A stretch of 63,863 nucleotides of DNA, counting the filler, from Reclinomonas americana ATCC 50394 (taxonomy: Eukaryota), in assembly GCA_048213135.1 (NCBI GenBank). It is 17 parts of 17 records of this genome, joined end to end, with 100 filler letters (N's around TTAATTAATTAA, not from the genome) between each part and the next. Parts side by side here need not be neighbours in the genome. Positions count along the whole stretch, not along the records: positions 27,012 to 36,443 come from AFZH01021243.1; positions 36,544 to 38,979 come from AFZH01021244.1; positions 39,080 to 40,320 come from AFZH01021245.1; positions 40,421 to 49,885 come from AFZH01021246.1; 13 more parts are not named here. One strand, written 5' to 3'. The position numbers were made by a program, and so were the translations under genes. Positions 1 to 63,863 of this stretch are shown here, one piece after another. The notes below the pieces were generated by a model. It was not told the origin of the DNA. It did no database searches and was given only the letters and a program-made list of their open reading frames with translations. Numbering within the stretch: the stretch's first letter is position 1; each line of letters begins with the position of its first letter.

Positions 1-198
1 TGGTGAGGGGTTGGAGAGCGCACGCACTGTGCGTGTGTGTGTGTGTGTGTTGGTGTCAGAGTGTGTGTGTCCTGTGCGTGTGTTTTTTGTTTGTTCGTGT
101 GGGATGATCCGCTGCGACGTCTTGCTTTCCGTGTGGAGTAGACGCGTGTGCGGGGGGGAGAGGAGAATTTGGCAGCGGAGAATCAGGCGGCGGAGGGG

Positions 199-570
199 TG
201 ACGTCGACGTCGACGTCGCGACGTTTGTTTGCCAACAACAACAATTCATTCACCAACAAACAAGCAACACCTGTCTTGATGATCAAGTTCAACCGTATCC
301 AAAACATCAACACAGACACCAATCTTGAGGCAGCAGCAGGTTCCTTGTGTGTGTGTGTTCGAATTCGTTCTCGGAGCTCCGAACAAGTCGAGAACTGCGA
401 TCTTCACCGCATAAGCGTGGTTGACCAGTGGATTTGACGCACTTGCATAGACGCATAACGTTTTCTGCGATCGTACACGGCACATCGAATTCGGGAAAAG
501 GCCATAAGCCAGGCAAACAAAGCAAAGCCGGGTCCGGATCCGTGAAGCAGGCAAAGCAAAAGCAAACAGT
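199..570 (-). repeat. Left arm of a long inverted repeat; copy 1 of a dispersed ~370-bp element
   Basis: Reverse complement of ~1067-1437: caaagcaaagccgggtccggatcc vs ggatccggacccggctttgctttg, and ctcggagctccgaacaagtcgagaactgcgatcttcaccgcataagcgtggttgaccagtggatttgacgcac matches exactly. The outer end has GACGTC palindromes. Confidence 0.9.
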
Positions 571-1066
571 GGTGTCGTACGTTGGTGGCGTGGTTGAAAC
601 AGAAGAGAGCTTGTCATGTTGTTGGTGAGGCTCATATCGGTGGTGGCTGGTGGTGGGCGCAGTTGTTGTTGTTGTTGTTGTTGTTGTCATTGTTGTCGCA
701 GCAGTGATTTAGCCAACCATCAACACAAACACCGCGACAGCCGCATATTTTACTTTTATGTGCCCTCTCGCAGCGCAGATAAGTTGATCTGCATCGCGTA
801 ACAGCTAGCGTGGCTGGACAGCTGATCCGAATTCGAACTTTAAATTTTCCGGATTGCTTGCATTGGCGTTGGCCTCTTGTGTTCTACTTCATAAACGCGG
901 ATGCTACGACTCAACTACCTTGTGTCACGGATCCGACCTGGCTTAGCTGTGATTTTCTAACGCGCTTTCTCTTGGAATTGCGTTCAACTTCATCAATTGC
1001 TCACGGATCTAAACTGGCTTTGCTTCGTTTGCTTGACGGCCTTGTGACGCACTTGCTCGCTTGCTC

Positions 1067-1437
1067 AACTGTTTTTGCTTTGCCTGCTTTTCGGATCCGG
1101 ACCCGGCTTTGCTTTGTTTGCCTGGCTTATGGCCTTTTCCCGAATTCGATGTGCCGTGTACGATCGCAGAAAACGCTACTATGCGTCTATGCAAGTGCGT
1201 CAAATCCACTGGTCAACCACGCTTATGCGGTGAAGATCGCAGTTCTCGACTTGTTCGGAGCTCCGAGAGCGAACACACACACACACACACACAAGGAACC
1301 TGCTGCTGCCTCAAGGCAGGTGTCTGTGTTGATGCTTTGGATTCGGTTGAACTTGGTCATCAAGACAGCTGTTGCTTGTTTGTTGGTGAATGAATTAATT
1401 TGTTGTACTGTACGTCGCGATATCGATATCGATCGAC
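1067..1437 (+). repeat. Right arm of the inverted repeat; copy 2 of the dispersed element
   Basis: Near-identical reverse complement of 199-570. ORFs 246-635(-) and 810-1460(+) translate to almost the same peptide. Confidence 0.9.
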
Positions 1438-1677
1438 TTTCTCACGTTCCCTCTCCGTGATGTCTGATCATGAGGTCTGTTGCTCACTCAAGATGGTCAT
1501 CACACTGCAGCTGCGTTGCCTTTTGGTTTCGTAAAGGTCGAAAGTCATGTGCACACACTTGGACATCAGTGCGTCCAATTGTCCAAGACAACAACTTTTC
1601 CACTGTGTTCAGTGAGCGAACACTCACAACTTCTCTTTCTCACACTTGAATTCAGTGTTATCCTCCTCAACTTGATC

Positions 1678-4600
1678 ATGGCCAGTGGCAGCAGTGCAGA
1701 CGATGTGATGGAGATTGATGGATCTTATGGAGGCATGCATAATCAAAAACTCACAGACACACACAATGAGAGAGAGAGAGAGAATGAGAGAGAGAGAGAG
1801 AGTGTACTTTTGTTGCTGCGTGAGTCTTTGAGAGAGAGAGAGAGTGGTAGGAAGGAAAAAGATGCGCANNNNNNNNNNNNNNNNNNNNNNNNNNNNNNNN
1901 NNNNNNNNNNNNTTAATTAATTAANNNNNNNNNNNNNNNNNNNNNNNNNNNNNNNNNNNNNNNNNNNNCCCTTCCCTTCTCCCGTCCCTTCCCTCCTCCC
2001 GTCCCTTCCCTCCTCCCGTCCCTTCCCTCCTCCCGTCCCTTCCCTCCTCCCGTCCCTTCCCTTCCCTCTCCTTTCCTTCTCCTCCCCTTCCCCTCCACTT
2101 CCCCTCTCCCTTCCCTTCCCCTTCTCCTCCCTTCCCCTTTTCCTTCCCCTTCTCATCCTCTCCCCCATCACAGCGCCTGCACTCTGCTCGCGCAAATCCT
2201 CCTCCCCGTGATGATGTTCGCCCCGGGACCCACCACCGCTCGGTTACTCGGCGGCACCAATGCCATCATGGCCCCGCCAGTGGACGAGTACATTGCGGTA
2301 CGTCATGTTCACCCGTTACTTCTGGAGTATACCACGTCTCTCATGTGCCCCGATCGCAGGTGTTTGGTCGCCACCTGCCGCCCTTTGGCATCGATGTGCA
2401 AATCAACTTGGTTCGCCGGTGCGTCTTTGAACCCACATGTCGCTTCTTCTTGTTCACTTCTCACATCTTGCCTGCCACAGTGGCTTCTTCCCGCGCGGTG
2501 GTGGCGAGATTCAGATCCTCGCCGTGCCCCCGTCGCTGCCACTGCACGCCATCAACCTCACCGAGTTTGGCGTCGTGAAGCGCGTGTGGGGTCACGCGTT
2601 TGTCGGCGGCAAGCTGCCGTCACACATTGCCGATCGCATGTCGAAGGAGGCGGAGAAGACCATTCGCCGGCGCATCAAGGGGGTAAGAAAAGGAGAAGAG
2701 AGAAGACAGAGAGAGAGAGAAGCGAAGAAAAGAGATCGGAGAGGGAGGAGAGAGAGAAGAAAAGGAGAATTGAAGCAATTGTAAGAGGCGGATGAAGGAG
2801 AGGGGAAAGAAAAAGAACGAGAGAACTTGAGCATACAAGAATGGGAAAGGCAGAAGCGAGAAGTCGAGCGAGAGAGAAAAAGAGAGAAAGCGAGAGAGTG
2901 GACTGAAAAAAGGAGTGCATGGAGGTAATGGGGAGATGACAGACAGACACCGACAGAATGTTGACGAGAATGGAAACCGAGAAAATAGTGTGCCCGTGAT
3001 TGAGAGAGGGGCGGAAATGGGAGGAAGCGAAAGAGTGAGGAGGAAAGACGGGAACAGAGAGAGAGAAAGAATGGAGGAAAATGGAAGGCGAGAAATCGAG
3101 AATATCGATGGACAATGGGAACCGAGAAATAAGTGTACTCGGGAGGAAGCGATAGAATGAGGAGGAAAGACGGACACCGAGGAAGATTGAGAGGGGCGAG
3201 AGAAATCAGAGAAACCGATAGGAGAAGTGCGCGCGTGCAAGTGGCAGAGCTATAGTGAGAGGATGCGAAACAGAATGGAGGAAAGACGAATGTGAGAGTG
3301 ATTGGGAGTGTGAGCGGGATTGGCAAAGACAGAGAGAATCGGGAGGCGAGAAGGAGAAAGAGACAGCGAGAATGGGAGGAAGAGAGTGAAGCGGTGACTT
3401 AATTGTCTCTGTTACTGTTCGCCTCACTTTAGTGTGCAGGTGGAGGTCGACGTTGTGACGGACCACGACCCGAACACGGATAGCCCTGGAGCTGGCATCA
3501 GGTGCGAAGCAACCTTTTTCAAGAATGGGCTATCAATGTTGTCTCTCCCACTCATTCTTTGCTCGTGTTGCCCTCCTGCACATAAGCAGATATAGTTAGA
3601 GAGGCGAGAGGACGCACTTTGCTTTTGGTTTTCTTGTTGACCCGTTCTCGTTCCTCTTGCCCTCCTCACTCGCTTGTTCTCTCTTTTCCTCCACCCTCAC
3701 TTCTTGTATCCCGCACCCCGAAAGGCCTTCTACCTTTTCGCCTGACCCTTTCCACCAGTTCTGACCTCATCCTCTCTTTTCCTGCTCCTTGCCATCCTCA
3801 CACTTCTTCCCTCTCCTCCTGGGGTCATTTTCACTCCTTTTCCTCTTCCCTTCCTCCATGTCTTCTCACCTCGAGTCATGCCTCTTTTCTCCCTTTCCTT
3901 CCCTTCTATCCCTCCCTCCTTCCCCGTCTCTTCTTTATTCTCCTTCTTTTGTCCTTCTCTTCAGCGTTTCCATCCTCTCCTGTTTCGCCCTGTTTCTTCC
4001 CTTTTCCTCTCCGATTCCCATTTCCCCTTTCCCCTTACCTCCCTTCCCTTCTCTTCTCTCCCTCCCTCCTTCCCCGTCTCTTCTTTATTCTCCTTCTTTT
4101 GTCCTTCTCTTCACCGTTTCCATCCTCTCCTGTTTCTTTCCTCTTCTCTTTTCCTCTCCCCTTCCCCTTTCCCTTTCTCCTTCTCCCTCACTCTCCCCCC
4201 TTCTCCCTCCGCGCAGCCTCTACTGCGAAACCTCCACCGGCTGCATGCTCGGCGCCAACGTCATTGGCGAGCGCGGCGTCTCCTCCGAGGACGTGGCCTC
4301 GAACTGCGTCGACAAGCTGGTGACGCAGATTCTCTCCGGCGGTTGCGTCGACGAGCACGTGCAGGACCAGCTCATCATTTTCATGGCGCTGGCCGAGGGT
4401 TTGTTCTCTCCTTATCCTCCCTCCCACAGAGAAGCACCCTTTTCTCACATCTCTGCAGGCACTTCGCGTCTGCGCACGGGTCCTCTGACGGAGCACACTC
4501 GCACCGCCATTCACTTTTGCGAGATGATGACTGGAGTTGCGTGCTTCCCTGGAAGTGCAGCGCGCAGTGCAGTTGATGCTAACCACGCGATGGGCAGGCT

Positions 4601-4681
4601 CGCTTCACGGTCACTCCCGACGCCGAGACGTTTATCATTGAGGCCGAGGGCATTGCGTACCGCGGTCGACCGGCAGAGTAA
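1678..4681 (+). CDS. RTCA: RNA 3'-terminal phosphate cyclase (multi-exon, spans a gap)
   Basis: Exons encode MEIDGSYG, LLGGTNAIMAPPVD, GFFPRGGGEI, GGCVDEHVQDQLIIFMALAEG, TGPLTEHTRTAI and IIEAEGIAY. Introns are GT-AG; stop TAA at 4679-4681. Confidence 0.9.
1869..1967. other. Artificial scaffold spacer N..TTAATTAATTAA..N (one of many)
   Basis: An identical spacer with stops in all frames recurs at every gap. Genes (RTCA, MPP10) continue collinearly across it. Confidence 0.95.
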
Positions 4682-4822
4682 GGCTGCGCAGGGGAAGCGT
4701 GATAGATCTGGGGTTTGCGAATGAAGTTTGTGTTCCGTCGTGGACTCAACTGCGCCTCTCTTCCCTGCATCCGATGTCGATGGTAGTTGTGATTCGCCGC
4801 TTCCTGCTGCTGACGCTGATAT

Positions 4823-5130
4823 GTGAAACCAGACATTGTAGATGTGACCGTGCCGTACCCGAAGGACGAAGAGGAGGCGTTGCAGAAGGCGTACGACCGC
4901 AAGTTGGCGCAGTATGCCGAGCTGGTGGAGAAGATCCGAACACACACTGGAGCGATGGTTACGTACGTGCCGATTGTTTTCAGCCAAGGTTTGAACGTGT
5001 GCACAGACTACCCGGGCGTCGCTGAAGAAGATGGGCATTGAGAGCGGCCAACTGCGCCGAGTGGTGGACAGGTGCTGCGTGGAGATCCTGCGGGCGGACT
5101 ATGCGATGTTCGCTTTCCGCTGTGCTGGTG
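4823..5130 (+). mobile_element. Degraded 3' fragment of an RLE-type (R2/NeSL/CRE-like) non-LTR retrotransposon
   Basis: KPDI/VDVTVPY...AYDRKLAQY...YVPIVFSQG, then after a frameshift TRASLKKMGI...VDRCCVEILR. This fits the restriction-like endonuclease PD..D..P...K..Y..P pattern. No RT is present. Confidence 0.65.
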
Positions 5131-5742
5131 GAAAACAGGCTCAAAACCAGAACCAAGCAACCATCTCCCACCTCAGAGCAATTAGAACCATTGCGTCGCT
5201 ACTGCAGCACCCAGCTTCAACGAGTTCAGCGTCAACGTTGGCCGCTGACACTATTTGCGCCATGAAATCCTTTCGAGGCCAACACGCGTTTGATTGGCCT
5301 TGCCTCCTGATGACTGTTGGAGAAGAGTAATTATGTGTATTGTATATTGTTGGTGTACCAAGCTCATTGTAGACATGGTTGCTCGAACGTCGACCAAGCA
5401 TTGCGACGCCTCCTTGAAGAAATCGAAAACACGCATCCTGCACCCTCTCCCCACGCCCCAGACGCATTATATAACGCCCACACACCTCTCGATATCTCGC
5501 CTTCCGTCCTACACGCGCAACTTTACCGGCAGGACACGCAGAGACAAGTCTTGCAGGATTCGTCGATGAGGTGTGCACCCACTCTCTCACTCTCTTGTCA
5601 CTATACTCTGTCTCACTCTCTCTCCCCCCCTTCCCTCCTCCCNNNNNNNNNNNNNNNNNNNNNNNNNNNNNNNNNNNNNNNNNNNNTTAATTAATTAANN
5701 NNNNNNNNNNNNNNNNNNNNNNNNNNNNNNNNNNNNNNNNNN

Positions 5743-6434
5743 GTTGTCCGCCGGAGGTGGTACACGCCGTCACCCATGAGGATCAATCCACGGTGCTGCA
5801 CTACGCGGCGATGAATGGTCGCGAACCGATGGTGCGCCTTCTCGCCACTCGCTACCCCGATCTCGTTTCCGCGATCAACAGGGCGGGCAAGACGGCGGCC
5901 GAGGTGGCGCGCGACAGCGGCCGGGGGCATGTGGCGGAGATTCTCGACGGGAGCCACTGGGTGTTGTCGCCGCAGTCACCGCAGCGCCAGCTGCAGCCGC
6001 AGTCTCCAACTTCTCCACTACCGCGATTACGTGCGTCTTTCGTGAAGCAGTGTGTGCCTTTTATTGAACTGACGGTTGTGCGTGGGCAGTGGCAGTGTCG
6101 TCCCCTCAACAGGTGAGCGTTGTTGTTAATATGATCACATTGTGTGTGTCGCTTCAACCAGTTCATCTCATGTGCTGGCAGGGAGGACAGTACGGGGGTG
6201 CAGATGTGCACGCTCACGTTGCTCAGCTTCAGCGCGACCTGGCCTCCGCACGAGAGGAGCGCGAGCAGCAGCAACGCGAGAGGGATCGAGAGCGGCGGGA
6301 GCATGGCGATACGGTGGCTGAGCTGCAGCGTATGGTCGCCCAACTGCAGCGTGCCCTCGCTGAAGAGCAGCAAAGAGTGGCGCAGCTGCAGCGAGTTGTC
6401 GCCGAGCTGCAGCAAGGAGGTGCACAGGAGAGGT
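5743..6434 (+). CDS. Ankyrin-repeat + coiled-coil protein segment (5' end in or before the gap)
   Basis: STVLHYAAMNGREPMVRLLA...NRAGKTAAEVA is ankyrin-like. The next exon is a heptad coil, VAELQRMVAQLQRALAEEQQR. Confidence 0.7.
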
Positions 6435-7028
6435 AGTGAACTGGTCAGGTGCTGTCTGTCTCGAGTTGAATCCGGTGCACAGATCATTCGAGTGTCGTTG
6501 GGCATCGCGAGCAGAGTGATGGACGAGTGACTGACTGACCGTCGACGGATTCACACGCGGAACAAGCATCACCGACGTTGATATCTTCGACGTTGTGTCG
6601 AAATCATTGAATCTCACACAGACGCACTCTCAGCAATGCACCTCTCCCACCCACCATGCACACGTCTACGTTCCACACCTCTCTTACACTCGTCGTCGAA
6701 GCAACTTCCCGTCCGCTCATGACCAGGACGAATCGAGTCACGCACACTCCGCCCTCATCCACGCACGCACGCAGAGACCGCTTGTGTGTTTACTCACGAG
6801 AGACGGAGAACAAGCGCGACCTCATCTGCACCCCTTCAACCCCGCGCAAACATGAAGTCTGTTGTCCTTTGTCAGACTCTTTCCCCCCTTCTCTTCCCTC
6901 ACACACACACACTCTCTCTGTCACCACCNNNNNNNNNNNNNNNNNNNNNNNNNNNNNNNNNNNNNNNNNNNNTTAATTAATTAANNNNNNNNNNNNNNNN
7001 NNNNNNNNNNNNNNNNNNNNNNNNNNNN

Positions 7029-9650
7029 CGGCGCCGAGGCGATCGTGCGCTTCCTGGCCACTGAGTACTACGATCTGATTGGTATGGTCAATGCCGAGGG
7101 AAAGACGGCGGCGCACATGGCGCGTGATTGCTCTGCGGTGCAGGTGGCCGAGCTGCTGGAGCGGCTTGCCGCGCAGCCGCCGCCACCACGACGACGGCGA
7201 CAGGGTGCGTGCGCCTTTTGTCTCTTTTTGTGAGAAAACCCACTGTGTCGCTGACTGCCGGTACAGCTGCACCGGTATATGAGGACCTCGATCTTTTGTC
7301 TCGTTGATGCACTCACCAGCGTTTCCATGTGCATAGGTGGTCGACGAGGCGGCAGTGGCACGACAGCTCGCCGACAAGGACACGCTCATTGCCCAGCTTC
7401 AGCACGATGTCGCCGCCGCGCAGCAGGAGCGCGCACAGCAGCAGCGTGTGTTGGAGCGACGAGTCGAGCAGCAGCGGCAGGAGCACGAGGACATTGTGGC
7501 GCAGCTGCAGCGTGCAGTCAACGATCTGCAGCGTGCCGTCGCCGAGGGCCAGCAGAGGAATGGCGAGCTGCAGCGAACCAACACGGAATGGCAACGAGCG
7601 CACGCTGCAGTGGAGCAGCGCAGTGTTCAGCTGCAGCGTGATATGGAGCAGTTGACGAGGACAGTGGAGCAGCATGCAGCCGCGCGAGAGGCACTCGAGC
7701 AGGCCCTCGGAGCGGAACAGCAGCGAACTGCCGATCTCACCAGCGAACTGACCTCCCTCCGTGGTGAGATCGTCGTCCACCACTTTCTCTCCTCACGCGA
7801 AAGAATAGCTCACTTTCCAATTCTTTCAATGCAGCCTCAAAACTCTCTCGTCTGCGTGAGTACGCGTGGGAGGACGTGGTGATGGCCACCGAGTCATTTT
7901 GTGCTCGGTTGAAGGCCGGAGGGGGCGGTCAGGGTGAGGTGTACCTGTGCGTTCTCATCGACGAAGATGTGGCCATCAAGCGACTGGATAGCACCGCACC
8001 TTGGGTGGACAAGTCGTACAATGCGGAGGTGCGCGGGTGGGAAAAGTAGCATGGAGGAAAGAGACTCACTCTTTGATTTCTGTCAGTTGAACACCATCGG
8101 ACAACTGCGTCACCGTCGGCTTGTTCCGTTGCTCGGGTACTCTTTGCAAGCGGACGGCGATGCTGTGAGAGAGCGATGTTTGGTGTATCGAGCCATGCGG
8201 TTCGTGGATCGGGTGTGATGAGCGCGACATCTCCATGCTGACTGCGTTTCACAGTGGCCAGGATCTGGAAGTGCGTCTGCTGCAGCGCAAACCGGGTATG
8301 CTGCCGCTGACGATGGTGGAGCGTGTGCACATTGGTCTCGGTATCGCCGAGGGAGTGTGCTTCTTGCATCAGGTGCGTGGGTGATAGAGGCTGTGTGCAG
8401 AGGAGAGGGTGTTCTCGTTTCAGTCATGTTGTGTGATCCTCTCGTCGTGATCTTTTGGCTCCACTGCGTCAGGCAGATACTGAGTCGAAAGGGCGCGGCC
8501 TTGCTTCTCTCTCTGTTTCTCTCTCTCTCTCTCTCTCCTTTCCTTGTTTCTCGCACCCTTTGTGTATACAGGTCATCTTCCTGTCCTCTTCATGTCCCTT
8601 CATCCAACACTCTCTCAGTCTCTATCTATCTCGCTCTCCTGCATTTTGTCTTTCTCCCTCTTGCTCTCTTCTCTTTATCTCAATCTTTGTGTTACTTTTT
8701 GTGCATCCAATCTGCTTCCCTCTCACTTCGAGCTCCTTCTCTTTCTCTCTTTCTCTGCGTCATAACTTATTTCATTCTCAATGTCTCCCTGCACTCTCCA
8801 TCTCACATCAGTCCTCTATGTTTCTCTGTTTCTCTGTCTCTCTCACGCACTCACACTCGCTCCTCGTTGTCTTGCTTTCATTTTCTGTCCCTGTTATCTC
8901 TCTCCTCTTGCAGTGTCTCGCTGCCTTTTCTCTTCTCCTCTCTCATTATTCATTCTGCTGACCATCTCCATCCCTCTTCTTTTCTCCAACTTCCTCTCCC
9001 GCAGAACGGCGTGATCCACCGCGACCTCAAGCCACCCAACATTCTCCTCGACAACCACTGTGAGCCGCGACTCGGCGACTTTGGCATTGCGCGCATTTTC
9101 CATCCCGACGAGGTGACCCTTGACCGCTCGGCTTTTTGCACTCTTTTTGCCTCTCACCCCTTGTCCCTCTTCAGACACATCGCCGCACCGTCAACCAAGA
9201 AGGCACGCCATTCTACACCGACCCTCTTTTTGTGCAAACATGCGAGATCCGCCCGGCCATGGACATGTACGCGTTCGGCGTGATTCTCTTGCAGCTGTTG
9301 ACAGGCCGCGATGCGCGCACCGTGATTGCGCAGGCGAGGGAGTGGGAGCGCTCGATCGCCACGGTCGACGCGGTGGCGCAGGCCGACCGAGACGCGGGCG
9401 AGTGGCCGGTGAGGGTGGCGCGTGGCTTGTTGCGACTCGGAGTGCAGTTGCGTGGGGTGGGGAAGGGAGAGATGACAGAGGGATGTGGAGCTTTGGACAT
9501 TGTGCTTGTTCTGCGGAGACAGCTCACTTTATGTGTGCGCCCAGGTGCATGTCATTGTCTGCGGAGAGGCCGTCGTCAGAGGATGCCATGATGGTGATGC
9601 AGGAATTGCGGGAGGGCTTGGGCGGCTTGCGTCGTGGTGGTGAGAGATGA
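7029..9650 (+). CDS. Ankyrin + coiled-coil + IRAK/RLK-Pelle-like protein kinase (multi-exon)
   Basis: Ankyrin IVRFLA..NAEGKTAAHMA, then a long coiled coil. Kinase motifs: REYAWEDVVMATESF, GGGGQGEVY, VAIKRL, LRHRRLVPLLGY, IHRDLKPPNILLD, LGDFGIAR, GTPFYTDP, DMYAFGVILLQLLTG, AGEWP, ERPS. Stop TGA at 9648-9650. Confidence 0.85.
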
Positions 9651-10105
9651 AAAAGGGGAATGAATAACGCGTTTCGAGATGATCGCTTGTGTGCGATGGG
9701 TAACTGCATCGATATCTTTGGGATTGCAGCAAGGTACGTGCAATGTTGTGTGACGTTCGACCTCACCGCCCCTCACAGAGCAATTGCCTTGATAGCCCCC
9801 CTCTGTCTTCAATTTCGTCTCGAGCCGTGGATTCCCTTGCGACATGCCAGCACTGGTTGATTCTGGGACATCTTCGCTCCAAGTGGTTGTCTCTGGAGTA
9901 CCAGACCCGTGAGATATCTCAGTTGGTGGGGCTCAATATGTACGAGGAGACCACCCATGCTGTGGTATTGCTCCGTGGATCAGCATTGGTCGAGCCAGAA
10001 ACGCCGCTTGCTCACTCAGACTGGTGACATCCATGCGTCCGTGTCACTTACTGGATTAGTACCGGTGTTGCTAACGTTGTCAAACCATGGGTACAATCCA
10101 CACAG

Positions 10106-10330
10106 TTCAACCACGCTCATGCGGTGAAGATCGCAGTTCTCGACTTGTTCGGAGCTCCGAGAGCGAACACACACACACGCACACACAGGAACCTGCTGCT
10201 GCCTCAAGATTGGTGTCTGTGTGGATACGGCTGAACTTGGTCACCACAGCTGTGGGTTGTTTGCTGGTGAATGATGGTGCCTTCCAACAGCTGATTTTCA
10301 CTGCGTCATAGAAACGTTGACGTCGACGTC
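10106..10330 (+). repeat. Copy 3 (partial) of the dispersed element
   Basis: tcaaccacgctcatgcggtgaagatcgcagttctcgacttgttcggagctccgagagcgaacacac...ggaacctgctgctgcctcaag matches ~1213-1315. The copy ends in gacgtcgacgtc. Confidence 0.88.
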
Positions 10331-10490
10331 AGCTCAAGCACATTTCGACTTCCTCTCGCACTGCATCTGCGAGCTATCAGTTTCCAGTGCTCCCTCAAGT
10401 CACTGCTGCTGGTCTCCACGCAGTCTTATGACACAGTAAAGTCGCCATGAGTGAGTTGTCCTCGTCGACAAGTCCCGCTTGCAATCACAC

Positions 10491-10858
10491 ATGGTGAGCT
10501 CCTTCTCCCTCTCCCCCTCCCTTCTCCCTCTCCTCACCTCCCTTCCCTCCTCACACAGTCGCGCACCCTCACCCTCGTCACCCGCTCCCACCCCTCCTGC
10601 TCCCTCTGCGACGCCGCCAAACTCGTCTTGCGCGGCACACTCAACACACACAATCGCTTCGTCGACGCCTCGCGCCGCATCGAACTGCGCCAAGTTGACT
10701 TGGCCGCCTCCTCCACAGCCGCCGAGTGGACGGAAAAGTACGCAAACGACATTCCCGTGTTGCTGCTCGACGGACAGGAGATTTTCCGACATCGCGTCGA
10801 TGGGAAGGCGTTGTGGAATGCACTGCGCTCTGCCTCTGCTCGGAGGACGAGGACATGA
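10491..10858 (+). CDS. Glutaredoxin-like protein (DUF836 / YDR286C-C5orf63 type)
   Basis: ATG|gtgagc intron (10494-10558), then SRTLTLVTRSHPSCSLCDAAK...VDL...WTEKYANDIPVLLLDG..IFRHRVD. CxxC and IPV motifs are present. Confidence 0.8.
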
Positions 10859-10869
10859 GTAATGATGAT

Positions 10870-11545
10870 GGTGATTGTTGTATTGTATATGGATTCACTT
10901 GGAGCGAGTCTCTGGGAGAGAGGTTTACTTGCCCGTTGTCTGCTCGGGCGATGATAGCTGACGATTGTTGCATTGCATGGGCTCATTCTCACCTCTTCTC
11001 CCTGCTGCCTCTGCCTCTGCACGGTGATTGACTTTGTTGTATTGTATGCCCTCACTCTTGCCGCTTCTGCCGGCGACCGTTCTTCACTTGCCTGTTGTCG
11101 TTCTGTGATCGATTCGTCAGCCTCTCCCATTCTGCCCTGACGATAGACAACTGAGTTGTATGAACTCGTTCTTACCTCTCCTCCCTGCTGCCTCTGCCTC
11201 TGCACGGTGATTGACTCTTGTTGTATTGTGTGGACTCACTCTTACCTCTTCTCCCTGCGTTGTCGTTCTTTGACCGATTCGCCGGTGGTGGATGACGATT
11301 GTTCTATCGTTTTGAATTCAACGCTCGCCTCTTCTCCCCACTGCCTCTGCCCGGACGATGATGACTGACGATATGGACCCTTCTCCCTTTGCTTCACTTG
11401 CTCCTGGCCGCTTGGCGATCGATTTCTCCCAGTCTGCCCTGAATAATGATGGAGTTTTATGAACTCACTCTTTGCCCCTTCTCCCTGCTGCCTCTACCGC
11501 TGGGCGTTGCTGATTGATGATTATTGTATTGCGTGGACTCACTCT
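10870..11545. repeat. Degenerate minisatellite (~60-130-nt units)
   Basis: Recurrent ttgttgtattg..ggactcactct..ctccctgctgcctctgcctctgcacggtgattgac. Confidence 0.75.
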
Positions 11546-11669
11546 TTCTTCTTCTTCTTCTTCTTCTTNNNNNNNNNNNNNNNNNNNNNNNNNNNNNNNN
11601 NNNNNNNNNNNNTTAATTAATTAANNNNNNNNNNNNNNNNNNNNNNNNNNNNNNNNNNNNNNNNNNNNC

Positions 11670-14600
11670 TGCCTCACTTGCTCATGGCCGCACTGCGATC
11701 GATTCGCCGGCCTTTCCCATTCTGTGCCGCCTGTACGGCCACGCCACCACGCAGAGGGATGCCAGTGCGCCGATACTCGTCGTACAGACGCGTCAGTGTC
11801 TCTGGCAGCTTGCAGATCGCCAACGCGCGTGTTGGTTGTTGTCCTGGTGATGCTGCTGCCGCTGCGGTTTCTCCGGCCCCTGGGGGAGTCGTCGGCGAGG
11901 TTGAGGCGGAGGCGTCCGCGGCCGGTGGAGCACGCGGGGCCACGACAAGCGGTGTTGGACCTCTGGGAGACCGCCGCTTCGCTGGTGATAGATTGCGAGG
12001 GGACGGTGGCGGTGTTGGTGGCGGTGAGCCGGCTGTCGGCGACCCTGAACGCACCGAGACCGCAACAGCAGCAGCGACTGGTGGCTTCGACGGACGAGAG
12101 TCGGGAACAGCGCTGGATGTGGCCTCCACTGCTGCTGTTGGTGGTGGTGGTGGTGGCGGTGGTGGAGTTGGTGAAGGTGGCGGTGGTACACGCGATGGAG
12201 GAGGTGGAGGAGGTGGAGGAGGAGGAGGTGGAGGAGGTGGAGGAGGGGGCGGAGGGGGAGTCTGCGTCGCCTGCCGCTTAACGGCAACATGCGACGCCGA
12301 CGCTGCAGGCTGCAGCACGCTTGCTGCTGGTGTTGCTGTTGCTGTTGTTGTCGTCGTCGTTGTCGTTGTCATTGGCACTGGAGACGGATTTCGCGAGGGT
12401 GTGGGCGAGGGTGTTGCAACGGACGGCGCTCCGTCGCTAACAGCCCGCATCACCGACACTGTCGAGAACCACGTCACCGACCTGCACACCCAGCATGAGC
12501 ATTTTCTGCACAAAAGAACAACATTCGACGGCATCCGCGTACGCAACACAACCGAGTCCTCGATAATCTGCCCCTCAAGAGCCGTCGCTGCAGCTTTCGC
12601 GTCGGCCTCAACGTCGAACTTTAGGATCACGGATTGACTCTCATGTCCCTGCACTGGATTTCTCAGCCATGTTGCCTGGTGGCTCCCGAACGTCGCCAGC
12701 TGCTTTTGCAGCTGAGCTTGGGCATCGACCGAGAGCGCAATACCCGTCACCAGCAGCACCAGTTGTGGCGGAAGGGCAAGGGGCTGCGATTGCTCAATGA
12801 GCGGAGGAGAGGGCGGAGGAGAAGGTGCACCGTCTTCTGCTCGAAAATCTCCAACCGCTCTCTCAACTCAGTGCAAAACACTCCTGGAAAAGAATACATC
12901 TCTCCGCTCATACAAAAAGGCACTCCCGCACTTACCGTGTTGGGCGGTGGCTTGCTCGCATTGTACACAGGGCTGTTTGTCGCGGGCACCATGTCAGGCG
13001 CCACCGTCGCATCACGCCTAGCACACGACACGATCACGCAACGTTGGACGTCCATTGATGACAATGACATTGAGGAGCTTTGCGTATGCAGCCGACGCGG
13101 CGGCCGTGGTGGCAAATTTGAGAGACGCATATTGCAGCGGCGAGCCAATGATCTGCGGCGGAGTGTTGGCCACGACGCACAACAGCAGGATTCATGCTGT
13201 GTGACACAACTTCTGCCGACACACACGTGATGCCTGTGGCTTCCTTCAACAGATTCAAATCCACCGTGCCCGTGGTGAACCAGCCAAATGACACGAATTC
13301 AGACTGTATGCGAGGGGCAAGTGAGTCAGGCGGAAAGACGACACACGTCTACTCTTCGGTGATATCGTACCGGCTTCAGATTCAACGTTCCTGGTCTCTT
13401 TCGCGGATCTCGCGGTCTGGTTTGCGTGCCAGCAATGTGAGTGAGCGATTTATGATGATGAGGGCGACAACATGGGCGTCACGCAACTCTGGCAAAGTTG
13501 GAGATGGTGCGGATACGAAAGTGCTGCACATAGATCACGGAATGTAAGGGCGAAGAAAGAGGGCGATGTGCCTCGCGTGCGCGCAACGGTGGTACTGCAG
13601 CTGCTGGAAACACGCTGCTGGATACAAACTCACAGTGAGAGAAGGGACGTGACGAGGAGAGCAACAGTGCACAGACAGACCTTGGTGTCGCAGTTGGTGG
13701 CGTGGTACGACTGCAGAACAGTTAGTTGGAGGGGCGATCAGCACGACACACGCATCACTGTGCACGTACGCAACGGTTGTCCTGCGCCGGGAGTCGCGAC
13801 CGGCCTGCGCGACACTCCAGCAATGTCAGTTCCATGCAAAGAAGGCAACAGGAAAGGGGCGAGTGACGCACGTTGCTGCCGGCAAGTGCCTGGGAAGACT
13901 GCATTGGTGGCGTCGATAAGCATCGAGGTGAACAGAAGAGAATGTCTCGATACTCACCTCAGCATGGCGTGCGGAGGACGAGGTGCGACACTGAGGGGTG
14001 GCTGCGGAGGAGGAACGCTGCATGGAGAACAATGGTATCTCTCTCAGCAATGCGACGCGGCGAAGTCGGAATGACAATGCCACTCACACATGATTCAGCG
14101 GTAGAGGATTCACCAGCACTCCACCACTGCGCATCGACCATGTTAGCAAAACACTGACCACGCTCACTCACTCCCTCTTCAGCAAGCACTACTCACCCCC
14201 TGCCAAATGGGCCCGGTGGCCTTCCGCCAGCCCTGCGTCACCCCCGAGCGATGAATCACACAGAAACGACAAGGATACGAAACAACTGAAGCACTCACTC
14301 CGCAGCCGGAGGCACGGTCCGAGGTAGCTTCTCAGCAGCGATGGGATTACCTCGACCACTGCATGTCGCGCAACACCAAAGTCACATAGAGGGCATGGAG
14401 TGAGCAATCAAAAAACATCAAGAGAGAAGGAAAAAGATCGGAAAAACACTCACTCCGCAACCGGAGGTGCGGTCCGAGGTGGTTTGTCGGCAGCAGTGGA
14501 ATTGGCTCGACCACTACATGGCACGCAACACCAAAGTCAGACATAGGGCATGGAGTGAGTAATTTGTAAAACACTCACCTGCATGAGATCAGCAACCATC

Positions 14601-15625
14601 AATATTAACACGCGGAAAGAGTCAGGCAATGCACGACATGCACGGAGTCGAGAATTACTACGCAACGCGGCTGGTCGTGGAGGAGGTCTGCACACGTGAT
14701 ACAATGAGTCAGACATCTGCGATGAGATGTAGATATTGTGCAAAGACGCACCCGGTTGCGGTAGGCACTGACGACTTGAAGAGTTCTCTGCGTGGACAAA
14801 ACACACGCGTTTGTAAGACACGGGGGAAAACAGTGCATCACAACAAATGGTCGAATGCGCACCTTGCCATGGTGCTGCTTACTGCGCGACAAAAAACAAA
14901 AAAGACCAACCCCCGTTCATTGAGTACAACGAGGCACAGACATTACACGTGGAGTAATCAACGTCGCCGATCACCTTGTTTCGTGAAAGGCGGCGTCGGA
15001 TTGCTACCCAAGAAAGAGGCACTTGGCGGCTGCGGTGGAGGCGGTGGTGGTTGTAACAGCGATCGGGTGAGCGCGGATTGACCAGGAGGCGGTGGTGCGC
15101 CATGCAGGCCTAAGCCCGACATGGTGGGCTGCGAGGAGAACAACACCAGTGAGTGACACAGCCACGCGTTGACTGCTATGGAGCAAGCAAATTTGTACCG
15201 AAGAAGCGGCAGCAGCAGCAGCGGCAGCGGCAGCAGCAGCGGCGGCGGCGGCACTGGCATTAATCAACTGCGTCCGGGGGCAACACTGGTTAGACCTCAC
15301 ACGCTGTCTCACACCATGCACCCACATTGCACACGCAACAACAGCCGGTGAATCCGGTTCCGTGGACGGCACCAACAGTGGAACTGGCCGGACTGCTTTG
15401 ATCAACCGCAATGGTGCTTTCAGGCTCAATCCAACTGCTGCAGAGGGTTTCACCGGTGCAGAAGAAGCAGCAGCAGCAGCAGCCGCGGTGGAAGTGGTGG
15501 TGCTGGAGGTTGTCGATTTAGTTGTCGTGCTCCGTTTGCTGTCGCTCTTGACAGCAGGAGCAGAGCGGCCGGATGCTGGCAGTTGCGCATTGGAAACACC
15601 GCGAGCGGTTTTGTCGCGACACTCG
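11670..15625 (-). CDS. Multi-exon low-complexity/Pro-rich region with an RRM-like domain; C-terminal extension of the helicase or a separate gene
   Basis: LLVTGIALSVDAQAQLQKQLATFG...VILKFDVEADAKAAATALEG is RRM-like. Poly-Pro tract and several GT-AG-bounded exons. Confidence 0.45.
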
Positions 15626-15736
15626 GGNNNNNNNNNNNNNNNNNNNNNNNNNNNNNNNNNNNNNNNNNNNNTTAATTAATTAANNNNNNNNNNNNNNNNN
15701 NNNNNNNNNNNNNNNNNNNNNNNNNNNCCCCCTTCC

Positions 15737-15779
<43 letters not shown>

Positions 15780-15858
15780 CTCTCGCTCTCTCGCTCTCTA
15801 TCGCCAATCCTCCCCCCATATCACGCAACATGAATTTCTCTCCTGACAAAACCCGAGG

Positions 15859-18800
15859 AACTTGTTCCACGTCTCGTCTCCCCTCAGTGCCTGCTGGCAA
15901 CCGACCACCCACACGCAGAGTCGCGCACGAGTGAGCATCACATTCAGTCGCCGGTGATCGCGGAGGAAGTCCATGGTGCCTGCGTTGAGGCCAGTGTGAG
16001 AAAGGGGAAGCGATTACTTCAGCTCAATTTCGACGCACCTCCCGTGCGCACACACGAGACGATAATGATGTCCTTTTCACGACCTTGAAATCCATCCTGT
16101 GTGGTGTACAATGAGTAATCGAGTGACAACTGAACGCGCTTTCTTGTTACTGCACACGCAACAACAGTGTTGATATCCAGATCGCTTCGGCGCTGCGAGT
16201 TGCGGCGCAGACGATCACGCAATGCGCCGACTTGTGCACGGTACGGAGTGATGACGCCAACTGACACGTTGGCAAGATTGGGGTCCACGTCCCGGAGATT
16301 CTCCAGCAGCCTCACCAGCTGATCCACGAAATCGACTTCTCGGTCATTGCGCAGAGAATGCAGATCTGGAGAGGGATTTGTGAGGAGCAGAACAACAGGA
16401 TAGAAAATGAATACAGAGGCGACAATCACCAGATCCGGCACGCCCGTATTCGTGCCTCGTGCCCGCGAGGTCGTAAAACACCACTGGACCACAGTACCGC
16501 GACTCGTACAACGAACTGCAGGTGACGGTGAGTGAGCTCTTCTTGCGCAACAAACCAGCACACAAACACACGAGCGTGCAAACCATCGAAGGTTCTGCGC
16601 CTCGATGCTGTCCTCCAACAGATGATCGTATGTCAACTCGTTGGCCAGCGCACAAATGGTGGGATGCATGCGGTATTGAGTGCGAAGCATGCTCCGTGTC
16701 ACGGCTACACGACGAAGATTGCAGCGCGTGAGACGGGATCGCAGAGAGAGAGAAGATTGATGAGAGGAGACGCAACTATTGGACGGCGTGCGACACCTCA
16801 GCAATCGCTCCATCAACGAGCGAGCATACGGAATCTCTTCGCCGCTGTACTGAGCGAGAATGGTGGCCGGCAACTGCTTCGGATCACCGACCTGTAGAGA
16901 CACCAAGTCAGCAAACTGCACTCACAGCTGCGCACGACAGTTGGAAAACAGGACGCACCAGAATGCACTTGGAGCACCCGTAGCGGAGCGGGATGAGTGC
17001 AGAAGGCTCCACGCATTGCGCGGCCTCATCGATAACCACAGTCGGGAAGCGCTGCGCATCACCACACCTGCACACACACATTGTCAACGATTAAAGCGGG
17101 CATCTCCGTCGAAACCGTGTCTCTCATGCGACGCAACATGTTGCGCAGCATGGCACTGGCGCTGAGTGTGCACACCACAATGTCGGCTCGCGCAACAATC
17201 CTCTGTCGAAGGTGCTCCCGCTCGGCCATTGGACGCATCGCCTTGGACTGTTACGCGAGTGAGGGGAGTGATGAATGGAAACTTAGTCAGCAGAGGAACG
17301 CACATCCTTGGAGCCATTTTGCAACTCTGCAACAATGACACCGTAAACACGCTGGTAAATGATCGAGAAAGAGGGGCACGGAACAACAAACCCAGTTCGA
17401 CTTTCTTGTCAATGTGACAACTCTGAACAATTTCCTCTTCTTCGGCGCTCCGAGTGCCCGTCCGTCGTCCACCGCTTCCCACGCGGACCATGCTGCGATG
17501 ATGCACAATATGGTCAGCGACCACTCGTGTTCCTCATTCTTCTTCTCTCACGAACCTGAAGTTGCCCGGCAACTGTGGAGTCGGCCGTGCAGCAATGTCG
17601 ACAAACAGGCGGTGCATGCGAATAAGCAACTCCTCTGCCGCCACATTGGAGGGCGCACACAGCAGGATTGGCGGGTGCTGGCGATCACGCTGCTCCATTC
17701 TTGCCAATGCTGCGAAAGGAGGAGAAGAGACACGGAGAGCGGAAAGAGAGGGGAAAGAGAGGGGAGGAGAGGGAAAGAGAGGGAAAGAGGGGAAAGAGGG
17801 GGTGTGTGAGCATCGAGCTTGCAAACACGGTGCTTTAGGGGTCTCACCTCGCTCCGACAACAACGCCTCCATGATACCAATCACAGTGCGCGTCTTGCCG
17901 GTTCCCGGTGGGCCTTCCACCAACACGATTCTGCACGGCGAGGGACGGTTACGAAGGCAAGGCATATGTGGAAGAACCAACTTCAGGGTGGTACGCACCC
18001 ACGTCGGCAAGCCACGACCTCCGAAATCGCTTGCAGCTGATACTTGTTCAAGTCGTTCTTCAGCGGCCGCCACTTGCTCGCCGCTCGATAGGAGGGCAGT
18101 GTCGACGTTCCGTCCGACGATACGGCCGGATTGAGAATGCTCTTGAACACCTTGCACTCCAGCATGTGCTCTCTCAGCAGCAGGACGCTCTCGTACTCGC
18201 GGCGCACTGATGTGAGACTGCAGAGTCGTTGGACACTGCAAGGTGGGGGGAAAAGGTAAGAGGGGGGAGAGAGGGGAAAGAGGGGGAAAGAGGGGAAAAG
18301 AGGGGGAAAGAGGGGAAAGAGGGGAAAGAGGGGAAAGAGGGGAAAGAGGNNNNNNNNNNNNNNNNNNNNNNNNNNNNNNNNNNNNNNNNNNNNTTAATTA
18401 ATTAANNNNNNNNNNNNNNNNNNNNNNNNNNNNNNNNNNNNNNNNNNNNGGAAGGAGGGGGAAGGAGGGGGAAGGAGGGGGAAGGAGGGGGAAGGAGGGG
18501 GAAGGAGGGGGAAGGAGGGGGAAGGAGGGGGAAGGAGGGGGAAGGAGGGGGAAGGAGGGGGAGGGAGGACACCTTATCTGCACATGTCTCTCTTTCTTTC
18601 AAGATTCGCGAAGTTGTTGTTTTTGACCTCTTGAAAGCGCAGAGTGAGAAAAAGAGAAGGAAAGAGAGAGAAGGATGAAGGGAATGAGACGTAAGAATGG
18701 ATGCAAGTAAAAAGAGAGATCGAGCAGTCAACTGCCGATCGCTTCTCAACGCACCCCATCTTGCAAAGCATGCGAATTTGCGACTGAGCATCACGATTCC

Positions 18801-20534
18801 AGCGGGTGCGGATAGTGTAAGAGGTGCGTGGCGCACTGGTGCTCACACTGCAGTCTGGCAGTGAGACACCAAGCAATGTGAATCGAGAGAGAGACAGGCA
18901 AACGCAACCCCGGAATGTCCCTTCTCTCCATTTCAAAGGAGCGGCGCTGCACGAGCGAGGAGAGACATGCATGAGAGACGGGAGGGACGTACAGAAAAAT
19001 TCAAGCATAATGTCACCTCTTTCTTGTGTACAAAGCCCAGTTGTTGACTCCGCCCCTCGGCCGTCAGGAGCAACACTGCATCGTTTTCCTCCAGATCGAC
19101 GGCTGGATCATCTGTATTCGCGCGTGTTGGTTACCAACTCGTGTGCAGAACATGCACTCGCCAGTCTGTCGCCGTACTCTCACCTCCATCAACCTGCTCA
19201 TTGTACGACACCATTTCGAGATCAATTGAAGATGACCGACCCGACTCCAAATGCGTCGTCTGGTGGATGGTCATAACGTGCGTTCCTGTGGGAGATGCGC
19301 AAGTATCAGCAGTCGGGGGGATTAGTGACCGCGACAGGCGTGGGACGCACGTCGTTGAGTGCTCTCCTCCAGTGCACTGTCAATGGCCACCTCGGTCTCG
19401 CGCCGCACGTAGGGCTGGAAGGCCTCGATGTATTCGGCGTCGTTGGTGAAGACGTCTGGGATGGGAGTGGCTTCTTCGGAGCGGCGCTGCAGGGAGAAGG
19501 AAAGGGGAGAGAATGAGGGGAAAGAAGGGGAAGAGGGTAAAGAGGGAAAGGAGGGGGAAGGATGAGAAGGATGGGAAGGATGGGAAGGAGGGGAAGGAGG
19601 GGAAGGAAGGGAAGGAGGGGAAGGAGGGGAAGGAGGGGAAGGAGGGGAAGGAGGGGAAGGAGGGGAAGGAGGGAAGAGGGAAGGAGGGAAGAGGGAAGAG
19701 GGAAGAGGGAAGAGGGAANNNNNNNNNNNNNNNNNNNNNNNNNNNNNNNNNNNNNNNNNNNNTTAATTAATTAANNNNNNNNNNNNNNNNNNNNNNNNNN
19801 NNNNNNNNNNNNNNNNNNGGGAAGGAGGGGAAGGAGGGGAAGGAGGGGAAGGAGGGGAAGGAGGGAAAGACAGGGGAGAAGAAGGAGAAGAGCGAAGGAG
19901 AAGGAAGAAACAAAAAAGAAGAAGAAAATAGCGAGTGCATGGAAGGAGGGAGGGAACGAGGGTGCATGAAGGAGAAAGTGAGTGATAACCGGAAAAACAA
20001 CAGAAAACAAGAATAAGAAGAAATGTGGAAAAATGGAGAAAGTGAAAGACCGAGCGAAAGAGGAGGATGTCACAAGTGAATCACAAAGCTGTAGGTGGTG
20101 CGCTGTGTTGCGCGTCTGCAGATTCTACGTGCCTGTCTCTCTCTCTCTCTCACACACACTCTCTCACTCCCAATCTCCAAATCGTGCACACGCACTCTGT
20201 CATCAAGGAACACACACACACTTCCTGTCAATCACTGTCTCTCTTTTTTCGTTCCACAAACCGATCGACTCTCCTGCACCTCCTCCTTGGGAGGCGGGCG
20301 ATAACCCCACACCAATTTCATGAACTTGTTCTCCACTTGCTCCGAAGTCAACTGCAGTCGCGCAACAGTCAGCCGACGGAGAGGAGTGCACAAGCTGCAA
20401 CACAACAAGCGCACCCTCTTTGCCCGCGACGGCACCCTCGTGGCAGCCGCATTTCCCAGAGTCGACTTGCGCGGCTTGCTGGACGACCCTGATGCCTGCT
20501 CCACAGTTCCTGCCTTTTGCTGCAGTCTCGCCAC
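15859..20534 (-). CDS. SETX: Sen1/senataxin-like UPF1-family SF1 helicase core (multi-exon)
   Basis: IPDVFTNDAEYIEAFQPYVRRE; LVEGPPGTGKT; ILLCAPSNVA; VVIDEAAQCVEPSALIPL; VGDPKQLPAT; LRTQYRMHP; VGVITPYRAQV; NTVDGFQGREKD; FLRDHRRLNVMLTRAR. Confidence 0.85.
18449..18562. repeat. (GGAAGGAGGG)n purine-rich simple repeat in an intron
   Basis: Perfect 10-mer repeat beside a gap. Similar tracts at 18270-18349 and 19585-19865. Confidence 0.9.
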
Positions 20535-23008
20535 CAGCGCACTCTGTGTGCATCAGTGAGTACGGTTATGAAGAGAAATGGAAGAGACCATGGATTGCGA
20601 AACAGTGGGCGTGGCTGGTTGAGGTGGTCGGAGAGGAGGGAGTGGCGATCCGGGAATAACATCGACAACCGGCTGCGTAGCGCAACTTGCCGTGAGTAAC
20701 TCACAAAAGAACACAAACCGCGATGTACGTAACAGTGTCAGAGAACTGGAACGGGTCTGCGGGTAGTCGCATGACGATTGCACTTCCCGATGCGCCGCTG
20801 TCTTCCACCACTCCGGATTGCTGCAACAATGTCAGTGGTGTGACAATGAGGTGGTGCGCAATCATACACTGATACGCACCGCGCCCTGCACGATCACCAC
20901 GCGAGGAAGATCGTCCGGGAATTCAGGCAACTGTTTCACACTCTTGATGTTCCTCGCTGCGAAAAGGCGAGCGTCAGCATATAAAGGGAAAGTGATAGAG
21001 AGGAAGGGAAGGGAGAGCAATAGGGGAAGAGACGAGGGATACGAAAAGAAAGGGGGAAAAGAGGCGAAGGAGAGGACACGGACAAAGGAAACTTGACAAG
21101 TGAGTGGACAGTAAATTAAGAGAATGAGAGGGAGGGGAGGAGAAGGAGAGGCGAAGGCGATAAAGAAGAGAAGTAGGAGAAAACACGAAAACAAGAAAAC
21201 GAGAAGAAGACAAGGAGTAATGCAATGAGAAGTTGAGGAGCAGAGAACAAGAAGAGAAGTAGGAAACGGAGAGAACAAAGAGAAAAGAAGGCGAGAAGGA
21301 GAGGAGAACGAGAGACAATTCTGAGAAAACGGAGGAATGACACATCAGCGGAGAGGAGTCAAGAAGAGAGAAGTAAATCAGCCTCGCACACACACCTTCC
21401 GACTCTGGCGGCAGAACGGCAGACACTCGCAGAACATTTCCCAGTTCCGACACTGCGAATGCAATGTAGGTGAGAAATGGTTGTTCACAATGAGGGTCGC
21501 AATACCCACTCACCCGCAATCTCCACATCATCGTCTCTCAACTGGCTGAACCGAATGATTTTCACCACGTCTCGCACATGCTTGCTCAATTTGCCCACCG
21601 ACTGCTCCAGCAACTGTTCCACTGCTCGCCGTGCATCGGCACCCATCATGGCCGTGTGACTGATCTCACTGTTGGTTCACGCAAGTTAGCAGAGGTTTCA
21701 AGTGATCACACAGAGAGAGGGGGAGAGGGAGGGAGAGGGAGAGAGGGGAGAGAGACAGAGTGAGAAACTGAGAGACAGAGAGTGAATGAGAGACAGAGAC
21801 AGAAGAGACAGAGCCAAAGCCAGAGCCAGAGAGACACATAGACCGAGACAGGGGGTGAAAGTGACAGTGAGAGAGAGAGAGAGAGAGAAAGTGAGTGACT
21901 GCGTGCGTGCGCATGTGTGACTGCGTGCGCGCGTGTTCCGTGTGTCTCTCTTACTCACACAGAAACGGAACTTTACAACTGCAGCCACATCCACCTGCAG
22001 CATCTGAGCAAACGGGCGGACGAAATGCAGCTCCGACAACAGCAATCTTGGAAGCAGCGGTTGCACTGTGGACAGAGATAAGAGGCGAGATACACACGCA
22101 CGTCACCAATATACGCACCAGAATTCAGGTCCTGGTTGCTGACAACGAATTCGGCCCAAAATGAGGAGAGGATGACGGGCTTGTCGCCCGATAGGGAAGA
22201 GCCGGCTTCGTCGTCATCAGCCAGTGCCACCATTAGATCCCGACATCGTCTGCGCAAGGGGAAGAGAAGAAGGAAATGCATCAACAAAATAATCAGAGAC
22301 AAAGACACACTGCAGTCTCTACTCCAGGCACTCCTTCATGCACAACTACCCATAAAGACATGCGCTTTTTCTCATCACAGAGAGAGACCAGGCAAAAACA
22401 CACTGGAGTCACTTATCCTGACACTCCCCCATGTACAGATACGTATTGAGAGACGTTTTTCTCATCACTGAGACAGTCCAGACAACGACACTAATCCAGG
22501 CACTCTCTCATGCACAGATACTCAGAAAGGCGTGTTGTTTTTCTCATCACAGAGAGTCCAGACAACAAAGACTCACTGGATACGACAACCAGGCACTTTT
22601 ACATCGAGAGGCATGCGTGCGAGAGCACAGGGCGGGTGAAACCCCCGAGTGACGCAACTTGGCATCCAAATACATGTGATTCGACAGCACCTGGACCACC
22701 GTCGCCCGCTGCTCATCGTCGAATGCCATCGAGTCGGCGGCCAGCAAACGCATCAGCGGACTGTTGCTGCGGACAACGGCCTTGAGCACATTGGAGATTT
22801 CCGGCAGCAGCATTCCTTCGGTGGATGGCGACAGTAGATTGATGCTCATCATGGAGAGCGTGCGGATGCCTTCGTACAGCAGCTCGCTGCGTGCGGCGGC
22901 TTGCTCGGCGTCCGATGTGTACTCGACGACCGAGCGGTACCATTGGAGAGCGGTGATCATGTGCTTGCAGTCTGCGGAAAGGGAGGAAGAGAGAAGGGTG
23001 GGAATGAC

Positions 23009-23045
<37 letters not shown>

Positions 23046-25990
23046 TAAGACAAGAGAGAAACCACAGAGAGAGAGAGGGAGAGTGAAAGAAGAGTAGAAA
23101 AGAGAGAAACCACACAGAGAGAGAGAGAGGCAAGAGAATTAAGACAATCAAAGCTTGCGCGATTATGGTGCAATGCTTGACCCCGTCACACCTTGACAGA
23201 AACACAAGGAGGGATACAAGAGTGGAAAATGGCTCAGAAAATGGACTGCGTGTGAAGGCCAGAAGAGAGAGGAACAGAGAAAGATAAAAGCGGAAGAGAC
23301 GAGACGGAACCGTGGATTACTCAGGCAAAGATAAAGAAAGAGACGAGACTAATCAGTATACATCCAAGGACACACAAACCCCCAGACAAATGCGAGAAGC
23401 GACAAGACAAACGGAGGGCACACATCCAACTCACCGGCGACCGACTCCAAGCAGCGCACCACAATCCACCACAACCGCAAGCACGCGCGTTGGAGCGTCA
23501 AGTTTTCGGTCACCCACACCCGGCACAAGGCCTCTAGCGTGCTCAACGTGAGCGAGAAGCACTCGGCCACCGACAGCGGTCCCTCCGCATCCCGACCGAT
23601 CAGTCTGCCGACTTTGAGCGCTTGCACCACGGAGGCAATGTCGGCGTCGGCAGACTGGAGACAGCCGTCGAGCACAGAGGCGAGAAAGACGGTGCGATCG
23701 CCGGCTGCTCCCCTGTCCGAGTCGGCACTCCGCGTCAGCTCGTTGAGCAGGTGCAGGAGGAAGCGGGAGGTGACGGAGGCGCGCATGGCCTCCTCGCGAA
23801 GGCACTGGCTGAGGAGGTCGGCGGTGTCACGAGAGGCTGCAATTAGAGGGGAAGGGGGAGAAAAAGGGAAGGGTGCAGGTGAGAGAGAGTGAATCGCAAG
23901 ACGTGGATGCCAGTGAGGCAGAAGAGCATGAAGTGGAGACACATGTGAAATATAGATGAGAAGAACAACAAGAGTGGATGCAGGGCAGAAGAGCGAGTAC
24001 TCCCTTACGAGGGAGTCCCGGAAGTATGGAGTGGAGACAAAGATGAATCTCAAAAGAGTGGGTCAACAGACGTGGCTGCCAGTGAGACTCGAGAGCGACA
24101 ACTCAGTCCTCAAAGCATGAAGCGGAGACAGGTACAATTAGACGAGAAGAACAACTTGAGTGGATGCAGGGGCAGGCGAGTGAATACACCTCACAAGGGA
24201 GTCCTCAAGGCACGAAGCGGGGACGCGGGCAAAAATTTAGATGAGAAGATCAACAAGGGCGGAAACAGTGCAGCAGATGAGTGAATACACCTCAAGAGGG
24301 AGTCCACGAGGCATGGAAAGTAGATAAAGGTGAGATTCAAAAGCGAGGATCAACGAGTGTGGAAGCCAGTGCAGCAAATGAGTGAATACACCTCACGAGG
24401 GAGTCCAAAACGAACGAAGTGGAGATAAAGGTGAATTTCAAAAGAAAGGACCAACATACGTATGGCAGCAACGATCGCGAGACCGTGACGGCGCCTGACC
24501 GCGGCGATGCGCACATACGTACCTTCATCACCCTGCGATAACCTGTACGCCAAGTCCTCGTTCGAATGCCGATGCTCAATCGCCTGCTCCGTGACACCGA
24601 GCAGGACGCGGAACAGCACACCGCTGCGTGCGCGCTGGAAGAGCACAAGCAGCTGCTGCTCTAACACTGACGCATCGTCGGTGAAATACGCCGGCAGCGG
24701 AGTGCTTTCGCCAGACGGGTTCACCAAGCGGCCTGCAGTGAATGAGTGATGTGATGGCGGACATAGCAGGGAGCGCGACAGAAGGAGCGAAACGCACCAA
24801 GAACACTCTCGATCAACACAGCGTATCTGGAACGGCAGATGCTCTCTCGCCTGCCACCCCACGACAGCTCTTCCGTGCACAGCGACTGCAGGAAATCGGC
24901 CGCAAATGATCTGTGAAGCAGCTGATGGTGATCATGGAGTTTCATGTACAAACAGCTCTCGTCTCGCCCGTCACCAATCTCTTGCCAGTTCCAGGTTTCC
25001 CCGCTCTCTCTCTCTCTCTCTCAGTCTCTCTCTTTCTCTCTGTCTCTCTCTCTCTCGCGACTGTGCCCATTCCCCCCCTCGACCGCTCTTCTTTCCCTCA
25101 GCCTAACCCCCATCTTACTCGCGATTCTACACACCGATAACGCTCGTCCTGGTGAAACAATAGGTGACAGGCGCCGATATGCAGCAGCTCTTGTGTTGCC
25201 GGTGAAAGAGAATCAGTGCGACTGGCCAGCTCGAGGAAGAGGGCGGAGGACTGCGAATAATAGAGTGAGGATGCGAGGTGGAGAAGAGTGTGACGGAGAG
25301 GCCGCTCACACCTTGGAAAACAACGCCAACAGCGCAGCAGAGTGCTGGGGCGTGGAAGTGGGAGCGAGAGCATCTGGCCAGCCGACACTCAATGTCAGGA
25401 ACGAGGTGATGGCCTCGGGGTCCGAGGCATTGCTGCATTCGTATTTGGTGAGAGGCACACATAAAAAGTCCCTCACGATGAACAAGAGACGCACCAGAGT
25501 TGAGCGAGCTCCACGGCGCGCTCGCGCAACGCCCGCGACACAAATGGCAGCACCGTAGACATGCTCTCGATCTCGGCGCCATTGGCATGCTCGCACTCGC
25601 GCACTTCCTGCTCGTGGCGCACGAGAAACAGATGCCGAGCCTCCCACAACCCGAGAACGGCCGTCGCCAGTCTGCGCCGCGTCAATAAGGGACGGGAGAG
25701 GAGGAAGGAGAGGGGCACTGGCGCAACTCGTCGGGATGGCGCAGTCGTCGAATGACCTTGCTGACAAACCCGGAACGGAGCTTGGTGACTCGGACTGCGG
25801 AGACACCTCAGTACACCAGAATTACTCTCATTTTTCGTCCCCTCTCGAAAACACGCAACGCAAGTAGTACACTGCCGCAAAGCAGGCAGGTGGCACCGTG
25901 GTGACGGTGAATCGAGGACCGCTGGATGATGGGTGGTGCTCCAGCAGCGCCAGCAGGTGTTGCAAGAGGCGTGTGGCACTCAGGGAGATG
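20535..25990 (-). CDS. Alpha-helical exons, probably the N-terminal (Sen1-N/HEAT-like) part of the helicase gene
   Basis: Leu-rich GT-AG-bounded exons on the same strand leading into the helicase exons (e.g. MITALQWYRSVVEY..., DLLSQCLREEAMR...). No clear motif. Confidence 0.45.
23990..24450. repeat. Intronic degenerate ~100-nt tandem repeat
   Basis: gagtgaatacacctcacaagggagtcc-type unit at ~23995, 24178, 24279 and 24380. Confidence 0.7.
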
Positions 25991-26686
25991 CGGAAGATGG
26001 AGGGTGGGGTCCAGTCGGGCTGCGTGGAGGGGAAAGGGGTTAAGGGGGAAGGGGTTAAGGGGAGTGAGGGGGAAGGGGAGGCGAGGGGGGAGGGAGAGGG
26101 AGGGAGGGAGAGGGAGGGGGACAGCGACGGAAGGCTAAGACAACGCAGATCAGAACGAGGGCAAGGATTGTATGAGAGTGACAGGAGAAGGGGAGACACA
26201 CACAGAGAGAGAGAGAACGAGAGAGAGAGAGAGAGAGAGAGAAGGAGGAGAGAAAAGGAGAGAGCGAGAGTGAGAAAGAGACTGAGAGTCGGAGTCAACA
26301 CGCGAAATGAACAGCACGGTCGGCAGAGGATTGGTGTGTGCAGAGAGCGAGAAAGAGAGAATTTGAGTCGGAGACAAAGAACGGCAGAGTCACCAGTGGA
26401 CGGGCGTGCGCTCGCTGATCTAATCGTGCGTGCGCGAGATTGAGAGCGAGAAATAAGGATGAGTCGGAGACAACGCGCGAAATGCACGACACAGTCGGAT
26501 GTGAGACTCTCTCTCTCTCTCTCACTCTATGCAGCAGTGAGCGAGAGAGAGAGAGAAAGAGAGAAGAGAGAGAGAGAGAGAGTGAGTGTGTGTGAGGGAG
26601 AGACAACACAGAGAGAGACTGAGAGAGAGATGAGTCGGAGACAACGCGCGAAACGCATTGCACAATCGGAGGTGTGTGCGTGATGC

Positions 26687-26717
<31 letters not shown>

Positions 26718-26791
26718 CGAGAGAGAGACAACACAGAGAGAGATTGAGAGACAACGCACGAAACTCATTGCCCAGTCGGGTGTGTGTGCGT

Positions 26792-26852
<61 letters not shown>

Positions 26853-27553
26853 TGTGTGTGTAGTGTGTGTGTGTGTGACGTACGAGTAGAGAGAGAGAGA
26901 GTAGACGAGAGNNNNNNNNNNNNNNNNNNNNNNNNNNNNNNNNNNNNNNNNNNNNTTAATTAATTAANNNNNNNNNNNNNNNNNNNNNNNNNNNNNNNNN
27001 NNNNNNNNNNNCAAAGCAAAGCTGGGTCCGGGGCGTCGTCGTCGTCCGTGAAATATTACACGTCAATCTTGCGAATGCGCACCAGGGAGAGCAGAAGCTC
27101 GCGATTCTTCAGTCACGAACAAACGAGACTGACCACCGACGATGTCCTGGCCGAACTTGCAGCAGGGGCGACGCTCGCAGCCGAGGTGCTGCTGCTGCAT
27201 GTGACCGGCACCACCGATCCGCCGAATCGGTAACTGAGCGTCGTGGCGTTGACAACACCACTTCCGGTGACAGTCAGCGACAGCGACCTTTCCTTCAGAA
27301 TCCATGTGGCCGGCACCCGCAGGCTTGTACGACATCCAAGGCGAGCAGAGAACGTAAGTCACAGCTCGGTATGCTCTCTCTCCTTCACAACAACGCGCAT
27401 GTGTGCGAGGAGATTGACCAAGACACGCAAGTTTATCGAAGCATGACGATCTAAAAAAATTGTGGTCAAAAAAAAGTAGCACAACACACAGCACAAAGGG
27501 GCACCGGTAGCCAAAGCGCTCTCTCTATAGTACCCGAGCCAAACTGCGGCGGC

Positions 27554-29343
27554 TTACTGCGACGAGGCGTGGGCAATGTAGGCGACCACGTCGGCGCGAT
27601 CCTGCTCCTTCTTGAAGCCAGCAAAGTTCCTGCATGTGGTGGTGAGAAAGGGGAAGGGTGGGAGAGGAAGGGTGGGAGCATGGGGAAGACGCAACATGAT
27701 GGTGCCCGGAATGTACTTCTTCGGGTTCTCGAGGTACTCGAAGAGAGTCTCGGGGGACCACACGACACCTGTGGGGGAGGAGAGGAGAGGCAAGGGTGAG
27801 GGATGGAAGGGGAAGAAGGGGATGAGGGGGAAGGGAGGGAGGAACGGAAAGAGAAGGAGCATGGGAGGAGATGACGAACCGCGGCAAGGAGAGAATGAGA
27901 CGGTGACAGGGGAAGGCGAAGGGAAGAAGGAAAAGAGGGAAACGCAGCCCAGCGTCAAGAGAAGGAGCATGGGAGGAGATGACGAACCGTGGAAAGGAGA
28001 AAAGAAGGAGAATGAGACGGAGACGGGGGAAGCGAAGGGGAAGGCGAAGGGGGGAAGGTGAAGGCGAAGGGGAAGGCGAAGGGAAGGGGAAGGGGGAAGG
28101 CGAACGGAAGGGGGAAGCGAAAGGGGAAGCAAGGTAGAGAAGAGGAAGAAAGGAAGAAGCAAGGGGAAGCGAAGGGGGGAAGAGAAGGGGGACGGCGGAA
28201 GGAGAAGGGAAGGTAGCAACGCAAGCACACCAGAGATGAAAGACGAGTATAAGGAGACGGAGACAAAGAAGAACACGGGTGCAAGGAAGAGGCGCGAACG
28301 CGCATGCACCGTTGCCAACGCTGCAAATAGTTCTGCCGCAAGAGCACAGAAACAGAGAAACGAGCAGACTTATCTCACACGAGAGCCAAACGCCGCAAAG
28401 AGACGAAATCAGCGACAGGGCATCGAGCAAGAAAGAAAGAGAGAGAGAGAGACTGGTGCACACGCCAAGTCGTCTTACTTGCACCCAGAACCGCCAAAAC
28501 AGACAACAGAGATGAAGGAGATAAAGCCAAACGGGGGCTCAAATGCGAACGGACGACAAAATCATCTCACAACAACACAGACAGATAAAGGCGCAATTCA
28601 CACCCGCCACACTCAAACTCACCCCTGTTCTTGTTGGCAGCCGAGTCTGCATGAAAAAAAAAACAAAAACAAAACAAACCAAGTCAGCCAAACCAATGCA
28701 ACAAAAAACGCAATGAAAGCAACATGAAAACGCACAGAGAGAGTGAGAGAGAGAGGAAGTGAGAGGAAGTGAGAGAGGAAGTGTGCGTAAGTGCGCGAAA
28801 GTGAGTGAACCAAAGCGTCCGCGCGTTCACATTCCTCTTCTCTCTTCCTCGCTCTCTCTCTCACACACACATAAACATCACGAAACCCACAGCAAACCGC
28901 GACACAAAGCACACACGAGAAAAAAACGAGTGACATGGCCTCCGTGCACACATGGCCCACTTTTTTCTCTTCTCTTGCGTCACACACTCCAAAGAGAAAA
29001 GACGCAACACTTGAAGCCGGGCACAGTGCCAGAGGTGCGACCAATGAGACCGTGCAAGTTGGGACCAGTCTTGCTGGCACCACCCTGAAAAAAACAGATG
29101 ATAAAAGTGAGGCACTTTGGTCGCGGACGTGTAAAAAAGTGCACGCGCGTGCAACACTCACCGCCTCAATGGTGTGGCACTATTTTACATAATATACACG
29201 AGAAAGAGAGCAGAGAGAGAGTGTCAGTTGCTGTGGCACGCGCGCATGCATTTCCAGTGTTTTGTTTGTTTGTTGCTGACCTGAGTGCAGCGGCTCTTGA
29301 AGAGCTTCTCGCCCTTGGCAGCGTCTCCAGCTGGCATCGACAT
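27554..29343 (-). CDS. CYCS: Cytochrome c, 6 exons
   Basis: [109 protein letters not shown]. The CxxCH motif is split by intron 1. Confidence 0.95.
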
Positions 29344-29570
29344 GATGATGGTGAGATGAGATGTGGTGTTCTCGCGAGGTAACAACGATGGTAAAAGTGG
29401 GGATCGAATCTTGTGGGACGCATCCACGAGGGAGATGCGAACGCGACGCTCTCTGGCGCCGCCTTTATGTAACGAGTGCGCGCGCGCGTGTCATTACGTG
29501 TGATGTAGAGGTGCATGGTGAGCAGAACGCGCAGGAGCGACGAGAGAGTGGCAACAAAGCGAAGGGAAAC

Positions 29571-29821
29571 CGATGCGACGTTCAGTTTTCTCTTGACTTT
29601 TTTGCTTTGCAAGCAAGTGCAAGTGTCGAAGTGTGATAGAGGAATATGGTGGCCTGCAGGAGCGCTGCGGTGAGAGCGGGAACGAAGCCAAGGGAAATCG
29701 ATGCGACGTTCAGTTTTTTTCTGACTTTCTTTGCGTTTGCAAGCAAGCGCAAGTGTTGAAGTGTGATAGAGGAGTGCATATGTGGCCTGCAGGAGCGCTG
29801 CGGTGAGGGCGGGAATGAAGC
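29571..29821. repeat. Tandem duplication of ~125 nt in the divergent intergenic region
   Basis: cgatgcgacgttcagtttt...gtggcctgcaggagcgctgcggtgag occurs at 29571 and 29699. Confidence 0.85.
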
Positions 29822-29943
29822 GCGCGCAGGGAAATCGTGTCCCGCGTGCGTTTCTCACTTGCTATGCTGACAAGTGCGTGCGTGCTTGTCGTGGGATGCA
29901 TGCTGGTTGTCGTGTCTCATTGTCGATACGGCAGGCGTCCTTG

Positions 29944-30500
29944 TGAGTGACACTTCAACTTGCAGCCGTTCCTCTCACATTGACGCACATTGACGACCAA
30001 AGTGCGTGCGCTGCGTTCTCGTTGCTGCGTGCTCTGCCCTGGCTTCTCACCGTGAGTGGCTGCAGCCGGTCATTGCCGCACAGTGTGACGACCAAAGTGC
30101 GTGCGCTGGAGGCTCATTGCTGTGCTGCATTTCTCCTCACTACTGAGAAATCACAGCTGATCCTGGCCCTCGCGACCGAAGTGCGTTCTCGCTGCCTTAC
30201 TCTGCTCTCTTTCTCCTCACAATCGCAGCCTGTCTTGCACAGTCTGGCAGCCGAAGTGCGTGTGTTGGAGGCTCTTTGCTGCGTGTGCTGCATTTCTCCT
30301 CTCCTTCCGCACAGTCTGGCAATCAAAGTGCGGGTTGTATGCTCGTTGCCTCGCTCTGCTCACTTTCTCCTCACCGTTGAACAAACGCAGCCTGTCTTGC
30401 ACTGCCTGGCAATCAAAGTGCGTGCTTAATGCTCGTCGCTTCACTGTGCTGCTATTTCTCCTCACCGTCGAGCAATCACAGCCGATCTTTGACTCTTTGC
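29944..30500 (+). repeat. Six degenerate ~75-95-nt tandem units, each shaped like intron + micro-exon
   Basis: Unit: GTGCG...tttctcctc(ac)...CAG + 13-36 nt ending in (a/g)AA. Donor-like sites at 30002, 30097, 30181, 30256, 30328 and 30418. Confidence 0.7.
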
Positions 30501-30528
30501 CTCGCTTGCGTGACCTTGCCTCACCTCC

Positions 30529-31672
30529 ATGATTTCGAGAGTGAGTACCGCTGACTTCTGCTCTTCTCATCCTTGCACCCGCCTCACTCACTCACTCACT
30601 CACTCTGCGAGGGCGCCAGGTCATCCGCGGGCACAGTGAATTTCTCACGTGTGTCACCGTCACTCCCGATGGTCTCCACATTGTGAGCGGGAGTGCCGAC
30701 AGCACCATGCGAGTGTGGTCGCTGGCGAGTGGCGAGGAGGTGCGGCGAATCGATGGCGGCGGCGACGTCGTGCACCGTTGGATCATGTCGATCACTGTCA
30801 CTCCCGACGGACAGCACGTTGTGTGCGGGACGGGCGACAACACGGTGTGCATGTGGTCTCTGGCCAGTGGGCAAGAGGTGCGACGCTTTAGAGGGCACGC
30901 CAAAGTTGTGCACTCGGCTGTCGTCACCGCCGATGGTGCGCACATTGTCAGTGGAGGCGAAGACAACGCAGTGAGGGTGTGGTCGCTGGCGAGTGGCAAG
31001 GAAGTGCGACGGATTCGAGGGCACACCGATGTTGTGTATTCGGTCGTCGTCGCTCCCGACTGTCAGCGCATTGTGAGTGGCAGCGCGGACAGAACTGTGC
31101 GAGTGTGGTCGCTGGCGAGTGGCCAGGAGGTACGACGATTGGTGGGACACAGTCGTGCGGTGCGGTCTGTTGTTGTCACCGCCGACGGTCAGCACATTGT
31201 CAGTGGAGGCGAAGACGACACGCTGCGCCTGTGGTCCGCGGTGAGTGGGGAGGAAGTGCGCCAATTTGTGGGGCACACGGGTGTGGTGCGGTCCGTCGCT
31301 GTCACTCCCGATGGTCGCTTCCTCGTCAGTGTCGGTGGCGTGGGAGACAAGACTGTGCGAGTATGGTCACTGGCTGATGGAGAAGAGGTGCATCGCTTGA
31401 TGGGGCACACCGATGCGGTTTGGTCTGTGGCTCTCGCCCCCGATGGCCAGCACATTGTGAGTGGCAGTCGGGATAAAACGATACGAGTGTGGTCCACGCC
31501 GCGCGGACTGGCCGGGCAGGAGGTCGCTGCCGCGCGATCGGCGGTGCAGGCTGTCAACGAGCTGATGGACGGGGACGGTGATGGGCGGGACTGGATTCTT
31601 GTCGATGTCGTGCTGCGATGTTTTGTGCTGGAGGATGTAGAGGTGATTCAGCGCAATGCGAAAGGGTGGTGA
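30529..31672 (+). CDS. WD40 array gene 1 (7 WD40 + conserved C-terminal tail), intact
   Basis: Exon 1 MISR (30529-30540), intron to 30619, then VIRGHSEF... Seven repeats and the tail ...DWILVDVVLRCFVLEDVEVIQRNAKGW*. Confidence 0.9.
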
Positions 31673-32051
31673 ATGGACGTCAGAGAAGAGTACGTAATTG
31701 TGTGTCGGTGTCGGCAAGAGACATGTGGACGGATGAAGTGTTATTCTTTTGTTCTGCGATTGAGTTGTTTCCTTCTGCGCTTTTGTTTCTGTAGTATCGA
31801 TCCTTCTCGACTGTGCTCTTGTGGAACAATAGAGTGAACACTGGAAAATCTACCTGAAGACCTGTGCTTGTGTCGGACTTGGTCATCAAGAGCTGTTGCT
31901 CAGTGGATATCAGTTAACACTTCACGAACACGCTTCCCTGCACACGAATGCAGTGAGTGCAAGGCAGGCGACTTCCGAGCGATGAGACAATAAATAATAG
32001 CTGTGTCCTGTCTCACTCGATCACACGTACACACACACTCACGCCGAGAGA

Positions 32052-33162
32052 ATGACGACCAAGGTCAACGCACCTCTCCTAGGCCTGCAGTTGTCGTTTG
32101 TACGCTCACTACGATCACCGCGCAGGTCTTGAGTGGACAGCGGATTCCGTGCTGTGTGCCACCGTCACACCCGACGGACAACACGTGGTGAGTGGGAGTG
32201 CCGACAACACGGTGCGAGTGTGGTCACTGGCGAGTCGCAAGGAGGTGAGGCAGTGGAAGGGACACGCCTCGGCGGTGTTTTCTGTCGCCGTGACTCCCGA
32301 CGGTCAGTACATTGTCAGTGGCAGTGATGACAGCGTTGTGTGCGTGCGGTCGTTGTTGGAACCGGGAAATTATGCGCGACAGTTGAGAGGTCACACCGGG
32401 TGGATCATGTCTGTCGCTATTACTCGCGATGGGCGGCGCATCGTCAGCGGCGGCGATGACACAGTTCGAGTGTGGTTACTGCCGAGCGGGAATGCATATC
32501 AGCTTTGCAGGAGGAGCATGTGGGGTGTGTTGTGTGTCGCCGTTTCTCCCAGTGGTCAGCACATTGTGAGTGGGGGCAATGACGGAACTGCGCGAATGTG
32601 GTCCGTGGCGACGAGAGAAGTAGTGCGCCAGTTCGACGGGTACACCAGCCCGATGCTGTCTGCCGCCGTCGCTCCCGATGGCCAGCACATGGCGACTGGG
32701 AGTGACGACAGGATAGTGAGAGTGTGGTCCCTTGTGAGTGGGGAGGAAGTACGACGACTCATCGGACACACTGACTTGGTGAACTCTGTGGCGTTCACTC
32801 CCGACGGGCTGCACGTGGTGAGCGCGAGCAACGACAACACGGTGCGTGTGTGGTCCATGGCTGACGGCGAAGAGGTGCGACGACTGGAGGGTAACACGAA
32901 CTGGGTGAACTCTGTCGCTGTGACTCCCGATGGCCAGCACATTGTCAGCAGCGGCGTCGACTGCACTGTCCGAGTGTGGTCCACGTCGCGAGGTCTGGCC
33001 CGGCAGGAGGTCACTGACGCACGACTGGCCGTGCTCGCCGTCGACGAGCTGCTTGCCGAGGATGGTGATGATGAGCACGACTGGGTTCTGGTCGATGTGG
33101 TGCTGCGGTGCTTCGTGCTCGAGGATGCGGAGGTGATTGAACGACGTGCGGAAGGGTGGTGA
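32052..33162 (+). pseudogene. WD40 array gene 2, 1-nt deletion at the start of exon 2 (pseudogene or sequencing error)
   Basis: Exon 1 MTTK. Exon 2 from 32126 reads gga ca gcg gat (expected gga cac gcg), out of frame with the 7-repeat ORF ending 33162. Confidence 0.75.
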
Positions 33163-33497
33163 ACGGCGACGAAGGATCGGTTCGAGTGGCAACTTCCTCA
33201 GCGACTGGACGGGCGCGGTAGCTCTCTCGTGTCCTTGGTTGCGCTTTCACGCAGACACAAGAATCTCGTATCCTACTCGTGGAATTGGTCATCAAGAGCT
33301 GTTGCGCTTATCATAAAGGACTGATTCGCTGTCTACTACGTCTCAGCAAGCACTCCATGCACGCCTCCACTTGTGCAGCCTTGAAGCGAGTGCAAGGCAG
33401 ACAACTTCCGAGCAACGAGACAATCGCGATATCGCTGCGTCCTGACTCACTCTCTCTCTCTCACGAGCAAGCACACACACACTCACACGCCGAGAGA

Positions 33498-34605
33498 ATG
33501 GCAACGAAAGTACGCACTCCTCGCCTGATGTTGACAGTTGTTTCGCGTGCTCACAATTACCAACGCACAGGTCTTGCTGGGCCACGATCTCCAAGTGCTG
33601 AGTGTCGCTGTCACCCCCAATGGCCAGCTCATAGTGAGTGGAAGCGCCGATGCGACACTGCGTGTGTGGTCACTGGCGAGTGGAGAGGAGGTGCGGCGGT
33701 TGAAGGGACACATAGGCGCAGTGATGTCTGTCGCCGTGACTGCCGACGGCACGCGCATTGTCAGCGGTGGAGATGACACGACAGTGCGTGTGTGGTTACT
33801 GGAGAGTGGAGAGGAGGTGCGTCGGCTGCAGGGGCACACTGCTCCGGTACCGTCTGTCGCCATCTCCCCCGACGGCGCGCACATTGTCAGTGGAAGTGTG
33901 GATTTCACTATGCGCGTGTGGTCCACGGCGAGTGGAGAGACGGTGAAGCAACTGAAGGGACACACTCACGTGGTGCAGAGCGTCGCCGTTACTCCCGATG
34001 GGCAGCGCATTGTCAGCGGCAGTTCGGATGGCACAGTCCGAGTGTGGTCTCTGGCAAGTGGAGCTGCAGAGCGACGGCTGGACGGACCCAGGTGGGGAGT
34101 GTTTTCCGTTGCCGTCACTCCCGATGGTCAGCACGTTGTCAGCGGGAGCCAAGATAAAACTGTGCGCATGTGGTCGATGGAGAGTGGCGAGGAGGTGCGC
34201 CGGTTTGAGGGACACACTGATTGGGTGAACTCTGTGACGGTCACTCCCGACGGGCGGCATGTGGTGAGTGGCAGTTGGGACAAGACGGTGCGTGTGTGGT
34301 TGTTGGCGAGTGGCACAGAGGTGCGACGGTTGGAGGGACACTCGGGAACCGCGCGGTCTGTCACCCACACCCTCGATGGCCATCACATTGTGAGTGGCGG
34401 CTGGGACAAGACGATCCGAGTGTGGTCCTCGCCGCGCGGGTTGGCCGGGCAGGAGGTCGCAGCCGCAAGAGTGGCCGTGCTGGTCGTCAACGAGCTGCTT
34501 GCGGAGGATGGTGACGAGCGCGACTGGTTCCTGGTCGATGTCGTGTTGCGGTGTTTTGTGCTGGAGGATGCGGAGGTGATTGAGCAGCGTGCAGAAGGGT
34601 GGTGA
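33498..34605 (+). CDS. WD40 array gene 3, intact
   Basis: Exon 1 MATK (33498-33509), exon 2 from 33571 in frame. Seven repeats and the tail ending EQRAEGW*. Confidence 0.92.
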
Positions 34606-35003
34606 ATGGCGGTGGCCATGGCCGCGGTTCATTTTCTTTTCCGCAAGTTCAACCGTGCAACTCTGCGAACTCGGGTCGTGCACCACAGACAACGAATCAC
34701 TGCATTCACCACATTCCAGTACAATGCGTTGAATGTTCCCTTGCCCATGATGACCTTCGCACATCAACAATATAAAGGCACACAGTTACGTACTCTTCTC
34801 CAGCAGGCATCTTCCCTTTCGGGAGGTGAAGTGCGTTGGCGCGCCCCAGAAAGATATCGACTTCGTGGCGAACGCCATGGCCAGGGCTTGTCGATTTTCT
34901 CACTGTTTCCGCTCGCTGCGATAGTTGATGAGTTGCGACCTGCTGCGTCGACGTCCTGCAAATTATTCTCCGTTTCTTCCGAGTGCGCTCACGCGAGAAC
35001 TGC

Positions 35004-36126
35004 ATGGCGGACAAGGAGGTTTCGTGTGCGCGTACAAGCACGTTAGTTGCCACCCTCCTTGCAGCCTGTGAGTCTCACTTGTGCACACAGATTCTGAATG
35101 GCCACACCGACCACGTCTTGTGTGTCGCACTCACTCCCGACGGTCACCATGTCGTGAGTGGGAGCAAGGACAACACCATGCGAGTGTGGTCACTGGCGAG
35201 TGGCGAGGAGGTGCGACGCTTGCAGGGGCACACCTCGCAAGTGTTTTCTGTTGCCGTCACTCCCGATGGCCAGCACGTGGCCAGCGGGAGCTGGGACAAC
35301 ACAGTTCGCGTATGGTCACTGGCCAGTGGCGAGGAGGTGCGACGACTGGCGAGGCACTTCATGGGCGTGCTGTGTGTCGCCGTCACCCCAGATGGCGAGC
35401 ACGTTGTCAGCGGCGGCAACGACTGGGCCTTCCGAGTGTGGTCACTGGCGAGCGGTAGCGAAGTGCGACTGTTGAAAGGACACAACGGACCGGTGATGTC
35501 TGCGGTTGTCACCTCCGATGGTCAGCATGCTGTGAGTGGCTGCATGGACACGGCCGTGCGAGTGTGGTCACTGGCGAGCGGTGAGGAGGTGCGACGACTG
35601 GAGGGGGCACACTGGCGCGGTGCACTCTGTCGCCGTCACCCCCGATAGCCAGTTCATCGTGAGCGGGAGTCGCGACGCCACCGTGCGCGTGTGGTCGCTG
35701 GCGAGTGGCGAGGAGGTGCGGCGAATGGACGGGCACACTGAGAGCGTGCAGTCTGTCGCCATCACTCCCGATGGCCAACACGTTGTCAGTGGGAGTGGCG
35801 ACCAAACTGTGCGTGTGTGGTCTCTGGCTGACGGGAAAGAGCTGCGACGGCTGGAGGGACACACCGATTGGGTGACCGCTGTTGTCGTGACTCTCGGCGG
35901 CCGACGCATTGTGAGCGGCAGCAGGGACGGCACGGTGCGCATGTGGCCCTCGCCTCGCGTGCTTGCCGGGTATGAGCTGGCGGCCGCCCGATCGGCCGTG
36001 CGCGCCGTCAACGAGCTGCTGCCCGTGGACGGCGACGATCGCAACTGGGTGCTGGTCGATGTCGCGCTGCGGTGTTCCGTGCAGGAGGATGCAGAGGTGA
36101 TTGAGCGCAGGGCGGAAGGGTGGTGA
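35004..36126 (+). pseudogene. WD40 array gene 4, +1 frameshift in a G5 run
   Basis: Exon 1 MADKE, exon 2 from 35091. gagggggcac at 35601-35610 shifts the frame between repeats 4 and 5; the gene is otherwise intact. Confidence 0.75.
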
Positions 36127-36543
36127 ATGGACGTCAGAGAAGAGTAATTGTGTGCCGTTGTCGGCAAGAGACATGTTGACGGATGAAGTGTTGTTCTTTT
36201 GTTCTGCGACTGGGTTGTTTCCTTCTGCGCTTTTGTTTCTGTAGTATCGATCCTTCTCGACTGTGCTCTTGTGGAACAACAGAGTGAACACTGCAAAATC
36301 TACCTGAAGATTTGTGCTTGTATCGGACTTGGTCATCAAGAGCTGTTGTATATGAGTTAACACTTCACGAACACGCTTCCCTGCACACGAATGTAGTGAG
36401 TGCAAGGCAGGCGACTTCCGAGCGATGAGACAATAGTTAATTANNNNNNNNNNNNNNNNNNNNNNNNNNNNNNNNNNNNNNNNNNNNTTAATTAATTAAN
36501 NNNNNNNNNNNNNNNNNNNNNNNNNNNNNNNNNNNNNNNNNNN

Positions 36544-36764
36544 GCATTGTGAGCGGCAGCAGGGACGGCACGGTGCGCATGTGGCCCTCGCCTCGCGGGC
36601 TGGCCGGGCAAGAGCTCGCCGCCGCTCGATCAGCCGTGCAGGCCATCAATGAATTGTTGGCTGAGGATGATGACGAGCGCGACTGGATCCTTGTCGATGT
36701 GGTGATGCGATGTTTTGTGCTTGAGGATGCGGGGGTGATTGAGCGGCGTGCAGAAGGGTGGTGA
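36544..36764 (+). CDS. WD40 array gene 5 (3' end only; remainder in the gap)
   Basis: IVSGSRDGTVRMWPSPRGLAGQELAAARSAV...DWILVDVVMRCFVLEDAGVIERRAEGW*. Confidence 0.8.
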
Positions 36765-37112
36765 ACGGCGACGAAGGATCGGTTCGAGTGGCAACTTCCT
36801 CAGCGACTGGACGGGTGCGGTAGCTCTCCTGTGTCTATTGTTGTGCTTTTCTTTTCGTGCGTGCTTCACGGAGACACATGAATCCCGTAACATATGGACT
36901 TGGTCATCAAGAGCTGTTGCGCTTATCATAAAGGGCTGATTCGCTGTCCAATACATCGCAGCAAGCACTCCATGCACGCCTCTACTTGTGCAGCCTTGAA
37001 GCGAGTGCAAGGCAGACAACTTCCGAGCAACGAGACAATCGCGATATCGCTGCGTCCTGACTCACTCTCTCTCTCTCACGAGCAAGCACACACACACTCA
37101 CACGCCGAGAGA

Positions 37113-38220
37113 ATGGCAACGAAAGTACGCACTCCTCGCCTGATGTTGACAGTTGTTTCGCGTGCTCACAATTACCAACGCACAGGTCTTGCTGGGCCAC
37201 GATCTCCAAGTGCTGAGTGTCGCTGTCACCCCCAATGGCCAGCTCATAGTGAGTGGAAGCGCCGATGCGACACTGCGTGTGTGGTCACTTGCGAGTGGAG
37301 AGGAGGTGCGGCGGTTGAAGGGACACATAGGAGCAGTGATGTCTGTCGCCGTGACTCCAGACGGCACGCGCATTGTCAGCGGTGGAGATGACACGACAGT
37401 GCGTGTGTGGTTACTGGAGAGTGGAGAGGAGGTGCGTCGGCTGCAGGGGCACACTGCGCCGGTGCCATCTGTCGCCATCTCCCCCGACGGCGCGCACATT
37501 GTCAGTGGAAGTGTGGATTTCACTATGCACGTGTGGTCCACGGCGAGTGGAGAGACGGTGAAGCAACTGAAGGGACACACTCACGTGGTGCAGAGCGTCG
37601 CCGTTACTCCTGATGGACAGCGCATTGTCAGCGGCAGTTCGGATGGCACAGTCCGAGTGTGGTCTCTGGCAAGTGGAGCTGCAGAGCGACGGCTGGACGG
37701 ACCCAGGTGGGGAGTGTTTTCCGTTGCCGTCACTCCGGATGGTCTTCACGTCGTGAGCGGGAGCCAAGATAAAACTGTGCGCATGTGGTCGATGGAGAGT
37801 GGCGAGGAGGTGCGCCGGTTTGAGGGACACACTGATTGGGTGAACTCTGTGACGGTCACTCCCGACGGGCGGCATGTGGTGAGTGGCAGTTGGGACAAGA
37901 CGGTGCGTGTGTGGTTGTTGGCGAGTGGCACAGAGGTGCGACGGTTGGAGGGACACTCGGGAACCGCGCGGTCTGTCACCCACACCCTCGATGGCCATCA
38001 CATTGTGAGCAGCGGCTGGGACAAGACGATCCGGGTGTGGTCCTCGCCTCGCGGGCTGGCCGGGCAGGAGGTCGCAGCCGCAAGAGTGGCCGTGCTGGTC
38101 GTCAACGAGCTGCTTGCGGAGGATGGTGACGAGCGCGACTGGATCCTGGTCGATGTCGTGTTGCGGTGTTTTGTGCTGGAGGATGCGGAGGTGATTGAGC
38201 AGCGTGCAGAAGGGTGGTGA
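37113..38220 (+). CDS. WD40 array gene 6, intact; near-identical duplicate of gene 3
   Basis: Offset 3615 nt from gene 3. Only a few amino-acid differences (A/P, R/H, Q/L, G/S, F/I). Confidence 0.92.
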
Positions 38221-38513
38221 ATGGCGGTGGCCATGGCCGCGGTTCGTTTTCTTTCCGCAAGTACAACCGTGCAACTCGGAGAGTTCGGATGGCGCATCAC
38301 AGACAACGAAACACTTCTTTCACCACATTCCAATAATATTAATGTGATGAACGCTCACGAATCCTTTGCCGACAATGACCAGTTACTCTTCTCCAGCAGG
38401 CATCTTCCCTTTCGGGAGGTGAAGTGCGCTGGCGCGCCCCAGAAGGATTTCGTGGCGAACGCCATTAGGCTTCTCGATTTTTCTCACTGTCTCCGCGATG
38501 TCTCAGCTTCTGG

Positions 38514-38686
38514 TGTGCTTGCCGGGTATGAGCTGGCGGCCGCCCGATCGGCCGTACTCGCCGTCAACGAGCTGCTTGCCGCGGATGGCGACGATTGCAA
38601 CTGGGTGCTGGTCGATGTCGCGCTGCGGTGTTCCGTGCAGGAGGATGCACAGGTGATTGAGCGCAGCGCAGAGCGGAAGGGTGGTA
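38514..38686 (+). pseudogene. WD40 array remnant 7: C-terminal tail only (gene-4-like copy with the propeller deleted)
   Basis: VLAGYELAAARSAVLAVNELL...NWVLVDVALRCSVQEDA matches the gene 4 tail. The flanks match the gene 4 upstream and downstream spacers. Confidence 0.8.
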
Positions 38687-39116
38687 AATATGTGTCGTTG
38701 TCGGCAAGAGACATGTTGACGGATGAAGTGTTGTTCTTTTGTTCTGCGACTGGGTTGTTTCCTTCTGCGCTTTTGTTTCTGTAGTATCGATCCTTCTCGA
38801 CTGTGCTCTTGTGGAACAACAGAGTGAACACTGCAAAATCTACCTGAAGATTTGTGCTTGTATCGGACTTGGTCATCAAGAGCTGTTGTATATGAGTTAA
38901 CACTTCACGAACACGCTTCCCTGCACACGAATGTAGTGAGTGCAAGGCAGGCGACTTCCGAGCGATGAGACAATAGTTANNNNNNNNNNNNNNNNNNNNN
39001 NNNNNNNNNNNNNNNNNNNNNNNTTAATTAATTAANNNNNNNNNNNNNNNNNNNNNNNNNNNNNNNNNNNNNNNNNNNNAACGTACGGTAACGGTACGTC
39101 CTTCCTTTACTTCTAC

Positions 39117-39169
<53 letters not shown>

Positions 39170-39373
39170 GTTCATTTTCTTGGTGTATAAAAGCCTTTCT
39201 GTTTGCTTTCTCGGGGAAAGAACGCCTCACAGCGCATCAGCGCTGCACAAAAGGCAGAGGAGAGCACTCCGTGACACTCTTTCCCGAATGTGAAGTGAGT
39301 GTACACGCAGGCGACTTCCGATCGCGCGTCCTGTGTCACGGCGAACACTCACACTCCGTCACGCACACACAGA

Positions 39374-40320
39374 ATGGCAGCGAAGGTACGTGCGTGTGTG
39401 TGCAGTTACCGCGCGCTCTTCACAGCCTCATGCGTCTCTTCTCAGGTCTTGCGCGGTCACGCCGGCGAGGTAATGTCGGTCGCTGTCACTCCCGACGGCC
39501 AACACATTGTGAGTGGTGGTGTCGACAACACGTTGCGAGTGTGGTCACTGGCGAGTGGAGAGGAGGTGCGACGCATTGAGAGCCACAAGTCAATGAGGAG
39601 AGTTGCCGTGACTCCCGACGGTCAGCACGTGGTCAGCCTCGGTTATGACACGCTGAGCCTATGGTCACTGGCCAGTGGGGAGGAGGTGTGGCGAATGGTG
39701 GGGCACGTCAGGACTGTATTCTGTGCCGCCGTCACTCCCGATGGCGAGCACGCTGTCAGCGGCGGTTTCGACATGACAGTGCGCGTGTGGTCACTGGCGA
39801 GCGGTAAACACTGGAGTTGTCATGTCAATGGCCGTCGCTCTCGATGGTCAGTACGCTGTCGCTGGAGGCGCGGGTGTAACCGTGTGGTCACTGGCTAGCG
39901 GTGCACTGGTGCGACAGTCCCGATGGCCAGTTCATAGTGAGCGGGAGTCGCGACGCCACCGTGCGCGTGTGGTCCATGGCGAGTGGCGAGGAGGTGCGGC
40001 GAATGGACGGGCACACTGAGAGCGTGCAGTCTGTCGCCATCACTCCCGATGGCCAGCACATAATGAGTGGTAGCAGAGACCAAACTGTGCGTGTGTGGTC
40101 TCTGGCTGACGGAAAAGAGGTGCGACGGCTTGTGGGGCACCTTGGCGAGGTGACCTCTGTCGTCGTCACTCCCGATGGCCGACACATTGTGAGTGGCAGC
40201 GACCACGACGACTGCACGATTCGAGTGTGGTCCTCGCCTCGCGGACTGGTCGGACACGAGGTCGCAGCCGCAAGAGTGGCCGTGCTGGCTGTCAACGAGC
40301 TGCTCGCCGAGGATGATGAT
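39374..40320 (+). pseudogene. WD40 array gene 8, two internal frameshifting deletions; 3' end in the gap
   Basis: Exon 1 MAAK, exon 2 from 39446. Deletions near 39805 and 39917 remove EEVRRLEG / GH..V segments. Confidence 0.75.
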
Positions 40321-40432
40321 NNNNNNNNNNNNNNNNNNNNNNNNNNNNNNNNNNNNNNNNNNNNTTAATTAATTAANNNNNNNNNNNNNNNNNNNNNNNN
40401 NNNNNNNNNNNNNNNNNNNNCGTACGTACGTC

Positions 40433-40518
<86 letters not shown>

Positions 40519-40537
40519 CTTGTCCATTTTCTTGGAT

Positions 40538-40654
40538 TATAAAAGCGGTCAGTTTGCTTTCTCGGGGAAAGAATACGCTGCACTAATGGTGAGGAGAGCA
40601 CTCCGTGACGCTCTTTCCCGAATTCGAAGTGAGTGAAAGGCAGGCGACTTCCGA
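40538..40654 (+). promoter_or_regulatory. Putative WD40-family promoter: TATAAAAG + conserved GCAGGCGACTTCCGA
   Basis: TATAAAAG at 40538 and 39186. GCAG(G/A)C(G/A)ACTTCCGA recurs at ~31964, 33397, 36407, 37012, 38947, 39307 and 40640, 50-100 nt upstream of the ATG wherever the ATG is visible. Confidence 0.45.
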
Positions 40655-40691
40655 TCGCTCGTCCTGTGGCACGGCGACACTCTCACGCACA

Positions 40692-41803
40692 ATGGCAGCG
40701 AAGGTACGTGCATGAGTGTGCAGTTGCCGCGCGCTTTTCACAGCCTCATGCGTCTCTCTCAGGTTTTACTTGGTCACACCGACGACGTAATGTCGGTCGC
40801 TGTCACTCCCGACGGAACTCACATTGTGAGTGGCAGCAAGGACACCACCGTGCGAGTGTGGTCACTGGCGAGTGGGAAGGAGGTGCGACGAATGGAGGGA
40901 CACACTGACATGGTGTGGTCCGTTGCTGTCACTCCCGATGGTCGGTGCGCTGTGAGTGGAAGTGCCGACATGACTGTGCGAGTGTGGTCCTTGGCGAGTG
41001 CGAGGCAGGTGCGACTGCTGGAGGGACACCATGGCCATGTGTGGAGTGTCGTCGTGCCTCGTGGCGGGCAGCACGTTGTGAGTGGAGGCCGAGACAGGGT
41101 TGTGCAAGTGTGGTCACTGGCGAATGAGAAGCGAGTTCTCTGGTTGGAGGGACACCGTGACGATGTTCACTGCGTTGCCATCACTGCCGACGGTAAGCGC
41201 ATTCTGAGCGGGAGTGAAGACAAGACAGTACGAGAGTGGTCGCCGGCGAGTGGGAAGGAAGTGCGGCTGCCGCTGCGACACTACGGTGCAGTGCGCTGCA
41301 TTGCTGTCACTCCCGATGGCGAGCACATTGTGAGCGGGTGTAAGGGGGATCCAGTTCGCGTGTGGTCGCTGGTGACTGGGGAAGAGGTGCGACGGTTGGA
41401 TGAACACTCTATTGGTGTGTTGTCTGTCGCCGTCACTCACAACGGTGAGCATATTGTGGGCGCGGTCTGTGACAGCAGCTGGTCAATACGAGTGTGGTCA
41501 CTGACGAGTGGAGAGGAAGTGCGACGGCTGGAGGGACACACCTACGTCGTGTGGTCTGTCGCCGTCACTCTCGATGGCCAACACATTGTGAGTGGCAGCG
41601 GAGATAAAACGATCCGTGTGTGGTCCTCGCCGCGGGGGTTGGCATGGCGAGAGTTTAGGGCTGCGCGATTGGCCGTGCTTGCCGTCAACAAGCTGCTGGC
41701 CGAGGATGATGATGAGCGCGACTGGATCCTGGTCGACGTAGTGCTGCGGTGCTTCGTGCTCGAGGATGCAGAGGTGATTGAGCGGCGGGCGGAAGGGTGG
41801 TGA
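40692..41803 (+). CDS. WD40 array gene 9, intact
   Basis: Exon 1 MAAK (40692-40703), exon 2 from 40763. Seven repeats and the tail ...ERRAEGW*. Confidence 0.92.
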
Positions 41804-41916
41804 AAGTGGTGGCGAAGGAGTAGATCGTGAATGTTGGCATGGGAGGCTCCTGCTGTTTCTTTTTGGTTTTGTTTCTCGTCGACATCTTCATAAAGGGTTG
41901 CAGACTGCTTCTCCAA

Positions 41917-44900
41917 TCACCAACCCGACAAAAATCTCTCAAACATCCGAGTGTCATCTCCCGGCACGCTTTGCAGCAACTCTTGCAGCACTGCACCATC
42001 AAACCAATAAGTCACTCACAACTTGCGCACAAGTGCACAGAAGCTGACGCCGCGACTCACCACTCAGCCTCGCGTGCTCCGCCCGCGTAGTCAAACGCAT
42101 CGACAACTGCTGCTGCTGCTGCTGTTCCCGCTCCACACCGAAACTCGACAACCACCGTCCAAGCGCCTCTGCACACATACACACACACAAACACACACAC
42201 GGGTGTGAGTAGCACAGCAAGCCCCAACAGAGTAAACTCCAATCTCACTCACCAACAATATCCGCTCGCGCATCCCGCCGCGCCACAATCGCGCCCACAC
42301 TGGACGGCTGCACGAGGATGGTGTGTTGTAGCACCTGGAGTGGAGCGTAGTACTTGTCGTGCAAGTCGGCGGGCGCAAGCAGGCGATCACCGCCCGCCCC
42401 GATGGACGCCTCCAGGTAGTCGACCAGGCCTCGTGCCACGCAGTACACTGCAAACTCGGCGCACGAGCCGAACTGCAGCTGTGCAGTGTGACCGGCGATC
42501 GCCAGCGGCACCACCTGACGACCGTGCATGTCGTCGCTCTGGTCGTCATCCATCTCCGTCCAAGTGCTGACGATGCGCGAGATTTGTGCAATCAGGCCGC
42601 GTGCAGCCGGTCCACGTACGGCCACTTGAGCGACAGAAAACACCAGGCAGAGTGATGCGGCCGTCGACGATTCGGCGCACGCACGCAACACAGAGGCGCT
42701 GACGGATCTGTGCGGCAGAGAGATGATAAGAGGGAAGGGGCGACGACCATGTGGGGCGCGCGGCGATGCGCACCTTCCTCGCAAGGCCGCCTGCAACGGT
42801 CGCAGTGTGCACAAACAAGCAAGGCGCAACGGAGTGTCGTCCGAGGCGGTGGCGAGCGAGGCCAGCAGCCACGGATTTGACGACAACCACGCCTGGTGTA
42901 GCAGTCAGGCGCACACAACCAGTATGGGAAGAGTGAGAGCGGGAGAGTGACGCACATCGACTTCTTCCAGTTCCTCATCGCGAACGCCGCGGAGCGCGGA
43001 TTCCACGAAAGCGAGGAAGGTTGAAGGTAGTGAGCCGCGGGGGAAGGCTGTCCAGAGGGAAGATGACGGCTTGCAGCCGTGAATGTCCAGCAGGGTGGAG
43101 AGGGCGGAGGCGAGTGTGCGGGCTGGGAAAGGGGAGAAGGGGGAAGGGGAGAAATGGGGTAGGGGGAAAGGTGGGAAGGGGGAGAAAGGGGGAAGGGGAG
43201 TAAGGGGAGGGGGAAGGGGGAGAAAGGGGGAAGGTGGGCAGATGGGAAGGAAAGTGAGAAAGTGGGGAAGGGTGAAAGGAGGGAAGGTGGGAAGGAAGGG
43301 GGGAAGGGAGGAAGGGGGTGAAAGGGGGAAGGAGGGAAAGGAGGGAAGGTGGGAAGAGGGGAAGGGGAAAGGGAGGAAATGGGAAGGGGAAAGGTGGGAA
43401 GGGGTAGGTCGACAGGGAGAGAGGGGAAGTAAGAGGAAGAGAGAAATTGAGACAGAGAAGAAACGGGAGAGAGACAGAGAGAGGGGAGAAGAAAAAGAAA
43501 CAACAGAGAGAGAGAGAGAGAAGAAGAAGAAGAAGAAGAAGAAGAGAGAATAGATGGAGGAAGGAGAAAGGAAAGAGAAAATTGAAGACAGAGATCACAG
43601 AAGACGACGAGACGATGGATGTGGAAGCGGGAGAGAAAGAGAGAATAGATGAATGCAGACTGAGATGGAGAATGAAGAAAGGATGAGAGACGAAAGAGAG
43701 ATAGAAAGAAACAAAAATGGAAGAGAGGGAGAGAACAGAAGTGACGCAAAATATATATATAAAGACGAAGTGAGAGGACTGACCAAAAGCAAAAGGGAAA
43801 CGATAGGAAGAGAGAGAGAGAGAGGATGGCGTCAAGAGGATGGCGTCAAGAGAATGGAGAAACGGTGAGAGAAACAGAAGGTGGACGTGAAGTGAAGAAA
43901 AAGCGATGGCTTACAGACCAAACAGTAAGCGTGCGATGAATGTGCGAGAAAGAAACAAGGAAAGACAGTTGCATGAATTGTACACGAGGAAGGGAGAGAG
44001 AGAAACGGACACTAAAAGACAGCGTCACCTACTAACAGCCATCTATTGTGCAGCACTCACCACAGTCTCCTTGATACGACAGCAAGCTGAGCACGCTGAA
44101 CGCGCAAGAAGCTATTCGAGTCCGAGCTGGAGAAGAAAACCATGTCAGTATGAATGCTACGCCGCAATCAACGATTCATCGGTTACATTCTGCTAGCACA
44201 CGCTTACTGACCAGCGCTGTTGCTCTCCGCGCATCCGCTCGCCTCCACAAACACATACAAACTTATGCTCTGTTTTCGTGCAGTCTCCTCGTTTCAACAA
44301 ACTGGGGGTGCGTTCCGTCCCAACAATCTCTAATCTACACGAGCTATACTTGTGCCCAATGTCACAATGCGCACTTGCGCAGTTTGTCAATCCCACACAC
44401 CGTCACTCGCTCACTGCGGTCACTCATACACTCCACTCGCCGACTCACTTGTGCCCACACTCACTGATTTACAAACATTCTCCTGTGCACTCATTCAGTA
44501 TGCTCTATGCACTCAGTCATTCGCTCGCTCACTCGCCATTCATCACACTCTCACCTTCGCCATCGACTGCATCACTCCCTTCAACCACCCGCCTCAGCGT
44601 CGACCACATCACATCGCCTTCGATCGCACACTGGCCGAGCAGGTGACTGGCGACAAGCACTGCAGCAGCAAGGAGGCAAGTCAGTGCATGTACGACTTGG
44701 TTTCCCCATTGCAGACACCCCACTCGCACCAGCACCAGCGGTCGCCACATGCTCGCCTCTTTGCCACATGGCCAGCACCAGACACTCGAACACGGCACTC
44801 CATTGCTCGCTCTTCGCCTGCGATAAGCGATGAGCCTCCAATGTGTTTCATCCATTCCCCTTTCAAGAACGCAACAGGCGATTCATCGACACGACGTCCT

Positions 44901-46912
44901 TTCATCTGCGTACACGCGATAGTCAGCAGGCTTCTTCTTACAAGGGTGATGCGAGGGAAACGCAACCAAAAACGGTGCAATAAAGCGCGCCAGGAAGCGC
45001 AAGCGAGCGGCCTCCGCCAGCCCATCTTGACCCAGCGGCACAGCAAGCTCCATTCGCATAATGTGCAACAGAGCCTCGCGCCGCTCAGCAGCCTGTGCGT
45101 CTCATCATGAGATGCGCTGCGAACCGCGCACATGATTCGCGCGACACTCACTGTCAAGTTAGCAAACGAGAATGGATCCACTGTGCGCGGCAGAAATCGC
45201 AGAGCGCGTGAGGCATCGGTGAAGCCACGAAGCGACCGCTGCAGATGCGCCTCCAGGTCGCCGTCACTGTCGCGGGATATCAGTCGCCATACAGGGAGGG
45301 TGGCAGATGAGTGGACGTACCTGCCACCACTCGACACCAGCATGCTCGTCGACATGACCGTGAGTCTGTGCAGCAGCCACCACAAGTGCACCTTGATGAC
45401 GATCGGGAGCGCTGATGTTTGTGTGTCGATGGTGCGCGAGGAGACCAGCGCCTGTACCAGGTGCGTGCCCACGTCCAATTGTCGCAGCATGTCGGTCACT
45501 CTCCACTGGCTGTCGCCGCGCGGTGACGAGGTGATGAGGCGGCACACCGCGGCTGCGAAGAAAGGGGATGAAGGGATGAGGGAAAGAAGGGGAAGGGAAA
45601 GGAAAAGCTGAGAGGAATGAAGGGGAAAGGAACGAGAGAGGAATGAAGGAAAAAGGAATGAGAGAGAAGAGGGTTGGAAGAGAAAGGTCAACGAGAGATA
45701 AGGATGGAAGTGGAGTAGAGGCAAAAAGAGATGAGAGAGAGAGAGAGAGAGAGAGTGAGCGAGAGAGAGAGAAAGAGAGCAAGAAGGATAGAAAGGGCAA
45801 GAGAGGGAAACAGAAAGCGAATGAAAGAGTAAAACAGAGTCGAGACCGGGAGAAGAGAGTGAGAGAGAGAGAAAAACAGAGTCGAGAGCGGGAGAAGAAA
45901 GAGAGAGAACGAGAGAGAGCGAGAGAGGGAGAGAGAGCGCGAGTGAAAGAGAAAAAGAGTCGAAAGCGGAAGAAGAGACAAACGGCAACGAAAGGAAAAA
46001 GAAACAGCAACTCGGATAGGCACTTCCACTGCAGGTGCCGGCGTGATCTCTTGTATCTGCGTGATTCATGTCACTCGTGCTCACAGTCCCCTCTGTGTGT
46101 GCTATTGTGCTACCCATGACAAGATGCAGTGTCACCACGCCAGGTGAGAAAACGAGAACGCCGCTCTCTTCATCGACTGACGACGGAGACCGAAACGAAT
46201 GTGACGAGAAGCAAGGTCTGGGGCAAGAACTACGCCCTCAGTGGCGCGCTGCCAAGAGTCACACAGACAGAAAACACTCCCAACTGCCCCTTCCCACTTC
46301 GACAAACTCAAGAGAGAGATCACGACTGGAAAGGCGGTAAAGATAGAAGAGACACGAAGAAGAAAGCAATAAAGGCGGTCTTCGCTCCCAGAATCACCTT
46401 GACGACGACCATCGACCGATGCACTCAGCATGTGAGCCATCCAGCGAGCCGTAGCAGACATGTGAGGTGACTGACCAGCACTCATACGTCAGCATGCATA
46501 TAACACACAACAAGTCAGCACTCCCCCCACTCAACGCTTGCTATCGCCTCCTCCAATGCCGAAAGACTCTGTGCGGCCACTTGCTCGATGATCAGCAGCT
46601 CCAGCTCTCCAAGCTCTGTGCAATCGGATGACAGGCTCAGCGCGAATACGCAGACATTTGACAACTGCCACCAACGCACCGCCAACTGTCGACGCCGGTT
46701 CGGCAGCCAATAACTGCAGCAGCTGGCCAATGCCACTGACAATAGAACCTGGCGCGTTCTGCATCACGGCCATCAGGGAGGCCATGGATTGCTCCGTGAG
46801 TTGGTACGAGTCTGCGCAGTAGTGAATAAAGGAGATTCAATCAACGGGTAGTGGTCAATCTACGTGAAGGCTCTCACACTTTCCCACATCACATACACAC
46901 ACATACATACAC

Positions 46913-46994
<82 letters not shown>

Positions 46995-49885
46995 ACATAC
47001 ATACACGCAAACACATGTACACACACAACAAAACACATCATTCACCACATTGCAATAATGTAACAAAGGTCCATAAACCCCTTGCCGACAATGACCACAG
47101 CACAAACGATCATAATGTTCTCCAAACAGTCATCTTCCCTTTCGGGAGAGCTGGCTGATGTGCACACATACATACATACTCACATACTTTCTCTTCTCTA
47201 CCACGCACTCTCTCTCTCCCTCTCTCCCTCTCTCTTCCCCATCTGCAAACTCACCTCGTATCCGAAAATTAGTCACCGCATCACGCCACCATTCATCCAC
47301 ACTCGGCACTGTGATATCCACAATCTCCACAGCCTGCGCTGCCGCCGCGATCGATGCCCCGCCAACTGTCGTCGCTGCCGTCGTTGGAGAGTCCCCTGAA
47401 CCCGCCAGCAACCACGCGCCAGCCCACTTCTTCTCCACCAGATAGCTCCTCAGGCGCATGGCGACACCCGACGATCGCTGCGACAGTGCTGCCAGAAATT
47501 CGCCCTCCCACCAGCGCGGGCGCAACAGCCGCAACTTTTGCAGCGCCGGATGCACCGTTCCCTCCCTATCAAACAGCGCCAGTGCCTCGTCCACCTCGGC
47601 CTCCACCGCCGCAACCGCACCACCGCCCTCGCCAGCCGCACCGGCCACAGAAGATGCCGCCTCCAGCATGGACACAGATGTCATCTCACGAGCGGGACGC
47701 AGCGGTGACACCACGGTCGCCGCGGACGACACGGCGGCGACATAGGTCTCAATGAGCTCTCGAGTGGACAGCGGTGGTGGCGGCGTGGCGCCGACAATTC
47801 CCAGGAGGGCTTGGCATGTGCACTGCACCCGGAAGGAATGAGGGGCAAGCAAAGAAAACGATGCACTCAGAACAACTTCCTCTCACACACCTTGGAGAAC
47901 GGCGGCGTCTCATACACCAACAGTGCGGTGAGCACATCGAGCAACGCCGTCAGCACCGCCTCATCCATCCGAATCGCGTCTCCTTCACCGCCGCTCTCCA
48001 TCACCAGCGAGCGCAGCCACACATCGTAGGGCTTGCGCAGGGTGTCGCGGCAGGCGACGAGGATGCATCGAATGAGCACAATGAGGTCGACGCACTGCGA
48101 GCACCACTGCTGGCGGTGGAGAGGGGTCGAACAGGAGGCCAGGAGTTGCAGGCGGGTGACCAGGGCGGTGGAGAGCACGGTGAGGAGGCGGGAGAGGTGC
48201 GGGCGGTCGAGGGAGGAGCAGGCGGTGGTCCAGCAGGTGGCGGTGGGCTGCGCAAAGGAGAGGGGGGAAAAGGAGAAGCGTGGGAGGAGAGGGATGGGAA
48301 GGAAGAGAGGGAAGAGAGGGGGGAAAGGGGAGGTGAGAGAGTGAACTTCAAGCTTCAACAGCTTCTCTTTCACCGTGCCACTCACCAACGCCACAGACAC
48401 CGACGATTGCAATGACGGAGATTCAGCGACGAGCGGTAATCTTAGCAGCACGGAACACACGGACTCGGACGGCAGCAGTCTCGTCACCGCAGTAATCATA
48501 ATCATCGGTGAGCGGTCGTCCACTTGCGATTGGAGAATCTGTGCGAGACACAATCAGCTCACGTTTAGACCAGGAAGTAGCAGAGTGCGCAACATGCACG
48601 AGTGGCGCCGCCTCAGCGTCCTCCGTTGCCTGCGTTTGTGCGTTCACGAGCTGCGCAGTAGCGTGAGAGAAAGGAATGCGCATGTTGCCGACAAGTAGAG
48701 TGCACGGACCGATCGCACGGACGAGGTCCGCGTCGGTAAAGTGACGCACTTGCCAAAGGAGGACTCAATGAGGTGGGTGAGGAGGAGGGTGGTGACGGCG
48801 GCGCCTTTGAGCCATTGCTCGATGCAGCGGAGGACTTCGTCGAGCAGAAGAGGTCTGCGGAGGGAGAAGGCCGAGGGGAAGGGAGGGGAGAAGGGAAGGG
48901 AGGGAGAGGGGAAGGGTGTGGAAGGGAGGAGAAGGGAAGGGAGGGAGAGGGGAAGGGAGTGGAGAGAGCGGAAGGGTGAGGGAAATGGTGAGGAAAGAAG
49001 TATGAGAGGGAGTGGGATGGGAAAGACGAGGAACAGGGCGACGAGACAGTTGGTAAGAGAGGAATGGTGAGGAAACGGATGAGAAGGATGAGGAGAACGG
49101 TGAGGAGAAGGGGAATGCTCGACGGAAAAGACGAAAACTGGTGGAGAACAGAAAGGCAATAAATGGGCGAGGAAGAGGCAGACATGAAAAGAAGGATGAG
49201 ATTGAGTGAGAACGGCTTGGGCGAGAGGAAGTGCGGGGAATTTGGCGGGGTAAACAGCGAGAAGAGTCAAATGTCAAGAGTCAGAAAGAAAGGTCGAGAG
49301 AAAGGGCGAGGAGACGAGAGTGGAAAGAAGAAGGTTGAGGGAAGAAAAAGGCGAACGCACGGATGAGTATGAATGAGAAGGACTAACGGAAGAGAGTAAG
49401 GGAAGGAGAAGTGCAGAGAAACAAGAGGCCAGAATGAGGAGGCGAAGGTTCAAGAGTCAAGTATACAGAGAAAAGGTGAAGAAGGAGAGAAGAGAGCAGT
49501 ACGTTGAGAAGCGGTCGAGAAGGCAACGCGTGCAAGTCTAACCTGGCTTCCCCAACAGAGAATAGCGCTTGCGTCATTACGCGACGGACGAGCGAGTCCT
49601 CCAGAGCCGCATTCTCAAACAGCGAACTCAAGGCCACTGTGTACGACGGTGAGTCAGCTGGAGATAACGAGCTGCATTGTGCACCACGTGTGACCCACCG
49701 ACACAGCTGAGCTCTGGCGGGTTCGTGCGCTCCGGCAGCGCCAGCAGGATGAGCTCGTCGGCCACCACTGCCGCCATGTGTGCCGCAAGCTCGCTCCTCT
49801 GACACTGCGCCGAGAAAATGAGTCTTGGTGCATGCATAAGGAGCGTGCGCAAAAAAATAAACCTGCTGCGCATAGTCCACGACAG
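41917..49885 (-). CDS. FANCA: Probable Fanconi anemia group A (FANCA) homolog, multi-exon, 5' end in the gap
   Basis: EVDEALALFDREGTVHPALQKLRLLRPRWWEGEFLAAL and PYDVWLRSL...LLDVLTALLVYETP resemble, from recall, conserved FANCA N-domain blocks (DVEKAIMVFEHTGNIP..RRPYYVSHFLPALL; YADWF...LSELVPFESP). Large helical protein. Confidence 0.65.
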
Positions 49886-50090
49886 NNNNNNNNNNNNNNN
49901 NNNNNNNNNNNNNNNNNNNNNNNNNNNNNTTAATTAATTAANNNNNNNNNNNNNNNNNNNNNNNNNNNNNNNNNNNNNNNNNNNNTCCTTTCATTCATTC
50001 CTCAAACACCGCATCAGTAAAATCAGGCAAAAAAGAACTAAAAACACGATGCAACAACACCCCCTCCCACCCCTCCTCCTCCATCTCTCT

Positions 50091-52033
50091 CTATCTCTTC
50101 TCTCTCTTTCCCTCCCTTTTTGGCCTTGGTTGCATCGCCTCCACACTGACCTCCACCACATACTGCTCCACCCTCGCCAACGCATCATAGCCAGACTCAT
50201 CTCCAGCGCCACCTTCGAACTCGGCCTCTTCGACTAACGCCTCGAACCGCCACGTCGGCACAAACCAATACAAGCGAACGGCGCCACCGGGCAGCAAGTG
50301 GTCGGCCACTGCCTTCATGATCAGTCCGCCCCTGACCGTGTGCTCGCCTTTCGTCGTCATGATGCCCAGCAAGCCGTCGGGCCCAATCGTGTCCACCGCA
50401 GCAACCGTCTTGGCGGTCTGGCGTCGACTTGCACGTCGGTCAACATGGAGAAGTTGGTATCCTCGGCCTGCGGAACGACCAGCGTCGTGTCAGGTGAATC
50501 TGCTGGCGCCTTGTACATGTTCTTCGCCGACACCAGACTGCGACACTTGAACTCGCCTCCACGTGCCAGTGCAACGTGCACCAGCTCCTCAACACCAAGC
50601 CGAACGCCACGCCGGGAAAGTGGTTTTCAACAGCACGCTTCAGGAATTTCCGCGCCTCCCGCACGGCAGCCTTCTCCCATCGCTCCCATAGTACGGCGCG
50701 GCACACGCGCGACGAGGCAAATCTGTAGCCGCACGGCTCAAACGTGTCACGGTCCACCACAAGGTGCATGAGATGATGTACGATCAGACCGCCAGCCTCC
50801 CTCGCCGACATCAGCGCCAGCAGGTGCTCCGCCTTCACTTTCTGAAGCGAGGCACGCAGACGATTCTGCTCCACTGCGTCGACCAGATCTAGATCCAGCA
50901 CGTATCGTAGCTCGCCACCCCACTCGTTGAAGCGCACCTCCACGATGGCCCGGCTCACGTGCGGACAGGCCACCAGGCGCAGCGCCTCCATCTCCTCGGT
51001 AAAGACGGGGAGGAACAGCTGGCGCGAGCCGGTCAACTTGAGGAACGGATTGTACAGCGGGGGATTGGGTGCGGCGAGAAGGATGACGGCCATGATGCGG
51101 ATTGCGCGGCCTCTTGGGATGCAGGCCGTCCATGATGAGCGCCACATCGTCACCAACGCGGACCTAGTCACGCGTGAACAGGAATGCATCCGACTTCAAG
51201 GTATCTTCAAAGAGCATGGTCTTGCAGCACGTACATGCCAAAGGCGGACTTGCCCATGCCCGGCGCTCCCGTCATCACCCACAGATACCACCGATCCTTG
51301 GCAAGCTCACGGTCCAGCTCGCCAAATATCTCCGTGTAGAACTCGCGCACAAGGAGAACAGGTGATCGGAGGGCCGGCCAATCCTGGCCGCTGCGATGGT
51401 GAGGGTGATGGCGCCGGCCTCCTCCACCCGTGTCGTGTCCTCCAACGCGCCAGTGGCCGTGCTGAACCGCTGGAGTCTGGCGTGGCGGATGGCATCGACG
51501 GTGGGGAAGCTGTCGACCTCAGCGCACTGTTTCTCGATCAGCAGGGTGATCTCATTCTGGCTGAGTTGGTGCTTGTCATCGCGGAGGTGGCGCTTCTCCT
51601 CGCGAAAGAACTCGACGAGAGACTCCCGTCGACCGCAGAGAGCTTGCGCTCCATGGCCTTGATCTTCTTCTCCGTGGTGCGAATGCGTCGCTGCACCGCC
51701 GTGATTTCTCGGTAGACTGTCAGAGAGAGAGAGAGAGATAAAAGTGAGCGGGGGAGAGAGGCAAAGTGAGAGAGGGAAGAGAGAGCGAGAAGGGGGGGAA
51801 CGAAGAATGGGGGATGACAGACCGAGACGGAGAGAGTTTGTCCAGACATGTGTGCGCTCATTCTTCCATGGAAGTATTGGCGTGTGTACTTGTACTGCAC
51901 GTGTGTGCATGTGCTTGTGCATGTGCATGTGTGTGTGTGTGTGTACATGTGTGTGTGTGTATGGAGAGAGAGTGAGATAGCAGACTCACTCCCACTGGTT
52001 GTCGCAAACGACAGACGCGTGATGAGTAGTCAT
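50091..52033 (-). pseudogene. Crinkler/RHS-type (CR) protein: coiled coil + P-loop NTPase + REase-like domain, multiply frameshifted
   Basis: LLVREFY...VMTGAPGMGKSAFGMYVL (~51246-51270), RFNEWGGELRYVL, HHLMHL..YRFAS, MTTKGEHTV, VRLYWFVP, VEQYVVEV. These blocks are spread over different frames. Confidence 0.75.
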
Positions 52034-52156
52034 GGCAGGTGGCACTCTGTCGCACAGTGACGACGCGGGAGAGGTGAGAGTCAACGGCAACCTACAGCAC
52101 AGTCCGCCAAGCAATCCACCGTCAATCGCAACCAACCAAACAAACGCGCAATCACA

Positions 52157-52638
52157 ATGCAGCGACGCGGCAAGAGACCTCTCACGAGCACCACCACCTC
52201 TGCTCTCTCTCCACCACCACCACCACGCACACTCCACGCCGAGACCGATGGCGAGCCGCCCGTGAAGAAACGTCGTGGTGTTGGTGCAGATGCACATGCA
52301 GGCGGTGATGTCCATCTGCACCAGGCCGTGGAAAGCGCCGCGCACTTGGTGGAGACGTTGCGTACGGATCCGCGCTCGTTTGTGTTCCCGGAGGAGGCAA
52401 AGACGGCGGAGCGAAAGGCGGCTGTGCGTGAGTCGTTGGCGTTGTTGTTTGGTGATGGTGAGTCGCAGGGGGAGATAGTGAGGGAAGGATAGATGTGGAG
52501 AGGGTGAGGGGAGAGGGTGTATGTGCGATGAGTGGGCAACACGCATGGGGTTCATTTCTCTGCATTCTTGCTTGCCCTTCGCATATCGACTTATGGAGAG
52601 AGCTCGTGTGAGTGAGTGTGTGTGAGTGAGTGAGTGAT

Positions 52639-52682
<44 letters not shown>

Positions 52683-52909
52683 GGAGGGAGATGAAAGAAG
52701 AAAGAGACTGGCGATGCAACATGCACTGTGTCGTACTTCTTCTCGTTTCTCTCTCGCACACACACTCTCACACGCACACACACACAAGAGAGCGAGAGAG
52801 ATAGAGATAGATTGAGAGCGAGAGCGTGTGTGTGTGAGAGAGAGAGTGGGTGAAAGGGAGAGAAAACAGACAGGCTACTGTTTTGTACTTCTTCTTCTCA
52901 TTCTCTCTT

Positions 52910-52940
<31 letters not shown>

Positions 52941-55866
52941 GAGAGAGAGAGAGAGTGGGCATAGAAGGGCAGTGCAGGTTCGTGCAGATTGATAATGCGC
53001 ACAATCTCTCTCTGTTGCACACTCTCACACTCTCATGCTCACTCTCTCTCTCTCTCTCTGTATTGCCCTTCCTCGGTCCCTTTTCGTTTCACCCTCTCTC
53101 ACTCTCTTTCTTCTCTATCCCTCCTTTTCTTTTTCCCCCCATCCTCCCTTTCCCTTCCCCCTCCCCTTCCCCCCCATCCTCCCCTCCCCTCATCTCCCCT
53201 CCCCTTCCTTTACACCCTTCCCTCATCTCCCCCTCCCCCGCAGTCAAATCCACCGCTCCCACCACCCACGACTCCGGCCCCCTCTCCCGCCTCATCGTCA
53301 CCTCCGCCTTCACCTCGGACCAAATCTGGGAACAACTCAACCTCGTCAACCGACCCCTCTCCCGCGTCATCTCCTCCCACCTCGAGCCCTACCTCTCCGG
53401 CACCACACCGACCACCCTCGGGCCGCCACCACCACCACCAGCAGCAGCGGAGTCGAGCAGGAAAGAAAAGGCCGACAAGAAGAAGAAGAAGCAAAAGAAG
53501 GCGAAGGAGACGAAACCGGCCAAGAAGGCCGTCAGCAGGGACTCGGACGATGAGGACTCGGACGAGGAGGACAGCGATCTGGATGGTGAGGATTTGGTGT
53601 TTGGCGATGCCGATGCGGCGTCGATAGATTCGGACGAGGCCGAGCTGGAGGCGCAGCTGCGAAAGGAGAGGAGGCGAAGTGGCAGAGACGAGAACGAAGA
53701 TGAGGAAGAGGATGAGGAGGAAGAGGAGGAGGAAGGCGACGACGGCGACGCAGAAATGGACGAGGACGAGGACGGTGAAGGCGAGGGCATAAGTAGGTGC
53801 GTTGCGACAGCTGTGGGAAAGGTGTAGGGGGAGAGGGAGGGAGGGAAAGAAGGATGCATGATCTCTTCTCTCTTCTATCGAGAGATGCATGATCACATCT
53901 CTCCACTCTTTCACAAGAGAGTTTCACACTGAGAGCAATCATCTCTTTCATGAAGCGACGCATCTCTCATCTGAGGTTCACTCTTGCACAAGAGTGACTC
54001 CGTCTGAGAGCAATCGTCTCTCTCGCTCATGGAGAGATGCAATCTCTCTTTCAAGAGTCTCTTTCTGTAGCAACCATCTCTTTCTCTTCTCGCGAAGAGA
54101 TGCGTGTCACATCTCTCATCTGAGAATCACTCTTGCACAAAGAGTCTCCTTCTGAGAATAGTATCCTCTCTCGTTCATGAAGAGATGCATTACCACATTT
54201 CTCTGAGAATCTCTTTCACCTGGAGTCTCCTTCTGTAGCAACCATCTCTTTCTCTTCTCGTGAGAGATGAAATCGTCTCTCTCGTTCATTTAGAGATGCA
54301 TTTCCACATCTCTCTGCGAATCTCTCTTTCACAAATAGTCTCTTTCTGTAGCAACCCTCGTTCTCTTCTCGTGAAGAGATGCGTTTCACATCTCTCATCT
54401 GAGAATTACTCTTGCACAAAGAGTCTCCTTCTGAGAATAGTATTCTCTCTTGTTGACGAAGAGTTGCGTAGCACAGCTTTCTTCTTAGGATCGATCATTC
54501 ACAAGAGAGTTTCTTTTGAGAACTATTATCTCTCTCTCCTTCAGAGATGGATCACATCTCTCCACTCTTTCACAAGAGAGCCTCTTCCAACACCTATCAT
54601 CTCCTCCACGAAGGGATGCATGATCACATCTCTTATCTGAGAATCTCTCTTGCACAAATGAGTCTCCTTCTGAGAATAGTATCCTCTCTTGTTGACGAAG
54701 AGATGCATTGCACAGCTTTCTTCTGAGGATCGATCATTCACGAGAGAGTTTCTTTTTGAGAACAATTGTCTCTATCGTTCAGAGATTGGATCACAGTCTC
54801 CTTCTGAAAATCACTTTGTCACAAGAGAGTCTCTCTCTTTCATGAAGAGATGCATGATCACTTCTCTCTTCTGTGTGGCTCACCCTGCCTGCTGCAGCGT
54901 GGATGAAAAATTCTTCAAGCTGTCGGAGATGGAGCGCTACCTCGACGAGCAGGACGAGCTGGAATTCCGTGCGCTTCACGGCAACGCGGGCGGCCGTGGT
55001 GACGACGACAATGTCGTGGACATCATGGACGAGGAAGACGAGTTTGACTTGTTCACCGACGTGCCCGACGATGAAGGCAAAGGTGGGCATTGCGATTGTT
55101 GAAGGGGTGTGCGCTTGGTACTCATTGACTGCGCGGCACAGACTTGAAGTATGACGACTTTTACACTCCCCCGAGGTTTGTGTGGGGGATGAGCAGGGAG
55201 AGATTTCCTCGCTGGGATTGTGCGAGAATGAGATGTTGACTGGAACTGTGTTCCTCATCACCTCATTCTCATTGTCATTTTCACTCTGTCACTCTCACTC
55301 GCCCTGCTCTCACACCATTTCTCACCGTCTCAGTTTTTTAGCTTTCCCTCGCTTCCTTCACTTTTCTCACTCTATTTCTATGTCTCGCTGTCACTGTTTG
55401 CCGCTCTCTTACTCTGCCTTTCCCGCTGCCCACCATTCCATTCCGCATTCCCCTGACCTCGTCCACAATCTGGTGACATCCTCTCATTGTCATTCTCATT
55501 CTCACTGCCACTCAACATTTTCTTTCACTCTCTTACGCACATGTACTCTTTCGTGCTTGCTTATCTTCCCCTTTCTCACATCCCACCCTTCCTCTCCCTT
55601 CGCCTTCCTTCGCCTTCTCTTCCCCCTTCTCTTCCCCCTCTTTCCCCTTCTCTTCCCCCTTTTCTTCCCCCTCTCTTCCCCTTCACTTCCCCCTCTCTTC
55701 CCCCTCTCTTCCCCCTTNNNNNNNNNNNNNNNNNNNNNNNNNNNNNNNNNNNNNNNNNNNNTTAATTAATTAANNNNNNNNNNNNNNNNNNNNNNNNNNN
55801 NNNNNNNNNNNNNNNNNCTCAGTTTTAGTTCTCTATCTCTTCTTCTGTCTCAGTTTAGTTCTCTCT

Positions 55867-55908
<42 letters not shown>

Positions 55909-56539
55909 TCTCTTTCAGTATTAGTCTCTCTCTCTTCCTCTCTCTCAGTTTTAGTCTCTCTCTCTTCTCTCCTTCCCTATCTCTCTCTCCCCTCTCCCCC
56001 CGCTCTTCCCTTTCTAATCTCCCCTTCCCTTCCCTCCCTTTCCCCTCCCTTCCCCCTCCCCTCCCTTTCCCTCTTCGCAGTTCATCAAGGACGCCGAGAT
56101 CCAAGCCAACGCCCCGGCCATCTCCATGGAGGAGGCCCTCCCGGTGGCGGTCAGCGACGCCGCCACGGCCGCACCGCAGGAGCTGCACCAGTCGTCACGC
56201 ATCAACAAGGGCGAGACGGAGCTGGGACGAGAGGACAAGAAGCGCCACCGCGCTCGTATGAAGCGCATTGGCAAGAAGAACAAGCTCGCCCAGCATGCGC
56301 GCGAGGTGGCGCAGGGCGGCGGCGTCGACATTACCAAGCTGCGCGGCGTGAAGAAGGGCAAGGTGTCGGGCGAGGCCGCCTCCACGGCGCCAGTGAGCAC
56401 CAGATCCGACTACGGCAGCAGCGGTCGCTTCTTCAAGAACCTGCAGGCGCAAGTGCACTCGCAGGTCTCCAAGGACAAGTCGGCGGCGGGTGATGCGCCG
56501 GCGTCGGCGAGGAAAGGTGGTGCGCACTTCAAGTTGTGA
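52157..56539 (+). CDS. MPP10: U3 snoRNP protein MPP10 (multi-exon, spans a gap)
   Basis: PLSRLIVTSAFTSDQIWEQL; acidic tract; VDEKFFKLSEMERYLD; MEEALPVAVSDAATAAPQEL; ELGREDKKRHR; C-terminal FKL*. Confidence 0.9.
53850..54870. repeat. Intronic degenerate minisatellite (~60-nt period) in MPP10
   Basis: Recurrent gagatgcatgatcacatctc / tcacaagagagt / ctgagaatagtatcctctc units. Confidence 0.8.
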
Positions 56540-57624
56540 GGAGTGTGGGGGAAGGGAGGGGAAAGGGTGGAATGAAATACGAGTTAGGAAGTGGGGGAAT
56601 GACGCGGGAGGAAAACGCAAGCAAGAAAAGCGAACAGATGAAAGATAGCAGGGCAATGGCACTTCCGGAAGTTTGCAAGTAAGATTTGAATGAAAATGCG
56701 AGCAAGAAGGATAGGTGGCTCAGTGACGACGCCATCCTCTCGCACAATGAGCAACACCACCACAACTGCCAGCAGTTTTTCCATTGCATTGGATGGCGAA
56801 TTTCGCTCATTGTTTTTTCCCCCTCTTCACGCAGAGATGGAGACGGGCGCGCAGGTGAGCATGTGCACAGAGAGAGGAGAGAGAGTGATGCAGTGTGTGT
56901 GCGAGAGTGAGAGAGTGAGGGGGACGCGCAAGCAATAGAATCTTTTTCGCGTGCATTCTGTGCTCTCTCTCTCACATGCAGGCGCTCTCGTGCTGTTTTT
57001 CCCTCCTCTCTCACTCTCTCACTCACACACACTCACTCTCACACTCTTAAGTTTGCGTGTGTCATGACGATAAAGCAATAATGCATGCATTTTCCCTTGC
57101 GTCTCTCTCTCTCTCTCTCTCTNNNNNNNNNNNNNNNNNNNNNNNNNNNNNNNNNNNNNNNNNNNNTTAATTAATTAANNNNNNNNNNNNNNNNNNNNNN
57201 NNNNNNNNNNNNNNNNNNNNNNAGGCGGATGTACGGTACAGCAGACCCTTCCTTTGCTACCCTTCCTTTGCCACCCTTCCTCTGCCACCCTTCCTTTCCT
57301 CTCACCTTCCTTGTTACCCCTCCTTTGCTTCCCTTCCTTTGCTACGCCTTCCCTTTGCTACCCCTTCCCTTGCTCCCCTTCCCCTTTCCTCTCACCCTTC
57401 CCTTTGCCTCCCCCTTCCCCTTTGCCTCCCCTTCCCCCTTTGCCTCCCCTTCCCCCTTTGCCTCCCCCTTCCCCCTTTGCCTCCCCCTTCCCCCTTTGCC
57501 TCCCCCTTCCCCTTTGCCTCCCCCTTCCCCCTTTGCCTCCCCCTTCCCCCTTTGCCTCCCCCTTCCCCCTTTTTTTGTCTCACCCTTCCCCCTTTTTTGC
57601 CTCACCCTTCCCCTCTCCGCGCAG

Positions 57625-59713
57625 GCTCGAAAAAGTCCTCGGCATGATGCGCTCGGCCCTCCCCACCACCAAAGCCGACAAGGCCCTCGAACGCAAGCGC
57701 GAGGCCTACGGTCCCGAATTCCGCGACCTCGTCTACCAGAATGCACCGCAAATATCCGAGCCGGAGGAGAAGGCGGTGCCAACCTCGTGTTTCCCGCCGT
57801 TCGGCTGGATGTGCTGCGGACCGCGTTCCGGCTACTGGAAGGACTTTTTCCTGCAGGTGGCCAACGACGATTTGGTGCTCGAGGTCCGCGATTTCGTCTC
57901 CGACAAGATTCAGGGCGCCATTCTTGGTCGCGGCGTCGGTGGCGACGGAGGAGGCGGTGGCGGAGGCAGTGGTGATGGCGGTGGCGGCGCAGATGGCGGT
58001 GGTGATGTGGCAGGTGGCCAGGCACAAGGTGGTGATGGTAGTGGGACAAACTACGGCGCCGGCACGGGGGCTGGCGTCAACGACGCTTCTCAAGGCAATG
58101 CCGGCGATATGTCACCGCCAGTGGATGTCGATGGCGGCGTGTTCGATCAGGCAAGCGCCGCCGGTGATGACGCGGCCAATGTGGACTCCCCGCAGACGTT
58201 TTCTCCCTCCGCGCCGGTTTCACCTGCTGTCGCTCGTGCGGCGTCGCCCGCCGCTGCGGCAGCGAGTAACCGACCGCCTCCACGTGAGGCATGGCAGACT
58301 GATGCCGGTGGTGGTGCCAGTGGCTCAGCTGCGGCCGGAGATGGCGGTGACGACGATCCGCGGCGTCGACTGCTGGACACGGCAAAGGAGGCCGGTAAGA
58401 CGGCGATGGAGATGTTGGAGGGCGGTGACGGAGATGACGAGGGTGTTGCCGACACGTCGGTGGCGTACTGTTGCGTCGGCGTGGAATGTGTCTCAGTGGC
58501 GCGGATATCTTTACTCACAGAGGGTGCGCAGTGCTCGGCGAGCTGGTGTACGATACGCCTCGCATTCGTGAAATGGGCAGCACCATGCAATCCATCGTGT
58601 CCATTGTGGAGAAGAAGTGCCTGCGGGTCAAGCAGGCCATTGAGACTGTCGATCAAGTGGGTGCTGGAATGGGTACGTATGGTCAGCTGAAGGCGGTATG
58701 CCTCATGTGGTGTACAGGCGTGCTTGTGTCTTTTACGATTCCAACTTCTTCACCGATGTCCTCTGTTCTGTGCCCCTCACTGTTTATCACTTCTCTGCAG
58801 ACGGCACGTGCTTCTTGTGCTGCTGTTCTCTGTGGTGCTGTTACAGGTACGCCCATGTTGCAGTTTATGGTACGACTCGTAGCGTCGCTCACGTCGTCGC
58901 ACTAGATACGCCGACATGAAGGAGGTGGCCAACCTCGGTCCGGTCATTGAGAGCGGTTTGTCGAGTGTTTCTTTTGCTGCTATGCCGTCATTCGTCTCAT
59001 ACTGGAGAGCAGAACTGGAGCAGCTCAACCGCATCGCTCTGCTGCTGCAAAGCGCCATCTCGGCTGCGTCACTCAACGTGCACATGGAGCAGCTGGAGAG
59101 TGCCTTCAACGTCACCAAGGACATTGAGTGCACGAATGCGCGTGAGTTCTGGAAGGATCGTTTCGGACCGCAGGTGTGGATGCACTGATATAGAGGGTGC
59201 TCTGTTGCACACGTTGTGCATCATGTGACAAACGCATTCCTCCCCTTGATACTTTCACTGCTCTCAAGAGTACGCCATCTTCTCTTTTCTTCCCTCTGTA
59301 TCTTCTCCCCGCCTCTCCTGTCTCCCAATTCACTCTCTCTCCCCTCTCCACGTTTGCCCTTTTTCGTGTGTTTCTGACCTCCATCTACAGTCTTTAACTT
59401 TTCTCTCTCTCTCTCAAGCTCTCTCTTTGCCCTCTCCGTTTGTTCTCCTCTTCACTCTCCGTTTCCTCACCGTTACTGGCATAGCTGTCGTCTCCCCAAT
59501 TCACTCTCTCTCCCCTCTCCACGTTTACCCTTTTTCGTGTGTTTCTGACCTCCATCTACAGTCTTTAACTTTTCTCTCTCTCTCTCTCAACTCTTGTCCA
59601 TTATCTTATTGCCGTCACACAGCCTCTCTCGTCTTCTACTTCTCTCGACGTCCCTTTCACCTCGTACTTTTTCATGTCTCCGTCCTCTTGTGTCTCCCCA
59701 GTTCACTTCTCTT

Positions 59714-59760
<47 letters not shown>

Positions 59761-59873
59761 NNNNNNNNNNNNNNNNNNNNNNNNNNNNNNNNNNNNNNNN
59801 NNNNTTAATTAATTAANNNNNNNNNNNNNNNNNNNNNNNNNNNNNNNNNNNNNNNNNNNNCGTCTCTCTCTTC

Positions 59874-59913
<40 letters not shown>

Positions 59914-62900
59914 TCCCTCCATTTTACTAGTCTTCTGCTTCTCTGGTCTACTTCCTTTCTTTTTTCACTTTCCCCTTACCTCCCTTCGCTTTCTTTTCTC
60001 ATCAACCTTCCCAATTACACAGGCCTCTCGAGTCCTCTTCGACCATTTCCAAGATAAGTCCACTCCTCCCCTCCACCCTCCCTCTCCTCTCTCCCGTCTT
60101 ATCTCTGTGCTTCCTCTCCTCGCGCACAGGGCTACTTTCAACACCTGCTGGACCACTATCGCGGGAATCGCTACGTCCGCATGCTCACCGATGCCATGGA
60201 ACTTGTGACGGAGAATCCCGCTCTGCACGAGGTGCGTTATTGCAGGTGCTCACCTTTGTTGCATTGACGGTCATTTTCATCAACACACTGCAGTTCCTGG
60301 ATGAGACGCAAAATGCCTCCTTCCCCTCGTGGAAGGAAGTGCTGGCACCACCCTACGTATTGCTGCAGCGCCTTCTGCAACAGTTGCGCACCGACGATCG
60401 TTGTGCATTTCCATCTCTCTGCTCGCTCACATCGAGTGTCGCACGCAGGGGAATCGACTCGAGTTCGCGCGACAACTTTGTCAGTCTGGTGGAGTTCCGC
60501 CGCGTTACGTCGCGCCAGGTCGAATATCGCAAAGCACTTGCTGCTTTCTATCGTTATTTCGCGCCGCGAGATGCAATGTCGGTGCGTCCTGCTTGTTTGC
60601 TGTTTTGCGAAAGCTGATCGTTCAATGGTTGCCACAGCCACAGAGAGTGTTTTCTTCAGAGGCGGAGCGACCTGAGACTCCGCCGGCGGGCATCTCAGAG
60701 GTGTGAGACTTACTCATATTCTTTCAGGGTTTCACTTGCAGCCAGCCCCATTTTACTCGTCTTATTATTGACTTGCCTTTCTCTGTGCCACTCTCTCTCT
60801 CCCTCTCCCTCCTCTCTCTCTCAATGTACCTCTCTCCCTCTCCCTCTCTCTCTCGGTACCTCTCTCCCTCTCCCTNNNNNNNNNNNNNNNNNNNNNNNNN
60901 NNNNNNNNNNNNNNNNNNNTTAATTAATTAANNNNNNNNNNNNNNNNNNNNNNNNNNNNNNNNNNNNNNNNNNNNCTCTCTCTCTCTCTGTACCTCTCTC
61001 TCTGTGCCTCTCTCTCTCACGCACACGTTGCTTGTGCTTGTCCGACCTCTTCGTCCTTGCCATTCGCTCTGGGCCCTTTCACATTCCCATGTGCGTCCAC
61101 ACTTACCCTCTATTTGTTTGCCCACTCTCGCTCTCCATCTCATGTCCTCTCCGCCCTCTCATTTCCCGTCGGTTCTTTTACACGACTTCCGTGTCTCTAT
61201 GTGTTTCAGACTTCTGCCTCGTCCAGTTTTCCCACTCCATACTCCCGCTTCCTCATGGCCCTTGGCCCCACCCCATTCCTATCTTTCGCCTCTTATTTCT
61301 CATCCTATTTGTGTCCTTTTCTCTCAACGCTTCTCTGTTACATCTTTTCGCTTCACCTTCCTTCTCATTCACCCTTTCCCTACCTTTCCACCATGCAGCC
61401 GGTGGTGGTATGGCTTGTCGACCCAGACGGCATCAACATGGAGGCCCGCATGCTCTTCACCTCCGAGGACGACATTATCCGCCGACTGCATCTCGTACCG
61501 AGTTCTAAATTTGCCTTGCCGGCCGGCCAGCAGTGGCCGCCCGCACGCCGATTATTTGATTACGCCATTCCCGCCGACGCGCTGAATCACAACCCGTTCC
61601 ACATTCTGCTCATCGAGCTGGGCGATCTCGAGCAGGCCACCGATGAGCTCGTGCTTTTGCTGCGCCGTGCAATTGCCGGTTTGTTGTTGAAAAATGCTCT
61701 TGTTTGTGCACAGATGTCTCATTATGGTGTGCCACACAGATGCGCTGCACATTGTCAACTCATATTCCTGCCTGACGGTTGGCGAGTCGGAAACGCGTGC
61801 AGTCACCAGCCAGTTGTTTCAAGAGGTGCTTTGTTGGAAAGGGGGAGAGGGAGAGGGGATTAAGGGAAAGAGAGAGAAGGAGACCAGCACATGAAAAGAT
61901 AAGAAATAATCAGCCAGACAGAAATGGAGAGCGACATACATGACGGCAGAGAGTGAGCGAGAGAGATACTGAAGAGGAGAGAAAGAGAGACACACACAGG
62001 AATAGAGGAAGACTCACAGATAGAGAGTAAGCAGAGAAGAGAGCGAGAAAGCTAGAGACGTAGTGCAGACTGCGGGACTAAAGGGGACGTGGATATGGCA
62101 CGGAAATGGTTAAACAAGTGTTAAGGGGGAGTCGTCAGAGGCAATGTGGAAGTTGGACTGAGAGTTGCACTGGCAGAGGCCCAAAATGGGCGAAGTGAAG
62201 TTGGTGAATGTTGGCGCGACGAGAAGTTGGGGATTCACGTAGCTTGCATAGTGTGAGGCATGATGGCTTCGCAGCACTCACCGTGAATGGAATATTTTGA
62301 GTGTTTCGTGAGAGACTTCTCTTGTTCACCGTTCGCAGGTCATGCATCGAGCAGATGCTTTCGTTGCATGCCTCTCCCACTCCCCTTTACACAAGGGCAC
62401 AGACAAGTTCCTCTTCCGCATCCCTTCTTTTATCTCAACTCCCCCTGTTCACATCTTTTTCACAACCAAGAGATAGTCCTTTCCATTCTGGTATCCTCTT
62501 CCTATTTCTTATTGCTTCGTCGCTCTCCATTTTGTTCATCTCACTCTCCTTTCCCCCTAGGACGGCTCCCTCGATCGCGACTTTATGCGGCAAGCCTTCC
62601 AGCCCGTGTTCCTTTGGTACACTGAGAGTTTCCTCAGTCAGGTTTGTGACAGCTCTCATCCCCCCGCCGCCTTCGGCTGCATCTCACCTCCGTGATACCA
62701 CAGCTGCCAGACGGAAGCCTGTACGAATTCGTCAACCAGTGGAACCGAACTTGCGAGCTGGACACTGGTCCGCTCCTTCCTCCCCCATTATTCTCTTGAA
62801 TTGTACTTCTCACTGCCCGTCACTGCACAGAGGTCATTCGCCCGAGCCGCCTGAAGCGCCTGCAGAAGGAGCTCGCCATTTTGCGTCAAGCGTTGCCGGC

Positions 62901-63863
62901 ACTCGGCATCCAGAAGAGCGGCGACAGCCGCGACTCGCTCGCCACCTTCAAGGATCGCCATAAGTTCGCCAAGGCTTTCCTGGCCCAGCACGGGGCCAAG
63001 CCGGAGGAGGCCGCGCAGTACCTCTTGTTCTTCTCATGTTCGTGGCGCGCGCCGTCTCCTCTTGAAGCACGCAGACTGGTGCTAACTTTTATCTCCGCAG
63101 GGCTCTTTGGCTACCCGCGCAACATTCTGACATCGTCGCTGACGGAGGCTGACAGTGCGGATAGAGACTCAGCGGTGGCTATTGAGGCGGCAGCATACAG
63201 GTCCACGGACAACTGGGACAAAGGTGAGAAGATGATGAGTGTGTCTGTCCACGCAGAAACTTGTGCTGACCGAGGCTTCTCGCAGTGACCGACATGATTC
63301 GCAAGCTGCTGCTCGAGTCTCCTTGGTCGCAGTTCTCACAGCTCAGTGGCGAACAGTGGGAGCAGTTTTTCAACTCGGCACGTCGTCTTCCGGCTCCTGT
63401 CGAGGTGCGATGCGATGAAGATGATATTGCGGGCTTTGTATTGCAGTTGTTCTTTCATGTGATCGTCTGCACCAGCTGTCCCTCCTTGTCACGTATCTGT
63501 CTCACTTAGCTCTCCGTCTCAGCGGATCTCTCCGTCTCTTTCTCGATGTAGCGTCACTTTCTATGTGAGACGCAATCAATCACAGTCCGCCACTTTCTTT
63601 TTTCTTCTCTCCAGTTCTCTGTGCGTGTCCGCTTGCAGTTCGTCATTCTTTTTTGCTGGTACATCTTCTCCCATCCGTCTGTTCTGTCGCCGCTTGATCC
63701 TGCGCTCTGTCTTGCATCTTTTCTCTCCTGTCCCCACCTCTCTCTCTCTCTATTTGTCTCTCTCCTGCTCGTACCGTACACTCCGCCGTTCGGCCGTACA
63801 GCAGAGATGTCTCATTATGGTGTCGCCACACAGATGCGCTGCACATTGTCAACTCATATTCCT
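57625..63863 (+). CDS. Large multi-exon hypothetical protein with a Gly-rich linker and possible Cbl-like EF-hand segments (incomplete)
   Basis: GT-AG-bounded exons on the + strand. AREFWKDRFG and GIDSSSRDNFVSLVEF resemble the Cbl-N EF-hand pattern (A..FW...FG; ID...++S..EF). Confidence 0.5.

What the first reader, a model, noticed from the sequence alone, without database searches (positions are those of the whole stretch)
30529..41803. Tandem array of nine WD40 propeller genes with hypervariable blades and a conserved C-terminal tail: candidate diversified receptor/E3-adaptor system
Seen: nine head-to-tail paralogs or remnants. Every full-length copy has a 12-15-nt first exon, one short intron, exactly seven ~42-aa repeats on a near-invariant scaffold (V.VTPDG.HIVSGS.D.TVRVWSLASGEEVRRL.GH) and a shared tail. 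Variation concentrates just after GH (e.g. TDDVM, TDMVW, HGHVW, RDDVH, DLQVL, IGAVM, TAPVP, SRAVR) and at SG.xD. Established: these loops form the ligand-binding top face of WD40 propellers, and comparable positions are hypervariable in the internally conserved WD40 domains of fungal HNWD/het-e NLRs. Inference: this is a stand-alone repertoire without a NACHT domain, used for non-self or substrate recognition and coupled to a constant effector tail.
Basis: partly seen in the sequence, partly recalled or inferred. Interest (0 to 1): 0.85.

Follow-up and report, generated by a model that had tools for sequence, protein, structure and literature searches.

The report
Tandem WD40 propeller genes, shared tail
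A eukaryote carries a head-to-tail cluster of nine related WD40 propeller genes or gene remnants that share an unknown C-terminal tail; the cluster is real, but the idea that it is a fast-evolving immune-like receptor set is not supported.

Summary
Nine copies of a 58-aa tail, all on the + strand, lie between 30.5 and 41.8 kb and nowhere else in the window. Six copies show seven WD40 blades. Seven of seven copies with a 5' end show ATG, a 12-15-nt exon and a 59-79-nt GT..AG intron.

Only four copies (c1, c3, c6, c9) are intact. Two have single-base frameshifts, one is cut by a gap, and two are remnants. Three 100-nt assembly gaps lie inside the array, and two contigs end in a repeated spacer, so copy number is uncertain.

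Variation peaks at six columns in the top-face loops, the same sites as in fungal HNWD repeats (PMC1805685). This pattern is generic for internally conserved WD40 proteins (PMC5587647). The blades are as similar to unrelated database WD40s (0.45-0.56) as to each other (0.54).

Deep comparisons are saturated. The one young pair (c3/c6) shows purifying selection and no amino-acid change at the variable columns.

The tail is an orphan with no Pfam or PDB match. It is conserved in two outside proteins.

Best reading: a lineage-specific birth-and-death family of stand-alone WD40 adaptors. Function unproven.

The parts
30529..31672 (+). c1: intact copy. Exon 1 at 30529-30540 (MISR), 79-nt intron, exon 2 from 30620; 7 blades + tail.
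32052..33162 (+). c2: 7 blades + tail. One base is missing in the first GH His codon, so the canonical splice (exon 1 MTTK, 5'ss GTCAAC) is out of frame with the blades. Pseudogene or sequencing error.
33498..34605 (+). c3: intact copy. Exon 1 MATK, 61-nt intron, exon 2 from 33571. This copy was modelled.
35004..36126 (+). c4: 7 blades + tail with a +1 frameshift in a G run near 35598-35607. Exon 1 is 15 nt (MADKE), intron 72 nt.
36544..36764 (+). c5: end of blade 7 + tail only; the 5' part is lost in the gap at 36444-36543.
37113..38220 (+). c6: intact copy. Young duplicate of c3: exon 2 is 2.0% different (14 synonymous, 5 non-synonymous codons).
38503..38690 (+). c7: tail remnant with a terminal frameshift. 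Corresponds to c4 with 34913-35958 deleted.
39374..40320 (+). c8: degenerate copy. Exon 1 MAAK, 60-nt intron, several frame breaks or deletions in blades 2-5; the tail is cut by the gap at 40321.
40692..41803 (+). c9: intact copy. Exon 1 MAAK, 59-nt intron, exon 2 from 40763.
31964..31978 (+). Conserved upstream motif GCAGGCGACTTCCGA, about 50-100 nt before the ATG. Also at 33397, 36407, 37012, 38947, 39307 and 40640 (0-2 mismatches). The copies at 36407 and 38947 sit at contig ends just before gaps.
   Evidence: 11 matches at up to 3 mismatches, 3.3 expected; 7 of them in the array
31709..31998 (+). Spacer type 'A' (c1 to c2). About 95% identical to 36159-36441 and 38699-38975. 36144-36439 against 38685-38979 is 98.6% identical.
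35641..35786 (+). 146-nt tract 94.5% identical to c8 (39919-40064), inside genes that are otherwise about 75% identical. Exchange of a blade segment between copies.
29983..30500 (+). Five to six degenerate tandem copies (72-95 nt period) of an exon-1 + intron-start-like unit upstream of c1.

Best explanation
This is a lineage-specific multigene family of small, stand-alone seven-bladed WD40 beta-propeller proteins, about 350 aa each. The family grew by tandem duplication and evolves by birth and death, with occasional sequence exchange between copies.

Shown:
- Each intact copy has a complete propeller of the consensus-like, 'moderately repetitive' type.
- Each blade carries a different set of residues at the canonical top-face hotspot positions.
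- Every copy ends in the same 58-aa, probably helical tail.
- That tail is the best-conserved part in two outside relatives.

Inferred:
- Each paralogue binds a different ligand, most likely a protein or peptide, on its top face.
- The tail ties all of them to one common partner or location. The family would therefore act as a set of interchangeable adaptors.

The ligands, the partner and the process they serve are unknown.
For: - Nine tails lie in tandem and none elsewhere in the window. Four copies sit on one contig.
- The AF2 model of c3 is a 7-blade propeller with pLDDT 83-98 per 10-residue block (over 90 for all but the last). The best PDB matches are 5yzv (44% id, TM 0.81/0.97), 2ymu, WRAP-T designs, WDR5 and LIS1.
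- The stabilising tetrad residues are kept: H 29/35, S 27/35, D 34/35, W 34/35 blades.
- Purifying selection has acted on the scaffold (dN/dS 0.26) and on the tail (0.27) in pooled comparisons of c1, c2, c3, c4 and c9. In the young pair c3/c6 the values are 0.15 and 0.17.
- 35 of 35 blades carry a different 4-residue combination at columns 16, 22, 40 and 42. These columns lie in the D-A loop, the start of strand A and the B-C turn.
- A tail profile searched against 1.84 billion representatives finds P0121 (E 1e-10) and P0122 (E 9e-6). P0121 is collinear at 29% identity over 382 aa, and the tail end W.LVDVVLRCF..EDAEV is nearly identical.
- Birth and death with exchange: c7 is c4 with a deletion of about 1 kb. 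Divergence is a mosaic of 2-23% along the collinear segments [c2-tail, c3, c4] and [c5-tail, c6, c7]. There is a 146-nt c4/c8 tract at 94.5% identity. Spacers are 95-99% alike beside coding regions that are about 70% alike.
Against: - No expression or splicing data could be obtained, so none of the gene models is verified.
- Only 4 of 9 copies are intact. The array may be decaying.
- The tail model has low confidence (pLDDT 42-62), and nothing links it to any partner.
- Different top faces do not prove different ligands. These positions are the least constrained in any WD40 repeat.
- The genome was not available, so family size and the presence of other tail-bearing genes are unknown.
Confidence: 0.5

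Rival explanations
1. One reading: a non-self or pathogen-recognition repertoire, an HNWD-like system without NACHT. Its top-face residues are kept hypervariable by diversifying selection, and the tail signals to an effector.
For: - The variable columns are the same two x-[conserved]-x pairs as in HNWD repeats (against passages of PMC1805685).
- 35 of 35 blades carry distinct combinations.
- Spacers are 95-99% alike while the coding regions between them are about 70% alike. This pattern would fit selection against homogenising the coding parts.
- Blade-segment exchange exists.
Against: - c3/c6 show 0 non-synonymous changes at 49 variable codons against pS 0.09, and overall 14 synonymous to 5 non-synonymous codon differences.
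- Deep comparisons are saturated, with pN/pS about 0.9-1.2 per column, which is uninformative.
- Blades are 64% identical in DNA, with no concerted evolution of repeats.
- The same pattern is reported as general for internally conserved WD40s (passages of PMC5587647).
- No death, signalling or NTPase domain is present.
Confidence: 0.1
2. Substrate receptors of a cullin-RING ubiquitin ligase. The tail would act as the docking box, as the SOCS box does in WSB proteins or as DDB1-binding elements do in DCAFs.
For: The architecture of a propeller plus a short conserved C-terminal helical segment resembles WD40-SOCS-box proteins. This resemblance is recalled, not tested. The tail is constrained and conserved in outside relatives.
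Against: - No SOCS-box family, nor any other at a meaningful E-value, matches 3 tails at E up to 10.
- No PDB chain matches the tail profile better than E 1.5.
- Blades end in VW[S/L] (S 31, L 3, P 1 of 35), not in the W-D-x-R of DWD boxes. The DWD motif is recalled from memory.
Confidence: 0.07
3. A largely non-functional, decaying duplicate array. One ancestral WD40+tail gene was amplified, and most copies are drifting; the top-face variation would reflect relaxed constraint.
For: - 5 of 9 copies are broken, truncated or remnants.
- The variable columns show pN about equal to pS.
- P0121 suggests that a divergent gene of the same architecture exists elsewhere.
Against: - Scaffold and tail dN/dS are 0.2-0.35 in all 10 deep pairs among c1, c2, c3, c4 and c9, and 0.15-0.17 in c3/c6.
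- Tetrad residues are kept in 27-34 of 35 blades.
- The two single-base frameshifts may be sequencing errors; one lies in a G run.
Confidence: 0.2
4. Assembly artefact. Allelic or collapsed contigs were placed side by side, so there are fewer real loci than nine.
For: - Three gaps lie inside the array.
- Contigs A and B both end at the same point of the repeated spacer.
- Contig B is collinear with part of contig A.
Against: - c1-c4 lie on one contig and are only about 70% identical in DNA.
- Contig B differs from A by 2% to 23% depending on the segment, and c5 is not c2.
- Other genes (RTC, helicase, Mpp10) continue across gaps, so the scaffold order is meaningful.
- If anything, copies are missing. 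Promoter motifs at 36407 and 38947 face gaps.
Confidence: 0.03

Closest known systems
Internally conserved ('highly/moderately repetitive') WD40 proteins of bacteria, fungi and protists (Hu et al. 2017, PMC5587647; structures 5yzv T. curvata PkwA, 2ymu Nostoc)
   Same: - Consensus-like 42-aa blades with the D-H-S/T-W tetrad residues.
- Internal identity of 0.55 falls in that paper's 'moderately repetitive' band of 0.4-0.7.
- Diversity is concentrated at the predicted hotspot sites.
- The best structural matches belong to this group.
- Blades of P0002, P0004, P0029 and P0018 are 54-56% identical to ours.
   Different: - Those proteins usually carry long repeat runs fused to other domains, such as kinase or STAND NTPase domains (architectures recalled, not tested here).
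- Here the protein has exactly 7 blades, no N-terminal domain, a eukaryotic mini-exon/intron structure, an orphan C-terminal tail and a tandem gene array.
Podospora HNWD / het-e, het-d NACHT-WD NLRs (PMC1805685, PMC2873952)
   Same: The positions of the variable residues are the same: two pairs that flank a conserved residue, one in the D-A loop and one in the B-C turn. Both are multigene families with some sequence exchange between members.
   Different: - No NACHT or HET domain.
- Repeats are 64% identical in DNA, not up to 100%.
- Repeat number is fixed at 7.
- Positive selection is not demonstrable.
- The genes lie in one tandem array.
- A C-terminal tail is present.
P0121 (394 aa) and P0122 (116-aa fragment), unnamed proteins from the representative library
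   Same: They share the same tail (E 1e-10 and 9e-6). P0121 has the collinear propeller+tail architecture (29% id). P0122 is 53% identical over blade 7 + tail.
   Different: - P0121 has degenerate blades and an acidic insertion.
- Both have longer or different linkers in the tail, and neither ends in GW.
- Their source organisms could not be looked up.
WD40 proteins with a short C-terminal docking element (WSB1/2 SOCS box; Cdc20/Cdh1 IR tail): recalled analogies only
   Same: A seven-blade propeller followed by a short conserved C-terminal element. In our array the C-terminus itself is invariant: GW in 7 of 7 complete tails.
   Different: There is no sequence match to any such element. The analogy is functional speculation.

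Membership tests
WD40 repeat beta-propeller (Pfam PF00400) | Repeats scoring above the Pfam gathering cut-off | tested here: met
   198-249 bits against a cut-off of 27. There are 7 stretches in c1, c2 and c3, and 6 in c9.
WD40 repeat beta-propeller (Pfam PF00400) | Closed seven-bladed propeller fold | tested here: met
   The AF2 model has pLDDT 83-98 per block over residues 1-290 and 28 strands. Foldseek TM is 0.79-0.81 (query) and 0.94-0.97 (target) to 5yzv and 7big. This is a prediction, not a solved structure.
Moderately repetitive WD40 (Hu et al. 2017) | Internal repeat identity of 0.4-0.7 (highly repetitive: at least 0.7) | tested here: met
   Mean within-copy blade identity is 0.55. The definition is from passages of PMC5587647. 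My identity measure is not their exact pipeline.
Fungal HNWD / NWD NLR | N-terminal effector domain + NACHT NTPase upstream of the WD repeats | tested here: not met
   Only WD40-type Pfam families are found. The predicted ATG lies 73-91 nt upstream of the start of exon 2, and the spacers to the previous stop are about 330-400 nt.
Fungal HNWD / NWD NLR | Repeats extremely conserved within and between genes (up to 100%); concerted evolution of repeats | tested here: not met
   DNA identity is 0.644 within a copy, 0.658 for the same index between copies and 0.639 for different indices. The best hit in another copy has the same blade index in 12 of 35 cases. Only one short blade tract was exchanged.
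Fungal HNWD / NWD NLR | Positive diversifying selection at four top-face codons | tested here: inconclusive
   Per-column pN/pS is 0.7-1.2 with both measures saturated. c3/c6 have pN 0 at these columns. No likelihood site-model program was run; NG86 counting was done in my own script.
WD40-SOCS-box (WSB) proteins | C-terminal SOCS box recognised by the Pfam SOCS_box model | tested here: not met
   Three tails were scanned at E up to 10. The only hit was OppC_N at E 0.21.
DCAF / DWD-box WD40 proteins | W-D-x-R at the end of at least one repeat (motif recalled from memory) | tested here: not met
   The residue after the conserved W is S 31, L 3 or P 1 of 35 blades, and never D.

The most novel reading that the evidence does not exclude
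The 58-aa tail is a new protein-docking domain. It defines a previously undescribed family of stand-alone WD40 'recognition cassettes' in a protist lineage. The array would be a germ-line repertoire: coding regions are kept diverse while the spacers are homogenised, and each copy presents a different top face to non-self or to variable substrates, all feeding one tail-bound effector.
Probability: 0.1. Interest if true: 0.7.

Novelty: new variant of a known kind. Interest (0 to 1): 0.38.

Why it matters
If the adaptor reading is right, the array offers a compact natural set of near-identical propeller scaffolds with different binding faces, joined to one orphan docking domain. That would be useful for learning how WD40 top faces encode specificity, and it would name a new C-terminal domain found so far in only three sources.

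The array also shows heterogeneous homogenisation: spacers are 95-99% alike while the genes between them are about 70% alike.

As it stands, this is an ordinary lineage-specific WD40 expansion with no demonstrated link to immunity or ubiquitination.

Tried and rejected
- Whole genome: not held.
- Sequencing runs: none was listed, and no RNA holder was listed.
- Tail region searched in the 5.8-billion collection at near lengths: no hit. Whole c3: only generic WD40 proteins at up to 59% identity, most covering only about the propeller (62-96% of the query, typically about 82%).
- Helicase exon search, meant to name the organism: no hit at E 1e-30. Atlas on the helicase exon gave only generic AAA_12 clusters. 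The organism remains unidentified.
- Atlas on the tail: no usable hit.
- Pfam on tails: nothing. PDB profile search: best E 1.5, chance-level.
Their sources and names are unknown.
- Metagenome scans: the tail profile gave no relative. P0122 gave 425 relatives, 80 kept, whose listed matches mostly cover only the WD40 blade (residues about 2-53, a few up to 93). None was examined for the tail.
- Prokaryote genome scan: propeller matches at 28-51% identity in many phyla. Most cover query residues 1 to about 300; 3 rows reach residues 342-343 and were not inspected.
- Tail homodimer prediction: no verdict, no support and no evidence against.
- Rfam and tRNA scans of the window: nothing.
- P0123 (E 5e-4) was rejected as spurious. 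It is a Cys-rich repeat protein with no WD40.
- A plain-haplotype explanation for contig B was rejected because divergence ranges from 2% to 23% by segment.
- Literature searches for a described tandem WD40 family of this kind (listings and abstract starts only) found nothing matching. This is weak, since the organism is unknown.

Full report
**What the window is.** The window is a eukaryotic scaffold. Seventeen contigs of 1.0-9.5 kb are joined by 100-nt fillers of the form N44 + TTAATTAATTAA + N44. No whole genome is held for it. Genes with introns continue across several joins: an RNA 3'-phosphate cyclase-like gene at 1917-4724, an Upf1-like helicase at 16019-18397 and Mpp10 at 52838-56536. 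The contig order therefore reflects real linkage. I could not name the organism.

**The observation.** A tblastn of the c3 tail finds nine tails, all on the + strand, between 31496 and 41800. A blade query gives 45 hits, none outside 30.5-41.9 kb. Copies are about 70% identical in DNA, except c3/c6. Status of each copy:

| Copy | Coordinates | State |
|---|---|---|
| c1 | 30529-31672 | intact: 7 blades + 58-aa tail |
| c2 | 32052-33162 | one base missing in the first GH His codon, so the predicted splice is out of frame |
| c3 | 33498-34605 | intact |
| c4 | 35004-36126 | extra G in a G run |
| c5 | 36544-36764 | only the end of blade 7 and the tail, after a gap |
| c6 | 37113-38220 | intact |
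| c7 | 38503-38690 | tail remnant; equals c4 with about 1 kb deleted |
| c8 | 39374-40320 | several frame breaks; cut by a gap |
| c9 | 40692-41803 | intact |

The first four copies lie on one contig, so the tandem arrangement is not created by scaffolding. All seven copies with a 5' end show ATG, 12 nt (15 in c4), GT, an intron of 59-79 nt and CAG directly before [V/I]L.GH.

A 15-nt motif, GCAGGCGACTTCCGA, lies about 50-100 nt upstream of five ATGs. It also occurs at the ends of two contigs facing gaps, so at least one more copy is probably hidden.

**Blades.** I aligned 42 blades and used 35 for statistics, leaving out c6 as a near-duplicate of c3. Entropy exceeds 3 bits at six columns: x before GH, GH-T-x-x, V-x-S, GS-x-D and D-x-T. 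The next values are 2.56, 2.29 and 2.12. On the AF2 model of c3 these columns fall in the D-A loop, at the second residue of strand A and in the B-C turn. By established WD40 topology those loops form the top face. The model itself has pLDDT 83-98 per block for the propeller and pTM 0.82.

The variable columns are the same two pairs flanking a conserved residue that Paoletti et al. describe for HNWD repeats (passages of PMC1805685). All 35 blades differ in their four-residue combination.

**Why this is not an HNWD-like system.**
- HNWD repeats are up to 100% identical and evolve in concert. Here blades are 64% identical in DNA and 55% in protein, whether compared within a copy, between copies at the same index or at different indices. 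The best partner in another copy has the same index in only 12 of 35 cases.
- Blades of eight unrelated database proteins are 0.45-0.56 identical to ours (0.54-0.56 for P0002, P0004, P0029 and P0018); ours are 0.54 identical among themselves. The 'near-invariant scaffold' is therefore the general consensus of internally conserved WD40 repeats.
- Hu et al. report that in such proteins most sites are conserved while the predicted hotspot sites are diverse. Our internal identity places the family in their 'moderately repetitive' band (passages of PMC5587647).
- The closest solved structures belong to that group: 5yzv at 44% identity and 2ymu. Prokaryotic genomes of many phyla encode propellers 28-51% identical, and most of those matches stop at about residue 300.

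**Selection.** I used Nei-Gojobori counting in my own scripts. Results for the pooled deep pairs among c1, c2, c3, c4 and c9, and for the young pair c3/c6:

| Comparison | Site class | Result |
|---|---|---|
| Deep pairs, pooled | scaffold | dS 0.89, dN/dS 0.26 |
| Deep pairs, pooled | tail | dS 0.58, dN/dS 0.27 |
| Deep pairs, pooled | seven variable columns | pS 0.70, pN 0.61 (both saturated; ratio uninformative) |
| Per column | six columns above 3 bits | pN/pS 0.70-1.23 |
| c3/c6 | whole exon 2 | 21 differences in 1038 nt; 14 synonymous and 5 non-synonymous codons |
| c3/c6 | variable columns | pN 0, pS 0.09 |

None of the 5 non-synonymous changes in c3/c6 falls on a variable column. One pair is thin evidence.

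**Dynamics of the array.** Contig B (36544-38979) is collinear with 32940-36439 of contig A, minus 34913-35958. Divergence along it runs as follows:
- 23% for c2 tail against c5 tail
- 6% for the spacer
- 0 of 72 positions for exon 1 + intron
- 2% for c3/c6 exon 2
- 17% downstream

The last 296 nt are 98.6% identical. The spacer after c1 is about 95% identical to those after c4 and c7. A 146-nt tract of c4 is 94.5% identical to c8 inside genes that are otherwise about 75% alike.

The array thus has a higher-order unit, [c2 c3 c4] and [c5 c6 c7], and shows patchy exchange, deletion and pseudogene formation. This is classical birth-and-death evolution with some conversion. Spacers being far more alike than the coding regions is the one feature that could hint at selection against homogenising the genes. 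I did not test it further.

**The tail.**
- The consensus is SPRGLAGQEvAAARxAVLAVNELLAEDGDxRDWxLVDVVLRCFVLEDAEVIERRAEGW.
- It has no significant Pfam match (one weak OppC_N hit at E 0.21), no PDB match better than E 1.5 and no usable Atlas hit.
- AF2 draws three helices at pLDDT 42-62, which is not reliable.
- A profile search of 1.84 billion representatives finds three proteins:
  - P0121, 394 aa: a divergent propeller with the same tail, collinear at 29% identity, with the end of the tail nearly identical.
  - P0122, a 116-aa fragment: 53% identical over blade 7 plus tail.
  - P0123, which I reject as spurious.
- The tail is thus the most conserved part of a small family that reaches beyond this array. 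That argues for a specific function. I infer docking to a common partner, but nothing shows it.
- There is no SOCS box, and the blades lack the W-D-x-R of DWD boxes (motif recalled), so the E3-adaptor idea is unsupported.

**Verdict.** The genes are stand-alone, the variation is on the top face and the tail is constant and constrained. Hypervariability in the HNWD sense, diversifying selection and an immune or ubiquitin-ligase role are not supported. The best reading is a lineage-specific family of WD40 adaptors carrying an orphan C-terminal domain. Interest is moderate to low, and novelty lies mainly in the tail.

Noticed in passing
window, 16 places (e.g. 36444-36543): Every contig join is N44 + TTAATTAATTAA + N44, 100 nt in all. 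This is an all-frame stop linker inside the gap filler, so apparent ORF ends next to gaps are artificial.
   Followed up: partly
29983-30500: Five to six degenerate tandem units (72-95 nt) upstream of c1. Each resembles exon 1 plus the intron start of the WD40 genes (e.g. GACGACCAAAGTGCGTGCG) followed by a pyrimidine tract. They may be remnants of repeated 5' ends or alternative leaders.
   Followed up: partly
29544-29821: A 128-nt tandem repeat, 2.1 copies, 87% matches, just upstream of the array.
   Followed up: no
whole window, e.g. 18264-18568, 19511-19869, 43125-43404, 57245-57572: Very abundant polypurine/polypyrimidine microsatellites, such as (GGGAAGGAG)n, (CCCTT)n and (AG)n, with strong strand skew. 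Several contigs end inside them, which probably explains the fragmented assembly.
   Followed up: no
39120-39168 and 40434-40514, with TATAAAAG about 30-40 nt downstream: c8 and c9 share a different upstream region: (TC)n, then a TATA-like TATAAAAG, then the conserved motif. Contigs C and D both start in this (TC)n.
   Followed up: no
31709-31998, 36144-36441, 38685-38979: Intergenic spacers are 95-99% identical while the flanking coding regions are about 70% identical. Homogenisation along the array is uneven.
   Followed up: partly
1917-4724 (+), 8222-9283 (+), 10451-10855 (+), 16019-18397 (-), 52838-56536 (+): Other recognisable genes in the window: an RTC/Rcl1-like cyclase, a protein kinase fragment, a glutaredoxin-like DUF836 protein, an Upf1-like helicase (AAA_11/AAA_12) and Mpp10. 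The 10 kb on either side of the array gave no Pfam hit.
   Followed up: partly
P0002, P0004, P0029: Unnamed metagenome proteins carry blades of the type SVAVTPDG.YVVSGS.DKTVRLW.LATG.EVRRFTGH. Single blades are up to 74% identical to blades here. A prokaryotic origin of the propeller by gene transfer is conceivable but untested.
   Followed up: no

Follow-up and report, generated by a model that had tools for sequence, protein, structure and literature searches.

The known substrate receptors of cullin ligases carry one of a small set of handles, namely the F-box, the BC/SOCS/VHL box, BTB or DCAF. In the fungal HNWD NLRs (HET-E/D/R) the WD40 sensors consist of highly similar blades which vary at the top face and exist as mosaic copies. 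WSB1 and WSB2, in which a C-terminal SOCS box follows WD40 repeats, and the VHL-box receptors belong to Elongin BC-cullin ligases (passages of PMC3355856 and PMC5855688). The C-terminal F-boxes of poxviruses are truncated and yet bind Skp1, one of them with the first helix only (sections of PMC4353913). In trypanosomes, novel paralogues of Skp1 were recovered in pull-downs of the lineage-specific cullins Cul-E, Cul-F and Cul-G, and those of Cul-E and Cul-G also contained kelch or LRR proteins without an F-box (parts of PMC12816148). For the expanded adaptor families of nematodes foreign proteins were proposed as targets (excerpts of PMC4063957).

Here we describe a gene of Reclinomonas americana ATCC 50394 in which a conserved tail directly follows, on the 3' side, a seven-blade WD40 propeller. 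The gene lies in the window, by which we mean the whole stretch of 63,863 nucleotides that was analysed, made of 17 joined parts of the assembly GCA_048213135.1; its 16 joints (e.g. 40321-40420) consist of 44 N, a 12-base linker with stops in all frames and again 44 N, and are padding, not biology. The tail spans 41624-41800 on the plus strand and comprises 59 amino acids ending in GW, with the TGA stop at 41801-41803 (Table 1). A sequence-only reading of this DNA had placed a module of about 58 residues at 41623..41803; the module is present, but its frame starts one base later, at 41624, and holds 59 residues. The tail string given in that reading is the consensus of the copies, from which the copy at 41624-41803 departs within helix 1, where WREFR replaces GQEVA and K replaces E. 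Nine tail copies were found in the window by tblastn, and they form a head-to-tail array on the plus strand between 31493 and 41800. The GW-stop ending, which had been taken as conserved, is reached in seven of the nine, but it is typical of subfamily A only; the tail at 38518 is truncated and lacks a propeller, and the one at 40231 is cut by an assembly gap. The window also contains exons of an RNA 3'-terminal phosphate cyclase-like gene (1971-4721, +), a protein kinase exon (8222-9280, +) and an exon of an AAA_12 (UPF1-like helicase) gene (16022-16921, -).

Table 1. Coordinates of the tail-bearing gene, its parts and its paralogues in the window
Feature	Position	Strand	Basis
Conserved 59-aa C-terminal tail and stop	41624..41803	+	translation, tblastn, alignment, dN/dS
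Helix 1, predicted (residues 3-26); L6, E10, A14 invariant	41630..41701	+	AlphaFold2, 50-row alignment
Acidic loop, length variable (A14 to L36 19-31 residues, 99 tails)	41702..41725	+	alignment
Helix 2, predicted (residues 35-56); L36, R42, C43, E47 invariant	41726..41791	+	AlphaFold2, alignment
Seven-blade WD40 propeller, four variable top-face positions per blade	40763..41623	+	Pfam, AlphaFold2
Predicted 12-nt first exon (ATG and three more residues)	40692..40703	+	sequence prediction
Predicted 59-nt GT..CAG intron	40704..40762	+	sequence prediction
Paralogue, tandem, WD40 and tail (tail 31493-31669)	30593..31672	+	tblastn, Pfam
Paralogue, tandem, WD40 and tail (tail 32980-33159)	32137..33162	+	tblastn, Pfam
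Paralogue, tandem, predicted micro-exon (tail 34426-34602)	33498..34605	+	sequence prediction
Paralogue, frame change near 35600 (tail 35947-36123)	35085..36126	+	tblastn
Paralogue 3' end, after assembly gap (tail 36585-36761)	36546..36764	+	tblastn
Paralogue, tandem, predicted micro-exon (tail 38041-38217)	37113..38220	+	sequence prediction
Tail fragment, no propeller upstream, probably decayed copy	38518..38673	+	tblastn
Paralogue with frame changes; assembly gap cuts tail	39374..40320	+	tblastn

The window gene gives seven WD40 stretches (PF00400, E 3e-60). Upstream DNA could be read for 29 full-length copies; a CAG stands just before the first blade in 25 of them, and in 19 of the 29 an ATG, nine bases and a GT are found upstream as well; thus the genes are probably not intronless. 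The predicted intron lengths fall in all three phases, and a 12-nt exon with a GT..CAG intron of 58-90 nt is also predicted at 33498, 37113, 39374 and many other loci. The window gene is a mosaic, with 93-100% DNA identity to one paralogue (L008) over residues 1-280 and 95-100% to another (L002) from residue 281, and its downstream flank is shared with the latter. Such a mosaic could come from unequal crossover, gene conversion or an assembly chimera. The mosaic parents of 40763-41803 are paralogues on the contigs C6630-C6632, which look like the other haplotype of the array.

The family extends far beyond the window. When the window tail was used as the query, 151 matches were obtained in the 108-Mb genome from the best 150 of 1422 candidates, and a divergent subfamily-B tail gave 150 matches from the best 150 of 1567 candidates. 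The two lists, compared by eye, have no position in common, therefore the genome holds at least 300 tail places, a count which alleles may inflate up to about twofold, since many of the genes are present twice, in almost the same form, on separate contigs. Loci were fetched for 148 distinct tails, and in 140 of the 144 with upstream sequence the end of a WD40 blade directly precedes the tail; the remaining four are decayed or rearranged copies from the same family. The sequence-only reading had proposed a search for the tail fused to other repeat types, and among these 148 tails, whose loci were the best-scoring picks, none was seen; the long open frames considered as candidate fusions were runs of N in those examined. 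One tail (L069:504-722, -) has the start of helix 2 duplicated internally.

Outside the genome, a subfamily-A profile run against 1.84 billion representatives found two relatives, P0002 and P0003, and a word-based homologue search found one protein. P0002 is a divergent WD40 protein bearing the tail, and P0003 is, by its name, an R. americana EST, which is 88% identical to a subfamily-B tail and clusters with subfamily B in the tail tree. Neither the 12 candidates in viral contigs nor the 74 in genome contigs contained a relative of the tail, and the single metagenome contig among 88 candidates proved to be a chance match in bacterial DNA. Three further loci (L153, L154, L135) and P0002 encode divergent WD40 proteins with the tail, not of the repetitive-blade type, and form deep branches in the tail tree. 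Among the papers listed by a literature search, none describes the tail or its WD40 family. The tail is a real, undescribed and lineage-restricted C-terminal module on a very large family of variable WD40 proteins.

The conservation of the tail was compared with that of the propeller in 20 subfamily-A and four subfamily-B genes by pooled pairwise Nei-Gojobori counts, uncorrected for phylogeny or recombination. Within subfamily A (n=20) the mean pairwise amino acid identity is 75% in the tail against 60% in the propeller, while pS is 0.47 and 0.54, respectively. The synonymous divergence of the two parts is thus similar, and the conservation of the tail acts on the protein. It is concentrated in residues 33-56, where identity reaches 88-91% and dN/dS 0.07-0.09 within each of the two subfamilies (91% and 0.07 in subfamily A), compared with 60-62% and 0.32-0.33 for the propeller; helix 2 is under strong purifying selection. 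Helix 1, with dN/dS of 0.32-0.34, is constrained no more than the propeller. The earlier statement that the tail is conserved while the blades diverge therefore holds within subfamily A but is reversed between subfamilies A and B, where the tail is 43% identical and the propeller 59%. Seven residues (L6, E10, A14, L36, R42, C43 and E47) are nevertheless invariant in a 50-row alignment which includes P0002 and P0003. At the four top-face positions of each blade (25, 23, 7 and 5 residues before the blade Trp) identity falls to 10-23% with a pooled dN/dS of 0.7-1.2, values that do not prove positive selection at these positions.

The AlphaFold2 model of the full-length protein shows a closed propeller with pLDDT of 79-99 over residues 1-290, and by Foldseek it matches 5yzv with a TM of 0.95 by target length, its matches being via the propeller only. 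The tail is predicted to fold as a two-helix hairpin: two AlphaFold2 models of modest confidence agree on one helix over residues 3-26 or so and another over about 35-56, the tail-alone model being a bare hairpin with pTM 0.44 and the pLDDT of the tail dropping from 74 to 41 in the full-length model. The position numbers of facing residues in a plausible antiparallel register would sum to about 65, pairing E10 with R55, A14 with V51, V21 with F44, E23 with R42 and L24 with L41. Across 108 tails, 12 positions of helix 2 are at least 95% hydrophobic and are spread all round the helical wheel. One partner helix is thus unlikely to cover them, and a hydrophobic, conserved side of helix 2 would stay open after packing on helix 1, to be taken by a partner or by another copy of the tail. 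In the VIA fold search the best match of the tail model was a transducer helix pair (Z 8.1, rmsd 1.7, 57 aligned residues), a generic hairpin, and F-box, SOCS and PRANC entries, which may be similar all the same, are absent from the generic-hairpin matches listed by the fold searches. Profile matches of helix 1 to light-harvesting proteins in the PDB (E about 0.7-2) were taken as chance.

Helix 2 contains the stretch which had been aligned to the F-box core, and it also holds a Cul2-box-like L36/V40/F44. Sequence tests with controls do not support the tail as an F-box or PRANC domain. A profile comparison of the kind proposed with that alignment, run with the Pfam F-box, PRANC and SOCS models, gave no match at E<=10 among 37 or 50 tail members, and the proposed Foldseek search of the tail model against the PDB and viral libraries returned nothing at E<=0.001. 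Compared by hhalign with the genome's own F-boxes, the tail reached a probability of 1%, the only aligned columns being D38-F44 on F-box helix 1. As a control, an eight-sequence profile of the genome's F-boxes picked out solved F-box proteins in the PDB at E values as low as 3e-7, and the tail profile retrieved no F-box from the same database. On the genome F-box profile none of 103 tails exceeded 1.0 bit; left-out real F-boxes scored 6.1-33.7 and shuffles up to 9.2. Genome scans with the PRANC (PF09372), SOCS_box and VHL_C models gave no matches, but no working positive control accompanied these scans, and the PRANC result is uninformative. Of the 40 genome matches to PF00646 five were opened, none of which is a tail copy. 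N-terminal ankyrin repeats as in PRANC proteins were not seen among the tails with upstream sequence, which follow WD40 blades as given above.

The hydrophobic and Asp spacing on which the F-box claim was built does exist, in its strict form in 52 of 103 tails, but 1.3% of shuffles of the window tail match it under strict residue sets, and 6.5% when the sets are loosened; it is a pattern of helix periodicity. In the register that had been proposed, the residues at F-box positions 1, 2 and 4 are D/R, D/S and I/C and never fit all together. A proline occupies position 6 in 32 of 103 tails, and the positions taken by the invariant R and C are unconstrained in the F-box. The LP reported as missing is indeed absent from the window copy, which has V for P, but subfamily B does have L-P-E in a different register: in 31 of 103 tails an L-P-E precedes two hydrophobic pairs, with one residue fewer than at the start of the F-box, and the full core, LPxE with two hydrophobic pairs and L13, occurs in none of the 103. 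In the tail tree, which was built from 110 rows and 62 columns with the trait column left in, was rooted at its midpoint and is weak at many forks, the proline lies inside lineages that carry V and turns back into A, V or S. Complex prediction for an LP-bearing subfamily-B tail with a Skp1 stand-in, run with alignments unused and no controls, gave scores of 0.06 and 0.02, where the mark is 0.34, and these count neither for nor against binding. The stand-in, P0009, is the closest full-length Skp1 found; it shares 45/72, 22/24 and 25/29 residues with the exons of Skp1 in the genome.

The SOCS/VHL box is a closer resemblance for the tail than the F-box or PRANC. The Cul2 box phi-P-x-x-phi-x-x-x-phi, in the wording of part of PMC3355856, is present in strict form in 32 of 103 tails, those of subfamily B, against 7% of shuffles; with V allowed for P, as the window copy has it, 89 of 103 tails fit against 17% of shuffles, and the three hydrophobic sites are 95-100% conserved. 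The same source, in the part that defines the boxes, places the Cul2 box 8-23 residues after the BC box. However, the BC box itself, (S/T/P)Lxxx(C/S/A)xxx-phi as defined there, is found in strict form in 1 of 103 tails, and the looser version taken from a section of PMC5855688 in 1 of 110 tails against 8% of shuffles. A14-R15-x-x-V/M18 fits positions 6, 7 and 10 of that version, but an invariant E sits on the key leucine of position 2. The Cul5 box LP-phi-P does not occur in the 103 tails either, since their fourth position holds V, M, I or L but never P. When the last blade and a subfamily-B tail were submitted to ESM Atlas, two WSB (WD40 and SOCS) clusters ranked third and fourth (0.91 and 0.90), with 141-142 shared features, below the 170 typical of one family, and the link may reflect the geometry of a blade plus a helical tail; the tail alone gave no usable match. 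Thus the suggestion of a WSB-like SOCS box draws on the Cul2-box pattern and the ESM Atlas neighbours, but the tail is not a SOCS/VHL box by the published definition, since the BC box is lacking, and it has no Pfam SOCS match.

What, then, could the tail be for? A constant tail on variable propellers likely plugs all family members into one shared partner. As the best, though tentative, reading we propose that the tail is a lineage-restricted two-helix docking module which couples the variable propellers to a non-canonical cullin-RING ligase, and not to canonical Skp1 via an F-box. Helix 1 would lie antiparallel on helix 2, whose remaining hydrophobic face would bind an adaptor common to the family. 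This could be the divergent paralogue of Skp1 or the Elongin-C-like protein, or the face could contact one of the additional cullins itself; the propeller would select the targets, with ubiquitination to follow. Of the sequence-only proposal, a reversed cullin-RING adaptor of variable specificity, the general part survives, as a constant tail on variable repeats fits the design of a substrate receptor, but the F-box/PRANC identity does not, and the specific F-box claim should be dropped.

The genome encodes a canonical Skp1 and another paralogue of it whose C-terminus has diverged. In this second paralogue (L033/L034; G000 C24, C712) the last helix is without the conserved N-x-W end. An Elongin-C-like gene (L035:1387-1869, +) has one predicted in-frame intron and the usual short C-terminal helix at its end. 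Among 15 cullin matches (L108-L122) there are at least seven distinct C-termini, and of the two that were typed one is Cul1-like. Four of the cullin C-termini (L111, L114, L115 and L116) are alike and possibly form a lineage-specific expansion, and two C-termini lie 8 kb apart on one contig. For the ligase reading, a precedent exists in the F-box-less kelch and LRR proteins pulled down with the trypanosome cullins, but these Skp1 paralogues and additional cullins amount to no more than an opportunity. Against it count the lacking BC box, a Cul2-box pattern which is weak alone and whose proline is nested and lost again in subfamily B, the low number of features behind the ESM Atlas link, the falling pLDDT of the tail in the full-length model, and the argument, made in part of PMC2785787, that the Cul2/Cul5-Elongin complexes of animals are animal-specific.

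Other readings of the tail have to be weighed against this one. One would argue that the tail is a self-association module, of which two or more hairpins bundle, so that the propellers are clustered as multivalent binders and a ubiquitin ligase plays no part. The hydrophobic residues on every side of helix 2, the small alanines A7, A14, A17 and A20 along one face of helix 1 and the bare hairpin of the monomer model would all suit such a bundle; however, L36, R42, C43 and E47 stay invariant though the subfamilies differ at 57% of the tail positions, which would fit a fixed outside partner at least equally, and we consider self-association rather unlikely. That outside partner may have nothing to do with ubiquitin: the tail could dock the propellers on an NLR-like NACHT receptor or another effector, the family being a library of detachable sensors. 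The variable top-face positions do resemble those of NACHT-WD40 sensors such as HET-E, but no tail-bearing NLR is found among the 148 tails, nor a NACHT match in 47 long ORFs elsewhere in the window, where an intron-rich gene could be missed, and this reading seems to us unlikely.

It is far less probable that the tail is a truncated PRANC-like F-box, acting in an SCF ligase through canonical Skp1. An extremely degenerate F-box is conceivable, given the poxviral boxes of PMC4353913, so far as the sections cited above describe them, and the one-residue-short L-P-E tails and the D38-F44 columns aligned by hhalign point the same way. Set against this are the Pfam, hhalign and PDB profile results, the scores on the genome's F-box profile, the absence of the full core, the nested and reverting proline, and the models, which at low confidence give one 22-residue helix where the F-box has short helices, two long helices in all in place of two or three short ones. 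The least credible, in our opinion, is helix 2 as a shallow membrane anchor holding the propellers at the membrane surface. Residues 34-46 are mostly hydrophobic, the invariant cysteine included, but the stretch is short and contains conserved D/E38 and R42, followed by E47 and D/E48, and what is kept are exact residues, beyond hydrophobicity.

If the cullin-ligase reading is taken to its full extent, the tail would represent a new ligase box, through which jakobids connect a library of WD40 receptors, hundreds in number, hypervariable and recombining, to a Skp1 paralogue or cullin of their own lineage against foreign proteins, independently of F-box, SOCS, BTB and DCAF. We regard this wider proposal as doubtful. 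If it is true, the new box would be part of an intracellular search-and-destroy repertoire against foreign proteins in a free-living protist. The extra cullins of discoban protists have receptors without known handles, and the tail offers one small, concrete candidate for docking. Should it turn out not to serve a ligase, the tail still points to the partner that a very large recognition repertoire has in common, in a free-living eukaryote which branches deeply.

Comparison with the described systems places the tail family beside several of them. Like the HNWD NLRs, it has similar blades varying at the top face and mosaic copies, but its genes are without a NACHT or effector domain and carry an extra C-terminal tail. 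As in WSB1 and WSB2, a short helical C-terminal module directly follows the WD40 repeats, with a Cul2-box-like L-x-x-x-V-x-x-x-F at a compatible distance after helix 1 and the WSB clusters among the ESM Atlas neighbours; the differences are the lack of a BC box (invariant E at the key L), of the LP-phi-P Cul5 box and of a Pfam SOCS/VHL match, and the hundreds of tandem copies with variable faces. The poxviral ANK-PRANC/F-box proteins (PF09372; sections of PMC4353913) likewise have repeats first, a short constant helical module last and many copies, but the repeats there are ankyrin and here WD40, there is no profile similarity, and LP is missing in about three quarters of the tails sampled. 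With the TbCul-E, F and G complexes (parts of PMC12816148) the family would share the discoban lineage, the extra cullins and Skp1 paralogues and F-box-less propeller or LRR receptors; the trypanosome receptors, however, are kelch or LRR proteins, few in number and shown by pull-down. Finally, the F-box and MATH-BTB families of nematodes and plants, as portrayed in excerpts of PMC4063957, also number hundreds of genes in which a conserved part is joined to a fast-changing binding part, with the difference that there the recognised F-box or BTB is N-terminal and here the candidate handle is C-terminal.
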